Part shown: one piece after another, positions 1 to 64,000 of the stretch
How positions within the stretch are numbered: position 1 is the stretch's first letter
How the letters are laid out: each line of letters begins with the position of its first letter
Source: Pholidichthys leucotaenia
Lineage: Eukaryota
DNA: 64,000 nucleotides
Assembly (NCBI GenBank): GCA_020510985.1
Contig: CM035843.1
Location: forward strand, 157,123,922-157,187,921
Reading direction: 5' to 3'
Position numbers and translations under genes: made by a program
The notes under the pieces: generated by a model
Seen by the model: only the letters and a program-made list of their open reading frames with translations
Database searches by the model: none
Told to the model about the DNA's origin: nothing

Positions 1-12
1 CAATTGACTTTG

Positions 13-632
13 TGTGTACAGTAGTTATGTCAATAAACACATGCATAAAGTTTGAAATGCAACAGTCTCACCCTTTCCCCGGCGCACTTCATTCATTTAC
101 AATAGTGTGTGTGTAATCCATGTAAGCTGTATATAACTATAAAGGATGAGATTTGCATTTTGGACATAAAATATGTATTTGTCGAGTCTAATATGATCTG
201 CTTTCAACTGACAGGTGACCATGGCTACCTACTAAATAGGTTCATGTTGGCTTCTTTTTCGTGACTGTTTTCCTTTATTCAACCAGCTGATCCACCCGGC
301 TGGTCACAAATCACAGTGATCAGCTGACGCTTCTGAGGATGACTGCAGACGTCAGTGGAAACATGTCAAGGTTAAATAAACAACTCCTTCTTATCCCTGT
401 CTGAATAAAGGAAACAATAAACTAATCTTATAGGGGCTGTGACAGGCTTTTGAATTCCCTGTATCTGGCGCTAATGCTGAAGAATAAGAACCAAGCAAAA
501 TGTTTTTACGTGCCTCTACCTCATTCAGGAGCACCTCCAATTCATAGTCCATGAAATTCCATTAAATCTATTATTTTTGATCGTGGATACAGGAGAATCA
601 AATGTGCAACGCTTGTATATATCTATTTGCAT
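13..632 (+). repeat. Segmental repeat R, proximal copy. Its inverted counterpart is 38369-38880 plus 25078-25208
   Basis: 13-60 is near-identical to the reverse complement of 38821-38880. 300-420 is about 90% identical to the reverse complement of 38440-38560. 490-632 matches the reverse complement of 25078-25200. No coding signal. Confidence 0.7.
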
Positions 633-957
633 ATACAGGGTAGATGCTGCACGGTGGCGCAGTGGTTAGCACCGCAGCAGCACAGTTTACCCTCGGCCGG
701 GGGATCGCGGGGATCATGAGATCGTGGTTCGATCCCTGCCCCCGGCCAACAGTGATCTGTGTGGACTTTGCATGTTCTCCCCGTGTTTGCATGGGTTTAC
801 TCCGGGATTTCTCCGGTTTCCTCCCACATGCTAAAAACATGCAGGTTAGGGAGTTAAGGGGCGCTTGCGCACGCAGCGACCGGCAGCCGGTGGCTTGTCA
901 CCGGACTGCAGAACGAATCTACCTACGGGTACAAAATAAGTTAAAAAAAAAAAAAAA
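633..957 (+). mobile_element. tRNA-derived SINE (teleost SINE core) with poly-A tail
   Basis: tRNA-like head 'ggtggcgcagtggttagcac...ggttcgatccc'. Conserved teleost SINE core 'tttgcatgttctccccgtgtttgcatgggtttactccgg...ctcccacatgctaaaaacatgcaggttagg'. A15 tail at 943-957. Flanked by about 8-bp direct repeats 'atttgcat' (625-632 and 959-966). The paralogous R copy (reverse complement of 23400-23430) lacks the insertion, so it is the empty site. Confidence 0.8.
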
Positions 958-960
958 GAT

Positions 961-1190
961 TTGCATCTAATTGCATATTCAAAAGGAGGCGTGTCAAGGG
1001 AGGAGCCCGGTATTTCCTGCATTCAATTTCAAATAGATTGGAATGTACAAAGGAAATGTGCTTGTATTCCTGCGTACGCACGGTTTCATACATCTGGATT
1101 TTTAAAAATTTTTTCTTTTGCTTGCGACGTCATCTTTCAGTAGGAAATCCATGCAAGTCTTTGTACATGAGGCCCCTGGAGTTTCATGGT
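961..1190 (+). repeat. Repeat R, distal part. Inverted counterpart at 23200-23425; terminus motif recurs at 44897-44925
   Basis: 961-1190 aligns to the reverse complement of 23200-23425 ('gtgtcaagggaggag...ctttgtacatgaggcccctgg'). The terminal 25-mer 'ctttgtacatgaggcccctgg' occurs a third time at 44903-44925, which suggests the end of an unclassified repeat. Confidence 0.55.
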
Positions 1191-1351
1191 GTACAGAGTG
1201 TTATGTTGGTAGTAGGAGCCAAGGACGAGACTGAGTGTAGAACTGGACACATGTTTATTAGTGACGCCTTCTTACAATACATAGACACCTGCTAGGCAGG
1301 GAGGAGGCCAAGAGAACGCCACTCCTTTTCACTGCCCTTTTATACCCTGAC

Positions 1352-1692
1352 CCATCCATCTTCTTCCGCTTCATCCTTTTCGGGTCGCGGGGGGCTGGAG
1401 CCCATCCCAGCATCTTTGGGTGAGAGGCAGGGTACACCCTGGACAGATCGCCAGTCCATCGCAAGGCCAACACAGAGAGACAGACAACCATTCACTCTCA
1501 CAGTCATACCTAAGGACAATTTAGAATCCCCAGTTTGATGCCAATTAACCTAACTTGCATGTTTTTTGGCATGTGGGAGGAAACCGGAGAAGTCCCGGAG
1601 TAAACCCACGCAGACACGGGGAGAACATACAAACTCCACACAGATCACTGTTGGTCGGGGGCTGGGATCGAACCCAGGATCCCCTGACCGGT
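1352..1692 (-). mobile_element. tRNA-derived SINE, 5'-truncated, same core as 633-957 but a different tail
   Basis: Reverse complement carries 'ggttcgatcccagcccccgaccaacagtgatctgtgtggagtttg.atgttctccccgtgtctgcgtgggtttactccgg...cccacatgccaaaaaacatgcaagttagg', then the common teleost tail '...gtgaatggttgtctgtctctctgtgttggccttgcgatggactggcgatctgtccagggtgtaccctgcc...gatgaagcggaagaagatggatgg'. Confidence 0.75.
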
Positions 1693-1904
1693 GTCACACA
1701 ATAAAGGCCCAGCGCAACACAGAGGCGTTGTAGTTCATAAGTTCATCCACAGGAGGGCGGTGCAGTTCCATGGTGGTTCTGCAGCAACTCATGCTAATGA
1801 CCGGAAAAGAGGAGACCTGGGTCAAGCGACAAACACAAACACCACTGCCTCATTTACCATGGGGTAGACACGACAAACAACAAGGAAGTTATACGTTTGG
1901 TAAA

Positions 1905-2095
1905 AACACGTTATAAATTTACAAGAAACATTGTAAATTTTTTTTGTAAATTTGCATTTTTTTTTTCTGATAGGCTACACTTGAAACTTTTTCCTTCTTT
2001 TTTTCCTTTTTTCTTGTAATTTTTTTTCTCTTAAATGTGATGCTTTTCTTCTAAATTTGCAACTTTTTGTTGTAACTTTGCAACATTCATATGGA
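1905..2095 (-). repeat. Minisatellite array (unit 'ttgcaac(t)n..ataaatttgc' family), short block
   Basis: T-rich tandem units 'tttgcaactttttgttgtaactttgcaac' are related to the arrays at 4745-5830. Confidence 0.5.
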
Positions 2096-2689
2096 TGCTG
2101 GTTAAGTTTTATTCAGTGTAATCAGCAGTGATTGTTTTAGCGAGGAGGATGGTGGGTGTTCACCAGTTTAGCGTGAGGTTCAAATGTATAGATTGTAGAG
2201 GATGCCTTTCACAGACAAGACTGAGTTTATTTCTCAGGGTTGGTTTACTGAGAGGTCACATCCTCTAACAAGCACAGAATCTCAGAAAAGAGGAAGAGCA
2301 ATCGTCTCACACAGTTCTTATATTCTCCAAAGTCACAAATCCCCCAACATCAAATCACACACCCCCAACCCACAGTCCTTTAGTAAACATCCAGCCCCGA
2401 GGCTCCTTGGTGTCTCCATTGTCTCTTAACCTCCTAGCCTCCGGGGCTCCTGCTGGGACATTCTCTCCAACTTCCCATCTCCTGCAAGGCCAACTTCACA
2501 CCTCCCGTAGGTCCCTGCAGGGTCAGGTCCTCTTTGTCCATTAAGACGTGAAGCTTCTAGAATATGCACCGTCATGCCTACTAGGTGTATGTGGGGAATA
2601 TGGATACAATATATGCGCCCTAAATATGCCCCATAAGATGTAAATTAGCTACAAACTTGGAAGAATAAAAGTGCAAAGATATGATAAAG

Positions 2690-3705
2690 GATGCCAGTTT
2701 TTTCAAGTTGCAAATTACAATTTAATTACACAGAAGAAAGCATCCAGATGCAAATTTACAAGACAAAGTTGAACATTTACAGAAAAAAATAAACTTTTGA
2801 GAAAAAGCTGCAAATTTATAAGAGAAAAGTAGCAAATTTATGAGAAAAAAGAAAATTTACATTAAAAAAATGCCAATTTTTGACAGAAAAAGTTGCAATT
2901 TTATGGGAAAAAAAAGTCACAATTTTTTAATAAAAAAGTTGCAAATTTACCAGAAAAAAAATGACAATGTATGGGGAAAAAGCTGCAAATTTAAAAGAAC
3001 AAGATAGTGAATTTATGTAAAAAAAATGTAATTTTTTTGACAAAAAAGTCACAAATTTATGAGGGAAAAAGGTAGCAAATTGTTGAGGAAAACGTCACAA
3101 AATTACAAGAAAAATAGCAAATTTATGTGAAAAAGTTGCAATATTTTGCGAATAAAGTCACAAATTTATGAGGGAAAAGGTTGTAAATTCTTGAGGAAAA
3201 CGTCGCAAAATTAGAACAAAAAATTGCAAAATTATGTGAAAAAAGTTGACAATTTTTGACAAAAAGTCACAGATTAATGAGAAAAAAGTTACAAGTTTAT
3301 GAGAAAAAATGAAACTTTACAGGAAAAAAACTGCAAATTTACAAAAAAATTGAAAATTTATGAAAAAAGTCAAATTTTTTAGCAAAAAAATTGCAGATTT
3401 ATGAGAATATAAGTCACAAATTTATGAGGAAAAAAGTTGCAAGTTGTTGAGGAAAAAGTCACTTTTTTTTTGCAAATTTATGTGAAAAAGTTGAAAATTT
3501 CTGAGAAAAAAGCCACAAATTTAAGAGAAAAAAATGAAACTTTACAAGAAAAAAATGCAAATTTATGAGAAAAAGGTCAATTTTCAAGAAAAAAAACAGC
3601 AAAGTTATGAAATGTCACACATTTTTTTAGGAAAAAATTGCAGATCTATGAGGGGAAAGTAGTCACATTTTGTTAAAAAAAACAGCGTTGCAGAGCTACA
3701 AGTTT
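2690..3705 (+). repeat. Minisatellite array, A-rich orientation. About 20-bp unit 'gttgcaaatttatgagaaaaa' with an about 120-bp higher-order repeat
   Basis: More than 40 tandem units. Blocks 3050-3167 and 3168-3285 repeat as a unit of about 118 bp ('gtcacaaatttatgagggaaaa.g.t.g.aaatt.ttgaggaaaacgtc.caaaatta...'). Confidence 0.85.
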
Positions 3706-4744
3706 TTTTTTTATTATTTCCGCTTAGAATTGATCGCTGAGAGTCATGTTAGTTTTGCAAATATATGGAAAGATTTGACACTATTCGAGAAAAACGCAAA
3801 TTTTTAACAATTTTCCAAAATAAGAGCGTTGACCATTGAGCGCTAGGGTCAGACTTTTATTCTGAAAAGCCAACCGGAAGCTCAAACGCTATAGCTAACT
3901 TAACGCTAACTGATAAGCACCGAGTAGACGCAGTTTTTCTCGGTCTTCACCATTGTTGTGTTTTCTCTGGACTTTTCCCAACAGATTGTCAGCGACAGAA
4001 CCTCTGACAGCAGAGCGAGAGTTTGGACCCGGTTCGGACGGTAACATAAACCTCAGCCTCTTCACCAAACCGCACAAAAATGACGTATTTCATCACACTA
4101 TTAAAGTTTGTGTCTGACACGGCGGCTCACTGAGCTGACGTGGTAGAATTGTTAGTAGCTTCATGGGATTTGTTCAGTGAAAATGACGAGCTGTTCAGCT
4201 TTCATTAGTGCCGAGAGCTGGAATTTACATCAGGTTGGGCTCACTTCCGCGTTTATGCGCAGGTTACTCTGATGTCAACTAAGGAGGAAGCGCTGACATC
4301 AGCGCCGCTTCGACGGCTTCGCCCATCGCAACCCGGAGCAAAGGTCTGCTGGACACTCCGTACCTGCGTAAACCAAAATGTTGTGGTGGTTTATTTTTGA
4401 TATCAAAATGTGACGCAAAACAGAAAAAAGAATTGACAACAACAGACATTTCTGATCGGACCATATAAGGCTGCTACTGCAGTCAAAGCAGCAGCTTTAT
4501 ACAGTATGTTGCGGTCAGAAATCCACATTTTCTTTGGTCTTTGATGACGCAGCTGCGGAAGTGGGAGGGAGTGCCGGGGGTGCGGAGTGTCCTGATACGG
4601 GCGAAAGAGCGGTGTCCCCTCGTGTCATCAGAACGCTTGAAGTTACGGAACTGAATAACATGATTTTGAACCAGTGATTCTAAGCAGAAATGCAAAAACA
4701 AAACAACTCTTTAAACTTTCCCCCCCCCCCCCAAGATTAGCAAC
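3706..4744. other. Unique about 1-kb core flanked by inverted minisatellite arrays. CpG-containing, with CRE-like palindromes
   Basis: No tandem structure. Contains 'gagctgacgtgg' (about 4133-4144) and 'gctgacatcagcgc' (about 4293-4306). Only short ORFs; no recognisable domain. Confidence 0.5.
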
Positions 4745-5830
4745 TTTTTTCTGAAATTTTTCCTCATAAAATTGCAGTTTTTCTTGTAAATCTGCAACAT
4801 TTTTCCTGTAAATTTTTCGTTTTTTTTAAAACAAATTTGCAACTTTTTTCACATAAATTTGGGATTTTTTTTCTCAAAAATTAGCAACGTTTTTCATAAA
4901 TTAAAAAAAAACAACTATTTTTTAAAGTGGCATCTTTTATCTTAGCATCTTTATTCTTGCAAATTTCTAGATTTGCATTTCTTTCCTAAAAAAATCTTAG
5001 CTTTTTTCCCCTCATAGATTTACAACTTTATTCTCAAAATTTGCAGCTTTTAGTTTGCAGCTTTTTCCTGTAAATTTTCAACTTTTTTCTCATAAATTTG
5101 CCAAGTTTTTCAAAGATGTGCTTTTTTCTCAAAAATGTGCATTTTTTTTCATAAATTTGCAAAAAGAATTAAGTTTAATTTTCAGTTTTCTCCTGAAAAA
5201 TTTTCTCATAGATTTGCAGGTTTTTTTCCTCAAAAATGTGCGTGTTTTTCACATAAATCTGTGATTTTTTTTCTCAAAACTTTTCATCTTTTTTCCCCAC
5301 ATAAATTTAAAACAATTTTCCTGTAACTGTTCAACTTTTTTTCAAAAATTTGCAACTTTTTTCATAAACTGGAAAAACAAAAACCTTTTTTCTTGGAAAT
5401 TTTCTACCGTAAATTTTCAGCTTGTTTTTTTCTTACAGATTTGCATTTCTTTCCTAAAAAAATCAGCTTTTTTCTCTCATAGATTTGCATATTTTTTTCT
5501 CATAAGTTTGCAACATTTTCCTGTAAATTTTCATTTTTGTCATGAATTTGCAACTTTTTTCTTATTAATTTTCAATTTTTTTTCTCAGTGTACTTTTTTT
5601 CATAAATTTTCACAAAAAGGCTTAATAATTTTCAAATTTCTCTTGAAAAATTTTTCCTCATAGTTTTGCATTTTTTCTCCAAATTTCATTTTTTTCCTCA
5701 AAAAATTTCCATCCTTTTTATGTAAATTTGCAACTTTGTTTCATAGATTTGTGATTTTTTCTCATAAATTTGTAAAGTTTTTTCTCATATTTGTTTCTTT
5801 TTTCCTGTAAATTTTAGTGTTATCATATTT
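4745..5830 (-). repeat. Minisatellite array, same family as 2690-3705 in inverted (T-rich) orientation
   Basis: Units 'ttttctcataaatttgcaac' are the reverse complement of the 2690-3705 unit. ORFs 5055-5326 in the track are low-complexity artefacts. Confidence 0.85.
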
Positions 5831-6039
5831 TCACTTTTAGCCCATAAGAACCTAGACTCTCCAAGGAAAATTATGGGGGACTGGGTTCTTAAGAGTTAAT
5901 GTGACATGTATCATACACAGCTGAATAACAAAAAAAAAACAAGTGGTTGCATAAGTTTGCACACCCATAAACTAATTGTCCATTGCAGAGCCTCTTGATT
6001 TAATCACAGCTTTCAGTCTTTTTGGGTCAGAGTCTGTTA

Positions 6040-6240
6040 CCACCGTCACTGTGTTTACACACGTGTGCATGCAATGTAAAACCAAATGACTTCACCAGAA
6101 TGAAAATGAAGTCTTGGAGTGACCCAGACTGAAATCCAACTGAAAATCTGTGGGCTGTGCACCAGGGATGTGCCCGTTTAAGGGCGTGCACACTTATAAC
6201 GCAGGAAAATCAGCTGGTAATTGTGATGCAAATGAGCATC
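6040..6240 (+). pseudogene. Degraded Tc1-like transposase fragment
   Basis: 'agtcttggagtgacccagactgaaatccaactgaaaatctgtgggc' is a decayed version of the transposase C-terminal motif '[17 protein letters not shown]'. Confidence 0.4.
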
Positions 6241-6260
6241 TATCTCTCTCTCCCTGACAG

Positions 6261-6388
6261 CCATGGGTGTGTTTGAGGCGTGCTCGGTGCTCCTGGAGCT
6301 GAAGAACCTGCCTTTTAAGGAGAAGAAGAATCTGAAGTCAGCCGTGGTGGAGAATGGAGGCCTCCTCTCCTTTGTGGTCAATAAACAG
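6261..6388 (+). CDS. Host coding exon, N-terminal half of a BRCT-like domain
   Basis: Polypyrimidine tract plus AG acceptor ('tctctctccctgacag|CC') and 'CAG|gtcaga' donor. Translation MGVFEACSVLLELKNLPFKEKKNLKSAVVENGGLLSFVVNKQ has the BRCT-like pattern hydrophobic..GG..hydrophobic. Ends in phase 0. Confidence 0.6.
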
Positions 6389-6509
6389 GTCAGAGGCTGG
6401 GACTGGGGAGAAAAAAAACCAAACAAACAACAAAACACATATTTGACCAAAAATATCTGCAGGCAGCCTTAAAAAATAAAGACGAGACACACAATGAACA
6501 AAAGTTTTA

Positions 6510-8123
<1,614 letters not shown>

Positions 8124-8444
8124 TATATGTGTGACTTTTCATAAATTAGTGATATTTTTTTTTTTTTAACTTTTTTTCTCAAAAAATTGTAAGAAAAAAG
8201 TCACAAATGTATGAGAAAAGTTGATGGTAATTTTAAGTTTCTCCCTGCAAAAAATGTTGAGGGTGACCTTGTATCTTGGAGGCCTCCTAGCATTTGCGTA
8301 TTTTGCTGTATAGACAGAAACGTCTTTGAGCTGGACTTGTTGTAGCTACTCTGATAGAACGCCTCCTGATCCAAGTCGTATAAAATCAAACTGACACAGA
8401 CAGAAATAAGCAGGCGTCACTCTTGCTTCTTCCTCGTCCCACAG

Positions 8445-8637
8445 TGCTCTCTGATAGTGACCAGCGACGTGTCCAGCCTGAGCTCCAACAGGCTGCGCAG
8501 CATCCAGAAGCACCAGACGCCTGTGGTCGGCGTGGATTACGTCTACAAGTGTCTGGAACAGGGAACGCTGCTGCCGGTGGACGAATACAAGTTGGACACC
8601 TCCACTCCAGCGGAGATGGCTCCACTCACACTGCAAG
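8445..8637 (+). CDS. Host coding exon, C-terminal half of a BRCT-like domain
   Basis: 'cttcctcgtcccacag|TGC' acceptor and 'CAAG|gtactg' donor. Phase 0 start, compatible with exon 6261-6388. Translation CSLIVTSDVSSLSSNRLRSIQKHQTPVVGVDYVYKCLEQGTLLPVDEYKL matches the BRCT C-terminal consensus (THLI..........P.V...W...C......L....Y.L). Confidence 0.6.
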
Positions 8638-8699
8638 GTACTGTATCACTCTTATTAAATTAGACAGCTGTCTATGTTTTATTATATTGAGCTTGTGGT

Positions 8700-9170
8700 G
8701 GGGATTAAATTTGCACTTTTTTCTTAATTTATGACTTTTTCCTTATAGATGTGCAACAGTTTCTTATAAATTTGCAGCTTTTTTCTTTAAAAAATTGTCA
8801 CTTTCTTCTCGCATAAATTTGCAATTTTTTTCTTAAAAATGTGTGACTTTTTTCTTCATAAATCTGCAGCTTTTTCTCATAGATTTGCAACATTTTCTCA
8901 TTTGCAAATATTAAAAATTTGTGCTTTTTTCCTCATAAATTTGCAAGTTTCTCTCAAAAATTTTACTGTTTTTCTCAGAAATCTGCAACATTTTCTTGTA
9001 TATTTGTAACTTTTTTTCTTATAAATTTATTTTTTTTTTGTAGATTTGCAGTTTTTTCCCCATTAATTTGCAACTTTTTCCTCTAACTTTTTTCATGTAC
9101 ATTTTCAACTTTTTTCATACATTTGCACTTTTTTCTCATAGATTTGCAACTTTTTTCTGTAAATTTTCAT
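8700..9170 (-). repeat. Minisatellite array, same family as 4745-5830
   Basis: Tandem 'ttgcaacttttttctcataaatttgca' units. Confidence 0.8.
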
Positions 9171-9235
9171 CTTTCAAGGAAAATATGCAGTTGGTATATT
9201 TATAGATTTTAGAAAAGCATTTGATACAATAAATC

Positions 9236-9428
9236 AGAGGTGTCCAGTCATGTGCCATGGAGGGCCAAGACCCTGCAGGCTTTACCTCCAGCCAGTGTCT
9301 TCAGCAGCAGATTCCACTGAATTTCTTCCCACTGATTGCTGATAAGTGAAAACACCTGCTGAAGAGGCTGGGTAGAAGAGAAAACCTGCAGGGTCTTGGC
9401 CCTCCTTGGCACATGATTGGACACCCCT
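9236..9428. mobile_element. MITE of about 190 bp with about 45-bp terminal inverted repeats, inserted in the CR1-like RT
   Basis: Repeats 'ggtgtccagtcatgtgccatggagggccaagaccctgcagg' (9239-) and reverse complement 'cctgcagggtcttggccctccttggcacatgattggacacc' (-9425). Flanked by a direct repeat 'aataaatca' (9227-9235 and 9429-9437) that interrupts the codons 'AFDTINHSIL'. Confidence 0.75.
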
Positions 9429-11237
9429 GCAATAAATCATTCAATACTTTCTGATAAACTGCAATTGTATGGTATTGGGGGAGTGGCACTGAATTGGGTT
9501 ACAAGTTATTTATCTGAGAGAACAGTTTCTGAAGATGGGAGAATATCTGTCTGGATGTATGGGAATTGCCTGTGGGGTCCCCCAGGGGTCAGTATTGGGC
9601 CCCAAATTATTTAACGTATATATAAATGATATATTCCAAGTTTCTAAATTATTAAAAATTATATTATTTGCTGGTGATACTAATATATTTTATTAATATA
9701 TTTTATTATGGAAATAATTATAAGGAGCTAATCCATACATTAAATAATGAATTAAATAAGCTAAAAAATGGATGATAGTAATAAATTATCACTAAATATA
9801 GATAAAACTAATGTAATGATATTTGGTAATTGGAAAAATAAAGAAGATATGCATATTCATATAGATAATGTAATTACTGAAAATGTTACAGATCAAATTT
9901 TGGAGTGTAATACTAGATGATAAAATTAGTTGGAAACCACACATCAGATACATACAAAACAAAGTGGCAAAAAATACCACAATTATAAATAAAATTAAGC
10001 AAGTCCTAGATTACAAATCACTTCATATCTTGTATTGCTCATTAGTACTTCCATACTTGACCTATTGTATAGAGGTCTTGGGTAACAATTATAAAAGTAT
10101 ACTTAATTCATTGCTAATATTACAAAAAAAGGCAGTCCATGTTATACGCAAAGTCGGGTATCTTGAACATACTAATTTATTGTTTTTACATTCAAAGTTA
10201 TTGAAATTACAGGATCTAGTTGATTATTATGCAGCACAGTCAATGTTTAAAGTCAGTAACACTTTTTGCCACACAATATACAAAATCTTTTTAGTCTAGA
10301 GAGAAGGGATATACCATTCACGGGGAATACAAAATTTAAAATGCACCTAGTAAGATCTACTTGGAAAAGTTTTTGTATGTCTGTGTATGGGGTAAAATTG
10401 TGCAATGGGTTGGGGGAGAAACACAAATGTCCAAACATCCATATATTTAAATCAACATATAAATAAATGATTTTTGAACAATATAAAGATAAAGGACAGT
10501 AATATTACAATGTGTCTTTAATGAAGAAAGGTTGTTATTGTTGAATATATATGCGGAGTACTATTGTTATTATTGATATTATCATTATTATTACTAGAAT
10601 TTTACAACTCTATTTTAGTATTGTGATTGTTGTTTAGGATGGAATTATTAAAAGTAATATATATGCTGAGTGGTATTATTAATTTTATTATTATTATTGT
10701 TGTTGTTATTGTAACTACTGTGTGGCTGTTATTATGGTTATTACTACAGTATATGGTTACTTATTGTACCTACATAGGTATTGTAAGCCATGTGGGGGTA
10801 TATGGTGGTATTTATGGTGATTATGATGATGATAATATTGTCTATAATTATATTAAATGTACCAGAAGTATTTATTTATTATTATTACAATTGTTATTGG
10901 ATGTTGGTATTGTCGTCATTATAAATTATCATTGTATTATTTCTACTCCATAATTTAATTATAAGATGCATTATATATTATGGTATTGTATAATGAATGT
11001 AATCATGGAATGGATAGTGACTTTGGTGATAATATTATAATTTATTGAGTATGGAGAAGGGGTGGGGCTATATAAGCGTTGGCTTCTTCCCACTCCTTTT
11101 GAACAAGGACATTTTTGTTATGTTATTTTTTGGGTTGATTCCTTGTTTTTAATTTTTTTTTTTTGTCTTGATGATCAAATCAGTCAAATCTTTTTTCTAA
11201 AAAAAAAAAAAATCAATTTCTTACCTTTAAATTTTCA

Positions 11238-11262
11238 GCTTTTTTTTTTTTTTTTTTTTTTA
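11238..11262. repeat. Poly-T homopolymer
   Basis: About 25 T in a row. Confidence 0.9.
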
Positions 11263-12132
11263 ATTTGCACTGCTCATCTGGTTGCTGGTGGTTTTATTCA
11301 CTGTGTCATCATCATCATCATCATCATCATCATCTATGAGGAAATGAGATGCTGATGAACAGGCCGGTTCTCCCACACACTGACTCATAATTAATCTGTT
11401 GCTGCCTTCCCACTAACTCTCAGTGGATATAACTGTACACTCTCATGTTTAACAACAGGGTTTTATGATTTTAAAAAGTGAGACCATGACAGATGACAGA
11501 TTGTTTCCAGACTTTTGCCACCTTCAGTGTGACCTCAAACCTGTACAGTTCAAGTGGAGAAAAACACAAAGAATACAAACAATGCAATGTATAGTTTAGG
11601 CCTTTATTCTAAGGTCACCAGACCCAGAAGAATTACATCTCATTGTGCTACACTTATTGATAGCATATTTTCAAATAATATGGATAATAACACAAAGTGG
11701 ATTAATCATCGATACTGGTGACCATCTGCTAATATTAAGTTTTTGACAATGATTACAGGAAAGAACTAGAAAAGCACTCGGACAGCGCAGGACCTCCGCC
11801 AAGTACCTCAGTTCCCCATAATATTGGGATTTTCCCCAAATATAATAGTCCTACATTTATTTTATCTATATTTTCAGATTCCTTGACCATCAAAACATAC
11901 CTTTAGCAACTGGATTCACATTGATATCTTTATTAGTTCAGTAGTTATTGACAAAAATCACTTTTTCGGTAATGGCAGTTTTCCTCTGGATATAGCTTCA
12001 TAGCTTTTGAAGATACAACAAATCCATTGACACGTCACTGATTCCTCAGTGTCTTGGCTATATTTTGGTGTTTGTTGTATGTTTATATCTTAATTTGTTA
12101 CCTTACAGTGATGAAAATTCCAAAGATCCCCT

Positions 12133-12546
12133 TGTGGGACACATATGTTGGTTTCATATGCTCCACAAATAGAATACTGTATGTATATTGTGTGCTGCAC
12201 GTCTCAGGGGAACAAAGGGACTGAGCCTCCTAGAGGTAATGGGAGGGTGTGAGATTTGGCCTTTTGTTTCAAGGAGATGGCCTTGAGAGATTTCCTGACC
12301 ACCGGAGACTAGGGGGTGGATGGTGTTAAGATCGGAGGAAGTTATATTGTGACTGGGATTAAGTACCATGTGACTGTATGTTTGATTAAACACCATGTGA
12401 CTGTAGTTTGATGTCCTAGGTATAAAAGGACAGATGTGAGAAGATTCATCCTCTTTTCCTGCTTTGAAATTGTTGGAGTATGTGATTGTGAATAAAGCTG
12501 AATCTGAGGAATAAACTCAGTCTCATCCTTCAACACATTCTCCACA
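12133..12546 (+). repeat. 5' LTR of copy 1
   Basis: Identical apart from a few SNPs to 16606-17019. Contains 'tataaaagg' at about 12420 and 'aataaagctg' at about 12485. Confidence 0.85.
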
Positions 12547-12549
12547 CTG

Positions 12550-13992
12550 GTGACCTTACGACGAAGCATGAGCAGAGATAATTCTCCTGAGCGGGGCTCG
12601 TCAGAAGCCAGCCTGACGAATGCCGCCACGTTCCAGCTGCCGGACTTCTGGCAGAATAGTCCGCGCTCCTGGTTTAGCGCGGTCGAGGCGCAGTTCAACC
12701 TCCGGAGAATCTCGAGAGACGACACAAAATTCTACCATGTGGTGGCGAAGCTGGACAACCACACAGTCCAGAGGGTGGAGAACCTGGTCAAACACCCGCC
12801 GGACAGCGACAAGTACAGCGCATTGAAGACTGCGCTTATCAGCCACTTCACCCCCTCGGTGCAACAGCGAGCAGAGGGGCTTCTAGCGTTGACGGAGTTT
12901 GAGAACGACAGACCCGCGGACCTGATGGGGAAAATGCTGAGGTTGAGAGACTCCGAAGATGACAGCTTTATCTTCGCCCACCTTTTCCTCAGGACCCTGC
13001 CGCCAGCGGTGAGAGTGACCCTGGCAGGTTCACCTCTGTTGGCCCGGCGAGACTACCACGAGCTGAGCCAGGAGGCACAACGACTCGTCGATGCCCACAA
13101 ACGGAACGCAGCTTCGGCCGCGGCAGCAGAGCTAGGCGCAACGTCCGGAGACGGCATGGGGCCAGAGGCTGCAGCACCAGACTCACCGACGACGGCAGCA
13201 GCAAGGGCCAGGCGACACAGAGTGGACGACCACCTTTGCTTCTACCATCGCCGCTTTGCAGAGAGGGCGCTCAAGTGCATTCCACCGTGCCATTTCAAGC
13301 GCTCGGCCCTCGTGGAGGAGAACAAGCTGCTCTACCTGACTGATGCACGTTCGGGGAGGCATTTCCTCATGGACACAGGCTCCCAGCTGAGCTTCATCAC
13401 GCCTTCCTACGCGGACCGGCTTGCGCCTTCCAGGGGTCCCCGGGTGTCAGCAGCGAACGGCTCAGCGATTAAGACCTTCGGGGAGAGGACTCTGCTTCTG
13501 TCTTTGCAGGGCCGTGCATTTGAGTGGACTTTTGTTGTAGCGGCAGTCAATTTCAACATGTTAGGGGCTGATTTTTTGTGCTCACATGGTTTATTGGTTG
13601 ATCTTGCTAACAGACGTCTGGTTAATGCACTCTCCTTTCACTCTATTCCCTGCACAGCTCGAGTGGCCCCGCCAACTGCACAAGCCAACGTCACAGCTGC
13701 AGGTGGTAAGTTCCACGCACTCCTCACTCAGTTCCCAGCACTCACGGTCCCAACGTTTTCGGCGACAGTGGCTAAACATGGGGTGGAACATTTTCTTACT
13801 ACCACCGGCCCGCCCGTTTTTGCAAAAGCTCGGCACTTGGACTCAGCTAAACTGACCATAGCGCGCAAGGAGTTTGCCAACCTGGAAAAACTGGGCATCA
13901 TCAGGCGTTCGAAGAGCCCCTGGGCTTCACCACTGCACATGGTCCCAAAGGCTGATGGCTCGTGGCGACCTGCGGTGATTTCCGCAGGTTGA
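12550..13992 (+). CDS. gag-protease ORF of copy 1 (480 aa, uninterrupted)
   Basis: DUF1759-like gag N-terminus. Cysteine/histidine cluster 'CFYHRRFAERALKCIPPCH'. Aspartic protease 'FLMDTGSQLSFI'. Confidence 0.75.
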   Translation: MTLRRSMSRDNSPERGSSEASLTNAATFQLPDFWQNSPRSWFSAVEAQFNLRRISRDDTKFYHVVAKLDNHTVQRVENLVKHPPDSDKYSALKTALISHFTPSVQQRAEGLLALTEFENDRPADLMGKMLRLRDSEDDSFIFAHLFLRTLPPAVRVTLAGSPLLARRDYHELSQEAQRLVDAHKRNAASAAAAELGATSGDGMGPEAAAPDSPTTAAARARRHRVDDHLCFYHRRFAERALKCIPPCHFKRSALVEENKLLYLTDARSGRHFLMDTGSQLSFITPSYADRLAPSRGPRVSAANGSAIKTFGERTLLLSLQGRAFEWTFVVAAVNFNMLGADFLCSHGLLVDLANRRLVNALSFHSIPCTARVAPPTAQANVTAAGGKFHALLTQFPALTVPTFSATVAKHGVEHFLTTTGPPVFAKARHLDSAKLTIARKEFANLEKLGIIRRSKSPWASPLHMVPKADGSWRPAVISAG

Positions 13993-15992
13993 ATAACGCC
14001 ACAGCGCACGACCGCTACCCGATTCCGCATATCCAAGATTTTCGGTTCATTTGGCAGGGGGGCGCATTTTTTCTAAAATGACTTACTATGCGGTTACCAC
14101 CAGTTCCAGTGCGCGCTGAGGACATACCCAAAACAGCGGTAATAAACTCCTTTCGGGCTTTTTGAGTTTTTGCGCATGCTGTTTGGGCTCAAGGGAGTGG
14201 TGCCAGACGTTCCAAACGCATGATGGATGCGGTCCTAAGCGATCTCCCTTTCGTGTTCGTCTTCTTGGATGACATTTTGGTAGCCAGCGCGTCCGAAGAC
14301 GAACACGAAAGCCACCTCACAGCAGTTTTCCGGAGGTTGGCAGAGCACGGGTTAATAATTAACCCAGCGAAGTGTCAGTTCAAGGTGGCGCAGATTGATT
14401 TTTTGGGGCATCGCGTTTCGCCAGAAGGAGCGGTCCCTCTGCCCGATAAGGTGCGCGCAATAACAAATTTTCCCCAACCACAAACGGTCAAAGCGTTACA
14501 AGAGTTTTTTGGGAATGGTTAATTTTTATAACAGTTTCCTCCCCCGTGCAGCGCAGCTCATGCAACCATTGTACGCTGCACTAAAAAAACAAAAAACCGA
14601 CGAATAAAATCGAATGGTCTCCTGAGCGGGAGCGCGCATTCTCTCAAGTCAAATCAGCCCTGGCAAACGCTGCGTTGTTGGCACACCCAGTCCCAATGGC
14701 CCGCATGGCGCTCACTATTGACGCGTCAGATGTTGCCATAGGGGCGGTCGTTGAACAGTACGTGGCTGGGGCTGGCAACCGCTCCGTGGTTTTTCAGCAA
14801 AACCTGCGCGATAGTGAGCGAAAATACAGCGCCGTTCGACAGGGATTGTTAGCTCTACACTTGGCCATCCGCCACTTCCAGTTCTGGCTGGAAGGACGCC
14901 GTTTTATACCGCATTCGTGGTCCCACAAACCGCTGACTTTCGCGATGGCCAAGATTTCGGAAACCTTGGTCGGGCCGGCAGCAGAGACAGCTGGCCGCGA
15001 TATCGGAGTTTACCCACCGATATCCAGCATGTGGCAGGTAATATAATGTAGTGGCAGACTGCCTCTCACGTGCTGTGGCGGCTTCCAGGCCCGTGGGGGC
15101 AGACTCTGCAGCCATGGCCGCAGACCAGGGTAGCGACGCGGAAGCGCGCGCCGCCCCCGGTCCGCGTGAGGGATAGATTTATGCCTCCATGGCCGCGAGC
15201 AGGTTAGCGACGCGGACGTGCGCGTGCTCCAGTCTGGACCAACAGGGTTTAAGGCTGGAGAGCAGGGTGCTGCAAGATGGTATGCCCCCCCTAATCTGCG
15301 ATGTCTCCACTGGACGACAGCGTCCGGTCGTACCAGCCGCGTGGCACCGCTGCGTTTTTGACTCGATGCATTCTCTGGTGCACCCGGGGGTGGCGCAGGT
15401 CGTCAGTCAAAATGGTAGGAGAGAAATTTGTAAGGCCGTGCTGAGCAAGCAGGTCAAGGAGTGGGCAACAGCCTGCGTGGCTTGTCAGGAGCCAAAATGC
15501 ACAAACACACTAGAGCTCCCTTGGAGCCTTTTCACATCCCGGCTAAGCGGTTCGATCATGTGCATGGTCGACCTCGTAGGCCCCCTTCCGGTCCGTCACA
15601 GGGGTGCACACACCTTTTTGACAATGGTGGACCGCACCACGCGTTGGGCCGGAATGGTCCCACTGGCATCAACCACAGCCGAGGAGGTGGCGCGCGCATT
15701 TTTAACAGCATGGGTAGCACGTTTTGGAGTTCCGTCAGACATTACGTCCGACAGAGGTCCTCAATTTGTGTCCGAGCTCTGGTCAGCGATTGCCCGCAGC
15801 CTGGGAGTAACGATCGACCGCACTACCGCGTACAACCCGCAGGCTAATGGTTTATGCGAACGTTTCCATAGGTCATTGAAAGCAGCCCTCAGAGCGTCAC
15901 TTACGGATACAAATTGGGTAGACAGGCTACCATGGGTTTTATTGGGGTTGCGTTCTGCACCTAAAGAGGATTTAAAAAGCCTCCCCAGCTGA
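13980..15992 (+). pseudogene. pol of copy 1 (RT, RNase H, integrase), broken into at least 4 frames
   Basis: ORF fragments carry RT 'FVFVFLDDILVAS' (14220-14522), RNase H 'TIDASDVAIGAVVEQ' (14675-15046) and integrase 'HRCVFDSMHSLVHPG...CVACQ...DLVGPLP...DRGPQFVSELW...AYNPQANGLCERFH' (15189-15992), with frameshifts and stops between them. Confidence 0.8.
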
Positions 15993-16605
15993 GTTAGTTT
16001 TTGCGCAGCCACTCGGCTGCCCGGGGAGTTTCTTCCCGGATAATCCTGCGCCAGAGTGCTCCCCTGCTCAGCGGTTGCAGAGCGACACGGGATCGAGCAC
16101 GCTTCCGGGCCCAGTTCATCACAGCTTCCCGCGCGTTTTTGTGCCTAAAAGCTTTTAAAAAAATGCGGAGTTTGTTTTTGTCAGGCATGATGCCCACCGC
16201 CCAAACTTGCAACCGCCTTATGATGGACCATTTAGAGTGCTGGAAACAGGAGAGAAGCATTTTGTGCTAGATTTGGGAGGCAGAAAGGAAGTAATTGGCA
16301 TAAACAGACTCAAACCCGCTTTTGTGATGGCTGATGAAGCTGTGCATTTGGCGAGGGCTCCCTGACGCGGCAGACCCCCTAGAGGGCATCCTCCGGAACA
16401 CCCACAGAGATTGACTAACAGTTCTAATCCACAGGCAGCGGCCCCACAGCAGGAGGACTCTGCGGAGGCAGGAAAACCGGCTTACAGCAAATACGGCAGA
16501 AGACTAAGGCCTAAGCGGCATGTGGATTGATATGTAGTGATTTTATTATGACATGCATCTTTAGTTATGATTGTTCCATCTTAGACGTTTGGGGGGGGGG
16601 GGTCA

Positions 16606-17019
16606 TGTGGGACACATATGTTGGTTTCATATGCTCCACAAATAGAATACTGTATGTTTATTGTGTGCTGCACGTCTCAGGGGAACAAAGGGACTGAGCC
16701 TCCTAGAGGTAACGGGAGGGTGTGAGATTTGGCCTTTTGTTTCAAGGAGATGGCCTTGAGAGATTTCCTGACCACCGGAGACTAGGGGGTGGATGGTGTT
16801 AAGATCGGAGGAAGTTATATTGTGACTGGGATTAAGTACCATGTGACTGTATGTTTGATTAAACACCATGTGACTGTAGTTTGATGTCCTAGGTATAAAA
16901 GGACAGATGTGAGAAGATTCATCCTCTTTTCCTGCTTTGAAATTGTTGGAGTATGTGATTGTGAATAAAGCTGAATCTGAGGAATAAACTCAGTCTCATC
17001 CTTCAACACATTCTCCACA
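16606..17019 (+). repeat. 3' LTR of copy 1
   Basis: See the 5' LTR entry. Preceded by G13 polypurine tract. Confidence 0.85.
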
Positions 17020-17399
17020 CCCTATTATTTCCTGTTCTGGATCACAGTATCCGGATTTTTTGCAGGATCGGGATCAGTCTTTGATATTTCGTAGAACCTA
17101 TTGGGATCTTATCCTGTATTTTTTTGGCAAGCGTCCTGACCATTTATTGTGGAGTTATATACACATATGCTAAAAATGGGCCTATCTCGCAATGATAAAG
17201 AATCCTTTAAAAAATTCCTGGATCCAGACGGTGATCCGTATCACTCCCAAAATCTAATCATTTCTTCATTGTCCCATTTTGGACTTGTCCTGAAAATTTC
17301 GTCAAAATCCATTGATAACTTTTTGAGTTATGTTGGTAACAGACAGACAGACAAACAAACCCCGGTAAAAACATAACCTCCTTGGCGGAGGTAAAAACA

Positions 17400-17665
17400 A
17401 AAAAACAGCACTTATGTACAGATGAGTGAGGACTGAAGAATCAATGAATGCTTTAAAAAAAATGATCTAGCAAAACAGAATTGGGAAGAACTATATAATG
17501 AAGAAGACACAGACAAAGCATATGAAATATTTTTAAGAATATTTAAATTATTATATGATAAAAATTGTCCACTTATTAAAAAAATCAATAAGAAGCAAAA
17601 ATATTCAGACAATCCATGGGTAACCAAGGGATTGAAAAATGCCCGCGAAAAGAAAAATATGTTAT
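17400..17665 (+). mobile_element. CR1/Rex-like LINE fragment (segment upstream of RT)
   Basis: Nucleotide homology to 44940-45160. Protein 'EELYNEEDTDKAYEIFLRIFKLLYDKNCPLIKKINKKQKYSDNPWVTKGLKNARKKKN'. Confidence 0.6.
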
Positions 17666-19289
17666 CACCATAATAGGACTAGTTGTTATAATCTGGATAA
17701 CCATGAAAACCGGTACTACCTGTCTTATGGGTTGGGCCGCCGGCGACTCAACCAGCAACCCTGTCCTTCTGAGGGCGTGGAGGATGAAACTGGGCATCCT
17801 GGCAGAACTAAAAACAATATCTGTCACAGGTCTGTGGTGGACCACTCCCAGTTACACCGGGTGAGACTGGACATCCTGGCAGATAAACACGTCTGTCGCA
17901 AGGTCTGTGGTGGACTTTTGCCAGTCGGTGCATCGTGACATGCAAGACACAAAGAGCAGAGATAAACAAACCTATCATCTGGTCAGTCACTGCAACAGAT
18001 ACTGGAGTCAGTTTGTCTTGGCCTGTCCTTGCCACCGATAATACCTCTATCTGCCAAGAATGTGCCGCTAGTCCAGCAAAAGCTAGCAGTACTCAAATAC
18101 TTTGCAAGCAGTTTCATGAAAGTCAGTCAGAAAGCAACTCATACTGGCTCGGACGTCGCCTGGGTAAACAAGGTCAGGAGTTCCTGGCAGCGGAAGGCGA
18201 AGGACAGAGCTGCGTGGAGGAATCTGATCAGACCTAAATGAAACAGTCATTGTCGCCCCCGACAGACTGCGATGATGATGATGATGTTATAATCCCTAAA
18301 ATCAGCACCTTAGTTGACTGGTTTCAACCAACTCGGCCCCCAACCACTATGTCTTCCTGGGTGGAGTTGATGACCTCATGGCGCCGCCAATGCAACACAT
18401 CATCAGTTGTGCACCCCAAGGCTCACTGGGTGTTTCGGCCTTTTATCACAAGACACCCTCACCCAAGGCTGGACCACCACAGGCTGATCAGGCCTGGCCG
18501 TATGTTGTTTGGGGGCTCCATGTAGTCATTTGACAGCTCATACTGTGTCCTTCCTTTTCAGCCATAGCCAGTGACTGCTTCTCTTAGTGACACTGGCAAG
18601 CTCTTTGATAGTTCTCTGTTGGACCTGCCCCCTATCTCCCACCTCCTTCAGTAGTCTTGTGGTGGAACTGGCTACAAAACTCCTGCAGCCCACCTTCACA
18701 GGGCGCACCTTTACATTCCAGCCCGGCTCCTCTGCTTCATCTGCAAGGTTTGCATATCGCAGCCTTTTCCTTTCGAAAGCCTCATTGATGGATTCCTCCC
18801 AAGGGATTGTCAGCTCAACGATTCAATTCAATTCAATTCAACTTTATTTATATAGCGCCATTTCACAACAACAGTCATCTCATAGCACTATCAACTATAG
18901 GGAGGACCCCCACAGTTGCAGAAAGACCCCAGCAATCAGGCGATCCCCTGTGAGCAAGCACTTGGCGACGGTGGAGAGGAAAAACTCCCTTTTAACAGGA
19001 AGAAACCTCCAGCAGAACCAGGCTCAGGGAGGGGCAGTCATCTGCTGCGACTGGCTGGGGGGTGAGGGGATAGAGAAGAAGAAAAGAACAGACATGTAGA
19101 GAGCAAACAGCACGATGGGGACTCAATCTATGGGAGAGAACAAACAAATGTTAATGACCAGCAAAAAAAAAATATTTCATAGAGAGTGAGGAAAGGAGTG
19201 AGGCCCAGTGCATTACTGGAGGTCCCCCGGCTGACTAAACCTATTAGCAGCATAACTAAGGGAGGGTTCAGAAAACACATGATCCCTCC

Positions 19290-22200
19290 CTAATTGTAGG
19301 CTATATCAAAAAGGTAGGTTTTAGCCCTATTCTTAAAAACAGAGATCGAGTCTGACTCCCGAATCCAGATTGGCAGCTGATTCCACAGGAGAGGAGCTTG
19401 ATAACTGAAGGCTCTGCCTCCCATTGTACTTTTGGAGATTCTAGGTATTACAAGTAAACCTGCATTTTGGGAGCGTAGTGCTCTGTTAGGATGATACGGT
19501 AGTATCAGATCTTTTAAATAAAAAGGAGCCTGATTGTTTAGAGCTTTGTAAGTAAGAAGAAGGATTTTAAACTTAATTCTAAACTCTATGGGAAGCCAAT
19601 GAAGGGAGGCCAGAACCGGAGAGATATGATCTCTCTTTCTAGTACCTGTTAAAACTCTTGCTGCAGCATTTTGGATCAGCTGAAGACTTTTTAAAGATGT
19701 TTTAGGACAACCTGATAATAAAGAATTACAATAATCTAATCTCGAGCTAACAAAAGCGTGGATCAGCTTCTCAGCATCACTCTGAGACAAGATGCTCCTA
19801 ATCTTGGCAATATTACGCAAATGATAGAAGGCAGTCTTAGAAACAAATTTAATATGTGAATTGAAGGACAAATCCTGATCAAAAATAACTCCAAGGTTCC
19901 TCACAGAGCTATTAAGAGAAAGAGTAACTGCATCCAAACTGAAAGTTTGATTTGGAAAGGAATTTCTAAGGTTTTTTGGACCAACAAGAATGACTTCAGT
20001 CTTATCTGAATTTAATAGCAGGAAATTACAAGTCATCCAAACTTTGATTTCCTTAAGACAGGCTTCTAACTTGGCTAATTGATTAGTATCATCTGGCTTC
20101 ATTGACAGGTATAATTGTGTGTCATCTGCATAACAGTGAAAATGTATACAGTGCTTTCTAATAATGTTGCCTAACGGAAGCATATATAAACTAAAAAGAG
20201 TAGGGCCAAGCACAGATCCCTGTGGAACTCCTTGACTAAGCTTTGAGCTGAGAGAAAACTCATCATTTACATGAACAAACTGGAACCTATCAGATAAATA
20301 AGATCTAAACCACTGCAACGAAGTTCCATTAAGTCCAACATAGTGTTCTAATCTATCAAGTAGAATATTATGATCAATAGTATCAAAAGCTGCACTAAGA
20401 TCTAAAAGGACAAGTACAGAAACTAGTCCATTATCAGATGCAATGAGGAGGTCGTTAGTGACCTTCGCTAAGGCTGTTTCAGTGCTATGATGGATTCTAA
20501 ACCCAGATTGAAACTCCTCAAATAAACCATTTCCCTGCAGGTGGTCAAATAATTGCATAGCAACAACTCTTTCTAAGATTTTTGAAATGAAAGGGAGATT
20601 AGAGATTGGTCTATAGTTAGCTAAAGCTCCTGGATCTAGCGTTGGCTTTTTGAGTAAGGGTTTAATTACAGCCGTTTTAAAAGCCTGCGGTACATGGCCT
20701 AAAGTTAATGAAGAATTGATTATATGAAGAATAAAGCTACCAATAAGTGGGAAGACTTCTTTAAATAACCTGGTAGGAATAGGGTCTAAAAGACAAGTTG
20801 AAGGTTTGGATGAGGAAACTATTTTGTCTAACTCACAAAGGTCGATTGGAGTAAACTCATCAAGACAGACATCAATAGAAGGAGTTGTAGTAGTTACAGT
20901 ATTTAAGTTAACTGTGGGAAGAATCTGATTGATTTTATCTCTGATGGATGAAATTTTATTATTGAAAAAGTTCATAAAGTCCTGACTAGTAAGCTCTAAG
21001 GGAATCCAAGGATTGACAGAGTCCTGGCTCTTTGTCAACCTGGCTACAGTACTGAAAAGAAACCTGGGATTATTCTTGTTCTCTTCTATTAATGCAGAGT
21101 AATAACTCGTTCTAGCTTTTCTAAGAGATTTTTTATAAATTAAAAGATGATTTCTCCAAGTTAAATAGATTTCATCTAAATTAGTAGAGCGCCATTTTCT
21201 TTCTAATTGACGAGTCTTCTGTTTTAAGCTACGAGTTTCTGTGTTGAACCAAGGAGTTAAAAATCTCTGATTAGACTTTTTCTTTTTTAAGGGGGCCACC
21301 AAGTCTAGAGCCTGATGTAGAGAAGCTGAAACACTATCCACCATGTTATCAATTACAGAAGGAGCAAGCTGTCTATAGCTTATTTCCGTTGTGTTGACAC
21401 ATGGCATAGAGGAAACAATCTGCATAAATTTGGAAACAGCATCATCTGAGAGGCATCTACTGTGATAATATTTTTCTTTAGGAGCCAAATAGTCAGAAAT
21501 AGTAAAATCAAAGGTTAACAGACAATGGTCTGACAGTACAGGGTTATGAGGAGACACTACCAGATTTTCTATTTCTATGCCATATGTCAGAACAAGGTCC
21601 AATGTATGGTGGAGGTAATGAGTAGAATTTCCTACTTTCTGAGAAAACCCAATCGAGTCTAATATTGAATTAAAAGCCACATTAAGGCAATCACTATCTA
21701 CATCCACATGTATATTAAAGTCCCCTACTATAATTATTCTATCAGATTTCAGCACTAAATCAGCTAAGAAATCAGGAAATTCGGATAAAAATTCTGAATA
21801 GGTTGATGGGGGACGATAAACTATGGCAAATAAAATTGGGTTTAACCTGGAATTGCTAAAGTGCCCAATACTGAGGACCAGGCCCTCAAAGGAATTATAA
21901 CATGTTTTTTGCTTTACATTAACTAGTAATTTGGAATGGTAAATTGTTGCTACTCCTCCTCCACGACCAGAACTTCTGGGATTTTGACAGTTTAAATAAC
22001 CAGAGGGAGTTGATTCATTTAAACCAACATAATCCTCTTGCCCTAACCAAGTCTCTGTAAGGGATATTAAATCAATCTGATGATCAATTAACAGATCATG
22101 GACTAACAGAGACTTGGGAGTTAGAGACCTAATATTTAATAAACCACATTTAATTTTTAAATTATGAGGAGGAACAGAGGCCAAATCATTCAATTTAGAG

Positions 22201-22469
22201 GCTTTATGTTTAATTTGAGTTTTACCAATATTTTGCTTTATCACTTTGGGATGCTTATACATTATATTTTTATTTACTTTGGAGGGAGCAGACAACGATT
22301 CTCTGATGGGGAAGACAGGGGCTAAGTTGAGGGGGTGGCGGATGAAGAGGAGCTGCAGAGAGGCGTGTAAGACTGCGACTCTGCTTCCTGGTCCCAACTC
22401 TGAGTAGTCACGGTTTTGGAAATTTGGATAAAAAAGATGCCAGATTGTTAGATAAATGAGAAGCACCAT
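19290..22469 (-). CDS. L2 ORF2: APE endonuclease plus reverse transcriptase, 1059 aa, uninterrupted
   Basis: Endonuclease '[33 protein letters not shown]'. RT '[17 protein letters not shown]', '[19 protein letters not shown]', 'CYADDTQLY'. C-terminal '[11 protein letters not shown]...[12 protein letters not shown]' block. Confidence 0.85.
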
Positions 22470-23163
22470 CCAAAGTGGGATGAATGCTGTCTCGTCTCAT
22501 AAGACCAGGTTTTCCCCAAAAAGAGCTCCAATTGTCAATGTAGCCCACGTCATTTTTAGGACACCACACAGACAGCCAGCGGTTCAAGGATGACGAGCGA
22601 CTAAACATGTCATCACTGGTCAGATTGGGGAGGGGCCCAGAGAATACTACAGTGGCAGACATCGTTTTTGCAAAGTCACACACCGATTCTACATTAAGTT
22701 TCGTGACTTCCGACTGCCGGAGACGGATGTCATTAATGCCGGCGTGAATAACAATTGTGGAATATTTACAGTTACTTTTAGCCAGCATTTTCAAATTTGA
22801 CTCGATGTCGCCTGCTCTGGCCCCAGGAATGCATGTGACTATGGCCGATGGAGTCTCTAGGTTCACGTTTCTGACTACAGAGTCGCCAATGATCAGAGTT
22901 TTTTCCTCAGCGGGTGTGTCGCTGAGCGGGGAAAAACGATTAGAAACGTGAACAGGTTGGTGGTGAACCGGGGCTTTGCGACTAGGCTTCCTTCTCACCG
23001 TCACCCACCCAGTCTCCTCGCTGCAGAGGAGAGCCGGGGAACCGGTGACAGGGGGACCTAAACTAGCTAGCTCCGCTGCAGCTAAGGGGCGTCCGTCGAG
23101 ATTAACTGGCGCAGACGGTGTTTCAATGCAGCGGAGCCGGGATTCCAAACGATGAAAACACAT
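22408..23163 (-). CDS. L2 ORF1 with SGNH/GDSL-type esterase domain, 251 aa
   Basis: '[11 protein letters not shown]' (GDS motif) and 'IHAGINDI' blocks, typical of CR1/L2-clade ORF1 esterases. May lack a few N-terminal residues. Confidence 0.65.
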
Positions 23164-23858
23164 CGGCAGAATTTGGACCAGAGGACCAGGGGCCTCATGT
23201 ACAAAGACTTGTGTGGATTTCCTACTGAAAGATGACGTACCTTTAAATCAAGAAAACACCATAAGCAAAAAAAAAAAAAATCTAGATGTATGAAACAGTG
23301 TGTACGCAGGAATCCAAGCACATTTCCTTTGTACATCCCAGTCTACTTGAAATTGAACGGCACGTGAGGAAATACCAGACTCCTCCCTTGACACGTCTCC
23401 ATTTAGATATGCAATTGGATGCAAATAGATACAGTTTCTCACAAAAGTGAGTACACTCCTCACATTTTTGTAAATATTTAATTATATCTTTTCATGGGAC
23501 AACACTGAAGATATGACACTTTGATACAATGTAGTCAGTGTACAGCTTGTATAACAGTGTAAATTTGCTGTCCCCTCAAATTAACTCACCACACAGCCAT
23601 TAATGTCTAAACCGCTGGCAACAAAAGTGAGTACACCCCTAAGTGAAAATGTCCAAATTGTGTCCAAAATGTCAATGTTTTGTGTGGTCAACATTATTTT
23701 CCAGCACTGCCTTAACTCCCTTGGGCATGGAGTTCACTAGAGCTTCACAGGTTGCCACTGGAATCCTCTTTCACTCCTCCATGATGACATCACGGAGCTG
23801 GTGGATGTTAGAGATCTTGCGCTCCCCCACCTTCCGTTTGAGGATGCCCAACAGATGC

Positions 23859-24479
23859 TCAATAGGGTTTAGGTCTTGAGACATGCTTGGCCAGTCCATC
23901 ACCTTTACCCTGTTTCTTTAGCAAGGCAGTGGTCGTTTTGGTGGTGTGTTTGGGTTCGTTATTGTGTTGGAATACTGCCCTGCGGCCCAGTGTCCAAAGG
24001 GAGGGGATCATGCTCTGCTTCAGTATGTCAGCGTACATGTTGACATTCATGGTTCCCTCAATGAACTGTAGCTCCCCAGTGCGGGCAGCACTCATGCAGC
24101 CCCAAACCATGACACTCCCACCACCATGCTTGACTGTAGGCAAGACACACTTGTCTTTGTACTCCTCACCTGGTTGCCGCAACACATGCTTGACACAATC
24201 TGAACCAAATAAGCTTATTTTGGTGTCATCAGACCACAGGACATGGTTCCAGTAATCCATGTCCTTAGTCTGCTCGTCTTCAGCAAACTGTTTGCAGTCT
24301 TTCTTGTGCATCATCTTTAAAAGGTGCTTCCTTCTGGGATGACAGCTATGCAGACCAATTTGATGCAGTGTGCTTCGTATGGTCTGAGCACTGACAGGCT
24401 GACCCCCCCCCCCCCCCCACACCCTTTCAACCTCTGCAGCAATGCTGGCAGCACTTATACATCTATTTTCAAAATACAA
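23859..24479 (-). pseudogene. Tc1 transposase, C-terminal 206 aa in frame; N-terminus frameshifted
   Basis: 'HVLWSDDTKISLFG', '[18 protein letters not shown]', 'FQHNNEPKHT'. Upstream helix-turn-helix part is in another frame (around 24500-24660). Confidence 0.75.
24400..24419. repeat. Poly-C homopolymer
   Basis: About 19 C in a row. Confidence 0.9.
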
Positions 24480-25077
24480 CCTCTGGATATGACGCTGAAC
24501 ACATGCACTCTACTTCTTTGGTCGACCATGGCGAGGCCTGTTCTGAGTGGAACCTGTCCTGTTAAACTGCTGTATGGTCTTGGCCACCGTGCTGTGGCTC
24601 AGTTTCAGGGTGCTGGCAATCTTCTTATAGCCTAGGCCATCTTTATGTAGAGCAACAATTCTTTTTTTTTTAGATCCTCAGAGAGTTATTTGCCATGAGG
24701 TGCCATATTGAACTTGACCAGCATTGGAGAGTGTGAGAGTGATAACACCAAATTTAACACACTTGCTCCCCATTCACACCTGAGACCTTGTAACACTGAC
24801 AAGTTACGTGATCCTGGGGAAGGTAAATGGCTAATTGGACAGAATTTGGACATTTTCACTTAGGGGTGTGCTCACTTTTGTTGCCAGCGGTTTAGTCATT
24901 AGTGACTGTGTGTTGAGTTATTTTGGGGGGACAGCAAATTTACACTGTAATACAAGCTGTACACTGACTACTTTACATTGTATCAAAGTGTCATATCTTC
25001 AGTGTTGTCCCATGAAAAGATATAACAAAATATATACAAAAATGTGAAGGGTGTACTCACTTTTGTGAGATACTGTA

Positions 25078-25208
25078 TATACAAGTGCTACACATTTGAT
25101 TCTCCTGTATCCACGATCAAAAATAATGGATTTAATGGAATTTCATGGACTTTGAGTTGGAGGTGCTCCTGAAGGAGGTAGAGGTGCTTAAAAACATCTT
25201 ATTTGAGG
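25078..25208 (-). repeat. Repeat R, distal copy, segment between the Tc1 and the L1 copy A insertion
   Basis: Reverse complement matches 490-620. Confidence 0.7.
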
Positions 25209-25361
25209 ACTTCTGGTTATGGCGGCCACGTAGGAAGACGTGTTTTGCCCTGCTCTGCTCCTAAAGATAAAAAGTCGGCAAATAACTCTCTCATTTGGAA
25301 CAAAGCCTATCCCAGCGTTTGGGCGAGGATATGCCGGTAAAGCCTAAGTCTGGGAAATCAG

Positions 25362-26219
25362 GTGGAGGGAAAAACTGAACCGCCGAAACAGTCCAAGTTA
25401 ACGGACTTTCACGTTCGTGATGGAGCAGAAAAATCTTCAGATATGGCGGAGCAAGCTAGTGGCGGAGCGGTGACTGCTGGCGACGGCACAGGTGCGGTGC
25501 TCGCTGCCATTAGCTCAATGAGAGCAGACTTTTCCGCTAAATTTGATGGGATTATAGCAGCGATAGAAGGAAAGAGAAAGGAAATAAGTGACTGTATGGA
25601 ACGAGTAACGCAGGTGGAGCTCCGAATTTCCAGCGTTGAGGATGACGTCACCAGCCTACAATTAAAGGTGCGCACATTGGAATTAAAAAATAAACGTCTG
25701 GAAGATAATGTCCTGGACTTAGAATCCCGGTCGAGATGGAACAACCTGAGGCTGGTGGGTCTCCCGGAGGGAACCGAGGGTCGGGACCCATGTTCCTTTT
25801 TGGAAAAGTGGATTCCAGAAGCGCTGAACAACGCGGAGCTGCAGTCATCAGTCGTTTTAGAGAGCGCCCATCGAATTGGCCCACCGAGAGATAATAAGGC
25901 ACCACCAAGGACGCTGATTATGAAGTTCCTCAGCTACAGAGACAAGATGACGATCTCCAACGCGGCGCGAGCCAAAGGAGAAATTAAATACCAGGATCAA
26001 CAGGTGCGGTTCTACCCAGATTTGGCCACAGGAATCCAACATTTAAGGAAACAGTTTGACCCCGCCCGTAAAGTGCTGCACAGCCTCGGGACTCCTCATG
26101 GAGTGATTCATCCTGCAAGATTGCTGGTCACATATAAGGGCAGAACTCACACCTTCAAGACCCCTGAGGAGGCGCAGGAGCTCATCAAGCAGATCCAAGA
26201 GGAGACTGGTGGGAGCTAA
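25362..26219 (+). CDS. L1 ORF1p, copy A (coiled coil, RRM, C-terminal domain), 285 aa, uninterrupted
   Basis: 'NNLRLVGLPEGTEGRDPCSFLEKWIPEAL...LESAHRIGPP...PRTLIMKFLSYRDKMTISNAARAKGEIKYQDQQVRFYPDLA...HPARLLVTYKGRTHTFKTPEEAQELIK' is the Transposase_22/L1 ORF1 architecture. Confidence 0.8.
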   Translation: MEGKTEPPKQSKLTDFHVRDGAEKSSDMAEQASGGAVTAGDGTGAVLAAISSMRADFSAKFDGIIAAIEGKRKEISDCMERVTQVELRISSVEDDVTSLQLKVRTLELKNKRLEDNVLDLESRSRWNNLRLVGLPEGTEGRDPCSFLEKWIPEALNNAELQSSVVLESAHRIGPPRDNKAPPRTLIMKFLSYRDKMTISNAARAKGEIKYQDQQVRFYPDLATGIQHLRKQFDPARKVLHSLGTPHGVIHPARLLVTYKGRTHTFKTPEEAQELIKQIQEETGGS

Positions 26220-26656
26220 GCATGAAGCATGAATAAAATATAAGGTAGAATATTTAAGCATTTGCACAGGCATCTGACTGCTCTGAAGCATATAGCAAGT
26301 TTACAAAATATAGATTGTATTATATATTAAAAAAAAACCTATGATGTACAAAGTTGCTATAAAATTTTGGAGTTAAGTTGGAAAAGTACAGAAGAGAGTT
26401 AATGTTACGTCATTAAAAGCAGTAGAGTCAGGGTGATTGAGAGGATAAAGAGGGAGTGGCTTTGGCTGGTCCTCGCGGGTGTGGAGCAGTCAATGGCTAT
26501 AGCGGGAGACAGAATTTTTTTTGATTTTGGGGGGATTACCACAAATGTGGGAAGGGGGAATTTGTTTGTGTGTAGTTTGTAGGATGAATGTTCAACCACT
26601 CATGTTTTTGCTTCTCTGTATGAAAATGTTTACATTGCAAGGTAATCTCAAACTCC

Positions 26657-29600
26657 TTGTTGATCATAGACCAAAGCGTTAATCTTAATTTAACTTCATG
26701 GAATTGCAGAGGTCTACAAAATTTAAAAAAACTTAAACAAGTTATGAATAAAATAAAAGACATAGGTTCAAAAATTGTGTTTTTACAAGAAACTCATCTA
26801 ATAGAGGAGGATGTAAAAAGAATTAGGAGAAGATGGCAAGGAAGTGTATTCACCTCATCATTTTCATCCCGAGCCAGGGAAGTTATGACTCTCATACATA
26901 AATCAATCCCATTTCAAGTGAAAAATGTAATTGGAGACAAATTTGGAAGATATCTAATCATTCAAGGATCTTTGTTATTAGAAAATATAAATCTGGTGAA
27001 CTTATACGGTCCCAATATAGATGATCAAAATTTCTTTGCTAATTTATTTCTTATTTTATCATCACTTACAGGGCAACATATAATAGCAGGGGATTTTAAT
27101 TGTGCATCGAATCCCAGTATAGATAGATCAACAGGACTGGACTGTACGCACAATGGATGCAGGATGATCATTAATCATTTTATGAAAGAATTGAGATTGC
27201 TAGATATATGGAGAGAAATGAAACCACAAGTTAAAACCTACTCTTGTTATTCTAATACCTACAAGACATTCTCACCTATTGACTATTTTTGATCTCCACA
27301 GAATTAAGGTCCAAGATTCAAAACTGCTTCTATGATAATATTGTGATCTCTGATCATGCACCCTGCTGTCTAATCTATGTAGATAAGAAATTGACAAAGG
27401 AACCAGGTAGGTGGCAATTTCAGCATAAATGGCTCAGGATGAGGAATTATGTTAAGTACATAGAAAAACAGATGAGTTTTTTTGATATCAGATACTACAC
27501 AAACATCTGCATGTATAAAGTGGGAGGCTTTCAAAGCTTTAATTGGGGGCCTATTATTAGTTATACAGGTTCAAAATCTAAGAAGACTCGAGAGGGAGAG
27601 AGGTCCAATTGGAACATAAAATCAAAATTCTTCAAGAAAAAGTGTATGCAGGAAGTGACCCAAAGTTAGAGAACGAATTACTGATTCTGAGATCTGAATC
27701 ATGTACAAAAAATCAGCGACTAGAGCTGCCTCGAGTCTTCTAAGATTGAAGCAATCTTTTTATGAACAAGGTGAAAAATCAGGAAAATTATTGGCATGAC
27801 AGATTAAACAATTAGAATTTAAAACACCAATTACCACTATTATAAGTAATGGACAGGCAGTTGTAGATCCTTTAGAAATTAATAGTGCCTTTAGAGATTA
27901 CTATGAAAAATTATATGATACAAAAAAATGAAAACTGACTTAACAAAACTAATGGGTTTTTAGACGGATTATCTATACCGTGAATCCTAATGAAAACAGG
28001 GAGACACTGAGTCTAAAAATTAGTCAAGAAGAAGTTGGGCTAGCCATTGATAATAATGAAATCAGGAAAAAGTGCAGGACCAGATGGTCTTCCAGTTGAC
28101 CTCTATAAAAAATTTAAGAATAAATTAATAAAACCATTTTTGGAAATGGTTTTAGAAGCATTTCAAAATAGTAATTTACCACCATACATGAATAATGCCC
28201 TTAATTATACTGTTGCCAAACAGAGTAAACCCTCTAATAATGTGAAAAATATGAGACCCAGTAAGTCTATTAAATGCTGACCTTAAGATAATCTGTAAAA
28301 TTTTGGCAAGACGACTACAAGAAATATTACCAAATATTATTAACCGAGATCAGAATGGCTTTATAAAGAGGGGTAGCACTGTCCTGGTAAGAAGTTACTT
28401 AAAGAATAGATATCAGTTTGTATGTGTTAAACAACAAAAACTCAGAGCTACTGAAGGTCACCTGTGGAGTCCCCACAGGGTTCAGTTTTGGGACCATTAT
28501 TATTCAATATGTATATAAACTGATATATGTAAAGTTTCAGAAAAATGGACTTAATATTGTTTGCTGATGACACTAACCTGCTATGCAGTGGAAACAACTT
28601 GGAACAACTTTCTGGATACCACTCGGAAAAGGAATTAGGAAAGCTGAAACTGTGGTTTGATTCGAACAAAATAACGCTCAATTTAAGCAAGACAAAATTT
28701 ATAGTCTTTAACAACCATCACAACTACCCAGTACCCCAAACTCAGTGTAAATGGTTGTAGAGATTGAAAGGGTATCCGAAACTAAATTCCTTGGAGTAAT
28801 AATTGATAACAAACTGTGTTGGAAGCCACATATTAATTTATAAAAGGTAAAGTATCCAAATCACTTGCAATATTACACAGAGTGAAAAATTTGCTGAATC
28901 AACCCACACTATACCACCTTGTATCAATCATTAATACTCCCATACATGACATTTTGTAATGAAGTATGGGGAAAACATATAAAAACAAACATATATCCCA
29001 CTCTTTAATGCTTCAAAGAGAGCTATTAGAATAATAAACAAAGCAGCTTACAGGGAACCAACAAACCCACTTTTTCTTAACAAAAAACTCTCAAGTTGAA
29101 AGATCTGATCGACTTTAAAACCGCAATAATAATGTTCAAAGTGAAGAATCTATCACTGCCCGCAAATATCCAAAGTTGTTCCAAACAAGGGAGAAACGAT
29201 ATCACTTCAGAGGAACATGGTATATTTCAAAAGCTACAGTGAGAACAACTACCCACAAGCAACATTGTATTTCAGTGCAAGGTGTTCACGATTATGGAAC
29301 GATTTTGGACCTGAATTAAAATCATGTACAAAGCTTGGACAATTTAAACAAAAACTAAAGGAAGAAATACTCCAAACATATTTACAAGACGACATGTAAA
29401 CTCACATAAGGATTGACATTTCAGCCTGTGTTGTGTTATAGCTTAGTTTTTCTTTTTTCTCTGTGACACTATGTCTTAGATTTGTTTTTGAATAGTAACC
29501 GCTTAACTTAGACTAGCTCAGTTTTCTTTTTCTCTCAGTCATATTTTGTCTTAGCCTTGTTTTAAATTGTAATCGCTCTTGTCTTGTTTTCCTCTTTTTT

Positions 29601-31685
29601 CTCCTTTGAATTCTTGGATGGAATATGGGTGGGCAATATAAGCTGCGGCTTCAGCCATCACCCATTTCGGATAACTCACGTGGAATTGTATAGTAGAAGG
29701 AGTCTTTGTCTAATTTGACCTTGTTGTTATATTATACAGTTTCTTTTAACCTGTAATGTACTATCCGAAATAAATTCATTCATTCATTCATTCATTTCAT
29801 TCATTCATCATAAAGGGAAGACAAGGCTTCCATAATGTAAGAAGACTATTTAATATTATCTATTCTAATAAAGAAGCACCGGATACAGCTCTCCTATCAT
29901 TGGACGCCGAAAAGGCCTTTGATAGGGTCGAATGGCCCTTCCTTTTTGAAGTCTTACAAAGGTTTGGACTTGGAAATAATTTCATAAAATGGGTTCAGAT
30001 AATATACAATAATGCTACAGCAGAAATCCTAACAAACAGCAATATTTCAAAATCAATAAATATCAATAGAGGATGTCGACAAGGCCTGTCCACTTTCACC
30101 TTTACTGTTTACTATGGCAATTGAACCTTTAGCGATGGCAGTACGTTTACATCCACAATTATATGGAATTAAAGTAGGACCAACAGAACATAAAATCTCC
30201 CTGTATGCTGACGACATAATTTTGTTTATGTCGAATCTTAAAAAAATCAATTCCGACCTTGTTGAATTTAATAAAGAATTTTGGGGAAATATCAGGATAT
30301 AAAATAAATAAAACTAAATCTTCAATATTAATGCTAAATGAGACCCAGAGAAATCACCCAGCTCCTGAGGTAAATCAATTCAATGTTGTAAATCAGTTTA
30401 AATATTTAGGAATTCAAATTGTGCCTAAGCTAGAATTAGTCGCCAGTGCCAATTATGAAGCCTTAATGACAGACATTAATGAGTTACTTCAGAGATGGAT
30501 GTCACTACCAATGTCGACGATTGGGAGAATCAATATACTTAAAAGTAATATCTTACCCAAAATACTTTATTCAATACATTCCTTTACCACCACCTTCAGA
30601 TCTATTCTCAAGAATTAAAAAAAAAGTTAGTGGAATTTATATGGAACAATAGGAAGGCTAGATTGCGTCTGTCCTTACTATATTTACCATTTGATCGTGG
30701 AGGTCTGAAATGTCCAAACTTTATGTTGTATTACTGGTCAGCACAACTGAGGTCTATGACATATTATTTTTCATCAAATGATCTCCCTCACTGGACTGAA
30801 ATGGAATCATACAATTTACCTTTACCTCTTCCCATATTCATATACTCAGACTCGGCAAAAAAATTACAGAAACAAGTTAAAAATCCATTTGTAAAGCATA
30901 TGATCAAATATGGGTGTGAAACCGAAAAATATTTATAAGAACCACACTTATTGTCACAATTTAGCCCAATATGGGGTAATCAATATTTTAAACCAGGGAA
31001 AGCGGATGCTGTGTTTAAAGTATGGAATTTAAAAGGGATTCAAAAGATTCAAGAGACTTATATCTGTCATGTTCAATAACATAATGTCTTTTTGAAGAAC
31101 TGAGGATCAAATTTAATCTTAATAGAACACATTTTTTTAAAATATCTTCAGCTTAGGAACTTTAGTCGATCAAATCAAAATAATGCTCTCATCCGACCTA
31201 CTTATTCATCCTTGGAAAAAATTTTGACGAAAGATAGTAAGAGAAAGGGTATTATTTCAGAGTTTTATAACTCAATTGACACTATCCTCAAGTGAAAACT
31301 CACAGAAAAGATTGAATTATTGGAAAGAAGACCTGCAAACTGAAATTTCAGAGGAACAATGGGAATTGGTTTGTACAGAAGCTCAAACCAAATCAATAAA
31401 TGTACGTCTTAAATTGATACATTTTAAATGGTTAATGTGGATATATGTTACACCGGTGGAGTTAAATAGATATAACAAAAACATACCAGATACATGCACA
31501 AAATGTATGGAAAGTAAAGGAACCTTATTTCATTGTTTATGGGAATGTAGAAAAATTAGAATGTTTTGGGAAGAGGTGAGGGTAACAATTGAAAAAATAA
31601 TTTCAAAACAAATCATGTTGAATCCTAAATTGTTTTTGTTGGGTCTGCATCCAGAAAAGCATAACTTTGATAAAAGTGAAAGAGC
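26657..31685 (+). pseudogene. L1 ORF2 of copy A (APE endonuclease plus RT), split by frameshifts and a nested LINE
   Basis: Endonuclease 'LTSWNCRGLQN...VFLQETHL...IAGDFNC...SDHAP' (26657-27400). RT start 'GPDGLPVDLYKKF...[12 protein letters not shown]' (28047-28330). RT resumes at 29813 '[10 protein letters not shown]...[14 protein letters not shown]...YADDIILF'. C-terminal cysteine domain 'CTKCMESKGTLFHCLWECRKIRMFW' (about 31490-31580). Confidence 0.8.
28373..29812 (+). mobile_element. CR1/Rex-like LINE 3' fragment nested inside the L1 copy A RT
   Basis: Splits the L1 RT between 'GFIK' and 'GRQGFHN'. That junction is uninterrupted in copy B (about 34895) and copy C (about 59725). Carries RT '[17 protein letters not shown]', 'ILFADDTNLLCSG', a 3'UTR and an (attc/tcat)n tail at 29776-29810. 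Flanking 'aaag' direct repeat. Confidence 0.75.
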
Positions 31686-34600
31686 GACTTCCGGTTATGG
31701 CTGCCACGTAGGACGGACGTGTCTCGCTCTGCTCTGCTCCTGGAAAAAAAAAAATCGGCAAATAACTCTCTCATTTGGGACAGAACGTATCCCAGCATTT
31801 GGGCGAGGATATGTCGGCGAAGCCTAAGGCTGGAAAACCAGGAAAAGGAAAAAGCGAGCCGCCGAAACAGTCCAAATTAACGGACTTTCAGGTCTGTGAC
31901 GCAGCAAACAAGGCTCCATATATGGCGGAGGAGGCTGGCGGCGGTGCGATTTCTGCGGGGAATGGCGCAGATGCGCTGATGGCTGCCATGAGTTCAATGA
32001 GAGCGGACTTTCCTCTAGATTTGATGGGATTATGACAGCGCTGGAAGGAATAAGAAAGGAATTGGGTGACTGTGTAGAACGAACGGCGCAGATGGAGCTC
32101 CGTCTCGCTTGTGCTGAAGATGACGTCACCCGTCTTCAATTAAAGGTGCGCACTTTGGAAAAAAAAAATAAATCTCTGGAAGATAATATTTTGGATTTGG
32201 AATCTCGGTCGAGACAGAATAATTTGAGGCTGGTGGGTCTTCCAGAGGAATCAGAAGGTCGGGACGTATGTTCCTTTCTGAAAAGTGGATTCCGGAGGTG
32301 CTGGGCAGCGAGGAGTTGCAATCAGCAGTGGTTCTGGAAAAAGCACATCGTATTGGCCCACGGAGAGATAAGGGACCGCCGAGGACCTTAATTATGAAGT
32401 TTCTTAGCAACAGAGACAGGATGAAGATCTTCAACGCTGCACGTGCTAAAGGAGAGATTAAACACCAGGACCAGCAGGTGCGGTTCTACCCAGATTTGGC
32501 CACAGGAATCCAGCAATTGAGGAAGCAGTTTGATCCCATACGTAAGGAGCTGCGCAACCTTGGGATTCGTCATGGTGTAATCTATCCTGCGAGACTGCTG
32601 ACCACGTATGAGGGCAGAACCCACATCTTCAAGACCCCAGAGGAGGCGCAGGAGTTCATCAAGAAGATCAAAGAAGAAGAAGAGACTGGTGGGAGCTAAG
32701 CATGAACAAAATATAAGGTAGAATAATTAAGCATTTGCACAGGCATCTGACTGACTTGAAGTAAATAGTAAGTTTACAAAATATAGATGTATTATATATT
32801 AAAAAAAAACAAAACAAAAACAAAACAAACAAAAAAAAAAACTATGATGTACAAAGTTGTTAAAAATTTAAAAAAAAAACTATGATGTACAAAGTTGTTA
32901 AAAATTTTGGAGTTAAGTTGGAAAACTACAGAGGAGAGTTAATGTTACGTCATTAAAAGCAGTAGAGTTAGGGTGATTGGGGAGGATGAAGAAGGAGTGG
33001 CTTAGGCTGTTCCCCGTGGGTGTGGAACGGTCGATGGCTATATCGGGAGACAGAATTTTTCTTTTGATTTTGGGGGGTTTGCCACAAGTGTGGGAAGGGG
33101 AAATTTGTTTGTGTGTAGTTTGTAGGATGAATGTTCAACCACTCATGTTTTTGCTTCTCTGTATGAGCATGTTTACACTGCAAGGTAATCCCAAACTCTC
33201 TATTGATCATGGACCAAAGTGTTAACCTTAATTTAACTTCATGGAATTGCAGAGGTCTACAAAATTTAAAAAACTTAAACAAGTTATGAATAAAATAAAG
33301 GACATGGGTTCAAGAATTGTGTTTTTACAAGAAACTCATCTGATAGAGGAGGATGTTAAAAGAATTAGGAGTAGATGGCAGGGAAGTGTATTCACCTCTT
33401 CATTTCATCCCGAGCCAGGGGAGTTATGACTCTCATACATAAATCAGTTCCTTTTCAAGTGAAAAATGTAATTGGAGACAAATTTGGAAGATATGTAATC
33501 ATTCAAGGTTCTTTGCTATTAGAAATATAAATCTTGTGAACTTATATGGTCCCAATATAGATGATCAGAAGTTCTTTGCTAATTTATTTCTCATCTTATC
33601 ATCACTTACAGGGCAACATATAATAGCAGGGGATTTAATTGTACATTGAATCCAGGTGTGGATAGATCAACAGGACTGGATTGTACGCACATTGGATGTA
33701 GGATGACTATTAATCATTTATGAAAGAATTGAGATTGTTAGATATATGGAGAGAAATGAAACCACAAGTTAAAGCCTATCTTGTTATTCCAGTACCTACA
33801 AGACATTCTCACGTATTGATTATTTTTTGATTTCCACAGAATTAAGGTCCAAGATTCAAAACTGCTTTTATGATAACATCGTGATCTCTGATCATGCACC
33901 CTGTTGTCTATATATGTAAGATAAAAAATTGACAAAGGAATCAGGTAGATGGCAATTTCAGCATAAATGGCTTCAGGATGAGGAATTTGTCAAGTATATA
34001 GAAAAACAGATAGACGAGTTCTTTGACATCAATACTACACAAACATCAGCATGTGTAAAGTGGGAGGCTTTCAAAGCTTTTATTAGGGGACATATTATTA
34101 GTTATACAGGATCAAAATCTAAGAAGACTCGAGAGGAGAGAGCTAAATTGGAACATAAAATAAAAAATCTTCAGGAAAAAGTGTATGCAGGAAGTGACCC
34201 AAGGTTGGAGAATGAATTACTGATTTTGAGAGCTGAATACGACAAAAAATCAGCGAATAGAGCTGGCCTCGAGTCTTCTAAGATTGAAACAATCTTTTTA
34301 TGAAACAAGGTGAAAAATCAGGAAAATTAATAGCATGGCAGATTTAAAACAATTGGAAATTAATACACCAATTACCAGTAGTATAAGTATGGACAGTAGT
34401 TATAGATCCTTTAGAAATTAATAGAGCCTTTAGAGATTACTATGAAAAATTATATGATACCAAAAATGAACTGATTTAACAAAACTAAATGGGTTTTGAA
34501 CGAACTATCTATACGTGTATTCCAACTGAAAACAGGGAGATATTGGAGTCTAAAATTAGTCAAGAAGAAGTTGGGCTAGCCATTGATAATAGAAATCAGA

Positions 34601-37220
34601 AAAAGTGCAGGACCAGATGGTCTTCCAGTTGACCTTTATAAAAAATTTAAGAATAAATTAATAAAAACCTTTTTTGGAAATGGTTTTAGAAGCATTTCAA
34701 AATAATAATTTACCATCATACAGAAATAATGCCTTAATTATACTGCTGCCAAAAACCAGGTAAGCCCTCTAATAAATGTGAAAATATGAGACCAATAAGC
34801 CTATTAAACGCCGACCTTAAGATAATCTGTAAAATTTTAGCAAGACGAATACAAAAATTTTACCAAATATTATTAATCGAGATCAGAATGGCTTTATAAA
34901 GGGTAGACAAGGCTTCCATAATGTAGAAGACTATTTAACTATATTTATTTTAATAAAGAAGCACCGGATACAGCTCTCCTATCATCGGGATGCCGAAAAG
35001 GCCTTTGATAGAGTTGAATGGCCCTTTCTTTGAAGTCTACAAGGTTTGGACTTGGAAATAATTTCATAAAATGGGTTCAAATACTATACAATAATGCTAC
35101 AGCAGAAATCCTAACAAATAACAATATTTCAAAACAATAAAAATCATAGAGGATGTCGACAAGGCTGTCAACTTTCACCTTTACTGTTTACTATGGCAAT
35201 TGAACCTTAGCGATAGCGATACGTTTACATTCACAAATATAGGAATTAAAGTTGACCAACAGAACATAAAATCTCCCTGTACGCCGATGACATTAATTTT
35301 GTTTATGTCGAATCTAAAAAAATCAATTCCAACCTTGTTGAATTTAATAAAGAATTTTGGGGAAATATCAGGATATAAAATAAATAAAACTAAATCTTCA
35401 ATATTAATGCTAAATGAGACCCAGAGAAATTACCCAGCCCTGAGGTAAATCAATTCAATGTTGTAAATCAGTTTAAATATTTAGGAATCCAAATTATGCC
35501 TAAGCTAGACTCAGTCGCCAGTGTCACTATGAAGCCTTAATGTCAGATATCAAGAGTTAACTCAGAGATGGATGTCACTACCAATGTCGATGATCGGGAG
35601 AATCAATATACTTAAAAGTAATATTTTACCTAAAATACTTTATTTATTTCAATACATTCCCTTATCACCACCCTTAGATCTATTCTCAAGAATAAAAAAA
35701 GTTAGTGGAATTTATATGGAACAACAGGAGGGCTAGATACGTTTGTCTTTATTATATTTACCATTTGATCGTGGAGGTCTGAAATGTCCAAATTTTATGT
35801 TGTATTATTGGTCGGCACAACTGAGGTCTATGACATATTATTTTTCATCAAATGATCTCCCTCACTGGACTGAAATGGAATCATACAATTTACCTTTACC
35901 TCTTCCCATATTCATATACTCAGATTCGGCAAAAAAATTACAAAAACAAGTTAAAAATCCATTTGTAAAGCCTATGATCAAAATATGGTGTGAAGCTAAA
36001 AACTATTTAAAAGAACCACAGTTATTGTCACAATTTAGTCCAATATGGGGTAACTCAATATTTTAAACCAGGGAGAGCGGACGCTGTATTTAAAGTATGG
36101 AATTTAAAAGGGATACAAAAGATTCAGGATTTAATTGCCATGTGCAGACAACATAATGTCTTTTGAAGAGCTGAGGATCAAATTTAATCTCAATAGAACA
36201 CATTTTTTTAAATATCTTCAACTTAGAAACTTTATTCGATCAAATCAAAATAAAGCTCTCACTCGACCTATTTATTCATCCTTGGAAAAAATGATGATGA
36301 AAGATAGTAAAGAAAGGGTATTATTTCAGAGTTTTATAACTCACTGACACTATCTTCAAGTGAAAATTCACTGAAAAGATTAAACTACTGGAAAGAAGAT
36401 CTGCAAATTGAAATTTCAGAGGAACAATGGGAATTGGCTTGTACAGAAGCTCAAACCAAATCAATAAATGCAACGCCTTAAATTGATACATTTCAAATGG
36501 TTAATGACGGATGTATGTTACACCGGAGGAGTTAAATAGATATAACAAAAATATACCAGATACATGCACAAAATGCATGGAAAGTAAAGGAACCCTATTT
36601 CATTGTTTATGGGAATGTAGATTAATAAGAATGTTTTGGGAAGAGGTGAGGGTAACAATTGAAAAATAATCTCAAAACAAATCATATGAATCCTAAACTG
36701 TTTTTGTTGGGTCTGTACCCAGAAAAGCATAATTTAATAAAAGTGAAAGAACATTCATAGACCTCAGTTTGCTTAATGCCAAAAAATGTATTGCACTATT
36801 ATGGAAAAAGACTCATAGACCAGATGTGACTCAGTGGTTAAGACAGATGTTAACAAAACCTTCCATTAGAAAGAATAACATATATACTAAAATCAAAGGA
36901 AATTGTGTTTGAGAATATATGGAGACCTTTTATTGATTATGTAAAAAATTAAACATAACCCTCTGAAGAAGAAGGTGAATGATGTGTGTGGACCTTGTAA
37001 ATTCAAACTGGTGAACATAATATGTATACTTATGTATTGGATTGTCTAACCTAAACAGAGGAGCCATTGTTGAAGACTTGACTTTGTTGAGTGGTTGTTG
37101 GTGTTTTTAGTGCATTTTTTTTTTTTATTTGTAGTACTTTAGTGTTAGTGTTTGATTGTTTGTATCATGTTTGTTTAAAAAAAAAAAAAAGGTTCAATAA
37201 AGATATGTGGAAAAAAAAAA
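31686..37220 (+). mobile_element. L1-clade LINE copy B, full length but decayed, nested in the 3' region of copy A
   Basis: 10-bp target-site duplication 'gtgaaagagc' at 31676-31685 and 37221-37230. 5' start 'gacttccggttatggctgcc'. Poly-A at 37185-37220. ORF1 (31775-32699) has 2 frameshifts; ORF2 (33241-about 36960) is in many fragments. Confidence 0.8.
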
Positions 37221-38368
37221 GTGAAAGAGCATTCATAGACCCTCAGTTTGCTTAATGCCAAAAAATGTATTGCACTATTATGGAAAAAGACTCATACGAC
37301 CAGATGTGACTCAGTGATTAAGACAGATGTTAACAAACCTTCCACTCGAAAGAATAACATACATACTGAAATCAAAGGAAATTGTGTTTGAGAATATATG
37401 GAGACCTTTCATTGATTATGTAAAGAATTTAAACATAACTTTTGAAGAAGAAGGTGAATGATGTGTGTGGACCTTGTAAATTCCAAACTGGTGAATGTAT
37501 AAGACTCAGAAAGGATTTATTGCCAAGTACATTAAACAGTAAACAACTGATAACATAGGGGGATTGACTTGACACAGAAAACGACCAGCATTACCGGTGA
37601 CGTGGCAGCCATCTGAAAAACGCGCCTGTCATCAGATGGGTACAGGATGCATAGGGAAGAAGGATAACACAATAGGAAAGAGCCAAAAACCATTGATTGT
37701 CAGAATACCGGTCATATATGATCAATATTATGATTACAAGAAAAAAAGCCCTCAATGCACAATTAGCAGACAAGAATGTACACAAAGACACAAAGGGAGC
37801 AGTGAGTGAATGATCTTTTTCATCAGTATATTTGAGTTCAGTGTGGGTGTAAGTGTTGAGTGTAGGTGTTTTTTGTATCAGTTAAGAACAACAAAGTCTC
37901 TTTGGCAGGAGATGTTTTGTCTTAGCGGCTGGCATTTGTCCTTGAGCCATGCAGCTGGCTGTCCGTAGAGTCAATGGAGCTCGAATGTTTTGGAAACAAA
38001 AAACTGCGATAATCTGGAGGACTTGTGTGAGGGGGGTCAGATTAGTCGAATAGTACTGATCCAGAGAAGAAGACTTAATATTCTCTTACAGAATCAGTAC
38101 TATTGTAGTAATATGTAATACCTTATGTAATGGATTGCCTAGACTAACCAGAGGAGCAGGTTCAGTACTATGTAGTAATAAGTATACTTATGTAATGGAT
38201 TGCCTAGACTAAACAGAGGAGGCATTGTTGAAGACCTGTTCTTGTTAGTGGTTGTTGGTGTCTTTAGTACTTTTTTTTTTTAAATTACTTTAGTGTTAGT
38301 GTTTGATTGTTTGTGTTATGTTTGTTAAAAAAAAAAAGGTTCAATAAAAAATATTGTGGGAAAAAAAC
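37221..38368 (+). mobile_element. L1 copy A, 3' part (ORF2 C-terminus, 3'UTR, poly-A), containing an unclassified about 580-bp insert
   Basis: Starts exactly at 'gtgaaagagcattcatagacc', where copy A was interrupted at 31685. 3'UTR end 'ggttcaataaaaaatattgtgggaaaaaaa' at 38340-38368, then the target-site duplication. Confidence 0.75.
37510..38090. other. Unclassified insert or rearrangement inside the copy A 3'UTR
   Basis: Homology to the other copies' 3'UTR breaks after 'ggtgaatgtataa' and resumes at 'tatgtaatggattgcctagac' with a local tandem duplication. No similarity to anything else in the window. Confidence 0.4.
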
Positions 38369-38880
38369 CACCCATCTTATTTGGCACGCTGTGCTCCGGC
38401 ATTAGCCCCGGGTTACAGGTAATACATAGCCTGCTCACCAGCCCTGAAAGATTAGTTTACTGTTTTCCTTTATTTCAGACAGGGATGAGAAGGAGATGTT
38501 TATTTTAGCTTGACATGTTTTGACTGATGTCTGCAGTCATCCTCAGAAGCGTCAGCTGATCACTGTGATTTGTGACCAGCCGGGTGGTGATTAGCTGTTG
38601 AAATAAAGGAACCAACAGTCATGAAAAAGACGATACAAACCTATTTAGTAGGTAGCCACGGTCACCTGTCAGTTAAAAGCAGATCATATTAGACTTGACA
38701 AGTACATATTTTATGTCCAAAATGCAAATCTCATCCTTTATAATTATATACAACTTACATGGATTACACACTAAATGCACTAATTATACACTAAAGAATG
38801 AAGTTGCACCGGGGGACACGGTGAGGCTGTTGCATTTCAAACTTTATGCATGTGTTTATTGACATAACTACTGTACACAC
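38369..38880 (-). repeat. Repeat R, distal copy, main segment
   Basis: Reverse complement of 13-about 480 at about 90-98% identity. Confidence 0.75.
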
Positions 38881-39379
38881 GGAGACAGTTGGGGGCGTGG
38901 TAGAATGCTGTGAAACTGTTGCTTAATCAGCAAAAAAAGGAAGTCATTTACTCAAACCACTGACTTATAATGAAGCCTTGAAGACAGGGTGATATTTGGG
39001 GGCGCACAGGCACATTGCGCATGAGGTAGGTTATTATTAGGACAATTACATGAATTTACTCACCAAGAAGCCACCCATCCACACAGTGCCAGCTTGTAGT
39101 TTGTTCCCAACAATGCTGTTCATCAGAATCATTGGGAAAACCGGCTCTCGCTGCAAATTGTGCTTTGATGTTGGCCTGTTCAACTGCATTGTATTCGAAT
39201 ATGATGTACCTGGGTGACAGTCGGATAATGCCATCCCACACAGCTAGCATAGCTCAGCTCAGGATTGACTGGGAAATTCTTGATTGGTCTGCCAGCTCCC
39301 TCTGGCATGCCCCTGTTACCAGGAACCCCGTTATTGTCAGCACCTGCACTGCGACAGGCAGCACTCGGCTTCTCACCAT

Positions 39380-39660
39380 GTCAATCAATCAATCAATCAA
39401 TGCATCAGATTTATATAGCGCTTTATCATAGACACTCAAAGACGCTTTACAGAAATTAAGGGTCATCCACCACCTGGATGGATGAAGCAGCCACAATACG
39501 GCGCCATCCCTTTTTAACCATTTTTAACCATTCACACACATTCACACCATTCACACACATTCACGCTCCAAGAGCGGCCGTAGCTCTGAGAACAGCTCCA
39601 CAAGGACTGCCCATGGAAACCTAAACCACCTGACAAGCCAGTCATCATCCTGAGCCAGAA
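39380..39660 (-). mobile_element. SINE-like or LINE-tail element with (ttga)n tail
   Basis: 'caatcaatcaatcaatcaatgcatcagatttatatagcgctttatcatagacactcaaagacgctttacag' is the reverse complement of the common teleost L2-type 3' tail 'gcgctatataaa..(ttga)n'. Confidence 0.45.
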
Positions 39661-40140
39661 AATCTTCTGTCTTTAAATACCCTTTCTCTTCTCATTGCGC
39701 GATTTGCAATATCGTCTAATAATGCTAATGTGGGCGACACACATTGTGGGCTCACGTTTCCACAGAGACAGGACTGCATGTGTATTGAGGGTGTCACGTC
39801 TGCAAGGACAAAGAACTCGAATCCGCAGAAGATAACAAGGAGGTGTGAGATTTGTCTCTTTGTCCCACAGAAGATGCCCCGGAGAGATTTCCGGTTCATC
39901 AGGAAATGAGAGACAATGGTGAAGATTCAAAGGGATGCTTTGTGACTGTATGTTTACTGAAAACACCATGTGACTTGAATTCTGATGCTGGAAACATATA
40001 AAAGGGTGATGAGATATGATTCTTTCTCTTTCCTGCTTTGAGAATGCTAGAAGCTGTGTTCTGTCAATAAAGCTGGTTTACGACTAAACTCAGCCTCATC
40101 ATTTGAGCACATCTTCTACACTGGTGACCTACGACGAGAA

Positions 40141-40905
40141 ATGAGCAGACAGAATTCTCCCGAGCAGGGCTCGGCGGAAGCCAGCCTGATGGCCGCCTCC
40201 ACGATCCGGCTGCCTGATTTCTGGCAGCACAGCCCGCGCTCATGGTTTAGCGCAGTCGAGGCGCAGTTCAACCTCCGGAGAATCTCCAACGACGACACAA
40301 GATTCTACCATGTGGTAGCGAAGCTGGACAGCAACACGGTCTAGAGAGTGGAGGATCTGGTTAATCATCCACCAGACAGCGACAAGTACAGCGCATTGAA
40401 GGACGCGCTGATCAGCCATTTCACCCCTTCAGTCCAACAACGAGCAGAGGGACTCCTGACGTTGACGGAGTCAGAAAATGATAGACCTGCGGACCTGATG
40501 GTGAAGATGCTGAAGCTCAAAGACTCTGAAGATGGCGAATTCATTTTCGCCCACCTTTTCCTTCGTACCCTGCCGCCAGCAGTGAGAGTGGCCCTGGCAG
40601 AGTCGCCCCGATTGGCCAGGCGAGACTACCATGGGTTGAGCAAAGAGGCGCAGCGGTTGGTCGACGCCCACAAGCGGAACGCAGTTTCGGCCGCGGCGGC
40701 TAGCCCAGGAACGTCATCCGGAGACAGTGCAGGTCCAGCGGCCGCGGCGCCAGACGCACCAAGGACGGCGGCGACGGGAGCCAGACGACGCGGAGCGGAG
40801 GACGGCCCGTGCTTCTACCACCGCCGTTTTGCAGAGAGAGCGCACAGGTGCGTGTCACCGTGCAACTTTAAGCGCCAGGGAAACGCCAAGACCGAGGGCC
40901 GGTAG
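40141..40905 (+). pseudogene. gag of copy 2, interrupted by an in-frame stop and a frameshift before the protease
   Basis: 'LPDFWQHSPRSWFSAVEAQFNLRRI' then stop at 40345, then 'EDLVNHPPDSDKYSAL...CFYHRRFAERAHRCVSPC', then stop at 40903. Protease 'DTGSQ' lies in another frame. Confidence 0.75.
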
Positions 40906-40976
40906 CAGCTGCGACCCTCGGCAACGAGAACAGGCTGCTTTACCTGACGGATGCACGCTCGGGGAAACAGTTCCTC

Positions 40977-43900
40977 GTGGACACGGGCTCTCAGCTGAGT
41001 TTCGTCACACTCACCTACGCGGAATGGCTGATGCCTTCTAAAGCTCCCTGGGTGTCAGTGTCAGCAGCGAACGGCTCCACGATTAAAACGTTCGGTGAGA
41101 GGACCATGCTTCTGTCCTTACAGGGCCGTTCATTTGAGTGGACATTTATTGTAGCAGCAGTCAGTTTCAACATGTTAGGGGCTGATTTTTTGTGCTCACA
41201 TGGTTTATTGGTTGACCTTGCTAATAGACGTCTGATTAATGCACTGTCCTTTCATTCTATTCCCTGCACAGCTCGGGTGGCCCCGCCGACTGCACATGCC
41301 AGCGTCTCAGCTGCGGGTGGTAAGTTTCACACATTGCTTGCTCAGTTCCCAGCACTCACAGTCCCCACGTTTTCGGCAACGGTGGCTAAACATGGGGTGG
41401 AGCATTTCATAACAACCACCGGCCCCCCCGTTTTTGCAAAAGCTCGGCGCTTGGACCCAGCTAAACTGGCCATCGCGCGCGAGGAGTTCACTAATCTGGA
41501 AAAACTGGGCATTGTTAGACGCTCCAAGAGCTCTTGGGCTTCGCCGTTACACATGGTCCCAAAGGCTGACGGCTCGTGGCGACCTTGCGGCGATTTCCGC
41601 AGGTTGAACAACGTTTCAGCTCATGACCGCTACCCGATTCCGCACATTCAGGATTTTTCTGTTCATTTGGCGGGGGCGCGCATTTTTTCTAAAATAGACT
41701 TGGTGCGCGGTTACCACCAGGTTCCAGTGCGCGCGCAAGATGTACCCAAAACAGCGGTCATAACTCCTTTCGGCCTTTTTGAGTTTTTGCGCATGCCTTT
41801 TGGCCTCAAGGGGGCCGCGCAGACTTTCCAACGCATGATGGATGCAGTTTTACGCGATCTTCCTTTCGTGTTCGTTTATTTGGACGATATTTTGGTAGCC
41901 AGCACGTCTGAGGCCGAGCACGAAAAGCACCTCACAGCAGTTTTTCGGAGGCTGGCAGAGCACGGGTTAATAGTTAACCCAGCGAAGTGCCAGTTTGGGG
42001 TGGCGCAGATTGATTTTTTGGGACATCGCGTTTCGGCAGAAGGAGCGGTTCCTCTTCCAAATAAAGTGCGTGCCATAACGGATTTTCCGCAACCTCAAAC
42101 GGTCAAGGCGCTGCGGGAGTTTCTAGGGATGGTTAATTTTTACAACCGGTTCCTCCCAAGTGCAGCACGGCTCATGCAGCCATTGTACACCGCGTTAAAA
42201 AAACAAAAGCCCGCAAATAAAGTTGAATGGTCTCCGGAGCGGGAGCGCGCTTTTGCCCAGGTCAAATCGGCCCTGGCAAACGCAGTTTTGTTAGCGCACC
42301 CAGTTCCAACGGCCCGCATGGCGCTCACCACTGACGCTTCCGATGTAGCGGTGGGGGCGGTAGTTGAACAGTTTGTGGCAGGTACCTGGCAACTCCTCGC
42401 GTTTTTCAGCAGGACTTTGCGCGATAGTGAGCGTAAATACAGTGCGTTTGACAGGGAGCTTTTGGCCCTACACTTGGCCATCCGTCATTTTCAGTTCTGG
42501 TTAGAGGGGCGACGTTTCACCGCGTTTGTGGATCATAAACCGCTAACTTTTGCGATGGCCAAAATTTCAGAACCCTGGTCAGGCCGACAACAAAGGCAAC
42601 TAGCCGCAATATTGGAGTTCACTACTGATATTCAGCATGTCGCGGGTAAACACAATGTTGTAGCAGACTGCCTCTCGCGCGCGGTAGCACCACCAACCCC
42701 CGTAGGGGCAGACTCTGTAGCCGTGGCTGCGGGCCCGGGCAGCGACGCGGGAGCGCGCGCAGCCCCGGTCTGTGTTGGGTTAGATTATGCAGCCATGGCT
42801 GCGGAGCAGGTTAACGACGCGGACGTGCGCGCGCTCCAGTCTGGACCAACAGGGTTAAGGCTGGAGCACAGGGAGCAACAAAGTGGTATGCCCCCACTAA
42901 TCTGCGATGTCTCCATGGGACGGCCCCGCCCCGTGGTGCCAGCCGCGTGGCGTCGCCGCGTTTTTGACTTGGTCCATTCTCTCGCGCACCCGGGGGTGCG
43001 CGCATCGATTAAGTTGGTGGGGGAGAAATTTGTTTGGCCCAGGTTGCGCAAACAGGTCAAGGAATGGGCGGCAGCCTGCGTAGCGTGTCAGCGAGCCAAA
43101 ATACACAGACACACTAAGGCCCCGTTGGAACCTTTTCACATCCCCGCTAAGCGTTTTGATCACGTGCATGTTGACTTGGTGGGCCTGCTCCCATTATCAC
43201 ACGGGCACACACATCTTTTGACGATGGTGGATCGCACCACGCGTTGGCCAGAGGCGATTCCTCTGACATCAACCACAGCGGAAGAAGTTGCGCGAGCATT
43301 TTTAGCAGCATGGGTTGCGCGTTTCGGTGTACCGTCGGACATAATGTCCGACAGGGGTCCCCAATTTATTTCCGAACTATGGTCATCGATGGCCCGCAGC
43401 TTGGGGGTGAAGATTCATCGCACTACCGCGTATAACCCCCAGGCTAATGGTTTATGCGAACGCTTTCACAGGTCATTGAAAGCAGCCCTCAGAGCGTCGC
43501 TGACGGATACAAATTGGGTGGACAAACTTCCATGGGTTTTATTGGGGTTGCGTTCTGCACCTAAGGAAGATTTGCATGCTTCCCCGGCTGAATTAGTTTT
43601 TGCACAACCTGTCCGTTTGCCGGGGGAATTTCTCCCCGATAATCCCGCACCAAATGGCCCCCCCGCTCAGCCGTGGCAGAGCGACTCGGGAGCAAACACG
43701 CTCCCTGGCCCGGTCCATCACAGTTTACCACACGTTTTTGTGCCAAAGGCTTTAAAAAATGCGGAGTTTATTTTTGTTAAACATGATGCTCAGCGTCCAA
43801 GTTTGCGACCGTTTTATGACGGACCGTTCCGAGTGCTGGAGACCGGGCAGAAGCATTTTCTGCTAGATTTAGGGGGCAGAAGGGAGTTGATTTGCATAAA

Positions 43901-44114
43901 CAGGCTCAAACCCGCCTTTGTTTTGGCTGACGAGGAAGTGCAGCTCGCGAGGCCCCCCCGCCGTGGCAGGCCGCCGAGAAGACATTCTCCAAAATCTTCA
44001 CAGAAAGGTGCTAACAGCTTTAATCCACAGGCGCATAGAGATGTTGCAGGTGCAGCCAAGCCAGGCTGCAGCAGATTCGGCAGAAAGTTAAAACCTAGGC
44101 AGTTGGTGGATTGA
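40977..44114 (+). CDS. pol polyprotein of copy 2 (protease, RT, RNase H, integrase), 1045 aa, uninterrupted
   Basis: Protease 'MDTGSQLSF'. RT 'PFVFVYLDDILVAS'. RNase H 'TTDASDVAVGAVVEQ'. Integrase 'HSLAHPG...CVACQRAK...DLVGLLP...DRGPQFISELW...AYNPQANGLCERFH'. Confidence 0.85.
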   Translation: MDTGSQLSFVTLTYAEWLMPSKAPWVSVSAANGSTIKTFGERTMLLSLQGRSFEWTFIVAAVSFNMLGADFLCSHGLLVDLANRRLINALSFHSIPCTARVAPPTAHASVSAAGGKFHTLLAQFPALTVPTFSATVAKHGVEHFITTTGPPVFAKARRLDPAKLAIAREEFTNLEKLGIVRRSKSSWASPLHMVPKADGSWRPCGDFRRLNNVSAHDRYPIPHIQDFSVHLAGARIFSKIDLVRGYHQVPVRAQDVPKTAVITPFGLFEFLRMPFGLKGAAQTFQRMMDAVLRDLPFVFVYLDDILVASTSEAEHEKHLTAVFRRLAEHGLIVNPAKCQFGVAQIDFLGHRVSAEGAVPLPNKVRAITDFPQPQTVKALREFLGMVNFYNRFLPSAARLMQPLYTALKKQKPANKVEWSPERERAFAQVKSALANAVLLAHPVPTARMALTTDASDVAVGAVVEQFVAGTWQLLAFFSRTLRDSERKYSAFDRELLALHLAIRHFQFWLEGRRFTAFVDHKPLTFAMAKISEPWSGRQQRQLAAILEFTTDIQHVAGKHNVVADCLSRAVAPPTPVGADSVAVAAGPGSDAGARAAPVCVGLDYAAMAAEQVNDADVRALQSGPTGLRLEHREQQSGMPPLICDVSMGRPRPVVPAAWRRRVFDLVHSLAHPGVRASIKLVGEKFVWPRLRKQVKEWAAACVACQRAKIHRHTKAPLEPFHIPAKRFDHVHVDLVGLLPLSHGHTHLLTMVDRTTRWPEAIPLTSTTAEEVARAFLAAWVARFGVPSDIMSDRGPQFISELWSSMARSLGVKIHRTTAYNPQANGLCERFHRSLKAALRASLTDTNWVDKLPWVLLGLRSAPKEDLHASPAELVFAQPVRLPGEFLPDNPAPNGPPAQPWQSDSGANTLPGPVHHSLPHVFVPKALKNAEFIFVKHDAQRPSLRPFYDGPFRVLETGQKHFLLDLGGRRELICINRLKPAFVLADEEVQLARPPRRGRPPRRHSPKSSQKGANSFNPQAHRDVAGAAKPGCSRFGRKLKPRQLVD

Positions 44115-44896
44115 TTAGCGATGTATGGAGTGTTTTGTGTTTTTCTTTTTTCTATGCCGTGCAGGTCTTGCCCTTACTAGACGTTTGGGGGGGGGTAGTG
44201 TGGGCGACACACATTGTGGGCTCACGTTTCCACAGAGACGGGACTGCATGTGTATTGAGGGTGTCACGTCTGCAAGGACAAAGAACTCGAATCCGCAGAA
44301 GATAACAAGGAGGTGTGAGATTTGTCTCTTTGTCCCACAGAAGATGCCCCGGAGAGATTTCCGGTTCATCAGGAAATGAGAGACAATGGTGAAGATTCAA
44401 AGGGATGCTTTGTGACTGTATGTTTACTGAAAACACCATGTGACTTGAATTCTGATGCTGGAAACATATAAAAGGGTGATGAGATATGATTCTTTCTCTT
44501 TCCTGCTTTGAGAATGCTAGAAGCTGTGTTCTGTCAATAAAGCTGGTTTACGACTAAACTCAGCCTCATCATTTGAGCACATCTTCTACACTAACGCCAT
44601 TATTATTATTAGAGACATTTTCTGCACTTCTTTGCACTTGCTTTTATAGCCACTCATCTAATTGCACACACTTGGATGTTTGTTTATCATGTGTCTCTGG
44701 TTTGTGCAATCATTTTCATGTCATTATCAGTCTCCCAACATCACCTCTAAGTGTCGTCAGTGGACCAATAACAGTAGAAACGTACGTACACCAGCCATGA
44801 AGTTGACGTGCAGCTGCGCATATTTCCATGGTCATTTCATTCTTGACACATCTGAAATTTTCCGTGGAAAAGGACATATGCCATATTTTTGTGCGT

Positions 44897-44925
44897 AAGT
44901 ACTCTTTGTACATGAGGCCCCTGGT
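44897..44925 (+). repeat. Third copy of the terminus motif 'ctttgtacatgaggcccctgg'
   Basis: Exact 21-mer shared with 1168-1188 and the reverse complement of 23165-23190. Confidence 0.5.
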
Positions 44926-44934
44926 CTGAGTGCA

Positions 44935-47432
44935 GGTTGGTCACTATCAGAATCAATGAATACTCTAAAAATGATCTGGCAAAACAGAATTGGGAAGAAC
45001 TATATAATGAAGAAGACACAAACAAAGCATATGAAATATTTTTATGAATATTTAAATTTTTGTGTGATTAAAAAAAATGTCTAATTATATAAAAAAAATC
45101 AATAAGCAAAAACATTCAGACAGTCCATGGGTACCTAAAGGATTAAAAAATGCCTGCAAAAAGAAAAATACGTTGCATAGAGAATTCATAAGACATAGAA
45201 CTAAGGAAGTAGAAAATAGATATAAAAATAAGTTAACCAATATTATGAAAATAAGTAAAAAGGAATACTATAGTAAATTAATAGATAATAAAAATAATAT
45301 TAAAGGTTTATGGAATGTGTTAAAGTAATTCCAAATGGAGACAGACAAGATAATTATCCTTAATTATTATATAGATAATTATATAAATATTAATAGTATA
45401 AATGATGCAGTAAATAGATTCAATGAATTCTTTGTAAATATTTGACCAAAATTAGCAGAAAGATTCCCTGATCCATTCATATCTGAAAAGGGGAAAAGTA
45501 AATTAATCGAAAGAAATCCAAATTCAGTATTTTTTACAGCAGTGGAAGAGAGGGAAATCATTGAGATTGTACATAAATTCAGAAATAAAGTTTCAACTGA
45601 CTGTGATGACATTGACATGGTAACTGTTAAAAAAAAGTTATTGAGGAGATTGCTAAACCACTGAAACACATTTGCAGTTTACTATTTTCAAACTGGTACA
45701 ATTCCAAGTAAAATGAAAATAGCTGAATGAAAAGTCATACCTCTATACAAAACTGGAAACAAACACCACTTCACAAACTACAGGCCCGTTTCTCTTCTGC
45801 CCCAATTTTCAAAAATACTGGAAAAACTCTTTAATGTCAGATTAGACAAGTTTGTAGCTAAATACAGTTTACTTACAGACTGTCAGTATGGATTTAGAAC
45901 CAACCACTCTACAAGAAATTATTAATTCTATGGACAGAAAGAAATTTGCAGTGGGAGTGTTTGATTTGAAAAAAAAAGCATTTGATACATTAAATCATGA
46001 AATACTGATTAATAAATTGGAACGATATGGACTCAGGGGAGTGGTATTGAATTCAGTCAGAACCTATTTTAAAAAAAACAGGCAATAATTTGTGAAGATG
46101 GGACAATATAAATCTGAGAGTTTGGACATTGTTTGTGGTGCCCTCCAGTGGTCAGTGTTGGGACCTAAACTTTTTATTTTATGTATCAATGATATTTGCA
46201 ATATTTCTGAACTGTTGAAGATTGTGATATTTGCAGATGACACAACTGTTCTGGGTACTGGTGAGGATCTACAGCAACTTTTGAATATAATCACTACCAA
46301 ATTCAGTAAAATAAAAGAATGGTTAAATAAAAATAAATTATCATTAAATTGAGCAAAACAAAGTTCATGTTATTTGGAAATAGTAAGGCAAATATTCAAG
46401 CAAAAATACAGATGGATGACATCAACGCTGAAAGAGTTCAAGACAATAAATTTCTAGGTGTGATTATAGATGAAAAAATTTGCTGGAAACCTCACAATAA
46501 ATACGTACAAGCTAAACTGTCCAGAAGTATTTCGGTCATGAGCAGAACAAAGCACATACCGGATCAGAAATCACTCCATACTTTGTATTGTTCACTTGTT
46601 TTACCATATTTAAATTGTTGTTCAGAAGTTTGGGGAAATGCATATAAAAGTTCATTACAGCCGCTTGTTATTTTACAAAAAAAGAGCAATAAGAATCATT
46701 CATGGTGCCGGTTTTCCTGATCACACAAATTATTTATTTTTACAGTCTAAAAGTTTGAAATTCTTTGATCTGGTGGAATATAAAACTGCCATAATAATGT
46801 ACAAAATAAGGAAGAATTCATAGCCAGTTAACATCCAAAACATGTTTGTTGAAAGACAAAAGGGATATCATTTAAGGGGGGAGTTGCTTCTAAAGACAGT
46901 GGGTGTACGAACAACTAGGAGAAGCTTTTGTGTTTCGATCTGTGGGGTTAAATTATGGAATTGATTAAATATGGAGTTAAAACGATGTCCAAACATTCTG
47001 AGTTTAAAAAAAAAAGTATAAAAATGAGAAATTAAATACAGGGAGGAAGATGGTTCAGTTAATCATTAGGGTTGGTTGGGTGAAAGTCTGTGAGAGTCAC
47101 TAGTGGATTGTTGATCAGTAGAAAGTTGTTTACTTGTTTCATTTTTGAATTTCTATATTTTAATAAGTAATAAGCTCTTGGAATGCATGTAGAGATTTGT
47201 TTATTCACATTCTTGCTCATTAAGTTTTCATTTGTTGTTATTGCTATGTATGTACAGTATGTGAATATGAGCAAGCAGGTATATTAATTAGTTAAGTATG
47301 GGACAGGACAAGATAAGCTTTTGGCTTCAGTCTTGTTCCTTTTCGGGCTGCATTTGGATTTTTTATTTTTATTCTTGTTTTTGTTTTGTCTCATTTGAAA
47401 TAAATGGTATCTATCAATCAATCAGTCAATGG
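44935..47432 (+). mobile_element. CR1/Rex-like LINE, 5'-truncated and decayed
   Basis: Pre-RT segment 45077-45328 is homologous to 17400-17665. RT 'FAVGVFDLKKKAFDTLNHEILINKLERYGL', '[18 protein letters not shown]', 'IFADDTTVLG'. C-terminal 'IIDEKICWKPH...LYCSLVLPYLNCCSEVWG'. (tcaa)n tail at about 47410-47432. Confidence 0.75.
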
Positions 47433-49285
47433 TTGCATAAGTCTGTATACCTTAAAACTGCTGCTTTGTCAAAGTGCTTTTTGATTTAATTACAGCCCTC
47501 AGTCTTTTTGTTTGGCACTATTAATTCCATTGTCTCACCTGATTTAGCCATGGTTCCTGCTTATTCTAATGCTGAATGTAATGACTTTGCAAATTTTATG
47601 GTGAATAAGGTGAATGATTTTAGAGCAAGAACTCCACCATCTGCTGAGGACTTTGGCCTGAATCAGGTCCCCTCTAACACGTGGTCCTTTTTCACTCCAG
47701 TCACGCTACTGGATGTAAATGGTCTTCTGGCCTCTATGAAGCCCTCTTCAAGCCCCTTAGGTATCTTCCCAATGTCACTGCTTTTCAAATTGATTCTATT
47801 GGGTCTTTAATTGTCGAAATCAATAAATTGGTCACTTTTATCAGGCACTGTTCCCAGTTCCTTTAAACAAGCAGTGGTTGAACCCAAATTAAAGAAACAA
47901 AACTTAGACCCTACAGAACTGAACAATTACAGGCCCATTTCAAAGCTCCCCTTCCTATCCAAAATGCTTGAGAAAGTAGTAGCCGAGCAGTTAACTACAT
48001 TCATAGAGAGAAATCAAATCTTAGATACCTTCCAGTCTGGTTTCCGCAAAATGCACTCCATCGAGACAGCGCTAATTAAAGTCTCGAGTGACATCATGAT
48101 GGCAGCAGATTCTGGTCAGTACTCGGTCCTGGTGTTGTTGGATCTCACCGCTGCTTTTGACATGGTGGACCACAATATAGTGATAAATAGGATGAAGGAC
48201 ACGTTTGGTATTTCTGGATTAGTTCTGAAATGGTTTTTATCTTATTTAACTGACAGAGGGTTTTGTGTTTTGCTCAACGAGAAGATGTCAGAGGTTAAAG
48301 GACTTTTCCTGTGGGGTTCCTCAAGGCTCAATTCTGGGCCCTATTCTGTTTTTATTGTATTTAACCCCACTTGGCCAGTCAGTCAGTTTAAGGGTGTCTC
48401 TTACCATTTTTATGCAGAGGACATTCAGCTTTCCTGCTCTTTTAAAGAAAATGAGCTGAACATTTTATCAAACTTAATCTCTTGCCTGTCTGCTATTAAC
48501 AAATGGTTAAACAGTAACTTCCTACAATTAAATCTTAACAAGACAGAAACACTGATCATCACTCCAGACAGTAAAATTCCTCTGCTAAGGCAACACTTAG
48601 GTCACCTAGGCTCTTCTGTCCAGCCCAGCCTACATAACTTAGGTGTTGTTTTTGACAATGCTGTGTCACTGGACTGCTGTGGTTGGCAATTAGTCAGAAA
48701 TTGCTTTTCTCATCTGAGGAATATAGCAAAACTTAGGCCTATGGTCTTAACACCTGAACTGGAAATGATCATTCATGCTTTTGTCTTGTCTTGCTTAAAT
48801 TATTGTAATGCCCTTTTTATGTGTTTTAATAAAACTGCTGTTGCCTGCCTTCAGACTGTGCAAAATGCAGCAGCTCGGCTTTTAACCCGGACAAAGAAAA
48901 GGGAACACATTTCCCCAGTTTTATTGTCCCTTCACTGGCTGCCAGTTCCTTTTAGATTTCATTTTAAGATACATCTCAGCCCTCTTGAATCCTTATGCAA
49001 CAACGCGATCACCAAGATCCTCAGACCAGAGACTCCTGGTGGTCCCTCGGACCAAATTTAAAAACCATGGAAATCGGTCTTTCCAGGCCGCTGCACCACA
49101 GCTTTGGAACGCACTTCCCCTGTCCTTGCACTACCTTGAGTCTGTTGACTCCTTTAGGAAGGAGTTTAAAAACTCATTTGTTTAGACAGGCTTTTAGCTC
49201 TCGTTGAATGGCTTTTATTCTTTCACTGTTTTCTCTTTTTTTATTCCTATTCATATGAATATTTTATCTTGAATGAATGAATGAA
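47433..49285 (+). mobile_element. L2-clade LINE, 5'-truncated (RT and 3' end)
   Basis: ORF 47811-49061 'NYRPISKLPFLSKMLEKVVAEQL...FQSGFRKMHSIETAL...VLVLLDLTAAFDMVDHNIVI' is collinear with the L2 ORF2 at 19290-22469. 3'UTR ends in (gaat)n at 49265-49285. Confidence 0.75.
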
Positions 49286-51300
49286 TGAATCTTTATTTTC
49301 GGATAGATTAAAAGTAAAGATTAAAAAAGGAAACAGAACAATATAACAAAGGGGGGGGGGAATCCAATAAGGTCAAATCAAACAATAACTCCTCTGATTA
49401 TACAGTTCAACATAAGTTATCCGAAATGGGTGATGGCTGAAGCCGCAGCTTATATTGCCCACCCGTATTCGTCCAAGAATCCAAAAGAAAAACAAAACAA
49501 GAGCGATTACAATTCAGAACAAAGCTAAGATGAAACGTGACAAAAAAAAAAAAAAAAACCAACAACAAAAAACTAAGCAACAACACAACACAGACTGGAT
49601 ATGACAATCCTTTTGTGATTTTACATGTCATCTTGTATATATGTTTGGAGTATTTCTTCCTTTAGTTTTTGTTTAAATTGTCCAAGCGTTGTACATGATT
49701 TTAATTCAGGTCCAAAAGTGTTCCACAATCTGACTTCTTGCACTGAAATACAGTGTTGCTTGGTGGTAGTTCTCACTGAGGGTTTTTGAAATATACATGT
49801 TCCTCTGAAATGATATTGTTTCTCCCTTATTTGGAACAACTTTTGGATATTTGTGGGCAGTGATAGATTCTTTACTTTAAACATAATTACTGCAGTTTTA
49901 AAGTAAACCAGATCTTTCAACTTGAGAGCTTTTAATTTAAGAAAAAGTGGGTTTGTTGGTTCCCTGTAAGCAGCTTTGTTTATTATTCTAATAGCTCTCT
50001 TCTGAAGCATAAAAACTGGATATATGTTTGTTTTATATGTATTTCCCCATACTTCAGTACAATGTCATGTATGGGAGTATTAATGAATGATACAAAGTAT
50101 ATAATGTGGGTTGATTCAGCAAATATTTCACTCTGTGTAGTATTGCAATTGATTTAGATATTTTACCTTTAATATAATTAATATGTGACTTCCAACAGTT
50201 TATTATCAATTATTACTCCAAGAAATTTAGTTTCAGATACCCTTTCAATTTCTACACCATTTACACTGAGTTTAGATACTAAGTTGTTGTGATGGTTGTT
50301 AAAAACTATAAATTTTGTCTTACTTAAATTGAGCGTTAATTTGTTTGAATCAAACCACAGTTTAAGCTTTCCTAATTCCTTTCCAAATGTATCCAAAAGC
50401 TGTTCCAAATTGCTTCCACTGCATAATAAATTAGTGTCATTGGCAAACAATATTAAATCCATTTTTTCCAAGACTTTACATATATCATTTATATACATAT
50501 TGAATAACAGTGGCCCCAAAACTGAACCCTGTGGGACTCCACAAGTAACCTTCAGTAACTGTGAGTTTTTGTTACCAACACATATATACTGATATCTATT
50601 CTTTAAGTAACTACATAACCAGGACAGTGCTACCCCCCTAATACCACAATTTTGTAGTTTCTTTAATAATAGATTATGATCCACTGTATCAAATGCTTTT
50701 TTAAGATCCAGGAATACCCCAGCTGAATACTCTTTATTTTCAATGGCAGTTAATATTTTTTCTATAAATTCCATAGAGCAAATGCAGTTGTCCTCTTGTG
50801 TCTGAACCCATATTGCTGCTCACACAATAAATTATTCTTCATTATGAAGTTGTCGATTCTCTCACAGAATATTTTTTCAAGTATCTTGGAAAATTGCGGC
50901 AATAGTGAAATCGGTCTATAGTTTGAAAATTCCCCTCTGTCACCCGTCTTGTATATCAGAATTACTTTAGCTATTTTCATTGCACTGGGAAATATACCTG
51001 TTTGGAGAGACAGGTTACAAATATACGTCCGTGGTTTCACTAACCATTCAATAATAGTTTTGACTAAGAGCGTGTCAATACCATCACAGTCCGTAGATGT
51101 TTTACTTTTAAACGATTTAACAATTTCAGTGACCTCTCTCGTCTGTGTTCTTTATGAAAATGGAGTCTTGTGTAGCAGTGTTTTTGTTTACTGTATCACC
51201 CATAGGTGCCATAATGGGTATTTCTCGAGCCAAATCAGGACCAATATTAACAAAAAAGTTATTAAATTCATCTGCAGGTGAGACTGCATTCACACTCTGA
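49265..51300 (-). mobile_element. CR1/Rex-like LINE, 5'-truncated, tail-to-tail with the preceding L2
   Basis: ORFs 49621-50010, 50178-50774 and 50762-51040 (-) carry 'NYRPISLLPQFSKILEKI', 'AGVFLDLKKAFDTVDHNLLL', '[20 protein letters not shown]' and 'ILFANDTNLLCSG'. 3'UTR 49290-49620 is the reverse complement of 29400-29810, including the (gaat)n tail. Confidence 0.8.
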
Positions 51301-51459
51301 GTCGGTTTTTTTTGTTTTTTTTTGAAAATTGGTTGGGTAGCTTATATTTCTATCTTATTTCCATTGATTTTAATTTCTGTGTATTTGTAAATTTTAATTT
51401 GCTGTGAAGCACTTTGTGATATACGTATATCTGTGAAAAGTGCTATACAAATAAACTTT

Positions 51460-51850
51460 GCTTGCTTGCTTGCTTTGCTTATGGGGTTCATCTTCATCCT
51501 TCTAGTAGACTCCTGAAGGTTTTTGGCCCAAATTTAGCCTGGTATTTGGAACTGTTCATAGTTTTTCCCACCTTGACTAAAGCCCCACTTCCTGCTGAAG
51601 AAAAGCAACCCCAAAGCATGATGCTTCCACCACCATGCTTCACCATGGGTATGGTGTTTTTTGTTAAGCTACAGTCACAAATACCCTTACGAATGGCTGC
51701 AAACACCGTATGAATGATTTTTGGACCTTTTTGTATGGCCTTCTCAAGGCAGTTGTAGGAGAATCCAACATTCATAGACCGTTCATTAGTTCATGGCCTC
51801 ATTGATGGTCTTGTCCAAGATTTCTACGACTGCCCCACGAAAACCCCTCA
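51460..51850 (-). pseudogene. Tc1 transposase fragment
   Basis: ORF 51494-51775 (-) '[28 protein letters not shown]'. Confidence 0.6.
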
Positions 51851-52299
51851 GCGTGGAACGGCCGTACGAATGACCATAGGAACAATGTAAGAAACTATGC
51901 TCTTACTTCATCTGACTCTGGCCTCCTTTATCCTGTGGGGTGCCTTGGGGGTCTATTCTGGGCTCACTTTTATATTGCCATTACATGCTGCCACTCTTGG
52001 TTCCTCATCAGCAGATTCAAAGGTGTGTCCTTATCACTGCTACGCTGGATGATTTACAGCTGGGGGTTTTTTTAGCTTTCTTTAAACCTGACATGATGAC
52101 AGTATAATAATTATTCACGATTGTCTGTCTGCGAAGTTAAGGAGCTGGATGTCTAAGTAATTTTTTGTAACTGTAAGTTGCTGACAAAAACTGAATCCTT
52201 GTATTAGCACCTAGAATGTCTATTCCTAAGATGGTAATAGGCATTGGTTCATTGAAGAACTAATGTGACCTCGGGTCTGGAGATCTAAAAATGCTTAGG

Positions 52300-53100
52300 T
52301 GTCATTTTGTGACCAATCGATGAATGTTTGTATCAGCATGTCAACTCTCACCCGGAGTTGCTTTTTTCCACCTCAGTAATATCTTCAAAATTAGGTCACT
52401 GGTTTCCTACCGTCATGTAGAAACTATTATTCATGCCTTTGTTTCTTCACGTTTAGACTACTGTAATGCTCTCTTCACATGCCTCAGTAAATCCTCTTTA
52501 CACCGCTTACCAGTTAGTCCAGAACTCTGCTGCTAAGTCTACTGACTAGATCCAGTAGGTTCTGTCATATTCACTCCCTGTTTTGGCCTCCTTGCATTGG
52601 GCTTCCTGTAAATTATAGAGTTGATTTTAAGTTCTTGTCCTGACTTACAAGAGCCAGTTCATGATGAGGCCATCTTCTTATATCAGTGACCGCTCCATCT
52701 ATACCATCCCATCAGGTCTCTCAGGTCTTTTAATCAGAACCTAGCTGGTAGTCCCTAGCACTAGGCTCAGAAACTAAAGTCAATAAAGCCGTGTGCGTGC
52801 TGGTTGCTCCCCGACTTTTGGAACTCTTTACCATTTGAACTTAGATCGTGTACCTTCCATTGATGTTTTTTAGGAAGCAACTAAAGACCCACCTTTTTAG
52901 CCTAGGTTTTTTATAACTATATGTTGATTGTATTTTTATGTGTTTTTCTTGTGTTTACTTTGTTCTTTTACTGCTTTATGTGCCTGTATTTTTATTTACG
53001 CTGTTATTGTATTTTACTATCTTTTTGTGTTTCTTATCATGTTAAGCACTTTGTGACTTTGTCTGAGAAAAGTGCTCTATAGATAGACTTATTGTTATTC
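52300..53100 (+). mobile_element. L2-clade LINE 3' fragment
   Basis: ORF 52324-52536 '[39 protein letters not shown]' is collinear with the L2 ORF2 C-terminus. 3' tail 'aagcactttgtgactttgtctgagaaaagtgctctatagatagac' at about 53045-53095. Confidence 0.65.
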
Positions 53101-53639
53101 ATGCAAGATGATGGCCAGAAGTTACCTTGAAGAAACAACCTTAACCCCCTTGCACTCCGGTCAATTGTTCTTAAAAACGCCAAAAAATAAGGTGCCCAAA
53201 GTAAATCGAAAGCTGTTCTTCAAACCTTTGCAGCATCTTCATGGGTTGGTCTCATTTAAAAGAAAACACTTTGAATTTTTTGGCAAAACGTCATAATCTC
53301 TCTAAGTGCTCCGGCCACTGAATTACAGTCAATCTAAACATAGTGAACTTGAAGAAATAAATTTGGCCTGGGTGTTTTTTGGGATACAAATGCTTGCAAA
53401 TAACACACAGCTTCAGATCCGGGCTGGAAAATGCAACAGAAATGTAGAACCAAGTGTTATCCAGCTGAGGTCCAAATTTGTAACAATACCACAAAAAATG
53501 AATATATTACACAGCTTTTTCCTCAGGCAGTTTCCCAGGGCGTTTTGGAACTGTGCCAAATTGTGCCAAATGGCACAGTTTGGAAAAACGTCTGTAACTT
53601 TAGAATGATTCAATGTAGAAGCTTCATTTTGGGCTCTAA

Positions 53640-53705
53640 TGAAAGGTCACACTCAGGGCTGTGTCTGTGTGTGTGTATGTGTGTCCCCCCCCCCCCCCCC
53701 CCCGC
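53640..53705. repeat. (gt)n-like microsatellite followed by a C18 homopolymer
   Basis: 'ctgtgtctgtgtgtgtgtatgtgtgtcccccccccccccccccc'. Confidence 0.9.
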
Positions 53706-54924
53706 AACAGAGGAAAGACATCGCCCGTTGCACCACGGTCCGTCATGCAGCGATGACGCACAGCTGTAATTTACCGATCAGTCAAAAGTCATTTTGATTA
53801 CAATTTTCAGGGATAAAGAGTAATTTAGCTTACAACACCTTACCTCTTCACAGCAGAAGCGGAGCTGGCGAACTTCTTCCTCATTGTCAGACGAACGCGA
53901 CGCTGGTCTCGCGACCCGATCAAAACATAATTCCATTATTGCGGTTTTGCGCTTCCATGATTGCGGTTTTTGGCGAACGATTTTTCAAAACAAATAACAG
54001 TAGTAATTAAAAATAGACTAGCAAACACGTGTGTGTCACTCAGCCTTCGTCGTCGGCCTCCGTCGGGTCTATGATGACCATAGAAGACAATCCTAATGTC
54101 TATTCTGCTGGGACAAAAACAAACAAAGCACCGCCTGGCCGAGCATGCCGTTGTGCGAATGGCAGTCACTGTCACACAGGTTCCACTTGTGGATGGTCTC
54201 TGTGCTGCTATGTCTGTGGGGGTTCTTCCTGCGGGTCCTTTTTTATCTACTGCAGGCAGTAGTCCTGTCTTCACCCAGCCTTAAAAAAAACAGATCGCAA
54301 ACTTCTCTGCTTCATTGGCTCACGGCATTCACAGCTTTGGTAGGCGGGGTCTTCTTGCTAGTTTTCAGTCATTGGTTCTTCAAGGTTTCGAGAAACCATT
54401 TCAAGGGCTCTTAGTAGTTGAATGAGAGGTCAATCAGATAGATCTAATCTGTTCGCGGGCTGTGTCTGCAGTGGAAGAACGAATATTGCAGCTCTCGCAG
54501 CTCCATCGTAGCGTCCAAGATGGCAACGAGGGCGCACAACCTCGTGCCGTCTGGGACGCAGAGACTTGCCCGTCCGCGGTACAACGAGCACAAGAGGTTA
54601 CGTTGTTCTTGAGGGCCCCTTACAGCAGTCTTCAGAAATGCCATACGGCGATTTGTACAGCATGTGTAAGGCGATAGTGAAGGTGCTCAGCCGACAAAAT
54701 GTGCTGGAAAGCCATAAGATCTTCCCTACCAGTGACTTGAGAGTGCAGTGAATTGCACAAAAATTTTCATAAGATGGCAGTAAGTATGCCATAGGAAGAT
54801 CCCAAGGCACCCTTACGAAGAACGTAAGAACTCTAGGGCCATCGTATGACAGGAAAAGCACCTCATTCTCAGAGAATGCGCTCAGTCGCTCGTTGCGATA
54901 TTGAATGGCAGCTGTAAGAAATGA

Positions 54925-56567
54925 CAGTGCATCTGAAAGTATTCACAGCACTTCAATTTTTCCACATTTATGTTACAGCCTTATTCCAAAATGGATGAAA
55001 TTCTTTTTTTTCCTTCAAAATTCGACTCACAACACCCCATAATGACAATGTGAAAAAAGTTCTTTTGAGATTTTTTTTCAAATTTTATTAAAAATGGAAA
55101 AAAAAAAAAGAAATCACATGCGCATAAGTTAATTCAGTCGTTTTCCATGAAACTCAGAACTGAGGCGGCCAGGCGCACTCTGTTTCCACTGATCATCGCT
55201 TGAGATGTTTCGACAGCTTAATGGGGAGTCCACCTGTGGGTAAATTCAGTTGATTGGACTTGATTTGTAGAAAGGTACATACCTGGCTATATAAGGTCCC
55301 AAGTTGACATGCATGTCAGAGCACAAACCAAGCATGAAGTCAAAGGAACTGTCTGTCAACCTCTGAGACAGGATTGTCTTGAGGCACAAATCTGGGGAAG
55401 GGTACAGAAAAATTTCTGCTGCTTTGAAGGTCCCAATGAGCACAGTGGCCTCCATCATCTGTTAATGGAAGAAGTTCAGAACCACCAGGACTCTTCCTAG
55501 AGCTGGCCAGCCATCTAAACTGAGCGATCGGGGGAGAAGGGCCTTAGTCAGGGAGGTCACCAAGAACCCGATGGTCACTCTGTCAGAGCTCCAGTGTTCT
55601 TCTGTGGAAAGAGGAGAACCTTCCAGATGGACACCCATCTCTCCAGTAATCCTCATCAATCAGGTCTATATGGTAGAGTGGCCAGTGGGAAGCCACTCCT
55701 TAGTAAAAGGCACATAGCAGCCCACCTGGAGTTTGCCAAAAGGCATCTGAAGGACTCTCAGACCATGAGAAACAAAATCCTCTGGTCTGATGAGACAAAG
55801 ATTGAACTGTTTGGCGTGAATGCCAGACATCATGATTGGAGGAAAACCAGGCACCGTTCATTACAGGCCAATGCCATCCCTACAGTGAAGCATGGTGGTG
55901 GCAGCATCATGCTGTGGGGATGTTTTTCAGTGGCAGGAACTGGGAAACTAGTCAGGATAGAGGGAAAGATGAATGCAGCAATGTACAGAGACATCCTGCA
56001 TGAAAATCTGCTCCAGAGCGCTCTTGACCTCAGACTGGGGTGATGGCTCATCTTTCAGCAGGACAACGACCCTAAGCACCCAGCCAAGATATCAAAGGAG
56101 TGGCTTCAGGACAACTCTGTGAATGTTCTTGAGTGGCCCAGCCAGAGTCCAGACTTGAATCCAATTGAACATCTCTGGAGAGATCTGAAAATGCCTGTGC
56201 GCTGACGCTTCCCATCCAATCTGATGGAGCTTGAGAGGTGCTGCAAAGAGGAATGGGCAAAACTGCCCAAAGATACACTACCATTCAAAAGTTTGGGGTC
56301 ACTTAGAAATTTCCTTATTTTTGAAAGAAAAACACTTTTTTTCACTGAAGATAACTTTAAACTAATCAGAAATACACTCTATACATTGCTAATGCGGTAA
56401 ATGACTATTCTAGCTGCAAATGTCTGGTTTTTGGTGCAATATCTACATAGGTGTATAGAGGCCCATTTCCAGCAACTATCACTCCAGTGTTCTAATGGTA
56501 CAATGTGTTTGCTCATTGCATCAGAAGGCTAATGGATGATTAGAAAACCCTTGTGCAGGGCTTCCAG
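54925..56567 (+). mobile_element. Tc1-family transposon relic, third family, 5' part; interrupted by L1 copy C
   Basis: 5' terminal inverted repeat 'cagtgcatctgaaagtattcacagc' at 54925. Transposase fragments '[13 protein letters not shown]...[13 protein letters not shown]...[17 protein letters not shown]...FQQDNDPKH...[15 protein letters not shown]' (55594-56230) with an internal stop. Confidence 0.75.
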
Positions 56568-59500
56568 TTATGGCCGCCGCATAGAAGGACGTGCTTCACT
56601 CTACTCTGCTCCTAAAAAAAAAAAAAAAAAAAATCGGCAAATAACTCTCTCAATTGGAACAAAACCTATCCCAACGTTTGGGCGAGGACATCAGAATCCT
56701 CATGCCGGTAAAGCCTAAGGCTGGGAAATCAGGTGGAGGAAAAACTGAATCGCCGAAACAGTCCAAGTTAACGGACTTTCACGTCCGTGACGAAGCAGAA
56801 GAATCCCCAAATATGGCGGAGGAAGCTAGCGGAGGAGCGGTGACTACTGGCGACGGCACAGGTGCGGTGCTCGCTGCCATTAGTTCAGTGAGAGCAGACT
56901 TTTCCTCTAAACTTGACGGGATTATTGCAGCGATAGAAGGAATAAAAAAGGAGTTAAGCGACTGTATGGAACGAGTTTCGCAGGTGGAGCTCCGAATTTC
57001 CAGTGCTGAGGATGACGTCACCAGCCTACAATTAAAGGTGTGCACATTGGAATTAAAAAATAAATGTCTGGAAGATAATGTCCTGGATTTAGAATCCCGG
57101 TCGAGACTGAACAACCTGAGGCTGGTGGGTCTCCCGGAGAGAACGGATGGTCTGGATCCATGTTCCTTTTTGGAAAAGTGGATCCCAGAAGCGCTGAACA
57201 ACGCGGAGCTGCAGTCATCAGTTGTCTTAGAAAGCGCCCACCGAATTGGCCCACCCAGAGATAACAAGGCATCACCGAGGACGCTGATTATGAAGTTCCT
57301 CAGCTACAGAGACAGGATGACGATCTCCACGCGGCGCGAGCCAAAGGAGAAATTAATACCAGGATCAACAGGTGCGGTTCTACCCAGATTTGGCCAAAGG
57401 AATCCAACAATTAAGGAAACAGTTCGACCCCGCCCGTAAAGAGCTGCGCAACCTTGGATTCGTCATGGAGTGATTTATCCTGCAAGACTGCTGGTCACGT
57501 ATAAGGGCTGAACCCACATCTTCAAGACCCCTGAGGAGGCACAGAAGTTCATTAAGAAGATCCAAGAAGAGACTGGTGGGAGCTAAGCATGAACAAAATA
57601 TAAGGTAGAATATTTAAGCATTTGCACAGGCATCTGACTGATCTGAAGCATATAGCAAGTTTACAAAATATATAGATTGTATTATATATTAAAAAAAAAC
57701 CTATGATGTACAAGTTGCTATAAAATTTAGGAGATAAGTTGGAAAAACTACAGAAGAGAGTAATGTTACGTCATTAAAAGCAGTAGAGTTAGGGGTGATT
57801 GAGAGGAGAAAGAAGGAGTGGTTTTGACTGATCCTCGCTGGTGTGGAGCAGGTCAATGGCTATAGCGGGAGACGGAATTTTTTTTTATGATTTTGGGGGG
57901 ATTACCACGAATGTGGGAAGGGGGAATTTGTTTGTGTGTAGTTTGTAGGATGAATGTTCAACCACTCATGTTTTTGCTTCTCTGTGTGAGCATGTTTACA
58001 TTGCGAGGTAATCTCAAATTCCTTATTGATCATAGACCAAAGCGTTAATCTCAATTTTAACCTTCATGGAATTGCAGAGGTCTACAAAATTAAAAAACTT
58101 AAACAAGTTATGAATATAAATAAGACCATGGTTCAAAAATTGTGTTTTTACAAGAAACTCATCTAATAGAGGAGGATGTAAAAAGAAATTAGAGAAGATG
58201 GCAAAGAAGTGTATTTACCTCATCATTTTCATCCGAGCCGGGGGAGTATGACTCTTACACATAAATTAGTCCCATTTCAAGTGAAAAATGTAATTGGAGA
58301 CAAATGTGCGAAGATATCTAATCATTCAAGGATCTTTGTTATTAGAAAATATAATTTGGGTGAACTTATTACGGTCCCAATATAGATGATCAAAATTTCT
58401 TTACTAATTTATTCCTTATTTTATCTTCACTTACCAGGGCAACATATAATAGCAGGGGATTTTAATTGTACATTGAATCCCGGTATAGATAGATCACAGG
58501 GACTGGACTGTACGCACAATGGATGCAGGATGATCATTAATCATTTTATGAAAGAATTGAGATTGCTAGATATATGGAGAGAAATGAAACCACAAGTTAA
58601 AGCCTATTCTTGTTATTCTAATATCTACAAGACATTCTCACGTATTGACTATTTTTTGATCTCCACAGAATTAAGGTCCAAGATTCAAAACTGCTTCTAT
58701 GATAATATTGTGATCTCTGATCATACACCCTGCTGTCTAATATATGTAGATAAGAAATTGACAAAGGAACCAGGTAGGTGGCAATTTCAGCATAAATGGC
58801 TTCAGGATGAGGAATTTGTTAAGTACATAGAAAAACAGATAGATGAGTTCTTTGATATCAATACTACACAAACATCAGCATGCATAAAGTGGGAGGCTTT
58901 CAAAGCTTTTTATTAGGGGGCATATTATTAGTTATACAGGTTCAAAATCTAAGAAGACTCGAGAGTAGAGAGTCCAATTGGAACATAAAATAAAAATTCT
59001 TCAAGAAAAAGTGTATGCAGGAAGTGACCCAAAGTTAGAGAACGAATTACTGATTCTGAGATCTGAATATGACAAAAAATCAGCGACTAGAGCTGCCTCG
59101 AGTCTTCTAAGATTGAAGCAATCTTTTTATGAACAAGGTGAAAAATCAGGAAAATTATTGGCATGGCAGATTAAACAATTAGAATTTAAAACACCAATTA
59201 CCAATATTATAAGTAACGGACAGCCAGTTGTAGATCTTTTAGAAATTAACAGTGCCTTTAGAGATTATATGAAAAATTATATAATACAAAAATGAAACTG
59301 ACTTAACAAAACTAAATGGGTTTTTGGACGATTATCTATACCATGTATTCCAAATGAAAACGGGGAGATACTGGAGTCTAAAATTAGTCAAGAAGAAGTG
59401 GGCTAGCCATTGATAATATGAAATCAGGAAAAAGTGCAGGACCAGATGGTCTTCCAGTTGACCTCTATAAAAAATTTAAGAATAAATTAATAAAACCATT

Positions 59501-62077
59501 TTTGGAAATGGTTTTAGAAAGCATTTCAAAATAGTAATTTACCACCATACATAAATATGCCTTAATTATACTGTTGCCAAAACCAGGTAAACCCTCTAAT
59601 AAATGTGAAAATATGAGACCAATAAGCCTATTAAATGCTGACCTTAAGATAATCTGTAAAATTTTGCAAGACGACTACAAGAAATATTACCAAATATTAT
59701 TAACCGAGATCCGAATGGCTTTATAAAGGAAGACAAGGCTTCCATAATGTAAGAAGACTATTTAATATTATCTTTTCTAATGAAGAAGCACCGGATACAG
59801 CTCTCCTATCATTGGACGCCGAAAAGGCCTTTGATAGGGTCGAATGACCCTTTCTTTTTGAAGTTTTACAAAGGTTTGGAATTGGAAATAATTTCATAAA
59901 ATGGGTTCAGATAATATACAATAATGCTACAGCAGAAATCCTAACAAACAGCAATATTTCCAAATCAATAATATCAATAGAGGATGGCGACAAGGCTGCC
60001 ACATTCACCTTTACTGTTTACTATGGCAATTTGAACCTTTAGCGATGGCAGTACGTTTACATGCACAAATATATGGAATTAAAGTAGGACCAACAGAACA
60101 TAAAATCTCCCCTGTATGCTGATGACATAATTTTGTTTGTCAAATCTTAAAAAATCAATTCGACCTTGTTGAATTTAATAAAGAATTTTGGGGAAATATC
60201 AGGATATACCAATAAATAAAACTAAATCTTCAATATTAATGCTAAATGAGAACCAGTGAAATCACCCAGCTCCTGAGGTAAATCAATTCAATGTTGTATA
60301 ATCAGTTTAAATATTTAGGAATCCAAATTGTGCCTAAGCTAGAATTAGTCACCAGGTCCAACTATGAAGCCTTAATGACAGACATTAAAGAGTTACTTCA
60401 GAGATGGATGTCACTCCCAATGTCGCTGATCGGGGAGAATCAATATACTTAAAAGTAATATTTTACCCAAAATACTTTATTTATTTCAATACATTCCTTT
60501 ACCACCACCTTCAGATCTGTTCTCAAGAATTAAAAAAAAAGTTAGTGGAATTTTTATGGAACAATAGGAAGGCTAGATTACGTCTGTCCTTACTATATTT
60601 ACCATTTGATCGTGGAGGTCTGAAATGTCCAAACTTTATGTTGTATTACTGGTCAGCACAACTGAGGTCTGTGACATATTATTTTTCATCAAATGATCTC
60701 CCTCACTGGACTGAAATGGAATCATACAATTTACCTTTATCTCTTTCCATATTCATATACTCAGACTCAGCAAAAAAATTACAGAAACAAGTTAAAAATC
60801 CATTTGTAAAGCATATGATCAAAATATGGTGTGAAACCACAAAATATTTAAAAGAACCACACTTACTGTCACAATTTAGCCCAATATGTGGTAATCAATA
60901 TTTTAAACCAGGGAGAGCGGATGCTGTATTTAAAGTATGGAATTTAAAAGGGATTCAAAAGATCAAGACTTATATCTGTCATGTTTCAGATAACATAATG
61001 GTCTTTTGAAGAACACTGAGGGATCAAATTTAATCTTAATAGAACACATTTTTTTTAAATATCTTCAGCTTAGGGAACTTTATTCGATCATAATCAAAAT
61101 AAATGCTCTCATCCGACCTACTTATTCATCCTTGGAAAAAATTTGACGAAAGATAAGTAAGAGAAAGGGTATTATTCAGAGTTTTATAACTCATTGACAC
61201 TATTCTTAAGTGAAAACTCACAGAAAAGATTGAATTATTGGAAAGAAGACCTGCAAACTGAAATTTCAGAGGAACAATGGGAATTGGCTTGTACAGAAGG
61301 TCAAACCAAATCATAAATGTACGTCTTAAATTGATACATTTTAAATGGTTAATGCGGATGTATGTTACACTGGTGGAGTTAAATAGATATAACAAAAACA
61401 TACCAGATATGTGCACAAAAGTATGGAAAGTAAAAGGAAACCCTATTTCATTGTTTAGTGGGAATGTAGAAAAATTAGAGTGTTTTTGGGAAGAGGTGAG
61501 GGTAACAATTGAAAAAATAATTTCAAAACAAATCATATTGAATCCTAAATTGTTTTTGTTGGGTCTGTATCCAGAAAAGCATAGCTTTATAAGAGTGAAA
61601 AGAGCATTCATAGACCTCAGTTTGCTTAATGCCAAAAAATGTATTGTGCTCTACTGTGGAAAAAGACTCAGAGACCAGATGTGACTCATTGGTTAAGACA
61701 GATGTTAACAAACCTTCCACTAGAAAGAATAACATACATACTGAAATCAAAGGAAATTGTGTTGGAGAATATATGGAGACCTTTCATTGATTATGTAAAG
61801 AATTTAAACATAACTTTTGAAGAAGAAGGTGAATGATGTGTGTGGACCTTGTAAATTCCAAACTGGTGAATGTATAATATGTATACTTATGTAATGGATT
61901 GCCTAGACTAAACAGAGGAGCATTGTTGAAGACCTGTCTTTGGTTAGTGGTTGTTGGTGTTTTTTAGTACAATTTTATTTTTTATTTTTTTTTTTTAAAT
62001 TACTTTAGTGTTGGTGTTTGATTGTTTTATGTTGTGTTTGTAAAAAAGGTTCAATAAAAAATATTGTGGAAAAAAAA
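56568..62077 (+). mobile_element. L1-clade LINE copy C, full length but decayed
   Basis: 16-bp target-site duplication 'agaaaacccttgtgca' at 56552-56567 and 62078-62093. 5' start 'gggcttccagttatggccgcc'. ORF1 56654-57439 frameshifts near 57330. ORF2 pieces at 58386-58916 (endonuclease), 60404-61009, 61277-61836. 3' end 'ggttcaataaaaaatattgtggaaaaaaaaa'. Confidence 0.8.
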
Positions 62078-62093
62078 AGAAAACCCTTGTGCA

Positions 62094-62579
62094 ATCATGT
62101 TAGGTCTGCAATGCTGTAATTGCTGCAAATGGAGGATTCTTTGACGAAAGCAAAGTTTGAAGGAAAAAATTATTATTTCAAATACAAATCATTATTTCTA
62201 ACCTTGTCAATGTCTTGACTATATTTTCTATTTATTTTACAACTCATGGTGGTAAAGAAGTGTGACTTTTCATGGAAAACACAAAATAATTGTCTGGGTG
62301 ACCCCAAACTTTTGAACGGTAGTGTAGGTGTGCCAAGATTGTGGCATCATATTCAAAAAGACTTGAGGCTGTAATTGCTGCCAAAGGTGCATCAACAAGG
62401 TATTGAGCAAAGGTTGTGAAAACTTATGTACATGTGATTTCTTAGTTTTTTATTTTTAATAAATTTGCAAAAATCTCAAACTTTTTTCATGTTGTCTTTA
62501 TGGGGTATTGTGTGTAGAATGGAATGAGGCTGTAACATAACAAAATTTGAAAAAGTGAAGCACTATGAATACTGCACTG
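62094..62579 (+). mobile_element. Tc1 relic, 3' part (continuation of 54925-56567)
   Basis: Transposase C-terminus 'KRLEAVIAAKGASTRY' (about 62350-62400). 3' inverted-repeat remnant '...gaatactgcactg' ends at 62579, followed by TA. Confidence 0.65.
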
Positions 62580-62737
62580 TATGCCCCTTTCCACGAATGT
62601 CTGTGAAATTCGTGGGAACTGGGAGATTCCTACAAACCCATTGTTCATAAGAATCTTTGTGACCGTAGTGTGATGTTTGATGGTGTTTTTGTTTATTTGT
62701 GCCAAATGCTGATATTTAATATACAGTAAAATACGGG

Positions 62738-62930
62738 GGGGGGGGGGGGGTGAAAAGTTCATAGTGGTCAAATTTGACCAAATGTGGTTTATTTTTCAAC
62801 ATAGTCTCCCCTTCGGTCCACACACTTCTTCCATCAGTGTTGCAGTGCTTGAATCCTTGTGGTTGAAAAATAAACCACATTTGGTCAAATTTGACCACTA
62901 TGAATTTTTCAGCCCCCACCCCATATGTGA
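62738..62930. mobile_element. Palindromic MITE-like element with about 60-bp inverted arms and G/C homopolymer ends
   Basis: Left arm 'gggggggggggtgaaaagttcatagtggtcaaatttgaccaaatgtggtttatttttcaac'. Right arm '...ggttgaaaaataaaccacatttggtcaaatttgaccactatgaatttttcagcccccacccc'. Arms are near-perfect reverse complements around an about 65-bp loop. Confidence 0.6.
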
Positions 62931-63149
62931 TTTCTTATATTTTTGCATATTTGTCACACTTAAACATTTCAGATTATTAAACACATTTTAATATTAGACA
63001 AGGGTAACCCGAGTAAATAAAAAATGCAGTTTTTAAATGATGATTTCATTGATTAAGGACAAAAGCTACCTGACCCCATGTGGAAGATGTAACCCCCCCC
63101 CCCCCCATTACATCGTGAATTAACTGTGATTAAATTTTTTTGGGAAAGC

Positions 63150-63650
63150 TGACTTTAATTCCACTAGCCACACCCAGGTCTGATCACTGCCAGACTTGTG
63201 GAATCAAGAAATCACTTAAATAGAACCTTTCTGACAAAGTGAAGCAGGTTAAAGGATCTCAAAAAGCAACACATCATGCCACAATCTACAGAAATTCAAG
63301 CGCAGATGAGAACCAAAAATCTAGAAGAACATCTGGTCACTGGTCCATGATTCAACAATAAGAAAGAAAATGGGTGGGCAAAGATGGAATCCATGGGAGA
63401 GTTCCAAGGAGAAACCCACTGCTGACCAAAAACAACACAGTCTCATCTCACATTGCTAAAAAAAAAAAAAACATCTTGATGATCCCCAAGACTTTTGGGA
63501 AAATATTCTGTGGACTGGCGAGACCAAAGTTAAACTTTCTGGAAGGCGTGTGTCCCCTTACATCCGGGAGTAAAACTAACGCAGCATTTCATAAAAACAG
63601 TAGTCAAACATGGTGGTGGTAGTGTCATGGTCTGGTCTTTTTTTAATGCA
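63150..63650 (+). pseudogene. Tc1 transposase remnant
   Basis: 'DPQDFWENILWTGETKVKLSGRRVS' and 'SSQTWWW' (decayed 'ILWSDETK...' and 'KHGGGS' motifs). Confidence 0.5.
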
Positions 63651-63685
63651 TTACAGTGCCTGAAGTACCAGTGAGCAGAGCAGCC

Positions 63686-63771
63686 ATGGAGCCCCTCAGA
63701 AACCAGAGCCAGCCTGTGACCTCTGTGAGTCCGAGTCAGAGGGAAGACGTCCCTGTCCCTGATAAGATGAG
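63686..63771 (+). CDS. Candidate short coding exon with start codon (speculative)
   Basis: 'gcagccATGG' Kozak-like context. ORF MEPLRNQSQPVTSVSPSQREDVPVPDKM. Ends at a 'gag|gtgagc' consensus splice donor. Upstream 'ttaatgcattacag' is acceptor-like. No homology could be assessed. Confidence 0.25.
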
Positions 63772-63812
63772 GTGAGCAGATGTTTGTTGGTGAGAAGATC
63801 ACAAATACAGTA

Positions 63813-64000
63813 CACACATGGACAAAATTGTTGGTACCCCTCTGTTAATGAAAGAAAAAACCACAGTGGTCGCAGAAATAACTTGAATCTGACAAAAGTG
63901 GTAATAAATAAAAATTCTATGAAAATTAACCAATGAAAATCAGACAATGCTTTTGTATTGTGGTTCAACGGAATTATTTTAAAAAACAAACTCATGAAAC
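63813..64000 (+). mobile_element. Second copy of the 6510-8123 Tc1 transposon (5' terminal inverted repeat only; cut by window end)
   Basis: 'TAcacacatggacaaaattgttggtacccctctgttaatgaaagaaaaaaccacagtggtcgcagaaataacttgaatctgacaaaagtggtaataaataaaaattctatgaaaatt...' matches 6510-6700 at more than 95%. Confidence 0.85.

Follow-up and report, generated by a model that had tools for sequence, protein, structure and literature searches.

Near the start of the window analysed here, a 64,000-nucleotide stretch of Pholidichthys leucotaenia DNA that is full of mobile elements, a segment is found that recurs in reverse orientation some 22 kb further along. The original prediction took this pair for the product of a local inverted duplication, older than a series of transposon insertions for which each copy now provides the other with a filled or an empty site. 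The locus raises the question of whether a stretch of chromosome was copied here or whether the repeated segment is itself a transposon, and in which order the later insertions arrived on it.

The two inverted copies and their ends

The predicted reverse-oriented repeat of about 850 bp is borne out by a blastn search of bases 1-1500 against the window, by self-comparison of the window, and by a gapped global alignment. The first two resolve three inverted blocks: 1-477 against 38891-38399 (86.3%), 497-621 against 25200-25076 (91.2%), and 959-1179 against 23426-23186 (80.5%). For the global alignment, which the original prediction had called for together with an estimate of divergence, positions 1-1179 without the SINE were aligned with 23186-38891, reverse-complemented and freed of the Tc1-like element and the 13.2-kb L1 block. 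With their insertions taken out in this way, the two copies are 87.5% identical over 835 aligned columns, at a Kimura distance (K2P) of 0.138.

While the inverted repeat is real, its limits had to be corrected. The proximal copy starts at base 1 rather than at base 13, and the shared sequence ends at 1179 in the proximal and at 23186 in the distal copy, where homology stops sharply at the last base of a terminal repeat. On the opposite side, homology between the copies begins at window base 1, i.e., it is clipped by the window edge. This left "boundary" is nothing more than the edge of the window because bases 3-136 continue the upstream element sequence in an independent copy, fish contig L009, in which they (and, weakly, bases 197-239) are colinear with the region following transposase exon 1. 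Nor does the distal copy end at 38880, as had been proposed; it runs on to 44924. Its own sequence amounts to ~1.87 kb, and the remainder of the 21.7 kb that it spans consists of nested insertions. The copies and their ends are as follows:

1-1179, plus strand: proximal copy, the 3' section of a Harbinger element with an internal deletion, clipped by the window start and containing the SINE
1158-1179, plus strand: terminal inverted repeat at the 3' tip of the proximal copy, TCTTTGTACATGAGGCCCCTGG; neither the distal copy nor any foreign copy is homologous beyond this point
23186-44924, minus strand: distal copy, a complete Harbinger element with the inverted 22-mer at both tips; colinear with hake L002 and with L009, L015, and L016
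23186-23207, minus strand: terminal inverted repeat at the 3' tip of the distal copy, exact 22-mer
44903-44924, shown on the plus strand: terminal inverted repeat at the 5' tip of the distal copy, exact 22-mer

The 22-mer TCTTTGTACATGAGGCCCCTGG is present exactly three times in the window (1158-1179 on the plus strand, 23186-23207 on the minus strand, and 44903-44924 on the plus strand), with no occurrence expected by chance. The two 22-mers at 23186 and 44903 form a perfect inverted pair, which extends to 24 bp when the next two bases are counted. A 21-mer recurring at 44903 had earlier been read as a hint that part of the segment is repeat-derived; this 21-mer corresponds to the inverted repeat at the 5' tip of the distal copy.

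Identity of the element and its relatives

The repeated segment is, with high probability, the 3' part of a non-autonomous, internally deleted PIF/Harbinger transposon, of which two copies in opposite orientation later served as landing pads for other elements. The identity of the element, its ends, and its colinearity with foreign copies are shown by sequence comparison. Three insertions (the LTR retrotransposon at 39729-44590, the L1 block, and the Tc1-like element) were taken out to rebuild the distal element, which we then compared with two loci from hake (Merluccius polli). The resulting ~1.9-kb element is colinear with hake L002 from the 5' repeat to the 3' repeat, the corresponding sections of L002 being 9705-10077 (5' repeat, 5' untranslated region, and start codon), 10249-10465 (exon 1), 10648-10709 (exon end and splice donor), and 12096-12318 (3' subterminal region and repeat). 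It is likewise colinear with L001, L009, L015, and L016; in fish contig L009, colinearity with the distal element extends over 1.3 kb, and the 5' repeat is the same. The hake and L008 elements are, at their 3' ends, colinear with bases 472-1179 of the proximal copy. Bases ~240-470, in the middle of the segment, have no counterpart in any foreign copy at either the DNA or the protein level, and may represent diverged intron sequence or a deletion junction.

The same comparison bears on a different reading of the 22-mer at 44903, in which it belongs to a separate third element or is a solo end, leaving the distal copy as a 3' fragment only. Such a reading could draw on the sequence next to this 22-mer: beyond the 22-24-bp repeat, 44593-44902 shows no similarity to the 3' end of the element, and no matching target-site duplication joins the two ends. 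However, it is normal for such transposons that their two ends differ in subterminal sequence, and 44593-44902 aligns colinearly with the hake and L009 elements over their 5' subterminal region and start codon. Moreover, the four sections 44593-44924, 39725-38373, 25194-25076, and 23429-23186 keep the order, orientation, and spacing of hake L002, and the L009 and L002 alignments run unbroken across the LTR excision junction. We regard a third element or solo end as extremely unlikely, and treat 44903-44924 as the 5' end of the distal Harbinger copy.

Remnants of two genes are recognizable in the copies:

39056-39388, minus strand: remnant of transposase exon 1, with one in-frame stop and ~170-200 bp missing after the GFPN motif
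472-552, minus strand: Myb-like remnant of the proximal copy, comprising the first ~27 codons, MDYELEVLLNEVEARKNIL... (from translation and tblastn)
25145-25205, plus strand: Myb-like remnant of the distal copy, MDFELEVLLKEVEVLKNILF, split by an L1 and resuming at 38384 (GTLCSGIS...)

A protein homology search with the 39056-39388 remnant gave 19 matches, the best of them 73% identical; several bear the name "putative nuclease HARBI1 [Merluccius polli]," while PF13359 is present in several. In a tblastn search of the window, the hake exon-1 protein found its counterpart at 77% identity (E=2e-35). The hake relative displays a DDE_Tnp_4 domain (5.6e-17) in Pfam, together with a convergent ORF on the opposite strand that matches Myb_DNA-bind_5 (2.8e-20), and it is to this Myb-like ORF that the proximal remnant aligns in tblastn (E=3e-7 to 5e-6). 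This second, Myb/SANT-like ORF is present as a remnant at the same position in both copies of the window, with no functional gene; in the distal copy, the L1 was inserted within it. Because neither the window's own transposase fragment, which covers the N-terminal exon only, nor its Myb-like fragments gave a Pfam match, the identity of both remnants rests on their homologues and on colinearity.

[quoted passage not shown] In the window copies, the same pair of proteins, the DDE transposase and the Myb-like DNA-binding protein, would have acted on the terminal inverted repeats. Both copies are devoid of the catalytic exon and of most of the Myb-like gene; with both genes non-working, they could be mobile only with proteins from another element. 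Since both keep the same ~27 Myb-like codons with the remainder gone, they share one deletion form, and are the same deleted derivative in two copies of opposite orientation, one clipped (1-1179) and one complete on the minus strand (23186-44924).

[quoted passage not shown] Their terminal repeat of 22-24 bp falls just below the 25-50 bp reported for Harbinger elements (PMC9179366), unless a weakly conserved AGAGACC extension is included. In sharing one internal deletion while keeping their ends, they resemble the non-autonomous deletion derivatives and MITEs of cut-and-paste transposons, families that originate and multiply in this manner, although at ~1.9 kb they exceed the typical MITE size.

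The 3-bp (TWA) duplication was sought at 14 termini from the window, hake, and other fish-derived contigs, under several placements of the tip, and none was visible; nor did a matching direct repeat flank the termini in any of the 14. These copies are old, and the exact tip may lie up to 7 nt from the position assigned. In the elements for which both ends are available (the distal copy of the window and hake L002), the flanks do not match, one flank being the L2 insertion. All 14 termini finish in a palindromic CCWGG, and approximately half of them go on outward as TCT(CT). Eroded duplications or a misplaced tip would account for the missing duplication equally well, and we think it improbable that this Harbinger lineage integrates without the canonical TWA duplication. 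If it did, it would be a PIF/Harbinger lineage of vertebrates in which the target-site chemistry has changed, and would compare with the Spy elements. Spy elements are PIF-like transposons that generate no target-site duplication and insert between AAA and TTT. Like the elements described here, they are PIF/Harbinger relatives, and at the present termini, too, no duplication is visible, but the AAA/TTT context of Spy is not seen here. We also considered a Helitron, given that the end CTGG fits CTRR, and rejected it: there is no GC-rich hairpin, and the end is one arm of an inverted repeat. A Helitron is further disfavoured by the following base, which is A rather than T at one of the three window termini.

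Origin of the pair

Termini of this family were found in at least 11 separate flanking contexts in hake and in fish-derived metagenome contigs. These comprise four hake loci (L001 twice, L002, and L015) and the contigs L003/L013, L005, L008, L009, L012, L016, and L017-19. The metagenome contigs had been scanned with an 18-mer of the terminal repeat, and 6 of the 12 matches were fish-derived contigs; the other 6 were bacterial chance matches and were excluded. The original prediction had itself named the finding that would turn the shared segment from a local duplication into a transposon, namely its being a dispersed repeat, and this is in substance what the hake and fish contigs reveal. By analogy with these relatives, the repeat is presumably dispersed in the source genome as well.

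A local inverted segmental duplication, in which a chromosome stretch holding one Harbinger was copied and the two copies then received different insertions, would nevertheless explain several features of the pair. The copies are 22 kb apart and were closer before the younger insertions arrived, and they share the same internal deletion form at 87.5% identity. In addition, Harbinger-like elements make up only 0.002-0.14% of teleost genomes (PMC9179366), and this sparsity makes two independent random hits 22 kb apart, within 64 kb, look unlikely. However, an amplified non-autonomous derivative predicts a common deletion form too, and the proximity of the copies has a parallel in hake L001, which holds two family members 5 kb apart, so that clustering appears to be a habit of the family. 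The 3' side is the one junction at which the copies can be compared, the 5' flank of the proximal copy lying beyond the window edge. A duplicated chromosome segment would carry homology past the boundary of the mobile element, whereas here homology stops exactly at the terminal repeat, and the sequence beyond the proximal tip (1180-2200) has no match near the distal copy in blastn searches down to word size 7. The local inverted duplication is not upheld by these results, the segment being the 3' part of a Harbinger element, and we leave the copying of a chromosome stretch only a slim chance.

We infer instead that the two copies came by separate transposition events, possibly involving short-range reinsertion. 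The closeness of the pair probably points to a high-copy derivative, to short-range reinsertion, or to some local copying. Preferential reinsertion nearby ("local hopping") is established for several cut-and-paste families, and if it, or an aberrant transposition, operated here, the copies would be parent and offspring, a special case of transposition. That the copies are near each other, inverted, and of the same deletion form would fit such an event, as would the clustering of family members in hake. Yet a cut-and-paste event empties the donor site, save where repair draws on the sister chromatid, the ~14% divergence wipes out any direct trace, and the window holds nothing that separates this scenario from the chance proximity of a high-copy derivative. 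We entertain a parent-offspring relationship as a tentative and rather unlikely option within the preferred reading of separate transpositions. For annotation, 23186-44924 represents one Harbinger with at least five nested insertions and no duplicated chromosome segment, and the case for a structural rearrangement at this locus is thereby removed.

Insertions on the two copies and their order

The nested insertions and their duplications are likewise observed directly. The elements that interrupt or adjoin the two copies are:

633-958, plus strand: SINE with a poly(A) tail, in the proximal copy only; 8-bp duplication ATTTGCAT at 625-632 and 959-966
18821-23185, minus strand: L2-type LINE, located outside the Harbinger element and adjoining the 3' terminal repeat with its 5' end
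23432-25075, minus strand: Tc1-like element of 1644 bp with a decayed ORF, in the distal copy only; TA at 23430-31 and 25076-77
25206-38372, plus strand: L1 "A" with nested inserts, 13,167 bp; 11-bp duplication CATCTTATTTG at 25195-205 and 38373-383
28368-29809, plus strand: LINE fragment, 5'-truncated and with a tail of (ATTC)n, inserted into L1 A; duplication probably ATAAAG
31686-37219, plus strand: L1 "B," inserted within L1 A, with AGTGAAAGAGC duplicated at 31675-85 and 37220-30
39380-39563, minus strand: fragment of ~184 bp with an (ATTG)n tail, inside the transposase exon; boundaries accurate to a few bases
39729-44590, plus strand: LTR retrotransposon, its LTRs 99.5% identical; duplication CTAA at 39725-28 and 44591-94

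The SINE is confined to the proximal copy, as predicted, and at its site the distal copy reads as an unbroken TCTATTTGCATCCAATTGCAT; only the span, originally given as 633-957, had to be extended to 633-958. Its tail is A16G, and its head contains an A-box-like TGGCGCAGTGG at 655 and a B-box-like GGTTCGATCCC at 726, motifs that suggest a tRNA-type head, with no matches to the SINE in Rfam or ARAGORN. The core of the SINE is found again at 1549-1687 in the self-comparison. Conversely, the Tc1-like element is present only in the distal copy, at a TA that had been described as intact in the proximal one. This description is accurate: TA lies on both sides of the element, and the rebuilt empty site CTTGTATATATCTATTTGC equals the proximal copy exactly, with a single TA there. 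The features of Tc1/mariner elements are present in 23432-25075, namely the TA duplication, terminal inverted repeats (~240 bp, 91.5% identity), and a Tc1-type transposase ORF, which retains an HTH_Tnp_Tc3_2 (Tc3-type HTH) domain.

The third insertion, previously described as a 13-kb L1 complex, is indeed an L1-bounded block within the distal copy, but it consists of one L1 holding a second L1 and a truncated LINE. The 11-mer CATCTTATTTG that flanks the block has no occurrences in the window other than these two. L1 A breaks off at 31685 and resumes at 37217 at the same point of a reference copy (56557-62078), and the LINE fragment at 28368-29809 matches 49270-50639 in reverse orientation, the latter carrying an RVT_1 ORF. 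All three L1 copies end in A-rich tails and are flanked by duplications of 11-15 bp. L1 ORF2 aligns with human LINE-1 ORF2p at E=1e-95, compared with 1e-17 for R2, and ORF1 shows a weak Transposase_22 match just under the curated cut-off. A tandem L1 array was considered and rejected, as L1 B sits inside L1 A with its own duplication; a site-specific (Tx1-like) L1 behind the apparent tandem was likewise rejected, the three L1s having three unrelated duplications.

At least two further insertions in the distal copy, the LTR element at 39729-44590 and the ~184-bp fragment, were absent from the earlier list. The fragment at 39380-39563 is probably a SINE or the 3' end of a LINE, and is missing from L009, L001, and L002, which are uninterrupted at that point. 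The pol frame of the LTR element is open over 1045 aa. Because the alignment with hake and L009 is unbroken across the excision junction, the LTR element can be placed just past the start codon of the transposase.

The distal copy also abuts an L2, as predicted, with the 5' end of the L2 adjoining the last base of the terminal repeat. ORF1 of this element is open and matches PDB 4c1b (2.3e-29), the esterase domain of ZfL2-1 ORF1, in addition to a GDSL lipase match. ORF2, also open, contains Exo_endo_phos and RVT_1 domains, i.e., an endonuclease plus a reverse transcriptase, and the tail is (TTGAA)n. Judged by these sequence features (an ORF1 esterase, an ORF2 endonuclease/reverse transcriptase, and a short tandem-repeat tail), 18821-23185 would belong to the L2 clade. 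A target-site duplication was sought for the L2, and none was found. Since the L2 lies outside the Harbinger element, its boundary has no empty-site confirmation; of the four elements for which the paralogous copy had been proposed to provide such confirmation, it does so for the SINE, the Tc1-like element, and the L1 block. For these same three, the claim that the insertions are younger than the split of the copies also holds, the copies serving as mutual filled and empty sites. The names L1, L2, and Tc1, assigned beforehand from the letters of the sequence, are supported by the ORF2 match (E=1e-95), the match of ORF1 to 4c1b (2e-29), and the Tc3-type HTH, respectively.

Ordering insertions by nesting is the principle of TinT ("transposition in transposition"), a nested-insertion chronology (PMC3014933). 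As in TinT (PMC3014933), the interrupting element is taken to be the younger one, and an uninterrupted paralogous copy represents the empty site; unlike TinT, which evaluates statistics over thousands of nests, the present case concerns a single pair of copies. The pair provides a small, clean example of relative dating and bears on no open biological question. Apart from the matter of the missing duplication, the locus is a routine case, an ordinary cluster of nested transposons on two old Harbinger copies.

Nesting and divergence together give the relative order of events. Oldest are the Harbinger copies, at ~14% divergence (K2P 0.14). After they separated, the SINE inserted into the proximal copy, and the Tc1-like element and L1 A into the distal one, with L1 B and the LINE fragment arriving later than L1 A. 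The L2 inserted beside the 3' tip of the distal copy, in which the short retroposon fragment and the LTR retrotransposon also landed. The LTR element, whose LTRs are 0.5% different and whose pol frame is open, is among the youngest insertions.

Harbinger terminal-repeat core

The terminal repeat of the Harbinger copies has a core, ATGTACAAAG, which occurs one extra time in the opposite orientation ~105-120 bp inward of each 3' end, at 1043-1052 and at 23327-23336 in the window. This inner copy is nearly conserved in the Harbinger relatives of the hake Merluccius polli, with 1-2 mismatches (near 12290 in the hake locus L001), and it may represent a subterminal site for protein binding. L001 (JAOPHQ010005424.1) contains two 3' ends of the family, at 12415-12436 and 17410-17431, separated by 5 kb, and therefore members of the Harbinger family are clustered in hake too.

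Retrotransposons of the window

Three retrotransposon copies are flanked by target-site duplications.

12133-17020: first young LTR retrotransposon; LTRs 99.5% identical; 4-bp duplication CCCT
39729-44590: second young LTR retrotransposon; LTRs 99.5% identical; 4-bp duplication CTAA
56557-62078: third L1 copy, ~5.5 kb; perfect 15-bp duplication GAAAACCCTTGTGCA on both sides

The third L1 copy served as the reference for resolving the 13-kb L1 block. The two LTR elements share just 78% identity with each other; the first carries a DUF7041 domain in its gag, and the pol of the second is open over 1045 aa, spanning RT, RNase H, and integrase. One LINE segment is present downstream of each element, at a distance of ~330-420 bp, and its two copies (17437-17663 and 44949-45174) are 86% identical, share their orientation and have a common start point. 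The second of these copies extends into a 5'-truncated LINE of 4.3 kb, whose (TGAA)n tail lies near 49290, and it starts within 2-24 nt of the 5' tip of the distal Harbinger copy.

The L2 at 18821-23185 has ORFs of 251 and 1059 aa, and because both reading frames are open, this element may have been active recently; the gap between its 5' end and the start codon of ORF1 is just 22 nt. Immediately past the L2 tail, at 18560-18820 on the reverse strand, lies an open frame containing …LRYANLADEAEEPGWNVKVRPVKVGCRSFVASS…, which, judged by eye, is similar to the C-terminal portion of DIRS-type tyrosine-recombinase retroelements and is a candidate for such an element.

Tc1-like element, satellites, and self-complementary stretches

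The remaining features are as follows.

6508-8141: second Tc1-like element; 219-bp inverted repeats, 95% identical
2746-3682, 4749-5838, 8706-9176: satellite arrays; both orientations occur
9235-9429, 62740-62922: self-reverse-complementary stretches, ~190 bp each; ~75% identity to own reverse complement

The transposase of the Tc1-like element is open (344-349 aa, with a Sleeping Beauty-type HTH and DDE_3), and a further copy of its repeat, truncated by the window end, is found at 63791-64000. The satellite unit, of ~21-22 bp, is similar to TTTTTTCTCATAAATTTGCAAC and is organized into higher-order periods of 43-119 bp. The two self-reverse-complementary stretches look like palindromes or foldbacks.

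Follow-up and report, generated by a model that had tools for sequence, protein, structure and literature searches.

The stretch of 64,000 nucleotides analysed here (hereafter the window) contains the beginning of a parp4 gene on the + strand. The joint product of its exons 2 and 3 (106 aa) matches the BRCT domain of human PARP4 (9dfo, E=1.2e-15), with the best parp4 exon match in the database being 91% identical, which confirms the intron-bearing locus of the original prediction and identifies it as parp4. Exon 2 (6261–6388), the first coding exon, has its ATG at 6263, just behind a splice acceptor at 6260 (boundary ctctccctgacag/CCATGG), while exon 3 (8445–8637, also on the + strand) encodes the second half of the BRCT domain. 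The same layout, an acceptor followed by the ATG, is found in five other fishes (loci L002, L098, L099, L093 and L104). Since a splice acceptor precedes the ATG exon both here and in these five fishes, an upstream non-coding exon must exist. Intron 1 has a length of 2,220 bp, compared to 390–520 bp in the compared fishes.

Based on Tandem Repeats Finder (TRF) and reading of the sequence, two inverted arrays of about 1.05–1.15 kb each were delimited around the start of this gene. The left array, L (2666–3700, + strand), is A-rich and holds approximately 47 units with a period of 21–22 bp and the consensus CAAATTTATGAGAAAAAAGT(T/C)(G/A). The right array, R (4745–5839, - strand), is built from the reverse complement of this unit and lies within parp4 intron 1. 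The arrays of one unit in opposite orientations that had been predicted at 2690–5830 are seen by TRF, blastn and autocorrelation alike, the latter giving peaks at 21–23 bp in both arms. Within the arrays, the A-tracts are phased every 11 bp. A higher-order repeat of ~120 bp, also claimed, stands only locally: TRF finds a period of 109 bp in part of L (2885–3288, 75–80% matches) and one of 119 bp in a third array (8787–9025), whereas neither TRF nor autocorrelation finds a higher-order period in R.

The further arrays claimed at 1905–2095 and 8700–9170 are present as well. The third array, T (8706–9174, - strand; TRF and blastn), is a partial copy in parp4 intron 3 and is interrupted by a LINE fragment, of which the reverse-transcriptase reading frames begin at 9175. 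A probable continuation of T past this insertion (11190–11275, - strand) is tentative, its unit-like words (ttaaattttcagcttttt...ttaatttgcac) being recognized by eye only. At 1905–2095 (- strand) lies a degenerate remnant of the array family, T-rich on the + strand, in which TRF detects 2044–2084; by blastn, its segment 1938–2089 is 71% identical to 9032–9176 and 73–79% identical to the left and right arms. Besides these, a small patch with units in both orientations (8125–8230) is located in parp4 intron 2, beside a Tc1-like element, and shows 76–91% identity to L, R and T over 29–67 bp (blastn). All five patches are confined to ~9.4 kb, and the remaining ~53 kb of the window contains no array patches.

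Next, the array copies were compared with each other. When the region is aligned to its own minus strand using blastn, the best match is in register (2770–3610 against 5612–4764, 67% identity, E=2e-49). Measured against shuffles of 22-bp blocks, the global alignment of L and R reaches z=9.7, followed by those of L and T (z=6.2) and R and T (z=4.5); by the same block shuffles, the 1905–2095 remnant has no significantly common unit order with the other arrays (z 1.4–1.7). Because the order of the units is common beyond the similarity of the units themselves, L, R and T must have been propagated as whole blocks, as opposed to having been expanded independently in place. They are block copies of one array-bodied repeat of ~1.1–1.2 kb, either inserted or locally duplicated. 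L and R are 63–67% identical (~35% diverged), with many indels, and R resembles L no more closely than T does (67 versus 72% identity). The match to T covers 454 bp (3207–3636 against 9166–8736, E=6e-50) and corresponds to the inner half of L.

This divergence bears on whether the structure could be an assembly artefact, i.e. a collapsed or mis-oriented satellite block. Low-complexity arrays are indeed hard to assemble. However, with roughly a third of their sites different and numerous indels, the arms cannot be one array assembled twice, and the unique stretch of host DNA that they enclose runs collinear with its counterpart in other species. We consider this explanation extremely improbable.

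At their inner ends, both arms carry a short segment outside the array pattern. J (3701–3751, + strand), on the inner side of L, and J' (4656–4708, - strand), on that of R, form the left and right halves of a significant inner inverted repeat, with a local alignment score of 35 for J against the reverse complement of J' (null 17.4 +/- 2.6). Only these two copies of J exist in the window. The inner inverted repeat does not extend inward past J into the core, and its boundary is sharp. L bears some 75 bp of array-like sequence beyond J (3752–3825, + strand; blastn and sequence reading), in which 3753–3819 matches 5164–5097 at 75% identity (blastn, E=4e-4); R is without this tail, which ends ~30 bp before the conserved promoter block described below.

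At the outer ends, an apparent inverted repeat of 22 bp (2666–2687 and 5820–5839) is a mere variant of the array unit and does not extend into the flanks, and no distinct terminal inverted repeat was found for L or R. Target-site duplications were likewise not found for L or R, and outside the whole structure, where the original prediction pointed, there is neither such a duplication nor a direct repeat at 2666/5839; at ~35% divergence this absence is weak evidence, as age may have eroded them. The only 9-mer nearby, CCCATAAGA, occurs at 2631 and 5841, its left copy not being adjacent to the left end. Ends of the CACTA, Tc1/mariner (TA), hAT and Helitron types were considered at 2666, 3751, 4656 and 5839, and none of them fits all copies consistently.

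The core between the arms is non-repetitive and present as a single copy in the window. At 3826–4655 (+ strand) it forms a CpG island of the host, in which the parp4 promoter is followed by a putative non-coding exon 1 and by the beginning of intron 1. Its CpG observed/expected ratio is 0.97 over 830 bp at a GC content of 0.48, compared to 0.16–0.32 in the arrays (0.32 for L and 0.24 for 4656–5839, the R side), 0.15 in the Tc1-like element, 0.26–0.30 in the flanks and 0.57 on average in the window. In absolute terms, this corresponds to 55 CpG/kb in the core versus 23/kb window-wide. Five TGACG motifs are found in the 830 bp. Both the non-repetitive, CpG-containing nature of the core and its CRE-like motifs had been recognized correctly in the original prediction. 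In the array unit, TG and CA alternate at two positions, the signature of decayed CpG.

To identify the core, a profile was built solely from the parp4 upstream regions of the fish loci L002, L098 and L099. Its one significant match in the window lies at 3853–4072 on the + strand (E=2.1e-6); three further matches have E values of 3.3 or more. Over 690 kb (the window plus the loci), the profile matches only parp4 upstream regions at E<=1, with no false positives, and it recovers the independent species L093 (E=4e-8). The motifs M1 and M2, each with a single occurrence in the window, keep their order and a distance of 168–186 bp in the window as well as in L002 and L098. Within this block, which is conserved with the parp4 upstream region of other fishes by profile match, motifs and alignment, the promoter motifs CTTTTATTCTGAAAA..CCGGAAG..GCTAAC are located at 3853–3915. 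Conservation places the end of the putative exon 1 at 4040, with the donor G/GTAACATAAACCTCAG and its GT at 4041–4042. Judged by this conservation, 3853–4072 represents the parp4 promoter, orthologous to that of the other fishes, followed by the non-coding exon 1 and the splice donor of that exon, for which the transcription start and splicing are predicted from conservation only. The adjoining 4073–4655 is presumed to be host DNA too, solely because the CpG island is continuous. A profile of the distal intron 1 of other fishes gives no significant match in the window. Intron 1 matches seen by eye at 4243–4272 and 4598–4645 are unproven.

The conserved block was found in four other fishes, all without arrays. 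Array units are absent from 20 kb of L002, from 12 kb of L099 and from L098, L093 and L104. That the compared fishes lack arrays at the parp4 promoter suggests lineage-specific insertions.

The region had been proposed to be a foldback-type DNA element. A single transposon of this type at 2666–5839, with 3706–4744 as its own middle domain, would resemble Tetris in its architecture, in which the arms consist of an outer domain of tandem repeats and an inner one free of them (here J) and enclose a non-coding middle (PMC4079207), and its single strand can fold back. However, the middle is the orthologous parp4 promoter and exon 1, correctly placed and oriented to the ATG exon, and it is present in fishes without the arms. 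It is a CpG island between CpG-depleted arms (0.97 versus 0.24–0.32), and no second copy of it exists in the window. Moreover, no target-site duplication of 8–10 bp was found, and the arms, at 63–67% identity, are no closer mutually than to the third array. We consider such an element extremely improbable, and the foldback claim is largely refuted by the occurrence of the core, as the orthologous parp4 promoter, in the four fishes without arrays. The original prediction had also named a satellite block with an unrelated insert, which is nearly matched by the unrelated host DNA between the arrays.

Another reading is that a composite (macro-)transposon is forming, in which L and R are separate insertions whose outward-facing ends are suitably oriented for a transposase to move both together with the promoter between them. 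The outermost arm units are inverted copies (2666–2687 versus 5820–5839), and the middle domains of foldback elements are variable in composition (PMC4079207). Nevertheless, it is highly improbable: nothing indicates that this unit has been mobile at any time, the arms are of considerable age and divergence, the core occurs only once in the window, no source of a transposase is known, and the reading frames derived from the core are unmatched in protein databases. More generally, it is very improbable that the arms and the promoter act as a unit, be it as a nascent foldback element with a captured active promoter or as a chromatin device at the island borders. If the former were true and mobilised, parp4-type promoters would be scattered around the genome; in the latter case, the 11-bp-phased A-tracts in methylated arrays on both edges might hold the limits of the unmethylated island in place.

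We consider it probable that the parp4 promoter is flanked by locally inserted copies of a dispersed repeat of ~1.1–1.2 kb. The body of this repeat would be a fixed array of 21–22 bp units, with the non-array J at one end, and the ancestral unit may have been about AAAAAGTCGCAAATTTACGAG, its CpGs having since been lost. Copy L would then comprise 2666–3751 plus the array-like tail to 3825, stopping ~30 bp short of the conserved promoter block, and copy R would comprise 4656–5839 within intron 1, reversed relative to L, which leaves the J ends facing each other. T (8706–9174) would be a partial third copy in intron 3, with smaller remnants nearby. Non-autonomous cut-and-paste elements tend to favour open chromatin at gene starts and to re-insert nearby. 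Repeated local insertion of such a transposon may have brought the copies in, with selection barring insertions from the CpG island itself; once inserted, the copies would have become methylated and then decayed, with the island remaining free of methylation. As L and R would be two separate insertions, their inverted arrangement would be a by-product. With arms that are ~35% diverged, the inverted structure is probably old and inert. The array repeat may thus have moved as a transposon; the copies seen all lie within one 10-kb neighbourhood.

Since all five patches are clustered within ~9.4 kb, repeated local duplication without a transposon fits this clustering equally well. Such a local inverted segmental duplication, arising through replication template switching or repair without a transposase, would have copied one array-plus-J block (e.g., the copy in intron 1) inverted across the promoter and partly into intron 3. 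It would account for the lack of target-site duplications and distinct termini, for the absence of copies elsewhere in the 64 kb, and for copies that have a common unit order, similar lengths and J ends facing each other. On the other hand, at least three block copies and two remnants, lying in either orientation and spread over three different introns or flanks, imply several independent events, each of which must copy the array block alone, without adjacent host DNA. The inverted repeat also stops exactly at J, as expected for a discrete element, and at ~35% divergence the missing target-site duplications weigh little. Overall, we consider this duplication rather unlikely as the origin of the copies.

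The structure had also been expected to form an extensive hairpin or cruciform and to be a fragile or recombinogenic site. As a single strand, 2666–5839 folds in silico into an imperfect hairpin with 640 left-right pairs and a fold energy of -512 kcal/mol, compared to -328 kcal/mol for a control with a shuffled right arm. The hairpin thus stands for single-stranded DNA, but a cruciform or fragile site is unlikely because the arms are only 63–67% identical, the spacer between the inner inverted repeats measures 904 bp and no target-site duplication is found. The longest exact inverted match between the arms is 20 bp. In yeast, the instability of inverted repeats is suppressed once their heterology exceeds 25%, and this holds for single-stranded DNA too (PMC10164571). 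The expectation of a fragile or recombinogenic site is therefore not borne out.

Inspection of the reading frames revealed no coding capacity in the region. Neither a six-frame pseudo-protein of the core nor the array-derived reading frames matched the protein database, and a full HMMER scan of one array reading frame against 1.8 billion representatives also gave no match. A two-unit array pattern hit 90 loci in metagenomes, all of them single chance matches without arrays, and a stricter pattern had 0 matches in GTDB genomes. An Rfam scan of the whole window returned nothing, as did a search for the array unit strings in full-text papers, and no description of this array family was found in the literature on fish foldback or minisatellite transposons.

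For annotation purposes, this fish's parp4 promoter, together with its putative non-coding exon 1, can be placed at about 3.85–4.04 kb of the window, with intron 1 being enlarged four- to five-fold through repeat insertions. The CpG contrast of 0.97 versus 0.16–0.32 clearly illustrates how an island, presumably free of methylation, can persist amid repeats that are presumably methylated. A caution follows for similar cases: a foldback-like picture can result where a promoter is bracketed by two copies of an array-bodied repeat, and a few orthologous loci suffice to separate a foldback element from flanking repeat copies. The locus is an ordinary, old gene-start structure and gives no hint of a novel mechanism or of probable fragility.

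Compared to known systems, the core resembles vertebrate CpG-island promoters: its observed/expected ratio is ~1.0 over ~830 bp where a housekeeping-type gene begins, it has motifs of the ETS (CCGGAAG) and CRE (TGACG) kinds, the first exon in it is non-coding, and its surroundings are CpG-depleted, although its GC content of 0.48 falls short of the criterion usual for mammals. The arms are reminiscent of transposon-derived dispersed minisatellites: they have a body of short-unit arrays, occur in several copies with a common unit order, lie among transposons in introns and promoter flanks, and are CpG-depleted like methylated repeats. The copies seen all lie within one cluster of ~9.4 kb, and no target-site duplication was found. 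Arrays of 20–22 bp units such as ...AAGTCGTAATATTACGAGAA... resemble these and are, we presume, common in spiny-rayed fish genomes. The array unit may also be similar to the sites bound by Tc1 transposases of the salmonid type (AAGTCG.AA.TTTAC); the terminal repeats of the Tc1-like element in the window are unrelated to it.

With fragile inverted repeats, such as inverted Alu pairs in yeast models, the structure has in common arms on the kilobase scale that are able to pair when single-stranded, but it differs by its 904-bp spacer and a heterology of ~35%, the limit in yeast being ~25% (PMC10164571). There is also an outward likeness to foldback-like transposons (Drosophila FB, Galileo, Tetris; PMC4079207), which also have long inverted arms of tandem repeats, an inner non-repeat domain and a non-coding middle. 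Here, however, the middle is, by conservation, the host's own parp4 promoter and exon 1, the 8–10 bp target-site duplication is missing and the arms are 63–67% identical. The locus is a foldback look-alike made of separate copies and falls outside the foldback family.

The DNA upstream of and within the first introns of parp4, in a eukaryotic, transposon-dense stretch, contains two inverted tandem arrays. Based on Tandem Repeats Finder and a reading of 1700–6200, the A-rich left array (about 2666–3700) consists of 21–22 bp units with a consensus of about AAAAAAGTTGCAAATTTATGAG, and the right array (about 4745–5839) of the reverse complement of this unit. Both arms have autocorrelation maxima at 21–23 bp. 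When the region was compared with its own reverse complement by blastn, numerous matches of 64–70% identity emerged; the best of them, which is in register, pairs 2770–3610 with 5612–4764 (67%, E=2e-49). The inverted arrays of one unit in the original prediction were thus confirmed by all these approaches. The ~120-bp higher-order repeat proposed with them exists only locally: Tandem Repeats Finder and autocorrelation reveal a period of 109 bp in the left arm, confined to 2885–3288, and a third array in intron 3 (8706–9174) has one of 119 bp at 8787–9025, whereas the right arm has none by either method. Further patches of the unit are present, as foreseen, at 1905–2095 and in this third array, and also at 8125–8230 (in both orientations), with a probable array tail at about 11190–11275; the other ~53 kb of the window hold a single stray unit. 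The third array appears to be split by a LINE reverse-transcriptase fragment (9175 to about 11100), within which lies a MITE-like palindrome (9195–9469; 89-nt arms, 74% complementary, 97 nt apart).

The arrays have their unit order in common. In global alignments compared with 22-bp block shuffles, z-scores of 9.7 (left versus right), 6.2 (left versus third) and 4.5 (right versus third) were obtained; therefore, the arrays are block copies of one template of ~1.1–1.2 kb. The left arm is 67% identical to the right arm and 72% to the third array over 454 bp, so the right arm is no closer. In the left and third arrays, and more weakly in the right arm, AAA/TTT tracts recur at 11.0 bp intervals, two per unit, a phasing that suggests intrinsically bent or writhed DNA.

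The outer 22-bp inverted repeat (2666–2687 / 5820–5839) is a mere variant of the array unit and does not continue into the flanks. A genuine non-array inverted repeat is found at the inner junctions (3701–3751 versus 4656–4708), with an alignment score of 35 versus 17.4 ± 2.6 for the null. It has only these two copies in the window and no further inward extension; past the left copy, ~75 bp more of array-like sequence runs to about 3825. A run of 13 C at 4720–4732 separates the right copy from the right array. Nothing equivalent accompanies the left copy, which has a T-run at 3703–3712 instead.

Exons at 6261–6388 (ATG at 6263) and 8445–8637 code for a BRCT domain, the product matching fish homologues and the PDB entry 9dfo of human PARP4 (E=1.2e-15). 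Since a splice acceptor lies immediately 5' of the ATG exon, an upstream non-coding exon must exist. The same layout occurs in the parp4 loci of Champsocephalus gunnari (L002) and of other fishes (L098, L099, L093 and L104). In L002, L098, L099 and L093, a motif block (ACGTCAC, CTTTATTTTGAAAAC, CCGGAAG, GCTAGC..GCTAAC) is located 280–710 bp upstream of the ATG exon, with G|GTAA..AACCTCAG about 170 bp further on in the first three; L104 did not show the block. The window contains the block once (3853–3915), with a donor-like motif at 4041, in agreement with the other fishes in order, strand and spacing. As an unbiased test of orthology, a profile was made from L002, L098 and L099 only. It matches the 64-kb window once (3853–4072, + strand, E=2.1e-6) and, in a 690-kb database of the window and all fetched loci, detects parp4 upstream regions only, including those of the independent species L093–L097 (E=4e-8), with zero false positives at E≤1. 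Based on this profile and motif agreement, we identify the core between the arms (3826–4655) as the orthologous parp4 promoter with a putative non-coding exon 1 and splice donor, transcription start and exon 1 splicing being predicted from conservation. The stretch 4073–4655 would be host intron, as suggested by the CpG island continuing through it; a second profile, made from intron 1 of the other fishes, had no significant match in the window.

Over 3826–4655, CpG observed/expected reaches 0.97, whereas the arrays have 0.16–0.32, the flanks 0.26–0.30 and the neighbouring Tc1-like element 0.15. The core therefore looks like an unmethylated island and the arrays like methylated repeats. TG/CA alternation at two positions of the array units is a decayed-CpG signature and yields about AAAAAGTCGCAAATTTACGAG as the ancestral unit. 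The predicted CRE-like motifs are also there, with 5 TGACG in 830 bp of core versus 1.2/kb window-wide, consistent with a promoter.

No units of the left and right arrays were found near the promoter in 20 kb of L002, 12 kb of L099, or in L098, L093 and L104, indicating that both arrays are lineage-specific additions. The left one is a short distance 5' of the promoter and the right one inside intron 1, which measures 2,220 bp versus 390–520 bp in the other fishes, the excess being chiefly the right array and a weak Tc1-like remnant. At another fish parp4 locus, L001 (GCA_028748405.1, JAMHJM010004326.1), a different 21-bp array (AAGTCATTATTTCAAGATACT, 16 copies, 3–330; higher-order periods 64 and 101 bp) lies about 210 bp upstream of exon 3, a relative place matching the window patch 8125–8230; its skeleton, AAGTCA..ATTT..GAGA, is similar to that of the window unit.

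The original prediction of one mobile foldback element with its own core, as such elements are defined in PMC4079207, is not borne out: because the core is orthologous to the parp4 promoter of other fishes, this explanation is essentially excluded. With roughly every third site differing between the arms, an assembly artefact is unlikely. In the best-supported reading, the parp4 promoter pre-existed and a dispersed repeat with an array body came to flank it in two separate copies; the third, partial copy and the remnants would belong to the same repeat. The most economical route would be a non-autonomous cut-and-paste transposon inserting near open chromatin, followed by local re-insertion. 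Target-site duplications and distinct termini were looked for at the arrays and neither was found. This, and the position of all copies examined in one neighbourhood, would fit inverted duplications that recurred locally with no transposase involved, a serious though less likely rival. Protein, metagenome and GTDB genome collections, none of which includes the source species, yielded no further copies, and neither did the literature.

Other repeats surround the arrays. A Tc1-like transposon in intron 2 (6508–8125; 219-nt terminal inverted repeats, 95% identity; 349-aa transposase reading frame, 6855–7904) looks much younger than the arrays. The intron 1 remnant (about 5900–6200, 3' of the right array and 5' of the ATG exon) matches the intact copy by tblastn at E=0.014, and 5944–6024 is 73% identical to 47430–47510. 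Upstream of the array region, an inverted SINE-like pair (714–850 / 1549–1687, 90% identical) bears the common teleost motif ...gcatgttctccccgtgtttgcatgggtt... An LTR retrotransposon (about 12300–17000) has gag-pol reading frames between identical 27-bp tandem repeats (12357–12412 / 16830–16885); the sequences just downstream of each (12422–12523 and 16895–16996) match 2218–2323, just left of the left array, at 72%. Among reading frames of at least 110 aa, no obvious parp4 exon was found in 9700–64000 (at least 55 kb after exon 3), which is filled by LINE, Gypsy-type and Tc1-like frames; the intron after exon 3 is therefore probably very large and transposon-rich.

As single-stranded DNA, 2666–5839 is predicted to form 640 pairs between the left and right arms, with a folding energy of -512 kcal/mol versus -328 kcal/mol when the right arm is shuffled, which upholds the hairpin part of the original prediction as a single-strand foldback potential. 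The longest unbroken helix in this fold is only 19 bp, and the longest exact inverted match between the arms 20 bp. The cruciform and fragile site predicted with the hairpin are not expected, given a spacer of 904 bp and ~35% heterology. Heterology above 25% is enough in yeast to suppress instability, including that in long single-stranded DNA (PMC10164571), and by both spacer and heterology the arm pair would fall outside the range in which inverted repeats cause rearrangements there.

Follow-up and report, generated by a model that had tools for sequence, protein, structure and literature searches.

To which group of LTR retrotransposons does a young insertion with a broken pol gene belong, and how could pol have been damaged in an element whose two long terminal repeats (LTRs) are nearly identical? 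These questions are raised by a complete LTR retrotransposon, here called E1, which occupies whole-window positions 12133-17019 of a window of 64,000 nucleotides from Pholidichthys leucotaenia. The original prediction described it as a recently inserted BEL/Pao-like element with an open gag-protease and a pol in localised decay.

Structure and insertion of E1

The termini and the non-coding signals of E1 are as follows.

12129..12132 (+): left copy of the target-site duplication (TSD), CCCT, read from the sequence
12133..12546 (+): 5' LTR, 414 bp, TGT...ACA, with TATAAA at 12421 and AATAAA at 12491 and 12510
12548..12563 (+): sequence resembling a primer-binding site (PBS), TGGTGACCTTACGACG, 1 nt past the 5' LTR
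16591..16602 (+): polypurine tract (PPT), G12, 3 nt 5' of the 3' LTR
16606..17019 (+): 3' LTR, 414 bp
17020..17023 (+): right copy of the TSD, CCCT, identical to 12129-12132

Aligned with each other, the LTRs are 99.52% identical, with 2 mismatches in 414 bp (12185 A/T and 12240 T/C) and no indels. The expectation of a young element with about two LTR differences is thereby borne out, and the predicted 4-bp TSD and TGT...ACA termini are likewise present. Since the next base after each of the two LTR copies is C, the boundaries may also be drawn as a 415-bp LTR with a 3-bp TSD. Between pol and the 3' LTR there is no space for an env ORF.

From these signals, transcription would start in the 5' LTR, with its TATA at 12421, and end in the 3' LTR, at its AATAAA signals. 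Minus-strand DNA would be primed by tRNA-Trp on the PBS (TGGTGACC...) and the plus strand on the G-rich polypurine tract, and integrase would join the TGT...ACA ends to the target to give the 4-bp CCCT duplication.

Superfamily and clade

The window holds a sibling of E1, designated E2, with an open pol.

39725-39728 and 44591-44594: TSD of E2, CTAA
39729..44590 (+): E2, 78% identical to E1
39729-40120 and 44199-44590 (+): LTRs of E2, 392 bp, 1 mismatch
40122-40138: PBS of E2
40141-40905 (+): gag of E2, with an internal TAG at 40342
40878..40921 (+): -1 ribosomal frameshift cassette of E2, pol in the -1 frame
To 44114: pol ORF of E2, open, 1045 aa

Pfam searches used cut-offs of E<=0.01 for the E1 ORFs, E<=0.1 for the 1045-aa pol of E2 and E<=10 for the gag of E1. 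The intact pol of E2 matches RVT_1 (1e-34), RT_RNaseH_2 (1e-28), RT_RNaseH (8e-24), Integrase_H2C2 (5e-14) and rve (4e-15), and fragments of RVT_1, RT_RNaseH(_2) and rve are found in the pol of E1. The order PR-RT-RH-IN, with a Gypsy-type RT, RNase H and an H2C2-zinc-finger/DDE integrase, is that of Ty3/Gypsy (Metaviridae), as is the structure: TG...CA LTR ends, a PBS at the 5' LTR, a PPT at the 3' LTR and a short TSD.

The BEL/Pao (Belpaoviridae) assignment originally made is extremely improbable in the face of these matches. Like E1, BEL/Pao elements are LTR retrotransposons of PR-RT-RH-IN order with a compatible 4-bp TSD, and they occur in fish genomes; TSD length, TGT...ACA ends and domain order fit BEL/Pao and Gypsy alike, and the gags of both types are helical and capsid-like. 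What tells them apart is domain content. At the cut-offs given above, none of Peptidase_A17, DUF1758, DUF1759 and DUF5641 was found in the ORFs of E1 or in the pol of E2, whereas the Gypsy-type RT_RNaseH, RT_RNaseH_2 and Integrase_H2C2 models match at 1e-14 to 1e-29. The gag N-terminus, which had been likened to DUF1759, is instead DUF7041 (E=3e-22), and DUF1759 is absent from the E1 gag even at E<=10. E1 is also short, at 4.9 kb vs 6.6-7.6 kb for reported fish BEL/Pao elements. Its nearest proteins, at 60-71% identity, are teleost sequences named 'Gypsy retrotransposon integrase-like protein 1' or 'K02A2.6-like', other homologues being uncharacterised and none annotated as BEL/Pao. A firm Ty3/Gypsy placement with a chromodomain had been named as one outcome that would refute the original prediction; the placement is firm, and the chromodomain is absent. 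On the 1045-aa E2 pol there is no Chromo match at E<=0.1, and chromovirus membership was rejected on this integrase C-terminus.

Within Ty3/Gypsy, the CsRn1 clade is known for a CHCC gag motif (CX2HX9CX3C) that replaces CCHC, and for the PBS consensus TGGTGA(G/C)CCCG(T/A), complementary to the 3' end of tRNA-Trp (PMC2582038). The CX2HX9CX3C motif is present in E1, in E2, in the database relatives L001 and L002 and in many others, and canonical CCHC was seen in none of the relatives checked. The PBS of E1 starts with TGGTGACC, of tRNA-Trp type. In E1 and E2, nucleotides 1-8 match the consensus TGGTGA(G/C)CCCG, and CGACG follows after an insertion of 1-2 nt. From the tRNA-Trp complement the PBS of E1 diverges after 8 nt, the contiguous match to tRNA-Trp being 8 nt only (10 with G:U pairs) before a 2-nt bulge is required. 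E2, L001 and L002 share TGGTGACC at the same site, 1 nt after ...CCACA or ...CTACA; the full PBS reads TGGTGACCTACGACGAG in E2 and TGGTGACCTCGACGT in L001, the latter a near-full match to the consensus. No tRNA gene lies within the window.

Both elements further have a 4-bp TSD (CCCT in E1, CTAA in E2), the GPF module YDGPF, no chromodomain and no env. Because the CHCC gag, the first nucleotides of the PBS, the 4-bp TSD and the GPF module match the published description (PMC2582038), E1 is assigned to the CsRn1 clade. It is very probably a recently integrated, defective CsRn1-clade copy of Ty3/Gypsy (Metaviridae), the clade being assigned by hallmarks and not by phylogeny. Among the gag homologues are sequences from a cestode, a tick and a cnidarian, and pol-only matches from Macrostomum and Sparganum come without the gag domain.

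Gag-protease and the expression of Pol

The features of the gag-protease region of E1 are listed below.

12568..13992 (+): open gag-protease ORF, 474 aa from the ATG at 12568
12637..12885 (+): DUF7041 (Pfam PF23055), E=3.2e-22, 79 bits vs a cut-off of 28
13237..13290 (+): CHCC zinc motif CFYHRRFAERALKCIPPC, CX2HX9CX3C
13298..13310 (+): deletion junction, with 35 nt of E2 missing
13360..13578 (+): aspartic protease, DTG at 13372 with MLGADFL downstream

As expected, the ORF is open, for 474 aa from the ATG or 480 aa when read from a GTG (12550-13992). It ends 22 nt past the first pol frameshift, within the N-terminal part of RT, and none of 63 conserved gag columns carries an E1-specific change. 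The protease motifs were read directly; the corresponding Pfam match is weak (gag-asp_proteas, E=9e-4) and under the curated cut-off. As predicted from this ORF, E1 can still encode Gag, with a DUF7041 capsid-like domain and a CHCC knuckle, together with protease.

The cassette of E2 consists of the slippery heptamer G_GGA_AAC (40878-40884, gag register), a 7-nt spacer and a hairpin (40892-40921). The GGGAAAC heptamer is kept in E2, L001 and L002, and each time a hairpin of different sequence follows, of 12 bp in L001 and L002. In the group to which E1 belongs, Gag and Pol would normally come from overlapping frames, joined by a -1 ribosomal frameshift at GGGAAAC plus hairpin. With the 35-nt deletion, E1 has lost both this cassette and the gag stop codon, so that gag and pol are fused in a single frame. 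Both expression modes of the CsRn1 clade are represented here, as a fused gag-pol ORF in E1 and as -1 overlapping ORFs in E2.

Pattern and origin of the pol damage

The following parts of the E1 pol are referred to below.

13970..15620 (+): frameshift-riddled part, about 20-24 frameshifts, mostly of 1 nt, and a TAG at 15174
14262-14273: RT motif FLDD
14720: RNase H motif DAS
15369-15485: integrase zinc finger
15621..16530 (+): remaining integrase, rve core to about 15839, YDGPF (GPF module) at 16219-16233

Frameshifts were counted by frameshift-aware alignment with four independent intact relatives as references. These alignments give 21-23 frameshifts and three in-frame stops (15174, 16156 and 16363) in the pol of E1, a count reproduced with 4 of 4 references; the overall estimate is 21-25 frameshifts. 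As a control, the same method gave no frameshift in E2 with 3 of 4 references and 2 with the remaining one, P0005. Pol had rightly been called broken, and the original figure of at least 3 frameshifts was a large underestimate. This load, more than 20 frameshifts in addition to the 3 stops, has destroyed RT, RNase H and integrase, and E1 is left without the uninterrupted Gag-PR-RT-RH-IN coding that autonomy requires. E2 likewise falls short of autonomy through the one TAG in its gag.

The damage is concentrated in a block. The 1402 nt of gag-PR are free of frameshifts; about 20 lie in 13970-15620, which also takes in the start of the integrase core, and one (15978) lies in 15621-16530, together with the stops TAA 16156 and TGA 16363. 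At a uniform frameshift rate, the clean gag-PR would have P ~1e-4 and the 3' part ~1e-3. As a description, then, localised decay holds; as an explanation it fails, because the lesions are not post-insertion decay. Given the time since insertion, 0.4-1.4 indels and about 10 substitutions would be expected in the block, vs at least 20 indels observed (P<1e-16). The block has a CpG o/e of 1.0, and the interior of E1 one of 0.7-1.0, in a genome with a background of 0.42-0.47; CpG-to-TpG/CpA changes in the block are symmetric between E1 and E2 (27 vs 28). Decay after insertion was rejected on LTR identity and undepleted CpG. With just 2 differences between the LTRs in 414 positions, and with a block that keeps its CpG although the genome is depleted of it, the damage appears to predate integration. 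An old, decayed element with LTRs homogenised by LTR-LTR gene conversion would account for heavy internal damage between near-identical LTRs and look young only in appearance. Such a history is very improbable, given that the 1.4 kb of gag-PR is free of lesions and its conserved positions show no change specific to E1, that interior CpG o/e is 0.7-1.0 vs 0.45 for the host, and that the TSD is perfect.

The source of the damage is one of three: a defective template, recombination or a local assembly error. On the first, E1 was copied from RNA that was already defective in pol, with autonomous relatives providing RT and integrase in trans, as would be needed if it moved in that state; E1 would then be a non-autonomous passenger coding for Gag and protease only. 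We hold this tentatively, at chances a little short of even. A purely non-autonomous lineage predicts even decay past the first frameshift, whereas the last 900 nt of pol have 1 frameshift (P ~1e-3). A search for a second copy of the E1 lineage found none. Judging by retrotransposon RT error rates, such as those of Ty1, the roughly 40 lesions in 1.6 kb would take very many rounds of replication to build up, which also counts against inherited damage.

The cluster of 1-nt indels at 13970-15620 could instead be an artefact of local assembly or consensus calling, as when a gap in a repeat is closed with noisy long reads or stays unpolished. In favour of such an error, 20 of 21 frameshifts are of 1 nt, insertions are in excess over deletions (13 vs 8), most frameshifts lie in short runs of 1-3 identical bases, and the block has sharp edges. 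The frame-corrected block also looks like a gene under selection (dN/dS of 0.11 vs E2, CpG o/e 1.0), with no in-frame stop save one in a poorly aligned linker. The window is otherwise clean where this can be judged, however, with no LTR-LTR indels in E1 or E2 and open ORFs of 1045, 1059 and 480 aa. At positions conserved in the family, the block carries about 10-19 amino-acid changes in excess (28/245 in E1 vs 9/245 in E2), with no such difference in the flanks, and natural transposon copies in the window are rich in 1-nt indels too (~65% of their indels, with an indel-to-mismatch ratio of 0.15-0.25). We regard an assembly error as unlikely, if still a serious contender. Were it true, the real E1 would be far less damaged and possibly a recently autonomous, single-ORF element, even though the stops at 16156 and 16363, outside the block, truncate integrase regardless. 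Distinctly improbable is a mosaic in which a patch of a dead family member (~13970-15620) entered an intact element by template switching between co-packaged RNAs or by gene conversion. Template switching of this kind is common in retroelements, and the damage does form a block bounded by clean sequence. Yet the patch is as near to E2 as its flanks are (0.81 vs 0.80-0.86), it lacks CpG decay, so that its donor cannot be an old genomic pseudogene, and no donor copy was seen in the window.

Comparison with known elements

E1 and E2 resemble the elements by which the CsRn1 clade was described (CsRn1, PwRn1 and AgCR-1 to -14; PMC2582038) in their CHCC gag, the PBS start TGGTGA(C/G)C, 4-bp TSD, TGT...ACA ends and GPY/F module, and in lacking a chromodomain and env. 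The copy through which PwRn1 was first found likewise combined LTRs of 99.7% identity with a corrupted interior (PMC2582038). Unlike the clade as defined there, in flatworms and insects, the host of E1 is a vertebrate. Boudicca, Gulliver and Kabuki are further members.

The CsRn1 clade is already known in teleosts, and E1 is very probably a new member of it. Described families include CsRN1-1 and CsRN1-2 of Takifugu/Tetraodon and CsRn1 of medaka and stickleback, with elements of about 4.3-4.6 kb and a pol of 1061-1069 aa (PMC11117352, PMC4746887). E1 and E2 are similar in being short (4.9 kb for E1 vs 4.3-4.6 kb) with short LTRs, in pol length (1045 aa in E2 vs ~1060 aa) and in a gag missed by standard gag models, and the best named matches include Takifugu and Tetraodon proteins. 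Their LTRs, however, are longer (392-414 bp vs 174-302 bp), and the amino-acid identity of only 60-71% to any database protein points to a different family.

Plant TR-GAG elements are non-autonomous LTR elements that keep gag without pol function; BARE-2 is the converse case, lacking Gag and using that of BARE-1. Like TR-GAG-type elements, E1 keeps LTRs, PBS, PPT and an open Gag(-PR) ORF with no working RT or integrase. Unlike them, its pol is full-length and frame-broken rather than deleted, and one E1 copy was seen. On a doubtful reading, E1 would represent a propagating, non-autonomous, Gag-protease-only lineage of the vertebrate CsRn1 clade, in which the 35-nt deletion fused gag and pol, loss of pol restored Gag-only expression, and frameshift-competent relatives like E2 mobilise it in trans. 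The 1-nt indels without CpG decay would then be the trace of repeated rounds of error-prone reverse transcription rather than of ageing in the genome.

In a host that is in all likelihood a percomorph teleost, the surroundings of E1 are transposon-rich and AT-rich, and the other transposons of the window are fish-like.

Structure of the element

The sole non-routine feature of E1, the LTR retrotransposon under study, is a block of its pol gene that is saturated with frameshifts and otherwise "young-looking". A young Gypsy element of the CsRn1 clade is by itself a routine annotation item, the clade being already catalogued in teleosts. The main features of E1 and of E2, a sibling element in the window, are as follows.

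12129-12132 and 17020-17023: target-site duplication (TSD) of E1, CCCT
12133-12546: 5' LTR of E1, 414 bp, TGT...ACA
12550-13992: gag-protease reading frame of E1, open, 480 aa from GTG or 474 aa from ATG at 12568
13970-15620: frameshift-rich block of E1 pol
16606-17019: 3' LTR of E1, 414 bp, TGT...ACA
39729-44590: E2, 78% nucleotide identity to E1, 392-bp LTRs with 1 mismatch, TSD CTAA

The anatomy that the original prediction gave to E1 is real. Alignment of the two LTRs yields 2 mismatches over 414 bp (12185 A/T and 12240 T/C), no indels and 99.52% identity, and the 4-bp CCCT duplication, the TGT...ACA ends and the open 480-aa gag-protease frame from GTG are likewise confirmed. Both LTR copies are followed by a C, and a 415-bp LTR with a 3-bp TSD is formally an alternative. 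Within the LTR are a TATAAA at 12421 and AATAAA signals at 12491 and 12510. The sequence at the position of the primer-binding site (PBS), TGGTGACCTTACGACG, lies 1 nt 3' of the 5' LTR, and a run of 12 G is found 3 nt upstream of the 3' LTR.

Assignment to the CsRn1 clade

The original prediction considered E1 a BEL/Pao-like element whose gag N-terminus resembles the DUF1759 domain. In Pfam searches, gag instead matches DUF7041 (E=3e-22), while DUF1759 is absent from it even at E<=10. A weak retropepsin match surrounds the DTG motif, and the E1 reading frames match RVT_1, RT_RNaseH_2/RT_RNaseH and rve. The intact pol of E2 (1045 aa) gives RVT_1 at 1e-34, RT_RNaseH_2 at 1e-28, RT_RNaseH at 8e-24, Integrase_H2C2 at 5e-14 and rve at 4e-15; at E<=0.1 it has no Peptidase_A17, DUF1758, DUF1759, DUF5641 or chromodomain and no other relevant match. 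The closest database proteins are teleost entries named "Gypsy retrotransposon integrase-like protein 1" or "K02A2.6-like" at 60-71% identity, and gag-protease has its closest counterparts in Pholidichthys leucotaenia and other fishes (46-77%). By its predicted domains, E1 is thus placed in Ty3/Gypsy and not in BEL/Pao. The BEL/Pao and DUF1759 reading was rejected on this Gypsy-type domain set and the absence of BEL/Pao signature domains, which corrects the superfamily misassignment. The prediction had named Ty3/Gypsy domains together with a chromodomain as evidence against itself; the former were found, but a chromodomain was not (E2 pol, E<=0.1).

The CsRn1 clade has been defined by a CHCC motif in Gag, a tRNA-Trp PBS with the consensus TGGTGA(G/C)CCCG(T/A), a 4-bp TSD, TGT...ACA ends and a GPY/F module, without a chromodomain or env (PMC2582038). 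The gag C-terminus of E1, CFYHRRFAERALKCIPPC, reads CX2HX9CX3C. The same motif occurs in E2, in two relatives taken from public assemblies, L002 and the marine-metagenome contig L001, and in many other relatives, tick and cnidarian proteins included; the canonical CCHC was found in none of the relatives checked. Both E1 and E2 carry the hallmarks of CHCC, 4-bp TSDs (CCCT and CTAA, respectively) and the lack of a chromodomain and env, and both have a GPF module, YDGPF, at 16219-16233 in E1. In their PBS, the first 8 nt equal the tRNA-Trp consensus and are followed by a 1-2-nt insertion before CGACG. In L001 and L002, ...CCACA is followed by 1 nt and then TGGTGACC..., and the L001 PBS, TGGTGACCTCGACGT, is a near-complete tRNA-Trp complement. 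No tRNA genes or RNA families were detected in the window by ARAGORN and Rfam. Judged by these hallmarks, E1 is a member of the CsRn1 clade. DUF7041 and the CHCC motif together mark CsRn1-clade Gag; no papers on DUF7041 turned up in a literature search.

E1 is a new family-level member of a known clade that is already known in fish, since CsRn1 families have been reported in medaka, stickleback, Tetraodon and Takifugu (PMC11117352, PMC4746887). By comparison, those families are 4.3-4.6 kb long with a pol of 1061-1069 aa, and one fish survey describes teleost CsRn1 elements as "often lacking gag" (PMC11117352 / PMC4746887). L001 (1-7132; ENA, PRJEB4352) spans more than one unit in the order gag-pol-LTR-gag-pol with a period of about 4.2 kb. 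With its two units sharing just 81-90% identity in some stretches, it is an assembly, tandem or chimeric, of two family members from an ocean metagenome.

Gag/Pol expression in E2 and E1

E2 is nearly intact: its pol is open over 1045 aa, and its gag is interrupted by a single TAG at 40342, where E1 has CAG. Its pol is in the -1 frame with respect to gag, and a candidate frameshift cassette is located at the junction, with counterparts in the relatives.

40878-40921: -1 frameshift cassette of E2, with slippery heptamer G_GGA_AAC in the gag register (40878-40884), 7-nt spacer and hairpin (40892-40921)
L001 975-1020 and 5176-5221, L002 3968-4013: cassettes of the relatives, GGGAAAC and hairpin, position kept

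The gag stop codon of E2 falls just past the hairpin. In L001 and L002, a spacer of 6 nt separates the same heptamer from a perfect 12-bp hairpin that differs in sequence from that of E2. Folding of the 84 nt downstream of the E2 slippery site gives a non-significant z-score (-0.26), so support for the hairpin comes from its position and from its conservation with different sequence in the relatives. A conserved -1 frameshift signal would be expected to give such a pattern. Aligned with E2, E1 lacks 35 nt exactly at the cassette site, a deletion that takes out the heptamer, the hairpin and the stop codon and thereby brings gag and pol into one frame. Both fused and -1 overlapping gag/pol arrangements are documented in the CsRn1 clade (PMC2582038). 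Two young relatives in the window illustrate different ways of expressing Gag and Pol, and the deletion that turns one into the other is directly visible.

Distribution and timing of the pol damage

A frameshift-aware alignment of E1 pol with E2 pol gives 21 frameshifts (13 insertions and 8 deletions), all but one of 1 nt, and three stops: TAG at 15174, TAA at 16156 and TGA at 16363. With three independent database proteins as references, 21-23 frameshifts are recovered at essentially the same positions, for a union of about 25 over references; as a control, E2 shows none with two of these proteins and 2 with the third, P0005. The damage is unevenly distributed, with no frameshift in the 1402 nt of gag-protease, about 20-24 in the block and a single one, at 15978, over the final ~900 nt. 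If the rate were uniform, the probability would be about 1e-4 for gag-protease and about 1e-3 for the 3' part of pol.

From the divergence of the LTRs (JC 0.0049), about 10 substitutions are expected across the 4.06 kb of interior. Since at least 20 indels are observed in the block where 0.4-1.4 are expected from that divergence (P<1e-16), the pol damage cannot be post-insertion decay. The broken pol of the original prediction is confirmed by the 21-23 frameshifts and three stops; its localised decay holds for the uneven damage, with none in gag-protease, but not for the cause, decay after insertion being excluded by the LTR divergence.

By composition and substitution pattern, the block is unlike an old pseudogene. 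The CpG observed/expected ratio (o/e) of the block is 1.0 versus 1.03 in E2, and CpG-to-TpG/CpA differences between E1 and E2 are symmetric (27 versus 28); the surrounding genome has a CpG o/e of 0.42-0.47 with TpG and CpA in excess. After frame correction, dN/dS against E2 is 0.11 in the block, not above that of gag (0.19) or protease (0.17). Changes at family-conserved residues in the block are in modest excess in E1, at 28 of 245 versus 9 of 245 for E2, while the flanks of the block are balanced (4 versus 4 and 8 versus 7) and gag has no E1-specific change at 63 conserved columns.

Two accounts were dropped. An old pseudogene patch does not explain a block in which CpG is not depleted. The indel spectrum, considered as proof of a sequencing artefact, is not diagnostic by itself, because global alignments of natural repeat pairs from other parts of the window give indel-to-mismatch ratios of 0.15-0.25, and about 65% of the indels in those pairs are single-nucleotide.

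Origin of the frameshift-rich block

The reading rated most likely, though held tentatively, is that E1 is a non-autonomous passenger with only Gag and protease: it would have been reverse-transcribed from RNA that was already pol-defective and integrated by enzymes supplied in trans. The first PwRn1 clone likewise combined clean LTRs with a corrupted interior (PMC2582038). This passenger model would require many error-prone replication cycles and leaves the sparing of the last 900 nt of pol unexplained. No further copy of the E1/E2 lineage was found by exact-protein look-ups of E2 pol and of E1 gag-protease (GTG and ATG versions), by look-ups of the closest Pholidichthys proteins or by scanning metagenome and viral contigs with gag-protease and confirming by tblastn, and a scan with the deletion junction specific to E1 gave no exact match.

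The block may also be a technical artefact. A local assembly or consensus error would account for the 1-nt indels, the sharp edges of the block and its gene-like substitutions. Speaking against such an error, a doubtful source overall, are the clean sequence of the window outside the block, the additional substitutions found alongside the indels and the position of two stops beyond the block. A patch acquired from a dead relative by recombination or gene conversion fits the shape of the block but not its CpG content and is an improbable origin. That E1 is an old element with homogenised LTRs is scarcely credible, being contradicted by both the intact gag and the CpG content. The contrast of clean LTRs and gag with a frameshift-riddled, CpG-rich pol either flags an error of local assembly or hints at defective copies mobilised in trans, and either reading matters for dating or counting active elements on this assembly.

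Age and genomic surroundings

The LTRs suggest an age of about 0.24-2.4 My for E1 and about 0.13-1.3 My for E2, taking an assumed, not measured, neutral rate for teleosts of 1e-9 to 1e-8 per site per year. Both elements have a GC content of 0.53 and a CpG o/e of 0.8-0.9 against a background of 0.37 and 0.42-0.47, a composition consistent with recent arrival or recent activity. Their LTRs, by contrast, are CpG-poor (o/e 0.17-0.49). A 232-bp LINE-like fragment lies in the same orientation 418 bp downstream of E1 (17437-17663) and 359 bp downstream of E2 (44949-45174), the two copies being 86% identical. Since the remaining E1 and E2 flanks are unrelated, this similar spacing is probably a coincidence and not a target preference.

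The window is a transposon mosaic with a Tc1-like transposase, L1-type ORF1 fragments and several LINEs, of which one keeps both ORF1 and ORF2 intact. The closest relatives of these transposons are from percomorph fishes at 60-70% identity, so that the host is most probably a teleost; over all the transposons of the window, the best percomorph matches have 60-77% identity.

6855-7904: Tc1/mariner-type transposase frame
19290-23163, minus strand: LINE with an apparently intact 1059-aa ORF2 (endonuclease and RT) and an overlapping upstream frame of 251 aa
23859-24479 (minus strand) and 55594-56043: Tc1/mariner-type transposase fragments
25206-31685, 31686-37219 and 56561-62078: three LINE copies with L1-type ORF1, about 5.5-6.5 kb, 86-94% identity

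The LINE at 19290-23163 best matches percomorph fish RT proteins (60-70% identity) and may have been recently active. Two of the three copies with L1-type ORF1 are directly head to tail, and copy A has an additional insert of 1.4 kb at 28367-29794; the stretch 49270-50639, on the opposite strand, is related to this insert. The one full-length Tc1/mariner-type transposase frame encodes 349 aa and has a very low CpG o/e of 0.16.

Follow-up and report, generated by a model that had tools for sequence, protein, structure and literature searches.

A locus on contig CM035843.1 of Pholidichthys leucotaenia carries two long open reading frames on the minus strand, which a preliminary description assigned to a full-length L2-clade LINE at positions 18820-23190. 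The locus raises the question of whether two uninterrupted reading frames, the first opening with an ATG, are those of a complete element. Within the window, that is, the whole 64,000-nt stretch of DNA analysed, we place the insert instead at 18822..23147 on the minus strand (4326 nt, bounded by TCGTT) and conclude, with a probability of about 90%, that it is a recent, 5'-truncated ZfL2-1-like LINE of the L2 clade (CR1 group) in the genome of a percomorph fish.

The reading frames themselves have exactly the sizes first given for them, and both are uninterrupted. ORF2 (19290..22469, minus strand) encodes 1059 aa as listed, and the apparent ORF1 (22408..23163, minus strand) encodes 251 aa; the latter proves to be a chimera when the ORF listing is read together with its relatives, the target-site duplication (TSD) and the empty site. 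The two frames overlap by 62 nt and differ in phase, and the 3'UTR (18822..19289, minus strand) extends from the ORF2 stop to the tail. The insert is collinear with L2 copies of Thunnus thynnus, starting at about nt +140 of tuna ORF1 and continuing through the tail.

The esterase motifs GDS and GINDI noticed in ORF1 are present, at S95 and N144, within an SGNH esterase domain (aa 90-245; 22429..22896, minus strand) that matches PDB chain 4c1b_A (E=2.3e-29) and the Pfam profile Lipase_GDSL_2 (PF13472; E=7.7e-9, above the curated cut-off). This domain can be aligned over its whole length with that of ZfL2-1 from Danio rerio (AB211149; ORF1p structures 4C1A/4C1B), a LINE with the same two-ORF layout of an SGNH-esterase ORF1p and an ORF2 with endonuclease (APE) and reverse transcriptase (RT). 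In the alignment to 4C1B, S95 (GDS), G114, N144 (GIND), D225 and H228 (DSIH), together with the transposon-specific residues H140 and S175, correspond to ZfL2-1 S143, G165, N195, D279, H282, H191 and S228, residues named in PMC3905857; all are kept. With its four blocks, Ser-Asp-His triad and Gly/Asn oxyanion residues all present, the domain is predicted to be an SGNH (GDSL) hydrolase. The view that intact esterase-bearing copies are a rarity finds no support: a homologue search returned 331 homologues across many percomorph genomes, most teleost L2s encode an esterase ORF1 (PMC13343379), and L2 elements of this kind are the norm in teleosts.

ORF2 has the composition expected of an L2/CR1-group LINE, an N-terminal APE-type endonuclease (aa 111-315; 21525..22139, minus strand; Pfam PF03372, Exo_endo_phos, E=1.4e-12) and a central reverse transcriptase (aa 608-862; 19884..20648, minus strand; Pfam PF00078, RVT_1, E=1.6e-33), as had been proposed from its motifs. 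The endonuclease retains the N/E/Y/D-N/D/D-H series in the motifs LLNIRSL, LTETW, VYRPP, GDFNIH, TLDLVL and LSDH, which are conserved in 15 relatives with which ORF2 is collinear, and the reverse transcriptase contains YADD at aa 780 as well as LNSDKTE; a check for mutated catalytic residues found the esterase, endonuclease and RT motifs all intact. At columns invariant among the relatives ORF2 deviates in 4 of 266 (1.5%), against 0.4-2.9% in percomorph control relatives. In-frame ATGs lie at 22469 and then at codon 70 (22262-22260). ORF2 is complete and uninterrupted, though the initiator Met of some relatives (P0126 and P0129, 'MLP..E(H/Q)(L/S)PTQN') is absent. Searches of ORF2 against PDB returned distant RT matches only (human L1 ORF2p and group II intron RTs), which are uninformative on clade. 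Elsewhere in the window, a weak RT-like fragment (67%) at 48771-48976 is what is left of an old, unrelated LINE.

At the 3' end a predicted stem-loop precedes a run of short tandem repeats, and poly(A) is absent. The stem-loop (18852..18891, minus strand; 10-bp lower and 5-bp upper stem; RNA fold z=-5.8 to -6.2) occupies the position of the ZfL2-1 stem-loop recognised by ORF2p and can be aligned to the tails of tuna L2 and ZfL2-1 (SL1WT). It overlaps a conserved box, GGCGCTATATAAATAAAG (18842..18859, minus strand), which is identical in tuna L2 and whose last 17 nt (GCGCTATATAAATAAAG) differ from ZfL2-1 GCGCTATACAAATAAAG by one base, so that both elements share the form GCGCTATA(C/T)AAATAAAG. 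The microsatellite tail recorded at the end of the 3'UTR is (TGAAT)x4 at 18840-18821 on the minus strand, the same pentamer as in the ZfL2-1 tail, and 36 of the last 38 nt of the element agree with the 3' tail RNA published for ZfL2-1 (SL1WT). A search of the whole window for further copies of the box found the element's own only, and no tail-sharing SINE.

The similarity of this tail and of the ORF1 esterase (E=2e-29 to 4C1B) to ZfL2-1, which the literature places in the L2 clade, indirectly supports the original assignment to that clade and suggests an L2-type, ZfL2-1-like LINE of the CR1 group. The single-ORF L2 LINEs ZfL2-2 (zebrafish) and UnaL2 (eel) are alike in their stringent-type 3' recognition, with a stem-loop and a short tandem-repeat tail, but have no ORF1, a (TGTAA)n-type tail and a different stem-loop sequence. 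The preliminary description considered competent L2/CR1 elements poorly characterised in vertebrates; ZfL2-1 and ZfL2-2 both retrotranspose in cell assays, and the ORF1p crystal structures and the mechanism of 3'-tail recognition have been published. The type of element is already known, and the Pholidichthys insert is an ordinary copy of a well-known fish LINE.

Its nearest counterparts are found among percomorphs. Esterase-ORF1 L2 copies such as those from Thunnus thynnus (L001-L003), Epinephelus, Channa, Oreochromis and Anabas, the last four carrying the database label 'uncharacterized protein', share the family-level architecture and the 3' box and show 68% amino acid identity in ORF1 and ORF2, whereas the ORF2 of cyprinid elements is only about 53-55% identical to that of Pholidichthys. 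Tuna L2 ends in (TTGA)n, where the Pholidichthys copy has (TGAAT)n. In tuna L001 the two ORFs share a frame, with ORF2 coming after the stop of ORF1, unlike the overlapping frames here; the spacer is shifted in frame when compared with the tuna copy.

Comparison with these relatives indicates where the element begins. Full-length tuna copies contain a 271-nt 5'UTR and a complete ORF1 of 292-294 aa, and the mutual homology of two of them (-271 to +4580) puts a full-length relative at about 4.85 kb, compared with 4.33 kb for the Pholidichthys copy; ZfL2-1 is 5.0 kb. Nucleotide homology of the Pholidichthys copy to tuna begins at TGGAATCCCGG, nt +140 of tuna ORF1, so that about 410 nt of the full-length tuna copies are missing, among them the entire 5'UTR. 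In protein alignment all 15 ORF1 relatives (about 285-305 aa) possess some 46 additional N-terminal residues ('MASLS..CSVCQMFS..CNKCSLFAALEARLSELEARLRTME'), comprising a CxxC...CxxC motif and a heptad stretch, and the Pholidichthys protein joins them only at '..LESRLRCIE'. The LINE-derived part of ORF1 thus starts at about codon 47 of the family's roughly 293-aa protein and has no start codon of its own ahead of the junction. A search for the missing N-terminal peptide in all frames upstream of ORF1 and across the whole window gave chance-level matches only, and exact-sequence look-ups of ORF1 and ORF2 in public assemblies returned no match. For ZfL2-1, the source on ORF1p describes only a coiled coil (M15-P47) and an arginine-rich motif, whereas the percomorph relatives have CxxC...CxxC ahead of a short heptad stretch; the Pholidichthys copy lacks the N-terminal coiled-coil/Cys segment because of truncation.

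The flanking DNA bears this out. The insert lies between two copies of TCGTT, one at its 5' end (23148..23152, minus strand) and one at its 3' end (18817..18821, minus strand), the first T of the latter doubling as the end of the last tail unit; the length of the duplication is ambiguous between 4 and 6 bp given the A/T it has in common with the tail. De novo ZfL2-1 inserts likewise have 5-bp TSDs (PMC4245944). Deletion in silico of the insert and one TCGTT restores a continuous open reading frame of another repeat, which resumes at ELTIPWEESINEAFERKRLRY and whose downstream half (ELTIPWEESINEAFERKRLRY...SSHWLWLKRKDTV to the stop; 18538..18816, minus strand) is flank outside the LINE. The join is contiguous in 9 aligned fish homologues (22 matches in all), with the consensus ...RPDLVLWSKSCRRVFIVELTVPWEEAIDEAFERKRLRY... 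The argument for truncation rests on this continuity; a 5-bp TSD might by itself be fortuitous. Given the bounded insert and the restored host frame, the ATG at 23163, which lies 14-16 nt outside the insert, and the first five codons are therefore flank DNA, and codons 1-5 together with the first base of codon 6 (23163-23148) derive from the flank.

That both ORFs are open, that the catalytic motifs and 3' tail are intact and that ORF1 begins with an ATG would fit a full-length, potentially competent L2 whose ORF1 is complete and whose own 5' end lies near 23190. We regard this as highly improbable: the ATG is outside the TSD-bounded insert, the flank is a different repeat whose frame is restored on excision, and the approximately 46 conserved N-terminal residues and 271-nt 5'UTR of the relatives are absent. 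The sequence upstream of the insert (23153..23426, minus strand) belongs to the host repeat and contains no LINE 5'UTR. A 240-nt unit within it (23186-23426) was considered as a LINE 5'UTR and rejected, since an 80% partial copy at 959-1179 has no LINE after it, and the unit is part of the interrupted host-repeat ORF. The copy is thus missing the 5'UTR together with about 46 codons from the start of ORF1, and the designation full-length has to be withdrawn; when checked against the copies of other fishes, the ORF1 start is truncated, and no frame encodes the conserved N-terminus.

The family's 5' end is reconstructed from other species whose nearest proteins are only 68-70% identical, a distance that would permit a lineage-specific subfamily with masters naturally devoid of the N-terminal Cys/coiled-coil region, encoding a short ORF1 behind a new or very short 5'UTR, in which case the copy would be full-length for its family. 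In its favour, divergence in the ORF1 linker somewhat exceeds that of control relatives, and ORF1 loss and turnover recur in CR1-group elements (PMC13343379). The sole ATG, however, sits in DNA of the interrupted host-repeat ORF, and the homology sets in midway through the heptad segment, which is what a random point of truncation would give; we hold such a subfamily to be very unlikely.

The insertion is probably recent, since ORF2 is as conserved as in its relatives and no catalytic motif of the esterase, endonuclease or RT is missing. Retention of about 3.9 kb of intact ORF implies a divergence of at most 0.5-1% since insertion, at 95%, an estimate that depends on assumed mutation parameters (indel:substitution ratios of 0.05-0.15). 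The CpG observed/expected ratio of the insert (0.43) equals that of its AT-rich flanks and is silent on age. Long intact ORFs might also be those of a LINE-derived, domesticated host gene, a reading to which we give almost no credence: the TSD, the tail and the nesting in another repeat are hallmarks of a fresh transposon insertion, there is no sign of host-gene structure, and the relatives are multi-copy within genomes (three tuna copies are mutually 97-98.6% identical).

From this anatomy and published work on ZfL2 elements, a plausible origin for the truncated insert can be proposed. Attached to its own RNA at the stem-loop and the (TGAAT)n tail, ORF2p of an active source element would have nicked a target in the reading frame of a different interspersed repeat and primed reverse transcription at the nick. 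Either this synthesis or the joining at the 5' side would have stopped about 410 nt before the 5' end of the RNA, leaving the 4326-nt insert between 5-bp TCGTT duplications. The copy retains the complete ORF2 with its endonuclease and RT, the 3' recognition module and the ORF1 esterase domain; gone are the 5'UTR, which is the presumed promoter, as well as the CxxC...CxxC motif and the greater part of the ORF1 coiled-coil/heptad segment. The 251-aa ORF1 is open only through a chance in-frame ATG in the flank, 16 nt upstream of the junction.

Having lost the presumed promoter and the ORF1 N-terminus, and with its ATG borrowed, the copy by itself is most likely transcriptionally dead and not autonomous. 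Truncation of ORF1 is by itself no proof of immobility, because ZfL2-1 can retrotranspose in HeLa cells without its ORF1p. Together with the intact ORF2, 3' stem-loop and tail, this leaves room for a truncated element that still functions through read-through from the host repeat or an adjacent Tc1-like element, supplying ORF2p for its own RNA or for tail-sharing SINEs. We consider this unlikely, as the ORF2 initiator of P0126/P0129 is absent, the spacer is shifted in frame and the window holds no tail-sharing SINE. The more specific proposal, that the promoter-less copy is active through read-through ORF2p and perhaps a monomeric, esterase-only ORF1p made from the borrowed ATG, mobilising itself or tail-sharing SINEs, is a slim prospect; were it true, the locus would be a natural in vivo test of the dispensability of the ORF1p coiled-coil/Cys region, to be compared with that of ZfL2-1 ORF1p in HeLa.

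Beyond annotation the significance of this copy is small. It is a clean example of a nested insertion with a resolvable empty site, and it illustrates that two open ORFs and an ATG are insufficient to call a LINE full-length: since the ATG comes from the flank, a screen for 'intact' LINEs that relied on ORFs would count this copy wrongly. For the organism, the intact ORFs show recent activity, in the Pholidichthys genome, of a ZfL2-1-like L2 family whose ORF1 encodes an esterase.

In the region of the L2-type insert (18822-23147), the minus strand carries two uninterrupted open reading frames of the sizes first described: ORF1 (22408-23163, minus strand, 251 aa) and ORF2 (19290-22469, minus strand, 1059 aa), whose ends share 62 nt read in different frames. 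Pfam searches recovered each of the expected domains, namely Lipase_GDSL_2 on ORF1 (E=7.7e-9, above the curated cut-off), Exo_endo_phos on ORF2 residues 111-315 and RVT_1 on ORF2 residues 608-862 (E=1.6e-33). The 3'UTR (18822-19289, minus strand) ends in the anticipated microsatellite tail, reading ...GGCGCTATATAAATAAAG-T-(TGAAT)x4 with its last base at 18821.

ORF2 aligns end to end, with no internal gaps, to 15 relatives from percomorphs, cyprinids, characins and cod. Its endonuclease (EN) motifs (LLNIRSL, LTETW, VYRPP, GDFNIH, TLDLVL and LSDH), its reverse transcriptase (RT) motifs and the conserved C-terminal region SRLDYCN...LHWLP are all present, and it deviates at 4 of the 266 columns (1.5%) invariant among the 15 others; the same leave-one-out measure gives 0.4-2.9% for percomorph relatives. 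Some relatives, such as the database proteins P0126 and P0129, start ORF2 at the Met in 'MLP..E(H/Q)(L/S)PTQN', whereas the window ORF2 lacks an ATG there; its in-frame ATGs lie at 22469, within ORF1, and at codon 70, which still precedes the EN domain. In the tuna (Thunnus thynnus) locus L001, ORF1 and ORF2 share one frame, ORF2 coming after the ORF1 stop, whereas the spacer of the window copy shifts the frame. Elsewhere in the window, a weak (67%) match to the LINE RT region at 48771-48976 marks the old remains of a different L2-like element.

Residues 90-245 of ORF1 match 4c1b_A (E=2.3e-29), the crystallized esterase domain of ORF1p from zebrafish ZfL2-1 (PMC3905857), an L2-clade element that is retrotransposition-active in cell assays. 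When this alignment is mapped onto the residues named in PMC3905857, the ZfL2-1 catalytic triad S143, D279 and H282 corresponds to window S95, D225 and H228, the oxyanion-hole residues G165 and N195 to G114 and N144, and the transposon-specific H191 and S228 to H140 and S175. Over its final 38 nt the window element matches the ZfL2-1 3' tail RNA, ...AAAGCGCTATACAAATAAAGCTGAATTGAATTGAATTGAAT (supplement of PMC4176376), at 36 positions and has the same pentamer tail. A stem-loop predicted upstream of the 3' box (z=-5.8 to -6.2) occupies the position of the ZfL2-1 stem-loop recognized by ORF2p. These ORF1 and 3'-tail links to ZfL2-1 point to a ZfL2-1-like element of the L2 clade.

Contrary to the preliminary description, such elements are neither uncommon nor poorly characterized. 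Our ORF1 search returned 331 homologues, the best only 68% identical, with many esterase ORF1s per genome in Thunnus, Epinephelus, Channa, Oreochromis and Nothobranchius. According to a 2026 survey, CR1/L2 lineages have no type of ORF1 other than the esterase type, which most teleost L2 (clade A) elements encode (PMC13343379). Vertebrate L2 retrotransposition has, moreover, been dissected experimentally in ZfL2-1, ZfL2-2 and UnaL2. The database proteins P0029, P0037 and P0232 bear odd organism labels: a caecilian (Rhinatrema bivittatum), nr names of 'Mustela putorius furo' attached to Oreochromis proteins and, for a 'reverse transcriptase', Vibrio parahaemolyticus. Such labels suggest contamination or wrong naming, with horizontal transfer as another possibility.

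Three independent lines of evidence agree that the window copy is not full-length, contrary to its initial designation. First, 15 of 15 aligned ORF1 relatives, mostly 287-305 aa long, begin with approximately 46 residues absent from the window ORF1 (MASLS..SPALSCSVCQMFSYSSASFSD.G.CNKCSLFAALEARLSELEARLRTME, a CxxC...CxxC motif and then a heptad stretch). Only at ...LESRLRCIE does the window ORF1 enter their alignment, and the missing N-terminus is not encoded in any frame upstream of it. At the DNA level, similarity to a tuna copy begins at TGGAATCCCGG, nucleotide +140 of the tuna ORF1. Second, the pentamer TCGTT lies directly 5' of the first homologous base (23152-23148) and again directly after the tail (18821-18817), as a target-site duplication (TSD); de novo inserts of ZfL2-1 likewise produce 5-bp TSDs (PMC4245944). 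Third, removal of 18822-23147 and one TCGTT restores a single open frame (...ELTIPWEESINEAFERKRLRYANL...SSHWLWLKRKDTV, then a stop). The reconstructed peptide, used as a query, hit 22 fish proteins (Takifugu, Solea, Serrasalmus and others), and all nine homologues aligned run unbroken over the join, with the consensus ...NLRPDLVLWSKSCRRVFIVELTVPWEEAIDEAFERKRLRY... The LINE-free site would read ...TTTTCATCGTTGAGCTG...

The TSD and the restored frame together indicate that the LINE inserted within the ORF of another interspersed repeat (18538-18816 and 23148-23426, with a partial copy at 959-1179). The ATG at 23163 and the codons for MCFHR are host-repeat sequence, and the 251-aa 'ORF1' is a fusion produced by chance read-in. 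The host repeat encodes a conserved C-terminal peptide, RPDLVLWS...VFIVELTVPWE...VEVGCRGF...SSHWLWLKRK, found in Pfam-less 'hypothetical proteins' of Takifugu, Solea, Serrasalmus and Merluccius; its RPD...x14...E-x-T spacing may correspond to that of a PD-(D/E)xK restriction-like endonuclease of the kind present in R2/Rex6-type LINEs.

Other repeats populate the surroundings. Directly upstream of the host repeat lies a Tc1/mariner-like DNA transposon (23433-25081; terminal repeats 23426-23500 and 25007-25081, 91% identical) with a decayed transposase ORF (23859-24479, minus strand). Two GC-rich units of ~4.9 kb, 12133-17020 and 39726-44592 (GC 0.53-0.55, CpG o/e 0.85-0.96), are each bounded by 99.5% identical direct repeats (12133-12547 and 16606-17020; 39726-40122 and 44196-44592), with interiors only ~82% similar. 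The pair resembles two young LTR retrotransposons from related families. Large AT-rich blocks with internal tandem structure are duplicated between 25205-37219 and 56561-62078 at 81-95% identity (for example 32868-37219 with 57689-62078, 90%; 29810-31685 with 59723-61605, 94.6%) and may represent either a segmental duplication or a repeat with long units.

The tuna loci L002 and L003 are homologous to each other from -271 to +4580, counted from the ORF1 ATG, so a full-length relative measures ~4.85 kb, and ZfL2-1 is 5.0 kb long; tuna L001 is itself truncated, at -8. At 11266-11324 of the L001 locus (OZ004743.1), approximately 0.9 kb downstream of its L2, an isolated second copy of the L2 3' box with its tail lies in inverted orientation and may be either a strongly truncated L2 or a SINE with a shared tail. 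The window insert, at 4326 nt, lacks ~139 nt of ORF1 and roughly 270 nt of 5'UTR, and its 3' module is intact. Compared with the N-terminal coiled coil (M15-P47) that dimerizes ZfL2-1 ORF1p (PMC3905857), the window copy retains little beyond one heptad.

In this sequence a random substitution creates a stop in 4.0% (ORF2) and 2.9% (ORF1 part) of cases. In a model with indel:substitution ratios of 0.05-0.15, in which ~3.9 kb stays open with at least 5% probability, divergence since insertion would be no more than 0.5-1.0%, and the insertion is probably recent. The best relatives of the window ORFs are 68-70% identical.

By analogy with what has been published on ZfL2 elements, a source element's ORF2p would have bound the stem-loop and tail and nicked the target, target-primed reverse transcription would have followed, and 5' joining would have preceded completion of the cDNA, with possible T/TT microhomology of 1-2 nt at the junction. 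Lacking a 5'UTR, the window copy is without its own promoter; most likely it is silent and non-autonomous. In HeLa cells ZfL2-1 can do without ORF1p (PMC3905857), so a read-through transcript could in principle be mobilized, an outcome that we consider unlikely. The element is of a kind already known, and this copy is ordinary, probably young and 5'-truncated. It looks complete only because the flank donated a start codon, and recognizing this is a useful correction.

Follow-up and report, generated by a model that had tools for sequence, protein, structure and literature searches.

The window analysed here, a stretch of 64,000 nucleotides from Pholidichthys leucotaenia (GCA_020510985.1, contig CM035843.1), contains a 13-kb block of repeats in which two L1 elements of the same orientation (A and B), a probable CR1-group LINE fragment and an unclassified segment of ~600 bp lie between two parts of a repeat, R. 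The listed parts of the block total exactly 13,189 bp. An uninterrupted L1 copy, C, served as the alignment reference from which element boundaries were set, independently of the flanking repeat strings. The features are summarized in Table 1.

Table 1. Features of the nested block and of the comparison copies in the window (TSD, target-site duplication; a slash marks the nick site)
Feature	Coordinates	Strand	Remarks
R1, second copy of R, opposite orientation	1-621	+	One HSP, R1 1-621 to 38891…25076, across the reconstructed junction
Tc1-like DNA transposon splitting proximal R	23427-25080
TSD of L1 A, 5′ copy, CATCTTATTTG	25195-25205	+	Preceded by CTT/AAAAA, an L1-endonuclease-type site
L1 A segment 1: 5′ UTR, ORF1, ORF2 endonuclease, N-terminal half of RT	25206-28368	+	92% identical to C 56557-59728, 86% to B
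5′-truncated CR1-group LINE fragment (probable), 1,441 bp, sense orientation	28369-29809	+	82% identical to 50639-49270 (minus strand)
L1 A segment 2: remaining RT and ORF2 C-terminal region to ~70 codons before the stop	29816-31685	+	94.5% identical to C 59723-61605
L1 B, full-length, 5,535 bp, same orientation as A	31686-37220	+	Single HSP with C (3-5533 to 4-5520)
TSD of L1 B, 3′ copy, GTGAAAGAGC	37221-37230	+	String check, MAFFT, chance test
L1 A segment 3: final ORF2 codons (stop 37459-37461) and start of 3′ UTR	37231-37502	+	95% identical to C 61591-61877; translation
Unclassified ~600-bp segment in 3′ UTR of A	37503-38103	.	Absent from B and C, unique in the window
Tandem duplication, 65 bp × 1.9, 92% identical	38094-38221	+	Spans the right junction of the ~600-bp segment
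L1 A segment 4: remaining 3′ UTR, AATAAA, A7 tail, 5-nt CCACC filler	38170-38372	+	84% identical to C 61870-62077
TSD of L1 A, 3′ copy, CATCTTATTTG	38373-38383	+
Repeat R, distal part	38384-38891	-	Proximal parts 25081-25205 and 23186-23426
L1 C, uninterrupted full-length reference copy	56558-62077	+	Self-BLAST, junction inspection

The three L1 copies start within 2 nt of the same 5′ nucleotide and carry AATAAA ~25 nt before tails of A7 to A10. Pfam searches with the consensus ORF2 identified Exo_endo_phos (1.9e-7) and RVT_1 (1.3e-42), that is, an N-terminal APE and an RT. Among PDB entries, the consensus RT was closest to human LINE-1 ORF2p (E = 1.7e-92), the next-best match being R2 (~1e-30), and ORF1 matched residues 104-300 of human LINE-1 ORF1p (2ykp, E = 7e-15). 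Because the Pfam Transposase_22 match of ORF1 stayed below the gathering score (18.2 vs 22.4 bits), support for an ORF1 of the L1 type, which is defined by a coiled coil, an RRM and a CTD, is drawn chiefly from the PDB hit. The C-terminal part of ORF2 contains a Cys-His motif, CX2CX8HX4C (consensus C-TK-C-MESKGTLF-H-CLWE-C); the corresponding motif of human L1 ORF2 is CX3CX7HX4C. The TSDs of A, B and C measure 11, 10-14 and 16 bp, at the sites CTT/AAAAA, GAT/AAAA and ATT/AGAAAA, respectively; that of C is AGAAAACCCTTGTGCA, at 56542-57 and 62078-93. Judged by ORF2, ORF1, the 3′ end with its TSD, and the Cys-His motif, all of which agree, A, B and C belong to the L1 (LINE-1) clade. They resemble vertebrate L1 in an ORF1 homologous to human ORF1p, in an APE and RT nearest to those of human ORF2p, in AATAAA followed by a short A-tail, in the Cys-His motif, in TSDs of 10-16 bp and in TT/AAAA-like nick sites; they differ from it in being 5.5 kb long rather than ~6 kb, and all three are dead. 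B represents a different subfamily from A and C, its 5′ 1 kb being only ~80% identical to both. The coexistence of two diverged L1 subfamilies in the window is in line with fish genomes, which hold many concurrent non-LTR lineages (PMC3381678). In three protein searches, the closest database proteins were all from teleosts (percomorphs and others); these matches were only 60-73% identical, so the L1 family is absent from the protein collections searched.

At the outer level of the block, the string check placed CATCTTATTTG as an 11-bp direct repeat exactly where the original prediction had located the TSD of A. The left TSD copies of both A and B directly precede the common L1 5′ terminus (…GACTTC[C/T]GGTTATGGC…), and the right copies directly follow a short A-tail with AATAAA before it. 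At the 3′ junction of A, the filler CCACC (5 nt) lies between the A7 tail and the TSD; this is atypical and counts against the explanation favoured below. On C, A aligned in four collinear pieces (25206-28368, 29810-31685, 37217-37502 and 38170-38367; self-BLAST), with overlaps in C-coordinates of 6, 15 and 8 nt at its three breaks. These short overlaps equal the duplications and thus support nesting. With the inserts removed, the reconstructed A was 5,508 bp long and gave a single HSP with C (2-5503 to 1-5520) and likewise with B. The continuity of ORF2 expected after deletion of B and the CR1-group fragment was recovered, the frame being restored across both junctions (…NRDQNGFIK/GRQGFHN… in the RT and …EKHNFDKSER/AFID… at the junction of B). 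When the whole block was removed, R gave one HSP with R1 across the junction, and R1 contains the 11-mer once, in diverged form, as CATTTTGCTTG. R1 is a paralogous empty site for A and, at ~625-640, also for the Tc1-like element. The exact coordinates and the rejoining of R against R1 both bear out the claim that A was inserted into R with an 11-bp duplication.

The inner duplication, GTGAAAGAGC, was also found exactly as predicted, as a 10-bp direct repeat at 31676-31685, where it terminates segment 2 of A, and at 37221-37230. If the ambiguous A-run (the preceding AAAA) is counted, the duplication extends to 14 bp (AAAAGTGAAAGAGC). The insertion site of B, GAT/AAAA, lies ~70 codons before the ORF2 stop of A, and B ends in AATAAA and an A10 tail (37211-37220). 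In MAFFT alignments, the homologous ORF2 site of B reads GTGAAAGAAC and that of C GTGAAAAGAGC, each with a single decamer, and the remainder of A resumes exactly at the duplicated decamer, as proposed for an insertion of B into the 3′ region of A. Of 20,000 random position pairs sampled in the window, allowing a slop of ±5 nt at either end, 11 (0.055%) showed direct repeats of ≥10 bp, five showed repeats of ≥11 bp and two showed repeats of ≥14 bp. Both repeats are situated at element boundaries, with a chance expectation <0.1%, which contradicts their dismissal as chance matches positioned elsewhere.

A CR1-like LINE had been predicted within the RT of A. Its location and nesting were upheld; its ends had been given as 28373 and 29812 and were corrected to those in Table 1, and the name holds at group level only. 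In the fragment, the C-terminal RT half (…FADDTNLL…) is followed by a 3′ UTR and, at 29774-29808, by an (ATTC)8.5 tail (TRF). A 6-bp TSD, ATAAAG (28363-28368 and 29810-29815), flanks the fragment and is present once each in B and C (MAFFT). The left end of the fragment falls inside the RT of its paralogue, and the right end is a LINE 3′ terminus that the two share, both ending in TATCCGAAA(A)TAAA…(ATTC)n; the tail of the paralogue is (ATTC)5, and the paralogue (to ~51341) is itself truncated or decayed upstream. Whether an element has an esterase ORF1 distinguishes CR1/L2 from Rex1; the present copy is cut off inside the RT. The RT of the fragment is 37% identical (E = 6e-47) to that of an esterase-ORF1 CR1/L2-type LINE in the window, compared with 26% to L1 RT, and in PDB it matched L1 and R2 equally weakly (~1e-15), with no solved-structure relative. 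The CR1 group includes CR1, L2, Rex1 and others, and within it a poly-A 3′ end is unique to Zenon (PMC13343379); the 3′ end of the fragment is a short tandem repeat rather than poly-A. With its microsatellite tail, 5′ truncation, short TSD and an RT nearer to that of the esterase-ORF1 CR1/L2-type LINE than to that of L1, the inserted LINE resembles members of the CR1 group, from which it differs in consisting of the 3′ 1.4 kb only. We therefore place it, on these features, as a likely CR1-group element at group level only. An attempt to name the clade (CR1 proper, L2 or Rex1) went no further than the group, as the names attached to its database relatives are generic or "jockey" and PDB contains no structural relative.

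The tail of A is further interrupted by 667 bp at 37503-38169, which the original prediction had missed. At the borders of the ~600-bp segment that makes up most of this interruption, 8 bp of L1 sequence (ATGTATAA) are imperfectly duplicated. As the 65-bp tandem duplication spans the right junction of the segment, that tandem duplication would have arisen after the insertion. A 23-nt inverted repeat is located near the right end of the segment (38038-60 / 38093-115). We found no Pfam match on its longest ORF, no TIRs, no tail and no homologue in the window. A SINE, a tRNA-derived or a known RNA element was rejected, as Rfam at E ≤ 1 returned only a chance IRES match and no tRNA was detected; an inverted L1 5′ end, suggested by the 13-mer ACGTGGCAGCCAT, was discarded because local alignment scores against the 5′ end of each L1 copy (A, B, C) did not exceed shuffle level. 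Instead of an insertion, the segment could be a 3′-UTR variant of the source element of A or the product of a local rearrangement. L1 3′ UTRs differ among subfamilies and B and C are the only comparators here, the bounding duplication is imperfect and the segment has neither a tail nor TIRs nor a homologue in the window, while the adjacent 65-bp duplication and the inverted repeat suggest local instability. However, on either side of the segment A and C otherwise show 94-95% identity, and ATGTATAA is L1 sequence on both flanks. We consider such a variant or rearrangement possible, though rather unlikely.

Taken together, the block very probably represents successive TPRT events at one locus, A into R, and then B, the CR1-group fragment and the ~600-bp segment into A. 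The boundaries, the duplications, the collinearity, the frame restoration and the empty-site paralogues are observed. TPRT would be the mechanism judging from its hallmarks, that is, a poly-A or microsatellite tail, a TSD, an A/T-rich nick site and 5′ truncation; the assembly and the polarity of the insertions are supported by internal evidence and by paralogues. According to this scheme, a full-length L1 (A, 5.5 kb, + strand) would have integrated into a pre-existing R at CTT/AAAAA, duplicating 11 bp of R. Later, a 5′-truncated copy of a CR1-group LINE with an (ATTC)n tail would have entered the RT-coding region of A with a 6-bp TSD, a second full-length L1 of the other subfamily (B) would have landed near the end of ORF2 at GAT/AAAA with a TSD of 10-14 bp, and ~600 bp of DNA would have entered the 3′ UTR of A, followed by the 65-bp tandem duplication across its right edge. 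The original description of three nested levels with every TSD readable holds for the TSDs of A and B; it gave no TSD for the CR1-like LINE and did not list the ~600-bp insertion, with its imperfect 8-bp duplication, or the 65-bp duplication. Likewise, of the full chronology that it had announced, the sequence from R to A to the inserts stands. Nesting yields a partial order only, R before A and A before B, the CR1-group fragment and the ~600-bp segment (the last before the 65-bp duplication); it does not rank the three second-level events relative to one another. The locus behaves like other nested retroelement clusters, in which the younger element interrupts the older, excision restores collinearity and the TSD consists of host-element sequence. 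This logic has been automated in REANNOTATE (PMC2672092) and TE-greedy-nester (PMC7755421) and applied to the chronology of SINEs and LINEs (PMC3403934). With regard to relative dating, the present case does not differ in kind from such clusters, except that a single locus gives a partial order and the decay counts depart from that order.

Private frameshifts numbered 19 in A, 42 in B and 38 in C, and in-frame stops four, four and seven, respectively. B is heavily decayed, with more private frameshifts than its host element A, contrary to the expectation that the inner element is the younger. A and C carry an equal substitution load yet differ twofold in indels, which indicates that the indel clock is over-dispersed; we attribute the frameshift excess of B over A to this over-dispersion, and the structural evidence is not weakened by it. 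Dating B against A by lesions was abandoned, as the frameshifts contradict the nesting order and the neutral part of the changes in B, estimated by a codon-position partition, ranges from 45 to 176 depending on the assumed strength of selection. Lesion counts are no usable clock here. Of the three consensus frameshifts, two are homopolymer indels of independent origin, B being intact at both sites, and one, in an A8/A9 run at consensus position ~3965, is common to A, B and C; a single shared frameshift is too weak to serve as proof of a defective master.

Three other origins of the arrangement were weighed against nesting. Repeats are very dense in this region, where 37 kb contain three L1 copies of 87-94% identity, and repeats might have been joined chimerically so that the nest would be absent from the genome. 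Mis-joins fall at homologous positions, however, whereas here L1 position ~5035 joins L1 position 1 and poly-A joins ~5026, and a perfect duplication of 10-14 bp of host sequence encloses both joins. Moreover, A and B are only 88-90% identical and thus easy to separate, and the intact ORFs of 1068 and 1080 aa elsewhere in the window point to good base-level quality; an assembly artefact is highly improbable. Even less credible is a tandem L1 dimer that arose through segmental duplication or unequal recombination, in which the short repeats would be a coincidence, in spite of the presence of two same-orientation full-length L1s 6.5 kb apart. Recombination would be expected to leave a hybrid whose parts meet at homologous positions, or else two whole units with flank between them, but the last 1.1 kb of A lies beyond B, resuming exactly at the duplicated decamer, and the outer 11-bp TSD pairs the 5′ end of A with the distal 3′ end. 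With the differing subfamilies of A and B and the low chance expectation for the boundary repeats, this agrees with the earlier view that the apparent dimer reflects nesting rather than recombination.

B, the CR1-group fragment or both could also have resided in the progenitor of A already, at another locus, a composite RNA then being copied into R as a unit; the nesting would in that case not have taken place here. Internal TSDs would be copied along with such an RNA, L1 poly-A signals are leaky, and B is not less decayed than A. Against this, the transcript would have to read through the AATAAA and A10 of B and exceed 11 kb, and trans-complementation would be needed because B truncates ORF2 of A; further, the window contains no second composite copy, B and C are free of the inserts, and the lesion excess of B over A would not be accounted for. 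A composite retrotransposition seems very doubtful, and successive insertion remains the preferred reading.

R is directly continuous, on the minus strand, with the sequence upstream of ORF1 in the CR1/L2-type LINE mentioned above (body 23185-18822). The ORFs of this LINE are fully open, and its 4-kb coding body (esterase ORF1 and a 1068-aa ORF2) is lesion-free. If the body were as old as A, ~20 lesions would be expected; none was seen. A search for a TSD of this LINE found none. Outside the window, protein identity to its nearest relatives does not exceed 68%, and the similarity to a related fish contig covers ORF1, ORF2 and the 3′ end and nothing upstream. CpG depletion does not discriminate whether R is the 5′ UTR of this LINE. 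If it is, the body would have been renewed after A arrived, either by long-tract gene conversion or by the homology-mediated chimeric integration of a new cDNA onto an older copy; alternatively, the L1 copies would have been defective already at integration, trans-mobilised as dead L1s. We regard such a reading as improbable. Dead-on-arrival L1s, if real, would also fit the frameshift excess of B over A and the frameshift common to the three copies. The lesion-free LINE body beside an old, insertion-riddled upstream region is the only item of some wider interest.

Nested TE insertion is already known, and the present locus is a biologically ordinary, textbook case; A, B and C are now dead pseudo-elements, and their arrangement has no evident function. 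The finding matters little beyond annotation, where it offers a worked example of a 13-kb repeat tangle solved from internal evidence alone. The apparent L1 "dimer" needs defragmenting before it is counted or dated, and the lesion counts caution that single copies are poor clocks. For TE annotation, an L1 family absent from the protein collections searched is represented in the window by three full-length copies with its exact termini, and a probable CR1-group family by its 3′ terminus.

The 11-bp CATCTTATTTG and the 10-bp GTGAAAGAGC, which the original prediction had placed at the ends of two nested L1 elements, the older A and the full-length B inside it, are present exactly where it put them. 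Both left copies abut the start motif …GACTTC[C/T]GGTTATGGC[G/T]GCCACGTAGGA…, and both right copies come after AATAAA and a short A-run. As a control, 20,000 pairs of positions were drawn at random from this window with ±5 nt freedom at either end: direct repeats reached ≥10 bp in 11 pairs, ≥11 bp in 5 and ≥14 bp in 2. The repeats at the A and B boundaries are not due to chance. A 5-nt non-A filler, CCACC, separates the A7 tail from the target-site duplication (TSD) at the 3' junction of A (38361-38372), and one or two extra nucleotides (AG or G) precede the shared 5' terminus in A and C (25206-25207 in A).

BLAST comparison of the block (25195-38383) with the window identified this third L1, C, which is uninterrupted and has its own 16-bp duplication, AGAAAACCCTTGTGCA, on both flanks. 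A is collinear with C in four pieces, overlapping in C coordinates by the duplicated target sequences (6, 15 and 8 nt), while B matches C in one HSP across its full length. After removal of three interruptions and one copy per duplication, A measures 5,508 bp and gives single HSPs with C (2-5503 to 1-5520) and B (3-5503 to 1-5533); the parts of the block add up to exactly 13,189 bp. Since the 5' ends of A, B and C fall within 2 nt of one nucleotide, B is indeed full-length. By sequence identity, B belongs to a different L1 subfamily from A and C (~80% to both in the first 1 kb, ~92% elsewhere; A and C share 94%). A perfect tandem duplication lies beside an A-rich tract in the ORF1-ORF2 spacer region of B.

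Positions of the nested elements and other repeats in the window
Feature	Position	Strand	Remarks
A, piece 1	25206-28368		C 56557-59728
A, piece 2	29810-31685		C 59723-61605
A, piece 3	37217-37502		C 61591-61877
A, piece 4	38170-38367		C 61870-62077
B	31686-37220		
C	56558-62077		
Direct repeats of A	25195-25205; 38373-38383		11 bp
Direct repeats of B	31676-31685; 37221-37230		10 bp
Tandem duplication in B	32832-32907		38 bp × 2
Non-L1 insert in A	28369-29809	as A	
Paralogue of insert	~51341-49271	minus	
600-bp segment in A	37503-38103		
Tandem duplication in A	38094-38221		65 bp × 1.9, 92%
Tc1-like DNA transposon	23427-25080		~245-bp TIRs, 91.5% identical; TA duplication; broken transposase (HTH_Tnp_Tc3_2)
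CR1/L2-type LINE, apparently intact	18822-23247	minus	
GDSL-esterase ORF1 of LINE	ATG ~23163 to 22411	minus	Pfam 36.7 bits
APE+RT ORF2 of LINE	22496-19293	minus	1068 aa, uninterrupted
Small retroposon in R1	~629-958		~330 bp; inverted partial copy 1549-1687
GC-rich elements	12133-17020; 39726-44592		~55% GC; second with 1080-aa open frame (40872-44111)
Common 230-bp block	17437-17663; 44949-45174		~350-420 bp past each GC-rich element
AT-rich arrays	2746-5815; 8706-9176	both	units 65-78% identical
Tc1/mariner-type element	6508-8141		~220-bp inverted repeats, 95% identical; 371-aa open frame 6789-7901
Third copy of its repeat	63791-64000		right window edge

In a multiple alignment of the B site, the decamer is single in B (GTGAAAGAAC) and in C (GTGAAAAGAGC), and is therefore native ORF2 sequence duplicated in A. 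The restored junction translates as …EKHNFDKSER|AFID…, with an A-private 1-nt insertion breaking the frame 9 nt beyond. At the non-L1 insert, ATAAAG is present once in B and once in C, and deletion of 28369-29815 leaves 60 unbroken codons of the A RT frame across the site. ORF2 continuity, as anticipated, is restored over both junctions. The outer host of A is a repeat, R, with a second copy (R1, 1-621) in opposite orientation; when 25206-38383 is deleted, R1 aligns straight through the junction in one 642-nt HSP (86% identity), and its single 11-mer reads CATTTTGCTTG. These junction tests and the three paralogous empty sites confirm the observation and its interpretation (A in R; B and the non-L1 LINE in A).

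In an assembly chimera or a product of unequal recombination, the joined L1 copies would meet at homologous positions. In this block, L1 position ~5035 meets position 1 and the poly-A tail returns to ~5026, the joins carry perfect host-derived duplications, and A and B are only 88-90% identical. The non-homologous joins and host-derived duplications support nesting, not recombination, as the origin of the apparent L1 dimer; retrotransposition of a pre-formed A+B composite as a unit would be unparsimonious.

The combined evidence gives good support for placing A, B and C in the L1 clade. Their three-copy majority consensus encodes ORF1 (310 aa) and ORF2 (~1,250 aa), the latter with Pfam APE endonuclease and RVT_1 domains. 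Among solved structures, its RT matches human LINE-1 ORF2p (E = 1.7e-92), followed by R2 proteins (~1e-30), and its ORF1 matches human LINE-1 ORF1p (E = 7e-15). A Cys-His motif, AATAAA with an A-tail, TSDs of 10-16 bp and the target sites CTT|AAAAA, GAT|AAAA and ATT|AGAAAA complete the picture. In protein searches, every closest database match was a teleost protein, with identities of only 60-73%, which points to a ray-finned fish outside those collections as the source of the window.

Of an RT, the non-L1 insert encodes the C-terminal half (…FADDTNLL…); its sequence terminates in (ATTC)8.5. It is a LINE copy truncated at the 5' end but with an authentic 3' terminus and a TSD of 6 bp, since a longer paralogue shares the terminus TATCCGAAA(A)TAAA…(ATTC)n and the first bases of the insert align within the paralogue's RT. 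The insert's RT shares 37% identity (E = 6e-47) with that of a LINE with a GDSL-esterase ORF1 in the same window and only 26% with the L1 RT. Within the CR1 group, esterase ORF1s are restricted to CR1 and L2, and the group, Zenon excepted, has no poly-A tails (PMC13343379). The label "CR1-like" thus appears right at group level and does not reach a clade.

A third interruption, missing from the original prediction, starts 41 nt past the ORF2 stop. This ~600-bp segment has no counterpart in B, C or the rest of the window, and is imperfectly flanked on either side by the L1 sequence ATGTATAA. No tail, TIRs, tRNA, Rfam signal or protein domain was found in it, and the idea that it is related to an inverted L1 5' end was discarded. 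Candidate explanations are a UTR variant, a local rearrangement and a mobile element of unknown type. A 65-bp tandem duplication crosses its right edge and is therefore younger.

Of the full chronology claimed, the order R, A, second-level inserts stands, and the second-level events are unordered among themselves: R -> A -> {CR1-group fragment, B, 600-bp segment -> 65-bp duplication}. By private frameshifting indels in ORF1+ORF2 (A 19, B 42, C 38, distributed evenly along the elements) and in-frame stops (4, 4 and 7), the younger B looks more decayed than its host. A and C differ twofold in indels despite equal loads of private coding substitutions (124 and 130; synonymous fractions 0.30 and 0.32, neutral expectation 0.28), and the substitution-based neutral component of B varies from 45 to 176 with the assumed selection strength. 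Two of the three frameshifts left in the consensus are independent homopolymer indels. The third, in an A8/A9 run at consensus ~3965 (A ~30030, B ~35110, C ~59930 region), is common to all three copies: judged against intact homologues (…LFSRIKKK|LVEFIWNN…), it is a +1 offset, with A9 in A and C and A7 within a 3-nt-shorter context in B. The hypermutable homopolymer could have slipped in parallel, or the offset may already have been present in the source elements. The indel clock is over-dispersed, and the decay counts neither confirm nor seriously threaten the age corollary of nesting.

On the minus strand, R runs on directly, past a Tc1-like transposon, into the sequence that precedes ORF1 in a CR1/L2-type LINE. 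R1 (~625-640) is the exact empty site of this transposon (GCAAATAGA-TA-TATACAAG). The 3' end of the LINE is conserved and carries a (TGAAT)n tail that stops at 18822, and the 4-kb body has no disabling mutations, against ~20 expected at the lesion density of A. This lesion-free body adjoins a repeat holding an old Tc1-like element and a decayed L1 nest, a mismatch in age. R may not belong to this LINE copy; alternatively, the LINE body may have been renewed at a later time, or the L1s may already have been defective when they inserted. CpG depletion does not discriminate among these explanations. Searches for a TSD and a close external relative of the LINE found none, and a related fish contig showed no similarity upstream of it. 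R1 also holds a small retroposon (A15 tail, 8-bp TSD ATTTGCAT), probably a SINE or short L1-mobilised element, within ~10 bp of the position of the Tc1-like element in R.

Elsewhere in the window, two GC-rich elements, 78% identical to each other and each bounded by ~400-bp direct repeats (99.5% identical), look like young LTR-type retroelements; a common block follows each. The AT-rich arrays consist of diverged, satellite-like tandem or inverted repeats, and a Tc1/mariner-type element has a third copy of its repeat.

Chronology from nested insertions is routine and automated (PMC2672092, PMC7755421, PMC3403934), and fish genomes are noted for many concurrent non-LTR lineages (PMC3381678). 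The nested block is a correctly read case of a very common, already known phenomenon.

Follow-up and report, generated by a model that had tools for sequence, protein, structure and literature searches.

A young Ty3/Gypsy retrotransposon with a conserved putative gag/pol frameshift cassette and a stop codon in gag, and its diverged neighbour, in Pholidichthys leucotaenia

Can two defective retrotransposons in close proximity supply the proteins that the other one lacks? This question arose from a stretch of 64,000 nucleotides of the Pholidichthys leucotaenia genome (contig CM035843.1, positions 157,123,922 to 157,187,921; hereafter the window), in which the initial annotation described two LTR retrotransposons of one family: copy 2, with an intact pol and a broken gag, and copy 1, lying within 30 kb and carrying the opposite defect. 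Given this arrangement, complementation in trans had been considered conceivable. Our analysis points towards a different answer. With high probability, copy 2 is an ordinary young Ty3/Gypsy element, which would be expressed by ribosomal frameshifting and carries a single stop codon in gag, while copy 1, located 27.6 kb upstream, is a neighbour by chance and not its complementing partner.

Anatomy, age and relatives of copy 2

Copy 2 is composed of direct TG...CA LTRs bounded by a TSD, a PBS and a PPT, i.e. the parts that define an LTR retrotransposon. The element limits assigned at the outset turned out to be exact, as the LTR pair and the TSD CTAA flank both ends:

39725..39728, + strand: left TSD CTAA, abutting the TG..CA LTR ends, with the same 4 nt at 44591-44594
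39729-44590, + strand: copy 2, complete LTR retrotransposon
39729..40120, + strand: 5' LTR, 392 bp, TGTGGG...TCTACA (blastn self-comparison and alignment)
40122..40137, + strand: PBS TGGTGACCTACGACGA, TGG start, 1 nt past the 5' LTR end
44187..44195, + strand: PPT, a G9 run, 3 nt before the 3' LTR
44199..44590, + strand: 3' LTR (blastn self-comparison and alignment)
44591..44594, + strand: right TSD CTAA

The 5' LTR holds a TATA-like ATATAAA and an AATAAA signal. Aligned with each other, the two LTRs differ at 1 position (391/392 identical), and the CpG o/e of copy 2 is 0.90 compared to 0.42-0.52 in its flanks; judging from both values, copy 2 was inserted very recently. The PBS (TGGTGACC...) is common to copies 1 and 2 save for a 1-nt indel, and the G-run of the PPT likewise stands before the 3' LTR in copy 1. 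A tRNA scan found no tRNA gene in the window, and an Rfam scan of the window gave no matches.

The 1045-aa pol ORF reported previously is present at 40977-44114 and comprises the Pfam domains RVT_1 (residues 194-352), RT_RNaseH_2 (418-515), Integrase_H2C2 (654-709) and rve (726-821), with the protease DTG at its N-terminus. Its mechanically called start is a GTG, the Val codon right before the DTG, and not a genuine start. The frame itself extends further upstream:

40872..44114, + strand: pol frame, 1080 codons and stop, PR-RT-RNaseH-IN, open throughout and lacking its own initiation codon (translation, Pfam)
nt 40974; 41871; 42324/42441/42522, + strand: protease DTG; YLDD; RNase H catalytic residues
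nt 42975/43077; 43161/43341/43446, + strand: IN HHCC; IN D,D,E

All of these motifs (DTG, YLDD, RNase H D/E/D, IN HHCC and IN D,D,E) are present, in columns that are 96-100% conserved among 51 relatives. The YxDD motif and the D,D,E triad, both inspected for inactivating substitutions, are intact. The order PR-RT-RNaseH-IN, the position of IN after RT and the complete set of catalytic residues are those of Ty3/Gypsy elements (Metaviridae). No chromodomain was found at the IN C-terminus among Pfam matches at E<=0.01, and hence copy 2 does not qualify as a chromovirus.

At E<=1e-20, searches with the pol protein returned 4556 homologues, and the top named matches, at 60-71% identity, come from teleosts (Doryrhamphus, Synchiropus, Entelurus, Oryzias, Takifugu and Oreochromis). 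By sequence, copy 2 is thus assigned to a Metaviridae-type, non-chromodomain Ty3/Gypsy family that is widespread in teleost fishes. No relatives above 71% protein identity were found in the searched collections and an exact-protein look-up of the 1045-aa ORF gave no record; either the subfamily of copy 2 or its host is absent from these collections. The teleost elements annotated as 'uncharacterized protein K02A2.6-like' or 'Gypsy retrotransposon integrase-like protein 1' share with copy 2 the order DUF7041 gag, PR, RVT_1, RT_RNaseH_2, Integrase_H2C2 and rve, and the Pol identity of 60-71% extends over 94-100% of the length. With LTRs, PBS, PPT, gag, frameshift cassette and pol mapped, copy 2 provides a precise, nearly intact reference for a fish Gypsy subfamily.

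The gag/pol junction and the stop codon in gag

Two lesions had been ascribed to the gag of copy 2, a stop and a frameshift. We found that only the stop is a lesion. The features concerned are the following:

40141..40905, + strand: gag ORF, 254 codons and TAG, DUF7041-type, with one premature TAG inside (three-frame translation)
40342..40344, + strand: premature TAG, gag codon 68 (CAG in copy 1)
40878..40884, + strand: slippery heptamer G_GGA_AAC in the gag zero frame, putative -1 programmed ribosomal frameshift site
40892..40921, + strand: GC-rich hairpin with a CCGAGGG / CCCTCGG stem and the gag stop in its loop, putative frameshift stimulator (RNA fold)

The frameshift is the natural gag/pol boundary, an arrangement conserved in relatives. 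Gag is read in frame 1 up to 40905; pol is read in frame 0, the -1 frame with respect to gag, which opens at 40872. Their overlap (40872-40905) contains the heptamer, which reads caG GGA AAC and thereby follows the pattern X_XXY_YYZ in the frame of gag. Two codons before the heptamer the -1 frame becomes open, and the gag stop (40903-40905) follows 6 codons after it. Related elements L001-L003 display the same layout. In total, the design was found at 44 distinct junctions (43 relatives and copy 2), with GGGAAAC at 26 of them (25 relatives and copy 2), GGAAAAC at 10 and AAAAAAC at 8; the relatives keep the heptamer in equal frame and position. Teleost K02A2.6-like elements likewise possess the gag/-1/pol junction with slippery heptamer and hairpin, whereas the nonsense codon of copy 2 looks private and copy 1 has no frameshift cassette.

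A structure 5-9 nt downstream, conserved with covariation, is the other part of a -1 frameshift signal, and we found it here as well. In copy 2, the spacer between heptamer and hairpin measures 7 nt. Equivalent hairpins with differing stem sequences occur in 42 of the 43 related junctions (-19 to -35 kcal/mol; control means -7 to -16), and pairing in register amounts to 74.6% compared to 29-51% in slid controls. Compensatory changes, with both sides altered, were counted at 5 of 10 base pairs of a helix specified by hand; the hairpin energies of the relatives come from folding each one singly. RNAalifold applied to 13 junctions missed the hairpin, as the alignment was ungapped and the stems are offset by 1-3 nt. 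The weak point is the shuffle test of copy 2: the 83-nt stretch 3' of its heptamer is overall no more stable than shuffles (z = -0.5), and in a 55-nt fold the algorithm favours a structure other than the hairpin. Hence, it is mainly the position and the relatives that argue for a hairpin in copy 2.

G_GGA_AAC ranks with the most shift-prone heptamers, and PEG10, a Gypsy-derived gene, uses it too (PMC5009743, PMC2800197). As in PEG10 and in sushi-ichi-type Ty3/Gypsy elements, the heptamer of copy 2 lies in the gag (RF1) frame and is followed by a structured stimulator, with the protease motif shortly 3' of the shift site (PMC2800197, PMC5009743). The likeness noted here concerns the frameshift design: PEG10, a gene of mammals, is domesticated and immobile and has a pseudoknot stimulator and another Gag, while copy 2 has a predicted hairpin only, a DUF7041-type Gag, LTRs and a full pol. 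We propose that Gag would be translated from the genomic RNA, and that a minority of ribosomes would slip by -1 on G_GGA_AAC, aided by the hairpin, to read PR-RT-RNaseH-IN and make Gag-Pol. The overall expression strategy of the copy 2 type would then be the canonical retrovirus-like one, with frameshifting itself deduced from the conserved cassette. Consequently, the gag/pol frame change must not be counted as a defect when elements of this family are annotated. The heptamer-plus-hairpin cassette at 43 related junctions also makes a clean case for the comparative study of -1 frameshifting among Gypsy elements of animals.

The reported gag stop, by contrast, is real: TAG stands at codon 68 (40342-40344). 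This CAG>TAG change is the sole clear inactivating lesion that the sequence of copy 2 reveals. The Pfam model DUF7041 matches the gag orthologue of copy 1 at 3e-22 and the gag fragment of copy 2 at 1.6e-3, and the two gag proteins are 78% identical; a literature search on DUF7041 gave no results. Since pol lacks a start of its own and is reached only via gag and the slip at 40878-40884, the TAG is expected to be polar. Copy 2 thus probably makes neither Gag nor Gag-Pol. Some Pol could still arise by stop-codon readthrough or by low-level reinitiation at Met120 (nt 40498), the next in-frame gag Met after the TAG. If the interior (4.1 kb) has diverged as far as the LTRs, it should hold about 5 substitutions, which makes one chance nonsense hit plausible; most likely, the C>T change at codon 68 arose after insertion.

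Relatedness of the two copies and damage in copy 1

The window contains two copies of the family. The previously noted coding similarity of 80-85% agrees with our alignment, in which the internal regions are 81.7% identical over 4001 aligned positions and belong to the same family and not to different ones. The LTRs, in contrast, had been regarded as unrelated, and LTR swapping or recombination had been invoked. This view does not hold. The LTRs of copies 1 and 2 align end to end with 66.7% identity over 384 positions and conserved blocks throughout, sharing TATA and AATAAA as well as the termini TGTGGG...ACA. As they are diverged homologues, a swap is superfluous, because LTRs evolve faster than coding sequence. 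Under the 80-80-80 rule, the internal region (81.7%) lies above the limit and the LTRs (66.7%) below it. On sequence grounds, the internal domain places both copies in one family, and the LTRs place them in distinct (sister) subfamilies.

Their TSDs differ (CCCT in copy 1, CTAA in copy 2) and their flanks are unrelated except for one 230-nt dispersed repeat. We regard them as independent insertions, neighbours by chance in a TE-rich region. Segmental duplication as origin of the pair is ruled out by the TSDs and flanks, and is also contradicted by a divergence of 18% between the interiors, set against >99.5% identity within each LTR pair.

Copy 1 is organised as follows:

12133..17019, + strand: copy 1, sister subfamily, TSD CCCT at 12129-12132 and 17020-17023
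12133-12546 and 16606-17019: LTRs, 414 bp, 412/414 identical, no gaps
12568..13992, + strand: Gag-PR-(RT N-terminus) fusion ORF, 480 aa
13970..15975, + strand: RT-RNaseH-IN segment with 31 frameshifting 1-2 nt indels (frameshift-aware protein-to-DNA alignment, frame trajectory)

The idea of an opposite defect in copy 1 survives in part: its gag is open and its pol is fragmented as assembled, but the gag is not normal. A 35-bp deletion at 13303/13304 joins gag to pol in frame and took the heptamer, the stop codon of gag and the 5' side of the hairpin stem. The junction peptide that was lost (...VAAV..G...) is kept in 7 fused Gag-Pol proteins of relatives, and the deletion is therefore derived. 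Copy 1 is not a normal Gag donor; its predicted product is a Gag-PR-truncated-RT fusion, with no free Gag.

But, what broke the pol of copy 1? Neutral decay after insertion is ruled out, as the LTRs differ at 2/414 positions compared to 33 frameshifts in pol. Long-term neutral decay before insertion is disfavoured by the dN/dS between the copies (0.116 in the RT-IN segment, below the gag value), by the lack of nonsense codons in this 2.0-kb segment once its 31 frameshifts are corrected, and by an indel:substitution ratio of about 0.8-1.4 on the copy 1 branch, i.e. 4-10 times that of three decaying L1 copies in the window (0.10-0.25). The latter values stem from a three-way global alignment, which led us to drop window-wide assembly indel noise, at which gap counts of the L1 copies in blastn had hinted.

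We give considerable weight, though somewhat less than to its opposite, to the explanation that the broken pol is largely an assembly or consensus artefact in a patch of about 2 kb (13970-15975) and that pol is really near-intact. The absence of nonsense codons, the low dN/dS, the high indel ratio and the gap-free LTRs, which bar post-insertion decay as the source of the lesions, all fit this explanation, as do the excess of insertions over deletions (22:11) and a relative-rate test yielding 36 unique amino acid changes in copy 1 and 19 in copy 2, an excess of merely ~17. However, several long ORFs in the window are clean (the 3.2-kb pol of copy 2, a 1059-aa LINE ORF2 and a 349-aa Tc1 transposase), so that any artefact must be local, and even within copy 1 the LTRs and the 1.4-kb gag-PR region are clean, so that the error patch would be sharply bounded. 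The patch begins where the RT domain starts and stops where the IN core ends, a placement that would also fit selective upkeep of Gag-PR alone, and a modest excess of replacements at conserved sites (23 in copy 1, 9 in copy 2) suggests some real relaxation of constraint. It appears improbable to us that copy 1 represents a true semi-autonomous Gag-PR element of a vertebrate, in which loss of the cassette would have led to constitutive Gag-PR kept by selection, while RT-RH-IN would have decayed via a frameshift-rich, reverse-transcriptase-like error spectrum. Such a state would resemble RLG_Sabrina_SA and RLG_WHAM of wheat and barley, semi-autonomous Gypsy elements with GAG-Pro only, in that copy 1 has an open Gag-PR and RT, RNase H and IN that are non-functional as assembled (PMC9744471). 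In those elements, which number thousands of copies, the RT and IN sequences are wholly absent; in copy 1, RT-IN is near-complete, well conserved and broken by small frameshifts only, which may be an artefact. Real damage would hint that a vertebrate has semi-autonomous elements with Gag-PR only, and elements of the copy 1 type mobilised by RT/IN of copy-2-like autonomous relatives would be an animal counterpart of wheat Sabrina/WHAM-Wilma. Either way, frameshift-only damage is a useful flag on local assembly quality.

Complementation and propagation

How do these findings bear on complementation in trans? The proposal becomes weak, since the pol of copy 2 would be out of reach behind the gag stop and copy 1 offers a fusion; functional trans-complementation between the copies is unlikely. 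That both form a reciprocally defective pair and act as one functional unit, with Gag from copy 1 and PR-RT-RH-IN from copy 2, strikes us as very improbable, despite the open Gag-PR ORF of copy 1 (as assembled), the open pol with all motifs in copy 2, the youth of both insertions (LTR identities of 99.5% for copy 1 and 99.7% for copy 2), the common PBS and LTR termini, and the division of labour between gag-only and gag-defective elements in cereals (BARE2/BARE1, Sabrina_SA/WHAM with Wilma; PMC9744471). The pol of copy 2 is startless, frameshift-dependent and located 3' of the stop, and is probably untranslated, while copy 1 without its cassette would yield no free Gag. If the frameshifts of copy 1 are an artefact, there is no reciprocity of defects at all. 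Besides, with gag 78% and LTRs 67% identical, cross-recognition would have to be presumed, proteins could far more simply come from intact family members at other sites of the genome, and proximity is mechanistically irrelevant since the proteins act in the cytoplasm. A further reading holds that copy 2 represents a propagating gag-defective, pol-intact lineage, with a TAG older than the insertion and Gag supplied by autonomous relatives. It is suggested by the broken gag next to an intact pol and intact cis elements, by the very young insertion and by barley BARE2, which is complemented by BARE1, its gag being disrupted and the rest intact, so that mobilisation needs Gag in trans (PMC9744471). 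Yet BARE2, a Copia element, forms a high-copy lineage sharing its defect, while copy 2 is one copy carrying one substitution, and its gag stop is expected to be polar on pol through the frameshift-dependent design. Given the LTR divergence measured, post-insertion decay would be expected to leave just such a lone substitution in an element that is perfect elsewhere; moreover, a gag stop that also removes Pol would leave no selection for 1080 open codons, but pol is open and conserved. We therefore consider such a lineage unlikely, albeit less so than the complementing pair.

Our results thus favour copy 2 as a young, ordinary Ty3/Gypsy element hit by one stop codon. The two copies leave the current understanding of LTR retrotransposons unchanged, and their value lies mainly in annotation. 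Loss of Gag and Gag-Pol together through the codon-68 stop would turn copy 2 into a dead protein donor; with its LTR ends, PBS and PPT intact, it would still be a competent substrate for the proteins of intact family members.

Anatomy and age of copy 2

Self-comparison of the window placed direct repeats at 39726-40122 and 44196-44592, which trim to a pair of TG...CA-bounded LTRs. The LTR termini agree with a target-site duplication, and the boundaries 39729-44590 proposed for this Ty3/Gypsy element are exact.

Features of copy 2 (window positions)
39725-39728 and 44591-44594: 4-bp target-site duplication CTAA flanking the LTR pair
39729-40120 and 44199-44590: LTRs, 392 bp each, differing at one position
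beginning 1 base past the 5' LTR: primer-binding site (PBS), TGGTGACC...
40141 (ATG) to 40903-40905 (TAG): gag, frame 1
40342-40344: premature TAG at gag codon 68 (CAG in copy 1)
from 40872: pol open frame, frame 0, i.e. -1 relative to gag
40878-40884: caG GGA AAC, a perfect X_XXY_YYZ heptamer in the gag frame, inside the gag/pol overlap
40892-40921: GC-rich predicted hairpin CCGAGGG...CCCTCGG, following the heptamer after a 7-nt spacer, with the gag stop in its loop
40977-44114: 1045-aa pol ORF
3 bases ahead of the 3' LTR: polypurine tract, a run of nine G

The 1045-aa ORF described in the initial annotation is real: a Pfam scan found RVT_1, RT_RNaseH_2/RT_RNaseH, Integrase_H2C2 and rve in Ty3/Gypsy order and detected no chromodomain within it. 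Copy 2 retains the protease DTG, the reverse transcriptase YLDD, the RNase H D/E/D residues and both the HHCC and D,D,E residues of integrase, hence the check for inactivating changes at YxDD or the integrase DDE triad revealed none; these catalytic columns are 96-100% conserved among 51 relatives. The search yielded 4556 Pol homologues at E<=1e-20, and the best named matches, with 60-71% identity, are teleost proteins annotated as 'uncharacterized protein K02A2.6-like' or 'Gypsy retrotransposon integrase-like protein 1'. The protease region contains an in-frame 6-nt tandem duplication (GTGTCA GTGTCA, 41052-41057), adding two residues compared to copy 1.

The CpG observed/expected ratio is 0.90 in copy 2 versus 0.42-0.52 in its flanks, in agreement with a young insertion. 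Copy 2 belongs to a known fish family of Ty3/Gypsy elements; its limits are well defined, it inserted recently, and it bears a single nonsense mutation. Both Gypsy copies (12133-17019 and 39729-44590) show 53% GC and CpG ratios of 0.81-0.90, while the DNA around them has 32-41% GC and ratios of 0.42-0.52; this strong compositional contrast is consistent with very young insertions.

The gag/pol junction and the premature stop

Copy 2 gag had been described as broken by a stop and a frameshift. The premature TAG at codon 68 was found, but the supposed frameshift turned out to be an in-phase G_GGA_AAC site within a 34-nt gag/pol overlap, part of a cassette common to related junctions; a 1-nt difference at 40130 falls in the PBS/leader, outside gag. 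Few heptamers shift eukaryotic ribosomes as readily as G_GGA_AAC, which is also the site on which the Gypsy-derived gene PEG10 shifts (PMC5009743, PMC2800197).

Three related contigs, fetched via their Pol proteins, share the heptamer, its phase, the TAG and the hairpin. A scan of metagenome contigs added 77 related loci, and the loci from both sources, together with copy 2, were filtered for gag open upstream, a stop within 15 codons and an open -1 frame of 250 codons or more. All 44 distinct junctions that passed (copy 2 and 43 relatives) contain an in-phase heptamer: GGGAAAC in 26 (copy 2 included), GGAAAAC in 10 and AAAAAAC in 8. A hairpin of -19 to -35 kcal/mol follows the heptamer in 42 of the 43 relatives, compared to means of -7 to -16 kcal/mol in control windows of the same loci. 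Stem sequences vary among relatives; in an ungapped 13-sequence alignment the helix is paired in 74.6% of cells (29-51% when slid), with changes on both sides at 5 of 10 helix pairs. The recurrence of heptamer and hairpin at related junctions argues that the frame change in copy 2 is a putative programmed frameshift site, an ancestral expression strategy and no lesion. At the 10 GGAAAAC junctions, all in relatives (L009, L015, L016, L018, L026, L031, L046, L057, L060 and L067), G_GAA_AAC replaces the canonical X_XXY_YYZ heptamer; gag stops at once (AAC TAG/TAA), a strong hairpin follows, and the heptamer may be a non-canonical shift site.

With an LTR divergence of 1/392, about five substitutions would be expected in the 4.1-kb interior since insertion, and a single chance nonsense change would be unremarkable. 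In -1 programmed ribosomal frameshifting (PRF), pol is reached solely by ribosomes that translate gag and then slip. Copy 2 pol lacks a start codon of its own: position 40977, where the ORF begins mechanically, is a Val codon ahead of the protease DTG. A slip at 40878 by gag-translating ribosomes would thus be the sole route into pol, and the codon-68 TAG should be polar, blocking pol as well. On the known workings of -1 PRF, copy 2 is unlikely to produce either Gag or Gag-Pol. Past the TAG, the first in-frame Met lies at gag codon 120; ribosomes that had translated a 68-codon ORF would reinitiate there inefficiently, and Gag would lose its DUF7041 core (residues 30-112 in the copy-1 orthologue).

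Copy 1 and its frameshift-rich pol

Features of copy 1 (window positions)
12133-17019: copy 1, with 414-bp LTRs (412/414 identical) and a CCCT duplication
12550-13992: 480-aa Gag-PR-(RT N-terminus) ORF

Copy 1 gag, regarded as intact, is indeed open, but as a fusion ORF that provides no normal Gag. Copy 1 lacks 35 bp matching copy 2 40877-40911 (gap at 13303/13304), comprising the heptamer, the gag stop and the 5' hairpin arm, and this deletion brings gag in frame with pol. The junction peptide ...(G)N/K..R..VAAV..G...LLF is present in each of seven fused Gag-Pol proteins from relatives, indicating that the deletion in copy 1 is derived. Two relatives, P0004 and P0009, are likewise single-ORF gag-pol fusions but retain this peptide, so the need for frameshifting seems to have been lost repeatedly in the family.

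When copy 2 Pol was aligned to copy 1 DNA with frameshifts allowed, 33 were required (22 insertions, 11 deletions), 31 of them within 13970-15975 (RT-RNaseH-IN), where the indels are of 1-2 nt. After frame correction the translation is highly similar to copy 2; this patch is free of in-frame stops, and the C-terminal tail has two. For copy 1 against copy 2, dN/dS is 0.116 in the patch and 0.19 in gag and PR. A relative-rate test with 24 outgroup Pols counted 36 unique changes for copy 1 versus 19 for copy 2 in the patch, and equal numbers outside it (PR 10 versus 10, tail 12 versus 12). The copy-1 branch thus gained about as many frameshifts as extra substitutions (ratio about 0.8-1.4), while three decaying L1 copies in the window show 0.10-0.25 (67 singleton indels, 467 singleton substitutions), a roughly 4- to 10-fold difference.

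This frameshift-only damage is the sole unexplained item. Since the LTRs match without gaps, post-insertion decay is ruled out, and the lesions also do not resemble those of ordinary neutral decay over a long period. Indel errors left uncorrected in one local stretch of the assembly would account for the near-absence of both substitutions and nonsense codons in 13970-15975, and we regard this as a serious possibility, though somewhat short of probable; long ORFs elsewhere in the window show no such damage, so any such artefact must be local. The rival that remains is a genuine Gag-PR-only lineage with frameshift-rich, reverse-transcriptase-type errors under relaxed constraint, which is favoured by patch edges matching the RVT_1 start and the integrase core end and by a modest replacement excess at conserved sites (23 versus 9).

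Relation of the copies and their surroundings

Over 4001 aligned positions the two interiors share 81.7% identity, in line with the 80-85% similarity estimated initially, confirming a common family; no further fragments of it were found elsewhere in the window. The flanks share solely one 230-nt dispersed repeat, and a segmental duplication is thus rejected in favour of independent insertions of sister subfamilies. This repeat (17437-17663 and 44949-45174, 86% identical, same orientation) lies 360-420 nt downstream of each copy and is probably SINE- or MITE-like; a shared target-site context of the two insertions is conceivable. The LTRs are not unrelated, as had been claimed: blastn aligns both halves at 69-73% identity, and a four-way alignment gives 256 identities in 384 positions (66.7%). 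Conserved blocks run the full length (among them the TGTGGG start, GGTGTGAGATTTG, GAGAGATTTCC, a duplicated CATGTGACTGTA motif, ATATAAA, TTTCCTGCTTTGA, AATAAAGCTG and the ...ACA end), and a single 25-nt indel accounts for most of the length difference (392 versus 414 bp). Since coding sequence evolves more slowly than LTRs, such divergence is expected for sister subfamilies and no LTR swap is required.

The initial annotation largely holds for coordinates and ORFs; its interpretation holds only in part, given the mistaken frameshift label, the claim on the LTRs and the doubtful trans-complementation. Cereals offer documented cases of defective LTR elements that share functions: gag-defective BARE2 uses the Gag of BARE1, Sabrina_SA and WHAM encode GAG-Pro alone, with Wilma as their presumed mobiliser (PMC9744471), and Tos17 lacks gag (PMC3977881). 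Complementation would thus not be new in kind, even if true. Between these two copies it is mechanistically weak and unlikely, because the gag stop of copy 2 should be polar, the copy 1 ORF is a fusion, and intact relatives elsewhere would be a much simpler protein source.

Neighbouring elements (window positions)
6855-7904, plus strand: uninterrupted 349-aa Tc1/Sleeping-Beauty-like transposase ORF (HTH_SB, HTH_Tnp_Tc3_2, DDE_3)
19290-23163, minus strand: apparently full-length LINE
23859-24479, minus strand: candidate degraded Tc1-like transposase ORF, judged by eye

The surroundings are typical TE-rich, fish-like DNA with a Tc1/Sleeping-Beauty-like transposase, a LINE with an esterase ORF1 and L1-like copies. 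The LINE encodes a 251-aa ORF1 (GDSL-lipase/esterase domain) overlapping an uninterrupted 1059-aa endonuclease-RT ORF2 and is possibly still active. Three L1-like copies (25206-31685, 31688-37219 and 56557-62078, the first two in tandem) are 87-94% identical, each with a coiled-coil/Transposase_22 ORF1 and an APE-type endonuclease and RT ORF2 in pieces. Many members of copy 2's family turn up in assemblies labelled 'marine' or 'freshwater metagenome', presumably because the samples contained fish DNA. One of them, L001 (ENA marine metagenome contig, 7132 bp), carries a second gag-pol about 320 nt past the first pol stop and is either a tandem pair with one common LTR or an assembly walk through the LTR.
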